A DNA stretch of 20,000 nt from positions 54,675 through 74,674 of the IMG/VR virus record IMGVR_UViG_3300030085_003924, one strand, 5' to 3'. Source of the DNA: an uncultured virus (IMG/VR IMGVR_UViG_3300030085_003924). Lineage: Duplodnaviria; Heunggongvirae; Uroviricota; Caudoviricetes. The notes beneath the pieces were generated by a model. The model searched no databases and was not told where the DNA came from. It was given only the letters and a program-made list of their open reading frames with translations. The position numbers and the translations under genes are program-made. Positions within the stretch are counted from its first letter, which is position 1; each line of letters opens with the position of its first letter. Positions 1 to 20,000 of the stretch are shown here, piece by piece.

Positions 1-17
1 GAACGATAAGGTGTTTC

Positions 18-689
18 TTGATTAATTTACCAAATGTTACATTGTATGCAATTTCTTCTGTTCAAATAGAACAGACAATTAAAGCACTTGAGTATTCGTG
101 TAGAGGAATCAATTTTGGTGCGGTAAAGTTTGTAACACATGAGGATATAAATCACGATTATATTAAGGTAGAGAAAGTATCAAGAATCAATAGTATAGAC
201 GAGTTTAGTAAGCTTATGGTATATGATTTACCTAAATATATTGATACTGATTACTCTATTTCAGTTCATTATGATGGATTTATAGTTAATCCTGAACAAT
301 GGAGAGATGATTTTTTAAATTATGATTGGATAGGACCTCTTTGGACGAAAGGTCATAATTATTTTGACAAGAATGGTAACCAAGTTAGGGTTGGAAATGG
401 TGGTATTTCCTTTAGAAGTCAAAGACTTATAGGACTGGCAAAAAAGTTAAATTTACCTTGGGAGCCGTTTACTAATAATGGAGAACATAAACCAGGTTAT
501 TGGGAAGATGCTTTGATTTGTGTAAAGAATAGACATATTTATGAAGAACATGGATGTAAATTTGCACCAATAGAAATAGCAGCAAAATGGGGTAGAGAAT
601 TACACAACCCACCTATTTCAGAAAATGAAGGAATAACACCTTTCTCATTTCACGGAAAAAAGGATCCGTACTTAGACCTTATACAATAA
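18..689 (+). CDS. DUF5672-family protein (glycosyltransferase-like)
   Basis: Motifs VHYDGFIVN..W.DDFLNYDWIGPLW, VGNGGISFRS, WED.LIC, KFAP.EIA, PFSFHG match the recalled DUF5672 pattern (GNGGFSLRS). TTG start with AAGGT upstream; the frame is open to the window edge, so the start is not certain. Confidence 0.8.
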   Translation: MINLPNVTLYAISSVQIEQTIKALEYSCRGINFGAVKFVTHEDINHDYIKVEKVSRINSIDEFSKLMVYDLPKYIDTDYSISVHYDGFIVNPEQWRDDFLNYDWIGPLWTKGHNYFDKNGNQVRVGNGGISFRSQRLIGLAKKLNLPWEPFTNNGEHKPGYWEDALICVKNRHIYEEHGCKFAPIEIAAKWGRELHNPPISENEGITPFSFHGKKDPYLDLIQ

Positions 690-1321
690 TGGGATTTTCT
701 TTAAAACATATTTTGTATTTTCATATGCCAAGGACTGCGGGTGATTCTATTAGAAAATCTATATCCAATTTCCCAAAGATGTGTAGAGTTACAACTCATC
801 ATAGTCAAGTTCACGCCATCAAAAATATAAAACAACATTCAACTTATTCACATCACAAATCATTTACATTTGTTCGTAACCCTTATAATAGACTTTATAG
901 TTCTTATAATTGGATTATGAACAGAGATACATCAAGAAATGAAGATTTGAGTGGAATTGATTTGTTGGAATATGATTATCTAAAGGGATTCAATGATTTC
1001 AACGATTTTGCCACTAATGTAGATGTGGATGGAATAAATAAAGAATTTATGATACACTTTCACCCTTGTAGTAAATGGATTTGGGATTCAAAACTTTTAA
1101 TTACAAATTTTTTCAAGTTCGAAGATTTATTCAGTAACGATGATTCATTCTTACATTGGTGCAAAGATAACGGACTTAATTATCAAGGACTTGTAGATGA
1201 AACACACAAATCTAAATGGACAGAAAGAAATTATTTTGATTATTTTAATTCTGAATCGATATTTAATATAAACAAGTTATATAAAAAAGACTTCGAACTT
1301 TTTGGTTATGAGAAAATATGA
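689..1321 (+). CDS. Sulfotransferase family 2 (PAPS-dependent carbohydrate sulfotransferase)
   Basis: 5'-PSB-like FHMPRTAGDS, 3'-PB-like FTFVRNPYNRLYSSY, C-terminal YKKDFELFGY; TAATG coupling to upstream gene. Confidence 0.88.
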   Translation: MGFSLKHILYFHMPRTAGDSIRKSISNFPKMCRVTTHHSQVHAIKNIKQHSTYSHHKSFTFVRNPYNRLYSSYNWIMNRDTSRNEDLSGIDLLEYDYLKGFNDFNDFATNVDVDGINKEFMIHFHPCSKWIWDSKLLITNFFKFEDLFSNDDSFLHWCKDNGLNYQGLVDETHKSKWTERNYFDYFNSESIFNINKLYKKDFELFGYEKI

Positions 1322-2139
1322 TAACAACAAGATTAAGACATACATTTACACCTAATCCCGAAACAAAGACACCAGACATAGGATTGGCTAATAGATTGTT
1401 TCAAATAGCAGCAGGTATTGGTTATGCAAAAAAATATAATGATAAGGTAGTTTTTCCTGATATCTTACATAAGAACTATGATATTCATAGGAATACTATA
1501 TTCAGAAATCTAAACTCTAATGGTGGTTCAAGAAATTTTATACAGAATACACATAGTTATACTGGTTATGGATACCAACCGATACCATTCAAACCAAATA
1601 TGGAACTTAATGGTTGGTTTCAATCTTGGAAATATTTTGAAGGTGCAGACAACGAAATAAGAGAAACATTTTCAATACCAACAGATATGATGGATTACTT
1701 AAATTCAAAGTATTCCGATATTCTAAGTAAAAAAACAGTTAGTGTTCATGTCAGACGAGGTATACAGGCAGCAGACGAAGCCGCATTAAGACAATATCCA
1801 CAGGCTGGAGCAGACTATATATCCGAGGCAGTAAAAATGTTTGATTCATCTTATACTTTTGTTTTATTTAGTGATGGTCATAATTGGTGTAGAGAAAATC
1901 TCAGAGATGATGTACCATTTGTTCATATTGAAAATGAAACAGAGATAGTTGATTTATATTTAATGTCACTAATGCATCATAACATTATTTACAATAGTAC
2001 ATTTAGTTGGTGGAGTGCTTGGTTGAACAAAAATCCAAATAAAAAAATAATCACTCCCAATACTTGGTACGGACCTGATAATCCATGGCCAAACCAACCT
2101 GATGAAGATTTGATACCAAATAATTGGATACGAATATAA
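1318..2139 (+). CDS. GT11-family glycosyltransferase (alpha-1,2-fucosyltransferase-like)
   Basis: GLANRLFQ, GWFQSWKYF, SVHVRRG, FSD..WC, DLYLMS..HNII.NSTFSWWSAWL, DLIPNNWIRI. Confidence 0.92.
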   Translation: MITTRLRHTFTPNPETKTPDIGLANRLFQIAAGIGYAKKYNDKVVFPDILHKNYDIHRNTIFRNLNSNGGSRNFIQNTHSYTGYGYQPIPFKPNMELNGWFQSWKYFEGADNEIRETFSIPTDMMDYLNSKYSDILSKKTVSVHVRRGIQAADEAALRQYPQAGADYISEAVKMFDSSYTFVLFSDGHNWCRENLRDDVPFVHIENETEIVDLYLMSLMHHNIIYNSTFSWWSAWLNKNPNKKIITPNTWYGPDNPWPNQPDEDLIPNNWIRI

Positions 2140-2819
2140 TGGAAAAAGATATAAATAAAGATTATTTCAAAGAAAAAATAACTAAAGAAAATCCAACAAT
2201 ATTCGATGTTGGAACTTTTGATGGAAGTGATTGTTTAGATTTTTATTATTTATTTTCAAATCCAACCATCTATGCATTTGAAGCTGATAAAAGGTCAGTT
2301 GATATTTTCAAAAAATATGTTGGTCATAGACCAATTAATTTGGTAGAAACTGCTCTTTCAAATGTAGATGGTGAAATTGAGTTCTATCAAAGTGAAAGTG
2401 AAACTCGTAGACACTCTCAAAGATATGATTACGAAAAGACTTGGAGTGCGTCAGGTTCAGTAAAGAAACCAGATAATCACCTTAGTGTATTTCCTGATAT
2501 ACAATTTGAATTAAATAAAGTTAAATCTACAAAATTAGATACTTGGATGTCAGATAAAGATATTGATTTAATTGATATAATGTGGGTGGATGTTAATGGT
2601 GGAGAAGAAGAATTTTTAAGTGGTGGAAAAAACACCATAAATAAAAAAGTTAATTATTTATATATAGAATTCAACGGAGTTGATGACCGAAAGTTATACA
2701 AAGATTGTTATACTGCAAATCAGATTAAAGACACATTACCTAATTTTGAAGAAATAGGTATCTATAATTTTATGGGAAATTTTGGTAATATATTATTGAA
2801 GAATAAAGGAGTAGGATAA
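2139..2819 (+). CDS. FkbM-family SAM-dependent methyltransferase (NoeI-like sugar O-methyltransferase)
   Basis: IFDVGTFDG, IYAFEAD, ALSNVDGEIEFY, KLDTW, IDIMWVDVNGGE, YLYIE. Start moved from 2124 to the ATG at 2139 that overlaps the upstream TAA. Confidence 0.88.
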   Translation: MEKDINKDYFKEKITKENPTIFDVGTFDGSDCLDFYYLFSNPTIYAFEADKRSVDIFKKYVGHRPINLVETALSNVDGEIEFYQSESETRRHSQRYDYEKTWSASGSVKKPDNHLSVFPDIQFELNKVKSTKLDTWMSDKDIDLIDIMWVDVNGGEEEFLSGGKNTINKKVNYLYIEFNGVDDRKLYKDCYTANQIKDTLPNFEEIGIYNFMGNFGNILLKNKGVG

Positions 2820-3580
2820 TGGGAAATTATCAAGGATTAAAGAAAGAAGAAACTCGTAATGAGTATGGTGAAGATATTCATTATACAAGTTGGCCAGTTG
2901 GGAAAATTCCTAAAGAATTTCAACGACCTGAACTTGACCAAGTAAGAGAATTGGGATATGATTGGGATGATCCACGAGATGTAGTGGATATGTTTGAGGA
3001 GAAGGTTGCTAAATTTGCTGGTAGTAAATACGCTTGTAGTATAGATTCATGTTCCAACGGATTATTTTTGGCAATGAAATATCTTAATGCCGAAGGAACG
3101 ATTACAATTCCTAAGAGAACCTATGTTTCACCACCAATGCAAATAATACATGCTGGATGTAAAGTAAAGTTTGAAGATAGAGAATGGAGTGGAGTTTATA
3201 AATTAGAACCATATAATATTTGGGATGGTGCTACGGCTTGGACGAAAGGAATGTATGTTGGAAACGATGCAATACAAGTTGTGTCTTTTCAAATAAAGAA
3301 AAGAATACCAATTGGTCGTGGTGGTATGATATTAACAGATAGTAAAGAGGCATTTGAATGGTTCAAATATGCTACATATGATGGTAGAAATCTTAGAGAA
3401 TATTATATGGATGATAAGTTTGCAATGATTGGTTGGCATATGTATATGACACCTGAAGATGCCGCCAGAGGTATAATATTGATGGATTCAGTTCCAGAGG
3501 TAAATGAGGATACAGGTGGTTCAACCACATATTCGGACTTATCAGATAGAGAAGTATTTAAAGATTACTTAGGAGAATAA
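2819..3580 (+). CDS. Short DegT/DnrJ/EryC1/StrS-family PLP-dependent aminotransferase (253 aa)
   Basis: FEEKVAKFAGSKYA..DSCSNGLFLA, WDGA (PLP Asp), SFQIKK (PLP Lys), GRGGMILTD, GWHMYM. Lacks the C-terminal domain of full-length members. Confidence 0.82.
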   Translation: MGNYQGLKKEETRNEYGEDIHYTSWPVGKIPKEFQRPELDQVRELGYDWDDPRDVVDMFEEKVAKFAGSKYACSIDSCSNGLFLAMKYLNAEGTITIPKRTYVSPPMQIIHAGCKVKFEDREWSGVYKLEPYNIWDGATAWTKGMYVGNDAIQVVSFQIKKRIPIGRGGMILTDSKEAFEWFKYATYDGRNLREYYMDDKFAMIGWHMYMTPEDAARGIILMDSVPEVNEDTGGSTTYSDLSDREVFKDYLGE

Positions 3581-4333
3581 ATGACACCTAAAATATCCAT
3601 AGTTACAGCAACACATCGTAGACCTGATTTATTGTACAAATGTATAAAGTCAGTTCAAACCTCAACCTTACAAGAATATGAACATATAATAGTAGGTGAC
3701 CATTGTGATTGGGCACAAAGAGTATGTGAGTTATTTTCAGATGATAAAAGAATAAAATATTTTGAAACACCACATCCTCATGTTTGGAATGCTGGTGCCA
3801 GTTCAAAAAATATTGGGATAGAAAAGGCACAAACTGATTACATTGTTTATTGTGATGATGATAATATAGTATTAGAAAATCATTTAGAGGTGATGTACAA
3901 TGAGATGTCGAAGGGAACTAAGTTGTGTGCGTCAAAATTATATGAAATCACATTGGATAATTGGGGAGATGGTTCAATAGAAACTCTCATGAACATACCA
4001 TTACCAAAGTTAAATGAATTACAGAATGGTCGGTCACATTATGGTGATATGCAATGTTATGGACACACGAAGTCATTATCGGATTGTGTGGGTGGATGGC
4101 AAACAGCCGAAGAAATACAACACGATAGTAGGTGGACAAAATCAGCAGTAAATGAAGATGGATATTTACTATGGAAATTCGATAGACTTATTAATGAGAA
4201 GCCTGTGTTTCTTGATTCCATAAGTGTTGTGTATTATGGTAGAGGTGCCTGTTCGAATAAAGACAATGAATACGAAAAATTATTAAATATTGATGAACTA
4301 TTTGTTTATCCAAACCTTACGGAGAAATTATGA
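3581..4333 (+). CDS. GT2-family glycosyltransferase
   Basis: KISIVTATHRRP, CIKSV, EHIIVGD, KNIGIEKA..DYIVYCDDDN, NED motif; AGGAG RBS. Confidence 0.88.
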   Translation: MTPKISIVTATHRRPDLLYKCIKSVQTSTLQEYEHIIVGDHCDWAQRVCELFSDDKRIKYFETPHPHVWNAGASSKNIGIEKAQTDYIVYCDDDNIVLENHLEVMYNEMSKGTKLCASKLYEITLDNWGDGSIETLMNIPLPKLNELQNGRSHYGDMQCYGHTKSLSDCVGGWQTAEEIQHDSRWTKSAVNEDGYLLWKFDRLINEKPVFLDSISVVYYGRGACSNKDNEYEKLLNIDELFVYPNLTEKL

Positions 4334-5316
4334 AGAAAAAAGCGTTTATAACAGGTATATCTGGTCAAGATGGTAGTTATCTTGCAGAATTACTATTGGA
4401 AAAAGATTATGAGGTCTATGGTATAATCCGTAGAAACTCCACACCCGAACACCAAGAAAGTAGAATTGACCACTTGGTTGGGAATGGAGTAGAAACAGAG
4501 TATGGTGATTTACTTGATGTAAGTTCATTAGAGAGAATGATACGAACAATACAACCTGATGAAATATACAACATAGCAGCACAAAGCCATGTTAGAATCA
4601 GTATGGATATTCCACAATTTACAGTTCAGGCTAACTGCCTTGGGTTATTGAATGTATTAGAGGCATATAAAAACAATTGTCCTACCGCAAGATTTTATCA
4701 AGCATCATCATCTGAGATGTTTGGTCGTTCAGTTGATGAGGATGGATATCAAAGAGAAACCACACCTATGCATCCTACAAGTCCTTATGGATGTACAAAA
4801 GTATTTGGATTCAATATGGTAGTTCATTACAGACACGCCTATAAATTATTTGCATCAAATGGTATTCTATTTAATCACGAATCACCAAGACGAGGTTCTA
4901 ATTTTGTAACCAACAAGGTTGTTAAATGTGCTGTTCAAATTAAACACGGATTACGAGACAAGTTACCACTTGGTAATTTAGAAGCATATCGTGATTGGGG
5001 ACATTCAAAAGATTATGTTAGAGCCATGCATATGATTATGAATCATACAGAACCAGATGACTTTGTATGTGCTACAGGTCAGAGTAGGTCGGTAGGAGAT
5101 ATGTGTGAGTATGTATTTTCAACTCTTGGATTAGATTACAAAGACTATGTAACTGAAGATCCAAGATTCATGAGAGCAGAAGAATTAAAATATCTTAGAG
5201 GTGACTCTACTAAACTCAGAGAAACCTTTGGATGGGAGCCAGAATATACATTTGAAACCTTGATGGATGAGATGATAGAACATTGGGAAAAAATATACGA
5301 TTTTGGGAATAAATAA
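4330..5316 (+). CDS. gmd: GDP-mannose 4,6-dehydratase
   Basis: ITGISGQDGSYLAELLLEK, PDEIYNIAAQSHV, FYQASSSEMFG, SPYGCTK, NGILFNHESPRRG, LGNLEAYRDWGH. Confidence 0.97.
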   Translation: MKKKAFITGISGQDGSYLAELLLEKDYEVYGIIRRNSTPEHQESRIDHLVGNGVETEYGDLLDVSSLERMIRTIQPDEIYNIAAQSHVRISMDIPQFTVQANCLGLLNVLEAYKNNCPTARFYQASSSEMFGRSVDEDGYQRETTPMHPTSPYGCTKVFGFNMVVHYRHAYKLFASNGILFNHESPRRGSNFVTNKVVKCAVQIKHGLRDKLPLGNLEAYRDWGHSKDYVRAMHMIMNHTEPDDFVCATGQSRSVGDMCEYVFSTLGLDYKDYVTEDPRFMRAEELKYLRGDSTKLRETFGWEPEYTFETLMDEMIEHWEKIYDFGNK

Positions 5317-5330
5317 GGATATATATTAAT

Positions 5331-6161
5331 ATGAAAGAAAAGGTTTTAGTAGTAGCTCCAACAACTGCAAGTAGATTACCATTATTAAAAGAGGTTTTAG
5401 GAAAATTATATGACAATACTAATTTAGACATTAAAACTATTGTTGTAAAGAATGGTACTTATTCAGATGAAGAATATCAGAATTTTGATTTTGGATTACC
5501 CAATATAATAAAAACCACTTCAGAACCTGGTGGACATATATCACATGCTATGAATGTTGGTATGGAATATATGACAGACGAGGATTGGTTTGTATATCAA
5601 GAAGATGATATAGTGTTTCAAAATGAAAAGTGGTTAGAAAATATGATTTCCATATACAAGACTATCGATAATTGTGGTGCCTTTGGAACAAGACTTCATG
5701 GACAACAAAGACAATTTACTAATACATCAGAGTCTTTGAAAAAGAAAGATGATGATACATTCGAGGTTTATTGGTCAGACGGGTTTACTTTAATTAGTGG
5801 TGATATAATTAGGAAACATAATTTAAGGTATGATGAACATATGATGACCGTTCCAAATGCATGTATTAACTTACAATTAATCGAATTGGGTTATGAAAAT
5901 TGGAGAACAGAGTTAGAATATGTCCATCATCACATTGGTGGAGATAGAACTGGTACACCCAAATGGAAACATGCTGATGTACCGATACATATGAAACGAG
6001 GTGATTGTCAGATTTACCTAAAGTATAATGGATGTGGTATTGAGAAAATACAAGATTGGGTTAATATGGATACTATTAAGGCCAGAGATTGGTTAATATC
6101 AAAAGGTAGAGATAAAGAAGATTATCAAACTTTTGAGTTGAATGAGGAGAACTATGTATAA
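5331..6161 (+). CDS. Divergent GT-A fold (GT2-like) glycosyltransferase
   Basis: N-terminal beta-alpha-beta start, IVVKNG, ISHAMNVGM, WFVYQEDDI (xDD), YDE, terminal VHHH; located in the glycan cluster. Confidence 0.7.
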   Translation: MKEKVLVVAPTTASRLPLLKEVLGKLYDNTNLDIKTIVVKNGTYSDEEYQNFDFGLPNIIKTTSEPGGHISHAMNVGMEYMTDEDWFVYQEDDIVFQNEKWLENMISIYKTIDNCGAFGTRLHGQQRQFTNTSESLKKKDDDTFEVYWSDGFTLISGDIIRKHNLRYDEHMMTVPNACINLQLIELGYENWRTELEYVHHHIGGDRTGTPKWKHADVPIHMKRGDCQIYLKYNGCGIEKIQDWVNMDTIKARDWLISKGRDKEDYQTFELNEENYV

Positions 6162-7324
6162 TGGATATTAGAGAAAAACCATTAAAGGTTTTAGGGCCAT
6201 TTGGAGACAAATCAGATATAGATTCTATTGGAGAAGTTATTGAAAGTGGATGGTGGGGAAAAGGACCTAAAGTTCAAGAGTTTGAAGAAAAATTTGCAGA
6301 ACTTGTTGGTGCAAAACATGCGATAGCAGTTACAAGTAATTCTCATGGTCAAGATTTGGTTATGAAAGCCATGGGATTTAAAGGTATTGATGTTATCAAT
6401 CCAACAATATCTTTCGTAGCAACGGCACAGATTCCATTGTGGAATGATTGTACTTCCAACATAGTAGATGTCGATTCTGTAAATCTTAACATAACGGCAG
6501 AAGAAGTAGAAAAGTGGAAGAAACCAAATTCAGAAGTTTGTATTGCTGTGAATATGGCTGGGATTCCAGCACCTATTGACGAGATTAGAAAAGTATTTGG
6601 TGGATATATTATTGAAGATTGTGCACATAGTTGTTATACAGAAGGTGCTGGTACAAAAGGTGATGTGGCAGTTTGGTCATTTCAGGCAGTGAAAACGATG
6701 CCGATTGGTGATGGTGGAATGATTACATTAGATGATGATGATTTGGCAAATAGAATCAGAGAAATGTTATGGTTTGGTGTTTCTTCAACTTGGAGTAGAG
6801 CAGCAGATTCGAGTGGTACTCGACCTGGTTACGCTTGGGATTATCAAGTAGATAAACTTGGGTATAAATACTATATGATTGATATTATAGCAGCTCTCGG
6901 TTTATCTCAGATGAAAAAACTACCTCAATTCTTGGATACTCGTAGACATATACAAAAAAGATATAATGATGAGTTACATCCAATAATCGAAAGACCAGCA
7001 TATTCTGATACGGTTCAGTACTATTGTGCTAGATTACCTATGAAGTTTGAAAATATGGCACCTGATGGAAGTGGATATAGCAGAAAAGTGTGTAGAGATG
7101 ACTTAATTAATTACTTGGCAGATAAGAAGATACATACATCAGTTCATTTTAAACCTTTACATCTGTATAATTTATTAAAGGATGATACCAAAAGATTACG
7201 AGTTGCAGAACAAGAGTGGGTGAAGTTAATAAGTTTACCTTGTCACAATGGAATGACAGACGAAGATATAGATTATGTAGTTTATTGGGTTAATAAATTT
7301 ATAGAGGAAGAATATGAAAAGTAG
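6161..7324 (+). CDS. DegT/DnrJ/EryC1/StrS-family NDP-sugar aminotransferase (full length)
   Basis: SGWWGKGPKVQEFEEKFA, IIEDCAHS, WSFQAVKTMPIGDGGMI, LGYKYYM.DI.AALG, IHTSVHF.PLH, ISLPCH. Confidence 0.95.
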   Translation: MDIREKPLKVLGPFGDKSDIDSIGEVIESGWWGKGPKVQEFEEKFAELVGAKHAIAVTSNSHGQDLVMKAMGFKGIDVINPTISFVATAQIPLWNDCTSNIVDVDSVNLNITAEEVEKWKKPNSEVCIAVNMAGIPAPIDEIRKVFGGYIIEDCAHSCYTEGAGTKGDVAVWSFQAVKTMPIGDGGMITLDDDDLANRIREMLWFGVSSTWSRAADSSGTRPGYAWDYQVDKLGYKYYMIDIIAALGLSQMKKLPQFLDTRRHIQKRYNDELHPIIERPAYSDTVQYYCARLPMKFENMAPDGSGYSRKVCRDDLINYLADKKIHTSVHFKPLHLYNLLKDDTKRLRVAEQEWVKLISLPCHNGMTDEDIDYVVYWVNKFIEEEYEK

Positions 7325-8012
7325 ACTCATATTAGGTGATGGTAGTTTAGGAACTGAATTAGTCAAACAAACTGGTTGGGATTATATTAGTAGAAAGAAA
7401 GATGGTATTGATTTTAAGGATATTAAAACATATCAAGGCTATATGTTTGGTTATGATGAGATAATTAATTGTATAGCATGTACTAATACTTATGACAAAT
7501 GGAAAGATGAAAATTGGAATACAAATTATAAGGGTGTAGTTGATTTAGTGGATTATCTTGATGGAACAGACACGAAGCTAATTCAGTTTTCTACCGATTA
7601 TGTTTATGCCCAATCAAAGACAAACGCCTCTGAAACAGATGTTCCTGTACACAATGGAAATTGGTATAGTTATACAAAGGTAATATCAGAACCATACATA
7701 GAATTGAGATTAGACGATTACTTAATAATAAGGTCAACTCACAAACCAAGACCTTTTATGTTCGAAAAGGGATTGATAAGTCAAATTGGTAACTTTGATT
7801 ATATTGATATTGTTTCAAAAATATATATTGATTTGATAGAAGGAGATGCAAAAGGTATTTATAATGTTGGAACTGAATTAAAAACTATGTATGAATTGGG
7901 TAAGAGAACTAAGGATGACATCGTACCCACTAATGAAAAATTTCACGATACCATGCCATTGGATGTGAGTATGAATTTAACTAAACTAAAGAAGTTTTAT
8001 GATAAAAAATAA
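7314..8012 (+). CDS. RmlD-like NDP-4-keto-sugar reductase (short SDR)
   Basis: LILGDGSLGTEL, IINCIACT, FSTDYVY, YSYTK (YxxxK), YLIIR, GIYNVG. Confidence 0.8.
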   Translation: MKSRLILGDGSLGTELVKQTGWDYISRKKDGIDFKDIKTYQGYMFGYDEIINCIACTNTYDKWKDENWNTNYKGVVDLVDYLDGTDTKLIQFSTDYVYAQSKTNASETDVPVHNGNWYSYTKVISEPYIELRLDDYLIIRSTHKPRPFMFEKGLISQIGNFDYIDIVSKIYIDLIEGDAKGIYNVGTELKTMYELGKRTKDDIVPTNEKFHDTMPLDVSMNLTKLKKFYDKK

Positions 8013-8700
8013 GAAAGTAGCATTTGTTGTAGCATTACATCAAAGTAAATTACATAGACCTAATGGATTTGAGCTGTTTAATAATTATATTGGTTCTGTA
8101 TATGATTCGTGTGAATATCCATTTAAAGTTTTTGCATTTGACAACCAATCCGACCATAAATTTGAAGTAGAAAACCAACCAGATAATTTGACCATAACAA
8201 GAGTTGATGACCAATACAAGGGTGGATGTACTTATACTTGGAATGAAGGAATTAAACAGGCAATTAAAGAAGATTTTGATGTAGTAATAATAACTTCAGA
8301 TGACCAAATTTATAATGAATCTGTAAACGATTTTGTAGATGTTATATTAACACACGAACTTAGAGACGATGCTATATTTGGCCCGATGTCAAATAATCCA
8401 AATAACAATTATCAATTATCTCATGAACCAATTGATGATGTGTGGGAGATTTCAGGAAAACCAGAAGATGAACTAAATGGATTCTGTTTGGCAATGACAC
8501 GAGAGTCTATTGAGAAGAATTACTTTGATGAGGATGGTAATTTTTTTAACACAGGACAAGAATTTATTTGGGGTAAACAGGATGTTGAAGTCCAGTCGAG
8601 AGTTGGGCATTCCATAGTGGTTGGAAAATGTTATGTTCATCATTATAAACAAGGTGGGTGGAGAGAGATACGAGATGGTTTGAGGATAGATGATGTCTAA
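7999..8700 (+). CDS. Divergent GT2-like glycosyltransferase
   Basis: FAFDNQS, TWNEGIKQA, VIITSDD, GPMSN, LNGFCLAM, YVHHYKQ. Confidence 0.75.
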   Translation: MIKNKKVAFVVALHQSKLHRPNGFELFNNYIGSVYDSCEYPFKVFAFDNQSDHKFEVENQPDNLTITRVDDQYKGGCTYTWNEGIKQAIKEDFDVVIITSDDQIYNESVNDFVDVILTHELRDDAIFGPMSNNPNNNYQLSHEPIDDVWEISGKPEDELNGFCLAMTRESIEKNYFDEDGNFFNTGQEFIWGKQDVEVQSRVGHSIVVGKCYVHHYKQGGWREIRDGLRIDDV

Positions 8701-9466
8701 AAATGTCGTGTTCATACCTAATATAGATTTAGGTGATGGTAGAAATAAATCCTATAAATACTCAATAGATAGTTGGAGTCATTTCGCTAAGAAGAACGAT
8801 TGTGAGTTATTGATTTGGGAAGATTTATTATTTCCCATAGAACAAATGAAGATAACTTGGCAACGATATTATATGTTTGATATTTTAGAGGCAAATAATA
8901 TTGATTATGACCAAATTTTAATAGTTGATGCTGATACAATAGTTCATCCTGATTGTCCTAATTTCTTTACAGAGACAAATGGTAAGTATAGTGTAGTTAG
9001 AAATAATGGTAGTTTTGAGTGGACGAGAAGGTCAATGGATGGATTCTCTAAATTATTATTTGATGGAGAAGTTCCATTTAAAGTGTGGGATTATTTCAAT
9101 TGTGGATTTCAGATTGTTAATAAAGAACACAAGGAGTTTTTTGAATATGTGAGAGATTATTATTTAGAAAACCAAAATAAGATACAAAACGCTATAGAAC
9201 AAGTTCGAGCTGGTACAGACCAAACACTAATCAATTTTTTAATTAGAGAACAGAATGTAGAATTAAATTATTTACCGATAGAATATAATTTACAGGATTT
9301 ACATTCAAAACAACTACTATTTCTTCATCCACAAATGTGGTTCGAAGATAAATTAATATTCGAAAATTGTGGTTATGTATTTCATTTTAATGCGATACCA
9401 CCAAATGATATGAATAGAGATGCAAGTTATTGGATTAAAAGAACATATGAGGAGTTTTACGGATGA
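8693..9466 (+). CDS. GT-A nucleotide-sugar transferase (GT8/GT34-like)
   Basis: SIDSW..FAKK, DYDQILIVDADTIVHPDCPNFF (DxD), YFNCGF, TDQTLINF, YN, VFHFN. Second ATG (8693) is better spaced from GAGGA than 8690. Confidence 0.82.
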   Translation: MSKNVVFIPNIDLGDGRNKSYKYSIDSWSHFAKKNDCELLIWEDLLFPIEQMKITWQRYYMFDILEANNIDYDQILIVDADTIVHPDCPNFFTETNGKYSVVRNNGSFEWTRRSMDGFSKLLFDGEVPFKVWDYFNCGFQIVNKEHKEFFEYVRDYYLENQNKIQNAIEQVRAGTDQTLINFLIREQNVELNYLPIEYNLQDLHSKQLLFLHPQMWFEDKLIFENCGYVFHFNAIPPNDMNRDASYWIKRTYEEFYG

Positions 9467-10386
9467 AAGTAGCATTCTTTTCAGAAACGGGTAGTAATCA
9501 AAAATATCCAAGAGACTTTCCAAATGCCCGTACAGAAGTGGGTTGGTGTTTGGCATTAGATGCCCCAATGTGTCATTTGAATCCATCCATAAAGGAGAGA
9601 TTAGAAAATTTCGATTTAGGGATAGTTATAATTCCTAAAAATAATCCTGAAAAGATTGATTGGGATTGGATAAGGAGTAAGTGTAAAAATGTTGCGGTAA
9701 TGCAAGAAGGCCCACATTGGTACTTTCAAGATTATACAATCGATAAACAATTTCATTATTATAATAGTTTACTTGAAGCAGATTGGGTATATTGTCATAA
9801 TACTTCAGATGTAAATTACTACAAAGGATTAGGATGTAAAGATGTTAGGGTGATGAGAAGTTTGATGATACCTGATGGATTAGTCCCAAGAAACGAGTGG
9901 GGAGATGTAACAATTATTGGTGGTAATTTTGTTAGTTGGTATGGTGGATTTGATTCCTATATGGTTGCAAGAGAGATAGGAGACCCGATAGTAGCACCAT
10001 CAATGGGTAGGAAACAAGATTTGGAAAATCAAATAGAAGATATTCAGTATTTACCATACATGAGTTGGAGAGATTGGATTAATAGTTTATCCCAATACAA
10101 TATAGGAATACATTTGATGAGAACACATGCAGCTGGTACATTCGCTATGAATTGTGGATTTCATGGAATACCATGTATTGGATACAAAGGATTGGACACA
10201 CAAGAATTAATATTTCCAAACACAACAATAGAGGTTGGTGATTTGGAAGGAGCACAAAAGATAGCAAAGAAACTCAAAACGGATGAAAAATTTTATGATG
10301 AGTGTAGTAAAGAAGCATTATATAGATTTAGTGAATATTACACAGAAGAAAAATGGTTAGAAAATTGGGAGAATACAAACAAATGA
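9463..10386 (+). CDS. Putative GT-B fold (GT4-like) glycosyltransferase
   Basis: C-terminal YLPYMSW..W...L....IGIHL....AGTF..NC...GIPCIG...D.QELIFP and terminal helix resemble the donor-binding domain of GT-B enzymes; cluster context. Confidence 0.65.
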   Translation: MKVAFFSETGSNQKYPRDFPNARTEVGWCLALDAPMCHLNPSIKERLENFDLGIVIIPKNNPEKIDWDWIRSKCKNVAVMQEGPHWYFQDYTIDKQFHYYNSLLEADWVYCHNTSDVNYYKGLGCKDVRVMRSLMIPDGLVPRNEWGDVTIIGGNFVSWYGGFDSYMVAREIGDPIVAPSMGRKQDLENQIEDIQYLPYMSWRDWINSLSQYNIGIHLMRTHAAGTFAMNCGFHGIPCIGYKGLDTQELIFPNTTIEVGDLEGAQKIAKKLKTDEKFYDECSKEALYRFSEYYTEEKWLENWENTNK

Positions 10387-12056
10387 AAATAGTCGGATTT
10401 CAATCTGGACACGATGTTTCATATTGTGTTTTAGAAGATGGTGTACCTATAATACACGAGGAGTTAGAGAGATTTACAAGAGAGAAAGAACCATATGGTG
10501 ATGGTTTAGAAATGTTCTTTAATATAGTCGAAGATGTTGATGAATATAAATACTTTTGTTACGGAAATCCTGGTAATAGAACTGGTAGGATACAGGCAGG
10601 TTCAATGAACACAAATCCTGAATCATCTAAAAAAATGAATGATTTAATTGAAAAAAATGATGGTCAGTTTTATATTATAAGTCATCATCAATCTCATGCA
10701 GCAAATGCATTCTTTTCGAGTAATCATGATGAGGCATTAATCATAACCATTGATGGTGCAGGAGTAGATAAAACTGATTGGGAAGATATTACAAGTGAAC
10801 GAGATGGAACTGATGAATTCTCATTCCCAACATCATTCACTTTTTGGATGGGTAAGGGTAACAAAATCAAACCTTTAGAACGAATACATATGTACGAAAT
10901 TACATTGGGTTCACCTTATAAAATATTCACAAGAGATTTATTTGGTTTATCTGGTGGTTATCCACACGGAAATCAGGCAGGAACGGTAATGGCAATGGCA
11001 TGTATGGGAGATTCTGATAAATATTGGAAGGAGTTTTACGATAGTTTGAAATTAGGTGGTGGTGGACCTTCTGCCTCTAATATGAACTTAGCAAAAAAAT
11101 ACAGAGAGTTGATTGAAAGTGAAGTAGATGAAAAGAAAAAAGAAACTTTAAAGTTTGATGTATCAGCTGGAATACAGAGAGCAGTAGAAACGATAGCGAA
11201 AGAATATATTACACCTTATGTGGATAAATACAATCCTAAAAATATTTGTATGGCTGGTGGTGTGGCATTAAATTCTGTAATCGTTGGTAAAATGTATGAT
11301 TGGTATCCTGATGTTAAAGATATATATGTATGTCCTGTACCATATGATGCAGGGTTGGGAATAGGTTCAGCACAATATGTATATCATCAAGTAATGGATA
11401 ATCCAAGAATTACTTGGAAGGATAATACATCACCTTATTTGGGTAGGACTTATGATTTAGAAGATATTCAAGAATCTTTAAATGAAGTTAAAGATAAAGT
11501 ATCCACAGAAGAAGTAGATGATGATGCTGTAGCTATGTTATTATCAGTAGATAATAATGTTATTTCAGTATTTGGTGGTGGTTCAGAATCAGGTCGTAGA
11601 GCATTAGGAAACAGAAGTATATTAGCAGATCCGAGAAGTCCTGATATGAAAGATATCATAAATGAAAAGGTAAAACACAGACAATGGTTTAGACCATTTG
11701 CTCCAAGTATTACACGAGAGGATGTAAAAGATTGGTTTGAGAAAGATGTAGATAGTCCTTACATGACCGCCGTAATAAAGTTCAAAGAGGAGATGAGAGA
11801 CAAAGTACCAGCTGTAGTTCATTTTGATGGTTCGGCTAGATTACAGACGGTAACAGAGAATGATAACGAATGGTATTACAACTTTATTAAAAAGTTTGAA
11901 TCTATGTCGGGTGTTCCTATTGTATTAAATACAAGTTTTAACGATAGGGAGCCGATTGTTGAAACACCAGAACACGCAATTAATTGTTTTTTACGGACAG
12001 ACATAGACTATTTATATTTTAGAGAGTATGGAATATTAGTGAGGAAAAATGGATAA
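10383..12056 (+). CDS. NodU/CmcH-family O-carbamoyltransferase
   Basis: GHDVS, EELERFTREK, HHQSHAANAF, DGAG, AGGVALN, DAGLGIG, ESGRRALGNRSILADP, VKHRQWFRPFAP, VHFDGSARLQTV, LNTSFN. Start moved from 10353 to the ATGA overlap at 10383. Confidence 0.96.
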   Translation: MKIVGFQSGHDVSYCVLEDGVPIIHEELERFTREKEPYGDGLEMFFNIVEDVDEYKYFCYGNPGNRTGRIQAGSMNTNPESSKKMNDLIEKNDGQFYIISHHQSHAANAFFSSNHDEALIITIDGAGVDKTDWEDITSERDGTDEFSFPTSFTFWMGKGNKIKPLERIHMYEITLGSPYKIFTRDLFGLSGGYPHGNQAGTVMAMACMGDSDKYWKEFYDSLKLGGGGPSASNMNLAKKYRELIESEVDEKKKETLKFDVSAGIQRAVETIAKEYITPYVDKYNPKNICMAGGVALNSVIVGKMYDWYPDVKDIYVCPVPYDAGLGIGSAQYVYHQVMDNPRITWKDNTSPYLGRTYDLEDIQESLNEVKDKVSTEEVDDDAVAMLLSVDNNVISVFGGGSESGRRALGNRSILADPRSPDMKDIINEKVKHRQWFRPFAPSITREDVKDWFEKDVDSPYMTAVIKFKEEMRDKVPAVVHFDGSARLQTVTENDNEWYYNFIKKFESMSGVPIVLNTSFNDREPIVETPEHAINCFLRTDIDYLYFREYGILVRKNG

Positions 12057-13269
12057 GGTAATAAGTTTTATACAACCAAGTAGAAACAATTTAAAATATT
12101 TAAAGTGGTCTTACAATAGTATAAGAAAACACTTAGGATACAGACATGAGATATGTATGTCTGATGATTTCTCGGATGATGGTACTTGGGAATGGATGAA
12201 CGAAATAGTTAAGAAAGACCCGAATGTACAGATACATAGAAATAACGGGCCTGAAAGATTAGGACATACAATTCTATATGATACATTAGTCGATATGGCT
12301 ACCAATGATATTGTGATGATTTATCACGCCGATATGTATGCTTGTCCTAACTTAGATACAGAGATACTTAAACATTTGGAACGAGGTAAGGTAGTAAGTG
12401 CAACACGGATAGAACCACCATTACATCCTGATGGGCCAGAAAAGGTTTTACAAGATTTTGGAATAGAACCTGAGGAGTTTGATGAAGAAGGATTATTGAA
12501 TTTTATAAATCAGACTTGGGAAGGAATGCCAGAAGATAAGATTACTAATGGAATATTTGCTCCGTGGGCGATATACAAAGATGACTTTACAAGTATTGGT
12601 GGACACGACCCGTTATATGCACCACAATCAAAAGAGGACTCGGATATATTCAACAGATTTAAATTGGCTGGTTATGAATTAATTCAGACTTGGGAAGGTT
12701 ATGTTTATCATATGACTTGTAGAGGTTCAAGATTTAAAGATGGGGCTCTTAGAAATCCAGCAGGTCAAGTATTTATGAAGGGTAGAGAATCATCGGAGTG
12801 GTTAGCACAAAACCTTAGAAGTACAAGAAACTTTATTCGTAAATGGGGACATATGGTAAAACACGATGAACTATTACATCCAATTATCCCACCAAAATAT
12901 GATGTAGGATTTGTGGTTAAGAATTGTGACAATAAAATGTTAAGAGAGTTAGAACCTTGGTGTTCGGATATGTATGGTGATTGGGTTGGACATAAAGGAT
13001 TTGGTGTGAATAAATACATTGAAGAAGAACAACCAAACACTCAGTTTGATTTGAGTAAGAAATTACACTCACTCTATACTGAACCTGATAATGATGTGGT
13101 TATTAGGTTTGATGCCAGTAAATTGAATCAAGATAACTTCCAAATAATAGTTAATTTATCAGAGATACTTCAACAAAGCGGTGAAGTCGGTGAGATGGAG
13201 TTAGAAATATTTGAATTTTTTATAAAATCACTTGATACTTATGAAAGAGAATTAATAAATGTTAAATAA
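12049..13269 (+). CDS. GT2-family glycosyltransferase with C-terminal extension
   Basis: ISFIQPSRNN, DDFSDDGT, HADM, IGGHDP, EDSDIFNR, VYH; about 120 extra residues after IIPPKYDVGF. Confidence 0.88.
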   Translation: MDKVISFIQPSRNNLKYLKWSYNSIRKHLGYRHEICMSDDFSDDGTWEWMNEIVKKDPNVQIHRNNGPERLGHTILYDTLVDMATNDIVMIYHADMYACPNLDTEILKHLERGKVVSATRIEPPLHPDGPEKVLQDFGIEPEEFDEEGLLNFINQTWEGMPEDKITNGIFAPWAIYKDDFTSIGGHDPLYAPQSKEDSDIFNRFKLAGYELIQTWEGYVYHMTCRGSRFKDGALRNPAGQVFMKGRESSEWLAQNLRSTRNFIRKWGHMVKHDELLHPIIPPKYDVGFVVKNCDNKMLRELEPWCSDMYGDWVGHKGFGVNKYIEEEQPNTQFDLSKKLHSLYTEPDNDVVIRFDASKLNQDNFQIIVNLSEILQQSGEVGEMELEIFEFFIKSLDTYERELINVK

Positions 13270-13705
13270 AAAAATCTGTATTTTTGGTCCACCATGTGTA
13301 GGTAAGACTACTTTAGCATATACGGCTTTAAAAAATAAAATACCTTCATTTACCACACATGATTATAATCCATCCATGTGGCAAAGTAATGAAGAATTTT
13401 TTACTCGTATACTTAATTTAGATATACCTTTATTTCTTGATGTTGGAGGAAAAAATATTGGTTGGATAGATGGTGGAGATGATATAAAAACAGTATTATT
13501 ATTACCACCAAGAGATGTTTATTTAGAACGAGAGAGAATGGATATTGAAAATATAGGAGAACATAGGAATCAAAGTGGTATACAACACTATGATGACTTA
13601 ATGGAATCAAAATCAGAATTTGATTTAGTTATTGAAGATGTCTTATCTCCACAAGAGATTTTTGATTATATTATTGAAACAATGGAACTTAAAAATGAAT
13701 TATAA
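13259..13705 (+). CDS. Small P-loop kinase (NMP/shikimate/gluconate-kinase-like fold), substrate unknown
   Basis: N-terminal ICIFGPPCVGKTTLA Walker A, LFLDVGG, R..R lid-like segment, DLVIE; 148 aa. Confidence 0.7.
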   Translation: MLNKKICIFGPPCVGKTTLAYTALKNKIPSFTTHDYNPSMWQSNEEFFTRILNLDIPLFLDVGGKNIGWIDGGDDIKTVLLLPPRDVYLERERMDIENIGEHRNQSGIQHYDDLMESKSEFDLVIEDVLSPQEIFDYIIETMELKNEL

Positions 13706-14201
13706 AGATTATATTATAGAAGTACAAGATTTTCCAATCGATGGTGTGAACTTTAAAGACCTTTCACCATTACTTGCCGACCAAGAGACATTTAGGTCTG
13801 CTCTCGTGGAAATGGGAAAGAGAGTCAGACTACCTGATTATTGGATTGGGATAGATTCTCGTGGATACATATTTGCATCAGGTTTAGCCACATATTTTGG
13901 TGGTGGTGTTGTATGTGCAAGGAAAGAAGGAAAGACACCAGGTGATAAGGTATCGGTTAGTTATGATTTAGAATATGGAAGTGCCACATTAGAGATGGGA
14001 AAACTCGGAATGGGTGGTGGAGAGGCCGTAATAGTGGACGATGTTCTCGCCACAGGTGGAACACTCAAGGCAACCAATGAGTTAGCAGAAAGGGCTGGAT
14101 ATAGTGTGGTTGGTAACTTGGTATTGGTTGATTTAAAATATGTACCGAGAGTTGATAATTTTAATTTAAATGTGAGGAGTGTAATAAAATATGAAGATTA
14201 G
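13695..14201 (+). CDS. apt: Adenine phosphoribosyltransferase
   Basis: DFPIDGVNFKDLSPLL, GIDSRGYIF, ARKEGKTPG, YDLEYGSATLE, VIVDDVLATGGT (PRPP loop). Start moved from 13632 to ATG at 13695. Confidence 0.95.
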   Translation: MNYKDYIIEVQDFPIDGVNFKDLSPLLADQETFRSALVEMGKRVRLPDYWIGIDSRGYIFASGLATYFGGGVVCARKEGKTPGDKVSVSYDLEYGSATLEMGKLGMGGGEAVIVDDVLATGGTLKATNELAERAGYSVVGNLVLVDLKYVPRVDNFNLNVRSVIKYED

Positions 14202-14673
14202 AGATATTACGATATTGTCATTAATAGTTTTGGCAGTATTAACAAGATTAATTCCACATCCACCAAATGTAGCACCAATAACAGCAATAGCACTATTCGG
14301 TGGAAGTAGGTTTGATGATAAGAAAATGGCATTTTTATTACCATTATTATGTATGTTTATTTCAGATATATTTTTGGGTTTTAGTGTCATAACACCATTT
14401 GTATATTTGTCATTTATGATGATTTCATATATTGGTATAAATTCAAAAAAAATTAGTAACGGAACAATACTTGGTAGTTCTACATTGTTCTTTTTACTTA
14501 CAAACTTTGGTGTTTGGATGTTGGGGTATCCTTTCACACTTGCTGGATTGGTTAGTTGCTATACTATGGCATTACCATTCTTTGTTAATACAATTATAGG
14601 TGATTTATTTTTCACCCATGCCCTTAGTTATAGTTTCTCTACAATAAAGAAAAAACTACCACAATTAACATAA
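14191..14673 (+). CDS. DUF6580-family membrane protein (ECF S-component-like putative vitamin transporter)
   Basis: About 5-6 hydrophobic segments; RLIPHPPNVAPITAIALFGG, PLLCMFISDIFLG, SSTLFFLLTNFGVW, YPFTLAGLVSCY.MALPFF.N...GDL. Confidence 0.85.
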   Translation: MKIRDITILSLIVLAVLTRLIPHPPNVAPITAIALFGGSRFDDKKMAFLLPLLCMFISDIFLGFSVITPFVYLSFMMISYIGINSKKISNGTILGSSTLFFLLTNFGVWMLGYPFTLAGLVSCYTMALPFFVNTIIGDLFFTHALSYSFSTIKKKLPQLT

Positions 14674-14689
14674 CAGAAAAGGAAACAAA

Positions 14690-15706
14690 ATGAATAAAAT
14701 GGTTATAACTCTAATAACATCGTTGTTATTAATAAGTGGTTGTAGTAATCCAACGGAATCTAATGAACCAGCTATAGTACAAGAATGGGTATTTGTAGCA
14801 AATGAGGGTAACTTTGGTGCCAGTAATGGTTCTATATCTATGATTAATCAAGACGGCATTGTTCTTGAGGTCACAGAAGTTGGAGATGTAGTTCAATCAT
14901 TAGAGGTATACGAAAACAAACTAATCGTGGTTGTAAACAATAGTCATATGATTAAGGTTTATGATATTACAGAAGATGGTTTAGCTTTACCAGGTATCGA
15001 AGTATCAACAGACAACTCAAGTCCAAGAGAACTCGTGGTGGTAGGAGATAAAGTATATTTTACTAATTGGAATACTAAAGATGTAAAGGTATTAAATCTA
15101 TTCAATTATAATATAGAAACTTCTATATCAGTTGATGGATTACCAGAATCAATAGTTTCAGATGGTTCGTATCTTTGGGTAGGAATTATGATGAATGAAG
15201 ATTATAGTTCAGCAAGTAGTGTAGTCAAGATTGATATGAATACTAATTCAGTAGTTGAAACATACGAGGTAGGATTGGGACCAACTTCATTGGAAGTAGA
15301 TGAGGATGAGGTTTATGTAGCAAGAACATTCTATGATGAGAATTGGATTCCATTTTATGGTTCAAGTAAAATAGATGGTTCTGGTATTACTATAAATAAT
15401 TATGGTGCAGGGGTGGCCTGTGGTGGTTCAGTAATGAAATATAATAATGAAATCTATCGTTCATTTGATGGTGGTATAGCAAAATTAGATTTTGAATTAA
15501 ATATAAATACAGCATCAAAGATAGGTTCATATGACCAATCTCAAGTATATTCTACTGAAGTAATCGGAGATTATATATATTTCGGTATTACCAATTATGT
15601 AGATGTGAACCAAGTAAGAGTAGTAGATTTTAATAATAATGAAATCTCTACATATGATGTTGGAATATCACCTGGAGATTTTGCGGTTTGGAAAAATAAT
15701 GAGTAA
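14690..15706 (+). CDS. BtuG-like (YncE/DUF5074-type) beta-propeller surface lipoprotein, putative cobalamin-binding
   Basis: Signal peptide with lipobox LISG-C; motifs NEGNF...N.S, GDVVQS, VVNNSH, SPR, G..PTSL and terminal VGISPGDF..WK are collinear with Bacteroides BtuG2 as recalled (NEGNF..SNA, GDVAQS, VVNNSH, SPR, QPTSL, VGIIPGAFCWK). Confidence 0.8.
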   Translation: MNKMVITLITSLLLISGCSNPTESNEPAIVQEWVFVANEGNFGASNGSISMINQDGIVLEVTEVGDVVQSLEVYENKLIVVVNNSHMIKVYDITEDGLALPGIEVSTDNSSPRELVVVGDKVYFTNWNTKDVKVLNLFNYNIETSISVDGLPESIVSDGSYLWVGIMMNEDYSSASSVVKIDMNTNSVVETYEVGLGPTSLEVDEDEVYVARTFYDENWIPFYGSSKIDGSGITINNYGAGVACGGSVMKYNNEIYRSFDGGIAKLDFELNINTASKIGSYDQSQVYSTEVIGDYIYFGITNYVDVNQVRVVDFNNNEISTYDVGISPGDFAVWKNNE

Positions 15707-16118
15707 AAGAAAAATGTGGAAAGATGCAGATAAATCACTTCTGAAATCTTTACCAAACTTAGATGGTGAAAATCCATACGAATTAAAAATGAAACAACCT
15801 GAATTAACATTCTTGGGTGTGTATGAACAACCTGATTTTGCCACATTGTATATTTTGATGCATCCTAATGGTAAAATAGTTGAGTTAAAATCGTTGAAGA
15901 TATACCTACAACAATATAGGGATATCATAATATCATATGAGAGATTGACAAATGTGATTTACGACCATATGATGGAAGTCTACTCACCACAGAGATTACG
16001 ACTTGTGTTGGATTGTATGCCACGAGGTGGTATCATGTCAAGAGTAACCATCGATTCTGATTGGGCTGTAAAGGGTGGAGAAGAAAAATACAATAGTTGG
16101 GGTGAAGATGTCTGGTAA
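15699..16118 (+). CDS. QueF-like T-fold protein (unimodular preQ0 reductase homolog) lacking the catalytic Cys
   Basis: PELT....QPDFAT, QueF motif VELKSLKIYL..YR, SYE, PRGGI. Start moved from 15639 to ATG at 15699. FLGVYEQPD replaces canonical SLCPxTGQPD. Confidence 0.85.
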   Translation: MSKRKMWKDADKSLLKSLPNLDGENPYELKMKQPELTFLGVYEQPDFATLYILMHPNGKIVELKSLKIYLQQYRDIIISYERLTNVIYDHMMEVYSPQRLRLVLDCMPRGGIMSRVTIDSDWAVKGGEEKYNSWGEDVW

Positions 16119-16816
16119 TGCTATCACAATCATTTTTAATACAACGAGGTTATTGTTGTGGACACGGATGTTTGATGTGTCCATACGAACCCAAACACAC
16201 AAAAGGAAATACTAAACTTATGGGTTATGGTAATGTAGAGAAAAAACCACTCATAGTTTGTGCACTCGAAGTTGAGACACAAGGACAATTGGATGACTAC
16301 GATGTATTATATACAGGAGTTGGTAAGGTTAATGCCACATTCAAACTTACACAGAAGTTTGGTAAACATGGTAGTTATATTCCATATGATATGGTAATCA
16401 ATTATGGAACTGCTGGTAGTAGAAAAATAAAGAAGAAACAATTAGTTGATTGTACGAAGTTTATTCAAAGAGATATGGATGTTACTGGTCTTGGATTCAT
16501 GAGAGGTGAAACACCATTTGAAGATAATCCACCAATAACAATAGAAACATCTAAGGATGTATTTAATCCTATTGGTAGGAGAGCAACTTGTGGTACAGGT
16601 GATAATTTTGCAGAGGATAAATCACAATACTATGGTGAGGTTGTTGATATGGAAGCCTACGGATTGGCAAAGGTATGTTATCACTATGATGTTCCATTTA
16701 TCTCATTCAAATATATTACAGATGGGGCTGATGAACAGGCTCACGAAGATTGGGAAGCAAATCTTGCCGATGGTATAGAAGTATTTAAGGAAAAAATATT
16801 AAAGGAATTGAAATGA
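16118..16816 (+). CDS. DUF5522-like Cys-rich domain fused to MTA/SAH nucleosidase (PNP/UDP superfamily)
   Basis: Residues 1-34: RGYCCGHGCLMCPYEPKH.KGNT. Remainder: VCALEVE, TGVGKVNA, INYGTAGS, TGDNF, VVDMEAYGLAKVC, FKYITDGAD. Confidence 0.85.
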   Translation: MLSQSFLIQRGYCCGHGCLMCPYEPKHTKGNTKLMGYGNVEKKPLIVCALEVETQGQLDDYDVLYTGVGKVNATFKLTQKFGKHGSYIPYDMVINYGTAGSRKIKKKQLVDCTKFIQRDMDVTGLGFMRGETPFEDNPPITIETSKDVFNPIGRRATCGTGDNFAEDKSQYYGEVVDMEAYGLAKVCYHYDVPFISFKYITDGADEQAHEDWEANLADGIEVFKEKILKELK

Positions 16817-17742
16817 AAGTATTAGTAACAGGTGGTGCAGGTTTTGTTGGAACTAACCTTATAAAAAGATTATTAAAAGATGATTACGAGGTGGTATCGG
16901 TAGATAATTACTCAACAGGTAAAAAAGAGAACCATCAGAAAGGGTGTACATATTTTGATTATGATATATCAAGTGAACATACACTTGGAATTTATGTAGA
17001 CCATCAAAACTACCCATCTTGGAGAGAGGTAGAATATGATATTATATTTCATGTTGGAGCACTTGCTAGAATTCAACCATCGTTGAAAGACCCGATGACA
17101 AATATTAAAAATAATGTTCTATCAACATTACACATGATTGAGTTAGCCAAAAAGAACAACACACCCATTGTTTATGCTGGTTCATCATCCAAACACCACG
17201 CACCTTACGGAAGTGCTTATGCGTGGTCTAAGTACGCTGGTGAACAATTGTGTAAACTATATACTGAATGTTATGATTTACCAACTGCAGTATGTAGATT
17301 TTATAATGTATACGGGCCACATCAATTGGTAGATGGAGATTACGCTACCGTACTCGGTATATTTGAAAGACAATATAAAAACAATGAACCATTAACCATT
17401 ACAGATAAGGGTGAACAAAGACGAGATTTTACTCATGTGGATGATATAGTAGATGGATTAATTAAATGTGGTAGGTCTTTATTAATCCCAAACGCTTATC
17501 ATGCTAAAGTTAGTGGTGAGGAATTCGAATTAGGTAGTGGTGTAAATCATTCAATTAATGAGGTAGCTGATATGTTTGGTAAAGATTATCCAAGAAAATA
17601 TGTACCAGCAAGAAAAGGTGAGTATGATAAAACCCTATGTACTGATGATAAGGCACATAAATTGTTGGGATGGAAACCAACAAGAACACTACGAGCATAT
17701 ATTAAGGATTTCTTAGAAACGGAGAGGTTTTTAAACGAATAA
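16813..17742 (+). CDS. NAD-dependent NDP-sugar epimerase/dehydratase (extended SDR)
   Basis: VLVTGGAGFVG, VDNYSTG, FHVGALARIQPS, YAGSSS, YAWSK, RFYNVYGP, GEQRRDFTHVDD. Confidence 0.93.
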   Translation: MKVLVTGGAGFVGTNLIKRLLKDDYEVVSVDNYSTGKKENHQKGCTYFDYDISSEHTLGIYVDHQNYPSWREVEYDIIFHVGALARIQPSLKDPMTNIKNNVLSTLHMIELAKKNNTPIVYAGSSSKHHAPYGSAYAWSKYAGEQLCKLYTECYDLPTAVCRFYNVYGPHQLVDGDYATVLGIFERQYKNNEPLTITDKGEQRRDFTHVDDIVDGLIKCGRSLLIPNAYHAKVSGEEFELGSGVNHSINEVADMFGKDYPRKYVPARKGEYDKTLCTDDKAHKLLGWKPTRTLRAYIKDFLETERFLNE

Positions 17743-17748
17743 AATCTA

Positions 17749-17991
17749 ATGACATACTATTTATTATTGGAAGGTGATTCTGAGAAAGACGCCTATTATG
17801 ACTCAAATGTTTTAGGAGAAGAAAGTTTTGGAATGTTTTATGCAGGTCAAGGTATGGTAGCCTTAACCAATATAGTAAACAAAAAACCTAAATTAATCGA
17901 AACCATCAAGATTCTTGATGATTATAAGAAATCGTACACTCTTACAGAATTTTTTGACATTTTATCTAAATTAAAGATAAAAAGTCCTTGA
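17749..17991 (+). CDS. Hypothetical protein (80 aa)
   Basis: Fills the space after the epimerase on the coding strand with typical codon usage; no recognisable motif. Confidence 0.7.
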   Translation: MTYYLLLEGDSEKDAYYDSNVLGEESFGMFYAGQGMVALTNIVNKKPKLIETIKILDDYKKSYTLTEFFDILSKLKIKSP

Positions 17992-18016
17992 CTTTTATGT
18001 GCTTTTTTTGTAAGAT
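17988..18016 (+). promoter_or_regulatory. Sigma70-type promoter: TTGACT-N17-TAAGAT
   Basis: -35 TTGACT at 17988-17993, exactly 17 nt spacer, -10 TAAGAT at 18011-18016, then GGAG (18027-18030) and ATG at 18038, in one of the few intergenic gaps. Confidence 0.7.
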
Positions 18017-18037
18017 CGTACATAGTGGAGAAATACA

Positions 18038-18226
18038 ATGACGAATTGGACAAGGTATTACGAAGATTATGAGGAGGAACTTCATAGTGAAACCACTCGT
18101 AAATCTGTAAAACAAACTAAGAAGAAGAAAACTTGGAAACAGATGAACGAACAGAAAAAGGATAAACCACGAAAGCAGTGGCAAAAAAAGAAAAGGAAGT
18201 CAAGAAATGAAAAGGGGATTAAGTAG
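18038..18226 (+). CDS. Small charge-polarised hypothetical protein (acidic N-terminus, Lys/Arg-rich C-terminus)
   Basis: GGAG RBS and promoter upstream; YYEDYEEE followed by KKKK/KKKRK tracts. Confidence 0.7.
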   Translation: MTNWTRYYEDYEEELHSETTRKSVKQTKKKKTWKQMNEQKKDKPRKQWQKKKRKSRNEKGIK

Positions 18227-18749
18227 TCTATTATTAATATTATTTATTGGTTGTTCAGATTCAACATCAGTATTTGAACCAAAAGAACCAGATGTAATAA
18301 GGATAGAACTTGATTATGGATTAAATAGTGAGTATCCGTTATCAAAAGATAACAATGGATATTATCACATGACATTGGGTAATACCTGGCAAACCACACA
18401 ACGAATTAGTGGAACTGCTTATATAAATGATGTACCACTTGAGGTGTTGAGAGTCGAATGGGAATCCGATTTATTTTGGTATCTCGGAGATACTTTGGGG
18501 TATATTGTCAATAGAAATTTTAATGATGATGGAATGTATGTATCGGTGGATACTTCATATGTAACAGGATTCAATGGAATGGAAGTTCCCACAATTAATT
18601 GCTGTAGTTATAGTAATTCATATGGGGAAGTCAATACAATGATAGCACCAGTTCAAACTATGGTTGGAGATACAATGACCATCAGAATGTATTTTTGGAA
18701 CAACAATTATGAATTAGTAGAGGAGTTTATTCATATTGTATTAAAGTAG
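18207..18749 (+). CDS. Hypothetical lipoprotein (beta-rich)
   Basis: MKR + hydrophobic stretch + lipobox LFIG-C; acidic, aromatic-rich mature domain with a CC pair. Confidence 0.75.
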   Translation: MKRGLSSLLLILFIGCSDSTSVFEPKEPDVIRIELDYGLNSEYPLSKDNNGYYHMTLGNTWQTTQRISGTAYINDVPLEVLRVEWESDLFWYLGDTLGYIVNRNFNDDGMYVSVDTSYVTGFNGMEVPTINCCSYSNSYGEVNTMIAPVQTMVGDTMTIRMYFWNNNYELVEEFIHIVLK

Positions 18750-18758
18750 GAGAGTAAA

Positions 18759-19010
18759 GTGAAATATGTGTTGGTGGATAAGTATGATAATATCATCACT
18801 TCAGTTGACCTTGCAAGTAATGTAGGTTTAAGTGGTGCAAAAACTTATTTTGTAGGTATAAAACAAATAGATGAAAATGAATTTGACAAACTATGGAAAG
18901 TGATGTCAGAGAAGGATTATGATTTACAATTTAAGGCATCTTTACAAAATAGACAATATAAATGGTGGGAAGAAGATAAAGCAATAACGGATGACGAATT
19001 GAAAATTTAG
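18759..19010 (+). CDS. Hypothetical protein (83 aa)
   Basis: GTG start preceded by AGGAG; contiguous with neighbours. Confidence 0.72.
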   Translation: MKYVLVDKYDNIITSVDLASNVGLSGAKTYFVGIKQIDENEFDKLWKVMSEKDYDLQFKASLQNRQYKWWEEDKAITDDELKI

Positions 19011-19024
19011 AAAAGAGAAAGGTT

Positions 19025-19288
19025 ATGAGTAAAAAAGATAAATTAACTCCTGAACAAGAGAAGGAGTTGATTATGTTAGCGGCCGAAATCGAGGCCGAAG
19101 CAATCAAAATGAAAATAGATTATGAAAACAATCCATCCGAGGAAAGTGGAAGTGTTGTTTTTGTAAATGAAAGGAGTTCTTTGTTAGAAGATGAGGATGA
19201 AGAATTAGGACATCAGGCACTTGTCAGTAGTACACAGATACTTAAAAAAGAACTCGAAAAACAGAAGAAAAACGGAGATAAAAAATGA
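19025..19288 (+). CDS. Hypothetical acidic protein (87 aa)
   Basis: Contiguous + strand ORF with ATGA overlap to the next gene. Confidence 0.68.
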   Translation: MSKKDKLTPEQEKELIMLAAEIEAEAIKMKIDYENNPSEESGSVVFVNERSSLLEDEDEELGHQALVSSTQILKKELEKQKKNGDKK

Positions 19289-19533
19289 CAGATGTGTTAT
19301 GGGTTTTAGTTGGAATAATTATTGGCTCAATAGGTGGAGTGCTTAGTATTTCATTGGTTAGTGCTGGTAGATTTGAAGATAAAGAAAAAGAAATCCAAGA
19401 TTTAAGAACTCAAAGAGAATTACTCAAAGAAGAAATATTTAGATTGAGTAAACCAAGACGAGGTAAACCACAACCAAGAAAGAAAAGATACTACAAACCA
19501 AAAAATAATCAACCTAAGAACAAAAAAGTTTAA
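19285..19533 (+). CDS. Small membrane-anchored protein (N-terminal TM helix, coiled coil, basic tail)
   Basis: VLWVLVGIIIGSIGGVLSISLV hydrophobic segment, KEKEIQDLRTQRELLKEEI heptads, K/R-rich tail; GGAG RBS. Confidence 0.75.
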   Translation: MTDVLWVLVGIIIGSIGGVLSISLVSAGRFEDKEKEIQDLRTQRELLKEEIFRLSKPRRGKPQPRKKRYYKPKNNQPKNKKV

Positions 19534-19575
19534 ATTACATATATTTATATATATTATAACTTACATGGAATTTAA

Positions 19576-19863
19576 ATGCCAATCAAAAAACTTAATAAAG
19601 CAATAAACAATCCACCAATAGGACCTGATAATGTTCATGGTGGAGACGGACTGCCTGATTGGATGCAGTTCACCATAACTTTATTGATGTTTGGTGCATT
19701 TGGTGGTATAATATTGTTATTATTTGATAAAGATAGTTATGAATTAGATGAAAAGTTTAGAGATTTACTTAATATTATAGTTGGTACATTTTTAGCGTCA
19801 TTCGGTAAAGTTGTTGACTTTTGGTTTAAACACGATAAGTCAAAAAAGACCGAATCACAATGA
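19576..19863 (+). CDS. Two-TM small membrane protein, holin-like
   Basis: Two hydrophobic segments (FTITLLMFGAFGGIILLLF; LLNIIVGTFLASFGKVVDFWF) and charged C-terminal tail; directly upstream of a probable endolysin. Confidence 0.55.
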   Translation: MPIKKLNKAINNPPIGPDNVHGGDGLPDWMQFTITLLMFGAFGGIILLLFDKDSYELDEKFRDLLNIIVGTFLASFGKVVDFWFKHDKSKKTESQ

Positions 19864-20000
19864 TAAATGTTATAATAAACTTTATTAAGAATCTATTTAT
19901 TAGTGAAGGTGAAAAACCAACAAAGGTTATCACAGAAACACAAAAGGAGATAGAAGATATGCCGATTTTAGATACATTTGAAGAAATCATAGATAAGGTA
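19860..20000 (+). CDS. Partial CDS (not in ORF track), probable N-terminus of a GH108-family lysozyme/endolysin
   Basis: Open from ATG 19860 (ATGA overlap) to the edge: MINVIINFIKNLFISEGEKPTKVITETQKEIEDMPILDTFEEIIDKV. FEEIIDKV resembles the F...I..vl..EGG start of GH108, but the diagnostic EGGY lies beyond the window. Confidence 0.5.
   Translation, partial: MINVIINFIKNLFISEGEKPTKVITETQKEIEDMPILDTFEEIIDKV

Follow-up and report, generated by a model that had tools for sequence, protein, structure and literature searches.

A cassette of a T4-like marine jumbo phage that probably joins vitamin B12 capture to methionine and SAM supply

Introduction

Vitamin B12 is among the limiting nutrients of the ocean, and phages with the monomeric class II ribonucleotide reductase (RTPR), as described for marine virioplankton (bioRxiv 10.1101/2023.03.13.532061), are common in the sea. 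Known B12-capturing surface proteins are the β-propeller lipoproteins BtuG1-3 from Bacteroides thetaiotaomicron (8OKV, 8BMX, 8BAI), which act as a lid on BtuB according to PMC10404256. At the inner membrane, BtuM from Thiobacillus denitrificans (8OVV, 8C7P; PMC6072759) is a solitary S-component that carries B12. Two further systems concern reductases. Unimodular QueF, represented by YkvM from Bacillus subtilis (4F8B), is a T-fold enzyme, and mutants of the QueF cysteine are reported as inactive in PMC13740343. Methylene-THF is reduced by two TIM-barrel enzymes, the flavin-independent Mfr and FAD-dependent MetF, and direct hydride transfer to the 5-iminium without flavin is presented as established chemistry in PMC11094777.

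Here, we analyzed a stretch of 20,000 nucleotides (the window) from a virus record of 74.7 kb and 41% completeness (G000). We consider its six-gene block, with a probability of roughly 0.6, to be a phage auxiliary-metabolism cassette for B12 capture and methionine/SAM supply with adenine recycling. The features are:

13259-13705, plus strand: small P-loop protein with a nucleotide/shikimate-kinase fold (weak AAA matches only)
13695-14201, plus strand: adenine phosphoribosyltransferase, apt (NF002636, 161.9 bits vs. a cut-off of 125)
14191-14673, plus strand: DUF6580, membrane protein with an S-component fold (PF20221, E 7.5e-48)
14690-15706, plus strand: BtuG-like β-propeller lipoprotein (PDB sequence matches, Foldseek)
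15699-15706, plus strand: site of metK, the SAM synthetase gene found in relatives and lost here (comparison with L105)
15699-16118, plus strand: QueF*, cysteine-less QueF paralogue (QueF family match, Gly for Cys55)
16118-16816, plus strand: DUF5522 fused to an MTA/SAH/5'-deoxyadenosine nucleosidase (PF17653, PF01048)

Genomic setting of the cassette

The six plus-strand ORFs (13259-16816) follow the order first described. Flanked by a GT2 gene and an epimerase gene, they overlap or are separated by no more than 16 nt, in agreement with the preliminary description, which had placed them between glycan genes. The longest starts of the ORF finder are too early for apt (13632) and queF* (15639), and the true starts are likely 13695 and 15699, respectively. 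No riboswitch was found in the 20,000-nt window or in the phage loci, and a promoter scan returned 42 sites vs. 35.8 expected. G000 matched the PHROGs of a T4-like polymerase, clamp, and clamp-loader, which supports a viral contig, and Gp23 is present in three of five related records. G000 is a fragment of a T4-like marine jumbo phage. Among the INPHARED phages, there were no matches to DUF6580 and only distant ones to QueF (<40%).

The six genes are real, yet they are not a fixed unit. From the single unit initially proposed, the DUF6580-btuG pair stood up to comparison; the unit as a whole did not, with the kinase gene in only three related loci (L105, L107, and L015) and metK missing. The kinase is a variable passenger outside the core, and its Atlas neighbors are viral NK-domain and kinase folds. 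A role as CobU or as a core member was discarded because the protein has no family match and is rare. The key to the whole block is the absent seventh gene, metK. The typical order in relatives is apt–DUF6580–btuG–metK–queF*–nucleosidase, with metK directly after btuG in 17 of 29 phage-like loci. The closely related locus L105 keeps a 945-nt metK, on the two sides of which its identity to the window is 98.2% and 98.8%. Contigs bridged the metK-less btuG-queF* junction in three of four public DNA runs from different studies; the junction is therefore not an assembly artefact.

The predicted B12 uptake pair

The best PDB sequence matches of the lipoprotein are BtuG2 and BtuG3. The structural model (pLDDT 90.8) also has BtuG3 and BtuG2 with cobalamin as its top Foldseek matches (TM 0.75-0.78); the top 14 listed matches are all of the BtuG type, with E-values down to 2e-18, and the next family appears at 6e-12. 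Cys18, located after a hydrophobic leader, is invariant across 46 homologues, and the protein contains 48 acidic vs. 16 basic residues. The motifs in blades 1-3 common to BtuG2 and the lipoprotein family are conserved. A cobalamin-clan riboswitch precedes 10 of 23 cellular btuG orthologue loci; none was found in the other 13, among them L025 and L026 as the nearest relatives with a named genome, or in any of 15 phage btuG loci. In three genomes of Marinimicrobia, the sole cobalamin riboswitch found sits before the btuG orthologue, and several loci of Bacteroidota have btuG and metH in divergent orientation. Fold and gene context suggest that the lipoprotein likely captures B12. In viral contigs, a single-sequence search detected no btuG, and an alignment search detected seven loci. 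By title and abstract start, no phage-encoded BtuG was found in literature on BtuG, phage, and cobalamin, in a search that covered few subscription journals.

The DUF6580 family profile matched a single PDB sequence, 6fnp (E 0.001), which we take to be CbrT. Foldseek alone gave no matches for DUF6580 at E<=0.001. With VIA-align, the top rows were BtuM (Z 13.1/12.9; for 8OVV, Z 13.1 and an rmsd of 3.1 over 151 residues), followed by 4huq_S (Z 12.6), so that the BtuM match is structurally tied with a folate S-component, other S-components scoring Z 9-12.6. Three residues, H23, D59, and C123, are invariant. DUF6580 immediately precedes btuG in 25 of 29 phage-like loci, bearing out the earlier idea of a B12-type pair. 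The btuG gene was acquired separately by a second phage clade, one record of which has DUF6580 in front. We regard DUF6580 as a likely inner-membrane B12 importer. No literature on DUF6580 was found in a search that covered few subscription journals.

The likely consumer of B12 is a class II reductase, as the preliminary description had anticipated, carried by near-identical kin. RTPR scores above the TIGR02505 cut-off in G001 and G005 and is intact in L204, which shares 94.9% nucleotide identity with G000. In 44 of 80 RTPR loci, L204 among them, RTPR lies directly before the counterpart of the first gene of G000, a TonB-receptor gene. RTPR is absent from the G000 fragment, and no single record has both btuG and RTPR. 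The record G003 contains the DUF6580-btuG pair with a class Ia reductase and a B12 radical-SAM protein; the complete G002 carries DUF6580 and a class Ia reductase, without btuG and without a B12-binding domain.

No btuB is present in the cassette. BtuB-like genes adjoin btuG only in the distant loci L101 and L104, and none of five candidate host-group genomes passed the TIGR01779 (BtuB) cut-off. The phage TonB-dependent receptor, considered as a BtuB-type partner, also occurs in relatives in which btuG was not detected, and no riboswitch was associated with its cellular orthologues (34-35% identity). The host is presumably a member of the Marinimicrobia; the nearest cellular kin of the lipoprotein are Marinimicrobia-type.

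Predicted adenine recycling and SAM demand

The Apt translation retains an intact PRPP-binding motif. All of the best PDB matches of the nucleosidase belong to MTA/SAH nucleosidases, and they align over the MEA motif and the region of the catalytic Asp. It scores below every NCBIfam equivalog cut-off, so its substrate range is not fixed. Futalosine hydrolase, a weaker match, was rejected. Sequence comparison supports the earlier proposal that the nucleosidase and Apt may recycle adenosyl by-products. Candidate hosts have AhcY in 10 of 13 cases and LuxS in none of 13, and the nucleosidase would thus not regenerate homocysteine. The fusion to DUF5522, a small Cys-rich domain, is real: seven of the 18 related nucleosidase ORFs inspected have it. 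DUF5522 holds up only in part as a B12 marker. By our reading of 25 cellular DUF5522 loci, about seven are of B12 type (btuG-like, TonB receptor, CobU, periplasmic binding protein, Dph6-like), and in about nine the neighbor is a class III aminotransferase. As for SAM demand, G000 encodes five radical-SAM proteins, several methyltransferases, a SET domain, and AdoMetDC.

The cysteine-less QueF paralogue

QueF* consists of 139 residues and barely passes the TIGR03139 cut-off (88.9 vs. 86.9 bits). Its matches in Pfam, NCBIfam, and PDB sequences are to the QueF family only. No match to MTHFR (PF02219), the Mfr family, or a TIM barrel was found, making it at most an analogue and not a member of those families. 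In the alignment, all 86 QueF* sequences have Gly in place of Cys55, and all 20 canonical-like ones have Cys there. Phe95-His96 is replaced by an invariant Ser-Tyr, indicating a changed pocket. The QueF NADPH motif, Asp62, Glu78, and Glu97 are invariant or nearly so in the QueF* alignment A2, the Asp, Glu78, and Lys columns of the 86-sequence alignment being partly fixed by the retrieval pattern; the ring-binding Glu and the acid Asp are thereby retained. QueF* forms a separate clade with 100% support.

The most frequent neighbors of queF* in 79 loci include metK (19), MTAN (11), and ahcY (10), together with apt, speD, and metH/metE. A cellular operon (L076) has the arrangement ahcY / SAM riboswitch-metK-queF*-DUF6580-metH, of which the metK-queF*-DUF6580-metH portion recurs in L388 and L390. 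In L392 and L393, queF* lies between split metH halves, and cellular queF* is also found beside pterin-binding methyltransferases or metE. Classical MTHFR is present in 2 of 16 QueF* genomes (G090 and G128) vs. 104 of 109 methionine-synthase-type genomes without QueF*, in a tally confined to classical MTHFR and based on incomplete QueF* genomes; the Fisher p of 1e-12 overstates independence because of this incompleteness and because only about six QueF* lineages are involved. The exclusion spans two phyla and extends to G219, G304, and G320, whose genomes measure 3.4-6.2 Mb. The methyl-cycle operons and the scarcity of MTHFR suggest that QueF* is likely a flavin-independent methylene-THF reductase, a T-fold replacement of MetF. 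Replacement of DHFR was discarded, as 13 of 16 QueF* genomes have a DHFR-family match, two of them weak. Candidate hosts already carry MetF-like genes.

Proposed function and alternatives

From the observed genes, their order and folds, the accompanying riboswitches and operons, and the pattern in which MetF is excluded, we infer every activity of the cassette and the direction of flux as follows. The BtuG-like lipoprotein would bind corrinoid at the cell envelope and pass it to a putative TonB-dependent barrel, and DUF6580 would carry B12 through the inner membrane in the manner of solitary BtuM. B12 would feed the phage RTPR and also host MetH, for which QueF* would supply methyl-THF by reducing methylene-THF with NADPH. 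MetK would produce SAM for the phage radical-SAM enzymes, methyltransferases, and SpeD. The nucleosidase would clear inhibitory 5'-deoxyadenosine, MTA, and SAH, and Apt would convert the released adenine back to AMP.

The block might instead be two unrelated cassettes in a variable slot, the pair serving RTPR and the SAM/adenine block standing separate, uncoupled via MetH. The pair indeed lies apart from the SAM block, beside RFC or GT genes, in L112, L113, L118, L121, and L129; apt-metK-queF*-MTAN occurs without the pair in seven loci, and genes are freely exchanged in the region (the kinase, a lipase-like gene, and the loss of metK). We consider this unlikely because the joined order recurs in eight loci with metK and two more without it, and because metK, queF*, DUF6580, and metH share the cellular operons described above. 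It is quite improbable that QueF* has another one-carbon or SAM role, such as pterin/folate binding, MetH reactivation, or MetK regulation, with the exclusion of MetF reflecting lineage history. The altered pocket, the roughly six independent cellular lineages, the two genomes with both genes, and a tally confined to classical MTHFR favor such a role; the retained NADPH motif and an exclusion extending over two phyla and large genomes speak against it.

A different reading concerns the envelope: the lipoprotein could mask a receptor for superinfection exclusion by capping a host TonB-dependent barrel, with B12 import being incidental. TonB receptors are blocked by phage lipoproteins such as T5 Llp. 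The lid-like position of BtuG on BtuB, given in PMC10404256, would suit this purpose. That an inner-membrane carrier accompanies the lipoprotein in 25 of 29 loci, and that the blade motifs are conserved, makes this reading very unlikely. Hardly credible is the deazapurine (preQ0/preQ1) salvage of the preliminary description or its variant, recycling of the adenine ligand of pseudocobalamin. A narrowly passed QueF profile and a weak 49-residue QueC-like match on G000 point to the former; the catalytic cysteine required according to PMC13740343 is gone throughout, a second, lower-scoring QueF-like gene exists in six QueF* genomes, and among the 40 commonest neighbor clusters of the 79 loci no que or dpd genes were recognized, the ties being to metK, metH, and ahcY. 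Nothing bears out the latter, and according to PMC10404256 the lower ligand is not touched by BtuG.

If the B12-methionine/SAM reading holds, infected cells would be B12 sinks that scavenge the vitamin from seawater, explaining the cofactor supply of RTPR phages, and a folate-methionine-SAM line would run alongside B12-dependent dNTP supply. DUF6580 would be a missing inner-membrane B12 importer. QueF* would be the missing MTHFR of methionine-synthase genomes without metF and a new fold for the reaction, and the label "QueF" (preQ1 synthase) on the large QueF* family would be a routine mis-annotation. The wider proposal, that a widespread lineage of marine jumbo phages carries a two-membrane B12 kit and a T-fold flavin-free MTHFR, with a phage-boosted SAM line, is tentative, at slightly less than an even chance.

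Comparison with known systems

The near-identical kin of G000 share the monomeric class II reductase with the RTPR virioplankton; unlike in our account, phage B12 uptake is unmentioned in the available text of that preprint, where "btu" and "TonB" have zero occurrences. The phage lipoprotein resembles BtuG1-3 in its propeller fold, blade motifs, and strong acidity, and its cellular orthologues are partly riboswitch-controlled; it differs in its identity of only ~22%, the lack of adjacent btuB or btuFCD, and the pairing with DUF6580. Like BtuM and CbrT (6FNP), DUF6580 is a small, solitary S-component-fold protein with B12 gene contexts and one invariant cysteine. Unlike them, it constitutes its own Pfam family with 13% identity, and the equivalence of Cys123 to BtuM Cys80 is only putative. 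QueF* shares the T-fold family, the QueF motif, and equivalents of Asp62, Glu78, and Glu97 with YkvM, from which it is set apart by Gly at Cys55, Ser-Tyr at Phe95-His96, its separate clade, and the methyl-cycle gene context. With Mfr and FAD-dependent MetF, QueF* would have in common direct hydride transfer to the 5-iminium, as outlined in PMC11094777, and it takes the place of metF in methionine operons; in contrast to the TIM barrels of those enzymes, it is a small T-fold protein with a predicted activity.

Organization of the six-gene block and its relatives

The block at positions 13259..16816 is best read as a genuine phage cassette of modular make-up that likely serves B12 capture and SAM supply, with activities predicted from sequence. 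The six ORFs of the preliminary description are all present, with gaps of no more than 16 nt where they do not overlap. All lie on the plus strand among glycan genes, flanked by a GT2 gene on one side and an epimerase gene on the other. In family profile searches, the apt product scored above the APRT equivalog cut-off and the next ORF matched DUF6580. The best PDB sequence matches of the lipoprotein are BtuG2 and BtuG3. The QueF-like protein (QueF*) carries Gly in place of Cys55, DUF5522 and the nucleosidase are fused in one ORF, and the small P-loop protein has only kinase folds among its look-alikes. The likely starts are 13695 for apt and 15699 for queF*. The window also contains a long phage glycan-modification array:

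window 1-13269: GT2 and GT11 genes, GDP-mannose dehydratase, two DegT-type aminotransferases, sulfotransferase, FkbM methyltransferase, carbamoyltransferase

The proposed fixed unit of six genes did not survive comparison with relatives. Among 80 metagenome loci, we classed 29 by hand as phage-like from synteny with the whole virus record (G000). DUF6580 lies directly upstream of btuG in 25 of these (two contig edges, two other), and btuG is followed by metK in 17 and by queF* in two. Eight loci have the full order apt-DUF6580-btuG-metK-queF*-nucleosidase, and seven IMG/VR loci, some of them near-copies, have apt-metK-queF*-nucleosidase without the DUF6580-btuG pair. The kinase gene was found in three loci only, and the DUF5522 fusion in 7 of 18 related nucleosidase ORFs. 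Locus L105 keeps a 945-nt metK whose two flanks match G000 at 98.2% and 98.8% identity, so the window strain has lost this gene; the metK-less junction was spanned in three of four runs from different studies. A related phage locus (L287:1861-7546) combines apt, nucleosidase, metK, queF* and B12-independent metE, which looks like a B12-free alternative to the window cassette.

Source virus and the putative B12 consumer

G000 is a linear record of 74,674 bases, 41% complete. A search for viral hallmark genes, advised in the preliminary description, yielded a T4-like polymerase, sliding clamp and clamp loaders, and three of five related records encode Gp23. G000 carries many glycan genes, and its SAM-using products include five radical-SAM proteins, several methyltransferases and AdoMetDC. 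At least half of the sampled words of the block occur in 17 DNA runs, recorded as marine, estuary or seawater metagenomes (16) or an unspecified metagenome (one). In another G000 product, a GNAT acetyltransferase is joined to a C-terminal portion whose QueC-like match is weak and covers 49 residues (G000:C1:29618-30790; L002:10618-11787).

The AdoCbl-dependent class II ribonucleotide reductase (RTPR) is encoded in G001 and G005, above the TIGR02505 cut-off. In 44 of 80 RTPR loci the following gene is the TonB-dependent receptor within which G000 starts. RTPR is intact in locus L204, which shares 94.9% identity with G000 bases 1-2685; in L209, which matches G000 at 98.3% over 648 bases, it lacks 50 residues in frame. 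Because of this gene order and these near-identical kin, RTPR very likely sits just beyond the contig start. In the L209 copy of RTPR (L209:2311-4155) the gap takes in a Cys-Cys stretch and may be a real variant or an assembly error. The receptor, of about 920 residues and highly conserved, lies between RTPR and glnA/polB in the phage group and shares 34-35% identity with a receptor encoded in the genomes G007 and G008:

G000:C1:16-2544 (L001): TonB-dependent receptor
L190:2440-7280: stretch with the TonB-dependent receptor

Two records speak against strict coupling of the B12 pair to RTPR. In G003 the pair occurs together with a reductase of class Ia, and a B12-binding radical-SAM protein is encoded as well; the complete G002 has DUF6580 and a class Ia reductase, with neither btuG nor a B12-binding domain found in it.

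The BtuG-like lipoprotein

The predicted model of the lipoprotein (pLDDT 90.8) best matches cobalamin-bound BtuG structures (TM 0.75-0.78). Its sequence similarity to BtuG2 spans residues 28-205, in our interpretation the N-terminal blades; PMC10404256 maps the conserved B12 hydrogen bonds of BtuG to blades 1-4. No BtuB partner was identified in the candidate host-group genomes searched.

Upstream of 23 scanned cellular btuG orthologues we found ten cobalamin-clan riboswitches and one SAM-II riboswitch; the scan of 15 phage btuG loci gave none. The sole cobalamin riboswitch found in each of three Marinimicrobia genomes precedes the btuG-like gene; in G007 and G008, which are the closest genomes, no such riboswitch turned up. 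In a quick tree (98 of 162 sequences after redundancy removal), the 13-member viral group of the window and six cellular sequences form a 97%-supported set, and the six share the gene order of named Marinimicrobia. We infer that Marinimicrobia are the probable host. A second viral clade is placed elsewhere in the tree, so viruses have captured btuG at least two times. This second jumbo-phage clade (L018-L024, G003) has btuG adjoining a clamp loader in six loci and DUF6580 in L018.

Nucleosidase and APRT

The close PDB relatives of the nucleosidase are all MTA/SAH nucleosidases. Since AhcY is common (10 of 13) and LuxS absent (0 of 13) in the candidate host-group genomes, removal of 5'-deoxyadenosine, MTA and SAH is a more likely role for the enzyme than completion of the homocysteine cycle. 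The adenine released would then be salvaged by Apt, an established pathway. Stand-alone Bacteroidota DUF5522 genes (L394-L418) have B12-type contexts in about 7 of 25 cases and lie beside a class III aminotransferase in about 9 of 25; in L414 DUF5522 is fused to a Dph6-like protein.

QueF* as a candidate MetF analogue

We aligned 106 distinct QueF-like sequences from 114 loci and the window, after dropping duplicates and pattern misses. A branch with 100% support sets 86 of them apart, all with Gly at the Cys55 position and an invariant Ser-Tyr-Glu at Phe95-His96-Glu97; the 20 others all have Cys. The retrieval pattern partly dictated the columns of Asp62, Glu78 and the motif Lys here; a separate alignment of 33 rows also shows them invariant. 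QueF cysteine mutants are inactive (PMC13740343).

Neighbours of queF* at 79 loci include metK (19), nucleosidase (11), ahcY (10), apt (9) and speD (6). Cellular locus L076 (L076:11607-16945) reads ahcY / SAM riboswitch (SAM-I/IV)-metK-queF*-DUF6580-metH; other cellular sites lie between split metH halves or beside pterin-binding methyltransferases or metE. L388 and L390 share the metK-queF*-DUF6580-metH part; like L076 they belong to small genomes of marine Bacteroidota, and the search turned up no metF in these.

QueF* was found in 9 of 201 genomes sampled from the phylum Marinimicrobia and in 7 of 151 sampled from the order around G012. MTHFR (PF02219) was sought in 80 and 64 genomes, which included all 16 with QueF* and some of the remaining ones. 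Only 2 of the 16 have it, as opposed to 57/60 and 47/49 QueF*-negative genomes with a methionine-synthase-type domain, the 19 negatives lacking that domain being excluded. This exclusion of MetF is strong, with a p-value inflated because the genomes are incomplete and come from about six lineages. In one exception, G128, QueF* is nested among viral copies. Thirteen of the 16 have a DHFR-family match and six a second QueF-like gene.

Chemically, the pterin ring would offer Glu97 the same aminopyrimidinone face as preQ0, with the 5-iminium near the site of the C7 substituent of preQ0; hydride passing straight from NAD(P)H to the 5-iminium would need an acid and no cysteine. The flavin-independent reductase Mfr performs such a direct transfer (PMC11094777). 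We place the probability that QueF* is a MetF analogue at about 0.6.

Comparison with known systems

Our literature search found no paper on DUF6580, phage-encoded BtuG or Cys-less QueF in methionine metabolism, and "btu" and "TonB" are absent from the searched part of a preprint on RTPR in virioplankton (bioRxiv 10.1101/2023.03.13.532061). The cassette adds to auxiliary metabolic genes and makes two families of uncharacterised function directly testable.

In structure comparison DUF6580 has an S-component fold, with BtuM on top (Z 13.1), tied with a folate carrier. The only PDB sequence match of the family profile is 6fnp, which we take to be CbrT. In Marinimicrobia, an ECF S-component (PF12822) or DUF6580 is encoded on the strand opposite to btuG, one gene further on and behind a 520-550 aa protein that lacks annotation (L054, L061, L063, L070 versus L033, L053, L091), which suggests interchangeable carriers. 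BtuM functions without an ECF module (PMC6072759).

Follow-up and report, generated by a model that had tools for sequence, protein, structure and literature searches.

The gene at 15699..16118 (+ strand) of the window, by which we mean the whole 20,000-nucleotide stretch of viral DNA analyzed here, encodes a 139-aa QueF-like T-fold protein that lacks the catalytic cysteine of QueF (assigned by PF14489, TIGR03139 and the predicted structure), and its product is likely an NADPH-dependent methylene-tetrahydrofolate (methylene-THF) reductase. Cys-less relatives were observed in methionine-cycle operons, mostly in MetF-less genomes, and the protein is therefore a likely maker of methyl-tetrahydrofolate (methyl-THF), a role for which its fold is not known. 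From this context and from the residues retained, we infer that the Cys-less QueF-fold protein is quite probably a flavin-free, NADPH-dependent 5,10-methylene-THF reductase replacing MetF, and that the phage likely carries the gene to sustain the regeneration of methionine and SAM while it infects its host.

A QueF-like protein lacking the catalytic cysteine

The window forms the end of a 74.7-kb virus record, which is itself a fragment, and the gene and its four window neighbors from 13632 to 16816 described below lie on the + strand. The 5' end of the gene overlaps the upstream gene by 8 nt and its stop shares one base with the ATG of the next gene. The protein matched PF14489 in Pfam, with no match to PF02219, and scored 89.4 bits against TIGR03139 (cut-off 86.9), with two relatives falling under the cut-off at 83.8 and 81.3. 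An AlphaFold model built from a 135-row alignment (pLDDT 90.5; an earlier model from 22 close sequences, pLDDT 52, was set aside) is consistent with a single T-fold, and its best fold match in Foldseek was unimodular QueF 4FGC/4F8B (TM 0.76, E 1e-10 for 4FGC). The ESM Atlas matches fell within QueF-named clusters only, and the profile match to QueF-L (5JYX) was weak (E 0.005).

FolE was the next fold and profile match after QueF, and a match to PHROG 5949 carries the label GTP cyclohydrolase. These matches, and the handling of pterins by T-fold relatives, would fit a dihydrofolate or dihydropterin reductase, or a substitute for GTP cyclohydrolase I, that supplies folate rather than methyl groups. 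However, DHFR was present in all five of the MetF-less carriers tested, and folate-synthesis genes were absent among the recurrent neighbors of the Cys-less gene. The zinc site of GTP cyclohydrolase IA (FolE) consists of two Cys and one His, and this conserved set is absent from the Cys-less protein, in which the one Cys is not conserved. We regard a role in folate supply as highly improbable.

The open reading frame contains the motifs PELTFLGVYEQPDFA, ELKSLKIYL, SYE and DCMPRGG, as given in the preliminary description. Alignment to 4F8B/4FGC agreed with its claim that a Gly replaces the QueF Cys in a shortened loop: Gly40 (GGT, 15816-15818) within Phe38-Leu39-Gly40 (15810..15818) was placed on Cys55 of B. 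subtilis QueF, with the loop before QPD shorter by one residue. The same alignment confirmed that the QPD Asp, the ExKSLKxYL-type motif, the SYE Glu and PRGG are kept. Asp46 (15834..15836), the proposed general acid, corresponds to QueF Asp62, and within ELKSLKIYL (15882..15908) Glu62 corresponds to Glu78 and Lys64 to V. cholerae Lys96. Measured against the QueF motif E(S/L)K(S/A)hK(L/Y)(Y/F/W), the window sequence ELKSLKIY has Ile at the L/Y place, a position held by Leu in 67 of 121 close homologs, with E, K, S, K and Y conserved. The segment Ser79-Tyr80-Glu81-Arg82 (15933..15944) retains the ring-binding Glu, replaces Phe95 with Ser and introduces a new conserved Arg. The stacking residues Phe33/Phe95 and His96 of QueF are absent, their places being taken by Leu18, Ser79 and Tyr80.

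The preliminary description had asked whether the closest homologs or reads have Cys at this position, and none did: Gly occupied the Cys column in 120 of the 121 close homologs and Cys in 0 of 121. Among 157 distinct sequence contexts of the fetched loci, this Gly was encoded by GGA (61), GGT (53), GGG (23) and GGC (20). Contigs from two other studies spanned the GGT codon unchanged, one with 0 differences (X5 record 13) and the other with 1 difference, at 15544 (X6 record 21). The view of the gene as intact was likewise supported, as dN/dS was about 0.03-0.05 with no decay (0.012/0.371 against the gene of L001 and 0.015/0.336 against that of L002). A chance or sequencing slip is excluded because Gly is found in nearly all homologs, all four Gly codons are used, the contigs of the two other studies agree and dN/dS is low, and a sequencing error or pseudogene was ruled out on the same evidence. 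Parts of the gene were also covered at low depth by contigs of three metatranscriptomes, which does not in itself establish transcription.

Distribution and conservation of the Cys-less family

The family was collected as 283 close proteins, two sets of viral stretches (39 and 231, with 80 of the 231 kept) and 50 GTDB loci, and distant Cys-less members were taken from a 50% library. One locus (L003) was a false match and was left out of the counts, while four others (L059, L069, L039, L090) were counted by tblastn. The Cys-less clade is widespread, with members present in phages, Bacteroidota, Gammaproteobacteria, Marinimicrobia and one archaeon. The Cys-less sequences formed one side of a branch with an SH-aLRT of 97 in a quick IQ-TREE tree (131 rows, 140 columns, midpoint root; the Cys-less rows P0156 and P0171 carry a wrong label). 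Gly was conserved in 91 of 91 Cys-less rows, and the suggestion that LG...QPD marks a conserved clade was thus borne out; the canonical rows had Cys at the Cys55 column in 37 of 37.

Residues common to the Cys-less proteins and canonical QueF included Glu35, Thr37, Pro45-Asp46 (Asp46 in 91/91 Cys-less and 37/37 canonical rows), Glu62, Lys64, Ser65, Lys67, Tyr69, Arg74, Glu81 (91/91 Cys-less rows) and Arg109-Gly110. Specific to the Cys-less rows were Phe38 (90/91), Gly40, Ser79 (91/91, for Phe95) and Arg82 (88/91). Judged by sequence, the parts that bind the ring and NADPH are intact and the pocket around them has been remodeled. The sole Cys of the window protein, Cys106 (16014..16016), was invariant among the 121 closest homologs, and the DCMP Cys had been put forward as one that might reach the active site. 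Across the wider family this position proved variable: of 91 members, no more than 43 have Cys, whereas 29 have Phe, 10 Thr and 6 Leu. Cys106 is therefore no substitute for Cys55, and we ruled it out as a relocated nucleophile and do not consider it catalytic.

Several other features of the family were observed. One 304-aa protein (P0158) has two modules, the first resembling the Cys-less proteins (SYE and RGG, with no Cys or Asp) and the second a canonical Cys-bearing QueF. Two giant-virus bins (GVMAG; L241, L242) carry the Cys-less gene, which in L241 adjoins an indoleamine dioxygenase. Among 50,697 isolate phage records no close relative was found (17 matches, at most 38% identity). No description of a Cys-less QueF-like family was found in the openly accessible literature; the accessible text of PMC13522567 and PMC13759103 does not describe it, and the term 'QueF' is absent from the main text of GapMind 2026.

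Genomic context of the window gene

The contig encodes replication genes of T4-like type (family B polymerase, sliding clamp and clamp loader) and is rich in glycosyltransferases. SAM-using enzymes were numerous, including two DNA methylases, other methyltransferases, a SET protein, radical-SAM proteins and an AdoMet decarboxylase. Sequence of this contig was found in marine and estuarine metagenomes. A long island at window positions 18-13269, containing glycosyltransferases, NDP-sugar enzymes, aminotransferases, a carbamoyltransferase and a sulfotransferase, suggests heavy glycosylation by the phage.

The upstream edge of the cassette is an adenine phosphoribosyltransferase-like (APRT) gene (13632..14201, PF00156), found in the same place in L001-L010. 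It is followed by a DUF6580 membrane protein (14191..14673, PF20221, E 7.5e-48) and a lipoprotein-like beta-propeller (14690..15706, weak YncE/DUF5074 matches), which together occupy the slot of metK in L001/L002. Directly 3' of the Cys-less gene lies an MTA/SAH nucleosidase with an N-terminal DUF5522 (16118..16816, PF01048 and PF17653, with TIGR01705 under the cut-off). The DUF5522 segment, short, Cys-rich and fused to the nucleosidase (16118-16225), was missing from one contig, which skips 16110-16226. DUF6580, the beta-propeller and the Cys-less gene (14153-16116) constitute an accessory block, and contigs in at least three runs join the APRT end directly to the nucleosidase, skipping approximately 1.9 kb. 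In marine Bacteroidota (L042-L057) DUF6580 was also observed between the Cys-less gene and metH; no matching paper on DUF6580 was found in the literature. The region 14191-15706 and an earlier part of the contig (G000:C1:16-2544) may form a phage-borne cobalamin or folate uptake set, composed of DUF6580, the lipoprotein beta-propeller and a TonB-dependent receptor with a weak BtuB match.

Methyl-cycle genes adjacent to the Cys-less gene

Near-identical phage genes (96-98%) were observed in the order APRT-metK-gene-nucleosidase. A metK, ahcY, metH, metE or nucleosidase gene lay within 2.5 kb in 25 of the 50 genome loci and in 23 of the 39 first-set viral loci, many of which are near-duplicates. 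The corresponding number in the second viral set was 11 of 62, and most viral copies lacked such neighbors. A 273-kb phage record (L217) carried metK, the Cys-less gene, a full-length B12-dependent metH and ahcY contiguously (L217:4968-11256), with MetF absent from the whole record; this cassette is three known methyl-cycle steps plus the Cys-less gene. In the phage-like loci L014-L016 and L041 the Cys-less gene was directly upstream of a full-length metE, which is folate-dependent and cobalamin-independent. L041 was assigned to a Marinimicrobia MAG, and its upstream metK is broken. Further phages had the Cys-less gene before ahcY, or between metK and ahcY.

Cellular genomes showed similar arrangements. 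The order in marine Bacteroidota was ahcY-metK-gene-DUF6580-metH, and in relatives of G030 the Cys-less gene was located between the halves of a split metH, 4-7 nt after the first half. In Pleionea (Pleionea mediterranea, L088) the gene is divergent from metH, and in two Marinimicrobia (L079, L085) it follows a stand-alone pterin-binding domain. The archaeon G040 has the Cys-less gene preceding metH, a slot held by metF in four of the five metF loci read from the same order. SAM riboswitches were found in 4 of 10 loci scanned and in none of 8 others, the window included. A SAM-I riboswitch leads the operon in L151-L153, in which the Cys-less gene lies between metH halves, and a SAM-I/IV riboswitch precedes the metK-gene-DUF6580-metH operon of L048. 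Neither the window nor the loci of seven relatives contained SAM, preQ1 or cobalamin riboswitches (Rfam).

Occurrence of MetF in genomes carrying the Cys-less gene

MetF was scored as PF02219 alone, and each lineage sample contained its seed carrier (requested completeness 85, 85 and 90%). With the three taxon samples pooled, MetF was present in 14 of 69 carriers compared to 407 of 438 non-carriers. Within the family of G030, which we take to be Crocinitomicaceae, 4 of 27 carriers had MetF, compared with 115 of 124 non-carriers, and among genomes with the MetH homocysteine domain the corresponding numbers were 4/26 and 112/113. Within the family of G048 (presumably Kangiellaceae) they were 8/29, one of these weak, and 19/26; seven genomes with neither gene also lacked the MetH domain, and MetE was absent in the five of these tested. 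For the order of G038, assumed to be Chitinophagales, MetF was found in 2/13 carriers and 273/288 non-carriers. Fisher values for the three samples were 4e-16, 1e-3 and 1e-11, and they overstate independence because the genomes are kin. A fourth sample, the Poseidoniales order of G040, was nearly uninformative, with one carrier, nine genomes with MetF and 111 of 121 with neither.

Of the first 50 carriers, 46 had the MetH homocysteine domain and 9 had MetF; carrier genomes thus include ones with methyl-THF-dependent methionine synthase and no MetF. Four of the MetF-less carriers (G054, G115, G131, G220) are single-contig genomes. MetF was never found among the neighbors of the Cys-less gene in the loci examined, and MttB was not found in any of the five MetF-less carriers tested. 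Some marine carriers have a second homocysteine methyltransferase, which is a possible folate-free route. Five Chitinophaga isolates among the first 50 carriers keep MetF, and there the Cys-less gene stands alone. Points against a replacement of MetF include the 14 carriers that keep both genes, the lack of methyl-cycle neighbors in most viral copies, and the contig itself, which has no methionine synthase (metH and metE, like metK and ahcY, are absent), although this contig is a 75-kb fragment.

These observations also bear on an alternative in which the protein is a methyl-cycle helper that carries out either no reduction or a different one. It could be a folate- or pterin-binding accessory of methionine synthase, with methyl-THF arriving via another route, and could act in delivery, in the repair of oxidised folates or as a regulator binding SAM-, SAH- or adenine-like ligands. 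The coexistence with MetF in some carriers would fit such a protein, as would the tight linkage to metH halves and to the stand-alone pterin-binding domain, and the linkage to metK, ahcY and nucleosidase in phages without metH. However, a helper leaves unexplained why MetF specifically is missing in carriers and present in nearly all non-carriers, why the gene is linked to both MetH and the unrelated MetE, and why the NADPH motif and the Asp are conserved. We consider a helper unlikely.

Relationship to queuosine and 7-deazaguanine pathways

The preliminary description connected the gene to 7-deazaguanine DNA modification, which our analysis did not support. Pfam matches to folE, queD, queE, dpdA and tgt numbered 0 in the 68 ORFs of the first 54 kb of the contig and in the 28 other window ORFs, and none were found among the neighbors of the viral relatives (0 que or dpd genes among 111 representative neighbor proteins of the second viral set). 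One contig gene (G000:C1:29618-30790) joins a GNAT acetyltransferase to a domain that is in part QueC-like. This fusion C-terminus (Pfam E 6e-6 over 49 residues, PHROG 1550, no NCBIfam QueC) was the sole trace of a 7-deazaguanine cluster on the contig, and we rejected the presence of one.

We also considered that the protein still acts on preQ0, whether by reducing the nitrile slowly without a Cys, by soaking up preQ0 as a sponge or by poisoning host QueF. In favor of this, none of the ring-binding acids has been lost, the NADPH motif is present, and the score is just above the TIGR03139 cut-off. In the accessible text of PMC13740343, E. coli C190A/C190S are reported to form preQ1 (section 6), and Cys mutants are described as still binding preQ0 but losing activity completely (section 7). 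That text is inconsistent on the Cys mutants, so slow Cys-free nitrile reduction is possible in vitro. The genomic evidence stands against such a role. In addition to the absence of que and dpd neighbors, QueC over the cut-off was absent in three of the five carriers examined (G054, G115, G131), and carriers that make preQ0 have a second, Cys-bearing QueF of one or two modules, often beside queC. Among five large phage records, QueC and QueD were observed together in one, which has its own separate 306-aa two-module QueF, and TGT was found in none of the five. SAM riboswitch control is also at odds with a preQ0 protein. The sponge and poison proposals in particular were not supported, given three SAM-riboswitch metH-operon carriers without QueC over the cut-off, and G054, which has no other QueF. 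We give a preQ0 role very little credence, and conclude that the Cys-less protein is not the queuosine enzyme of its hosts.

The N-terminal module of a split bimodular QueF was a further candidate. According to the accessible text of 10.1101/2023.04.13.536721, this module carries the NADPH site but no catalytic residues and needs a Cys-bearing partner. The candidate was ruled out, as Asp46 and Glu81 are kept and G054 has no other QueF-family gene.

Overall, the interpretation in the preliminary description was partly supported. It was right about the intact gene and the clade, and its suggestion of a pterin-like ligand with different chemistry is probably correct. It had missed the methyl-cycle context and the near-exclusion with MetF, and its proposals of DNA modification, a rescuing Cys, and a sponge or poison were not supported.

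Proposed mechanism of methylene-THF reduction

In QueF, as described in the accessible text of PMC13740343, Glu97 binds N1/N2 of the ring, the His96 backbone binds O6 and Glu78 binds N9. Cys55 is the nucleophile toward the C7-nitrile carbon and Asp62 the proton donor to the nitrile nitrogen. NADPH supplies both of the hydrides that this one carbon receives, the second of which goes to a free imine; in V. cholerae QueF, Lys96 contacts the 2'-phosphate of NADPH. According to the accessible text of PMC11094777, MTHFR, Mfr and Mer all open the ring by acid catalysis to give a 5-iminium, which then accepts a hydride. In Mfr and Mer an acidic residue generates the 5-iminium, and the hydride reaches it directly, without a flavin.

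By chemical reasoning, purine N1, C6=O, C7 and N9 would map to pterin N3, C4=O, N5 and N8. The tetrahydropterin ring may bind like the preQ0 ring, with Glu81 on N3/2-NH2 and Glu62 on N8-H. From this ring mapping it follows that the carbon on N5 would replace the nitrile carbon, and the N5-C11 methylene of 5,10-methylene-THF would be placed at the site of the preQ0 C7-nitrile carbon, with N10 at the site of the nitrile nitrogen. Asp46 would protonate N10 and the ring would open to the 5-iminium cation. NADPH, presumably bound by the kept motif, would then give one hydride as in the last imine-to-amine step of QueF, and the product would be 5-methyl-THF for MetH or MetE. Cys would be dispensable because an iminium needs no covalent activation. 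The change of Cys to Gly40, the short loop and the replacement of Phe95 by Ser79 may make room for the p-aminobenzoyl-glutamate arm, and Phe38 and Arg82 are candidate contacts of the benzoyl ring and the glutamate carboxylate. The phage would benefit from methyl-THF made available to a methionine synthase of the host or of its own, and hence from SAM for phage methylases, with the nucleosidase and APRT expected to clear SAH/MTA and recycle adenine.

A four-electron variant, in which 5,10-methenyl-THF (or 5-formyl-THF) is reduced twice at one carbon to 5-methyl-THF, makes the same genomic predictions and finds a precedent in the two hydrides that QueF gives to one carbon (PMC13740343, accessible text). 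QueF holds its intermediate between hydrides by the Cys, however, and methylene-THF should be available because FolD was present in all five of the MetF-less carriers tested. We judge this variant very unlikely, and prefer the single reduction of methylene-THF.

Comparison with known systems and implications

The Cys-less protein shares its T-fold with unimodular QueF (YkvM of B. subtilis, preQ0 reductase, EC 1.7.1.13; 4F8B, 4FGC, TIGR03139), at 33-35% identity, and keeps the counterparts of Asp62, Glu78 and Glu97, the QueF/NADPH motif and RGG. It differs in the replacement of Cys55 by Gly, the loop shorter by one, and the changes of Phe95 to Ser, His96 to Tyr, Phe33 to Leu/Ile and Cys99 to Leu. 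The new Phe38 and Arg82, a C-terminal DSDW extension, its placement in a separate clade and a methyl-cycle rather than que context also set it apart. QueF-L archaeosine synthase (5JYX) and the phage QueF of 7-deazaguanine DNA modification share the T-fold and ring-binding Glu; QueF-L has the thioimide Cys and no NADPH-dependent reduction, whereas the Cys-less protein has no such Cys and does have the NADPH motif. Phage QueFs described in the accessible text of 10.1101/2023.04.13.536721 are ordinary reductases that keep the characteristic residues and complement queF.

MetF, the FAD-dependent MTHFR (PF02219), has in common with the Cys-less protein the proposed reaction, the pathway place, the operon slot before metH or metE and SAM-riboswitch control, but it is a TIM barrel with FAD and a ping-pong mechanism (PMC11094777, accessible text), whereas the Cys-less protein is an unrelated T-fold with no PF02219. 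Mfr (mycobacterial MSMEG_6596, Rv2172c) and F420-dependent Mer are alike in the proposed flavin-free hydride transfer to a 5-iminium. As far as the same text describes them, both are (beta/alpha)8 barrels, and Mfr is NADH-using, monomeric and known from Actinobacteria, while the Cys-less protein is a 139-aa T-fold that is probably oligomeric. The Cys-less protein is thus predicted to function like MetF and Mfr while having the fold of neither, and although related to QueF it lacks the Cys that defines QueF.

We find it reasonably likely that a T-fold class of methylene-THF reductase, derived from a tRNA-modification nitrile reductase by loss of the catalytic Cys, has repeatedly displaced MetF in Bacteroidota, Gammaproteobacteria, Marinimicrobia and one archaeon. 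In the same proposal the class has been spread by large phages, some with a four-gene methyl cycle, and giant-virus bins, and many 'queF' auxiliary genes of viromes are this enzyme. The characterised methylene-tetrahydropterin reductases MTHFR, Mfr and Mer are all (beta/alpha)8 barrels according to the accessible text of PMC11094777. If our reading is true, a core one-carbon step would have been invented independently in a flavin-free T-fold protein of 139 residues, and this enzyme would make up for the missing MetF of many environmental genomes with methionine synthase. It would also show how a nitrile reductase can move to another class of substrate, which the accessible text of PMC13740343 names as a bottleneck in the engineering of QueF. 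For annotation, because the Cys-less window protein passes the NCBIfam QueF cut-off, viral 'queF' genes read as queuosine or DNA modification may instead represent SAM supply.
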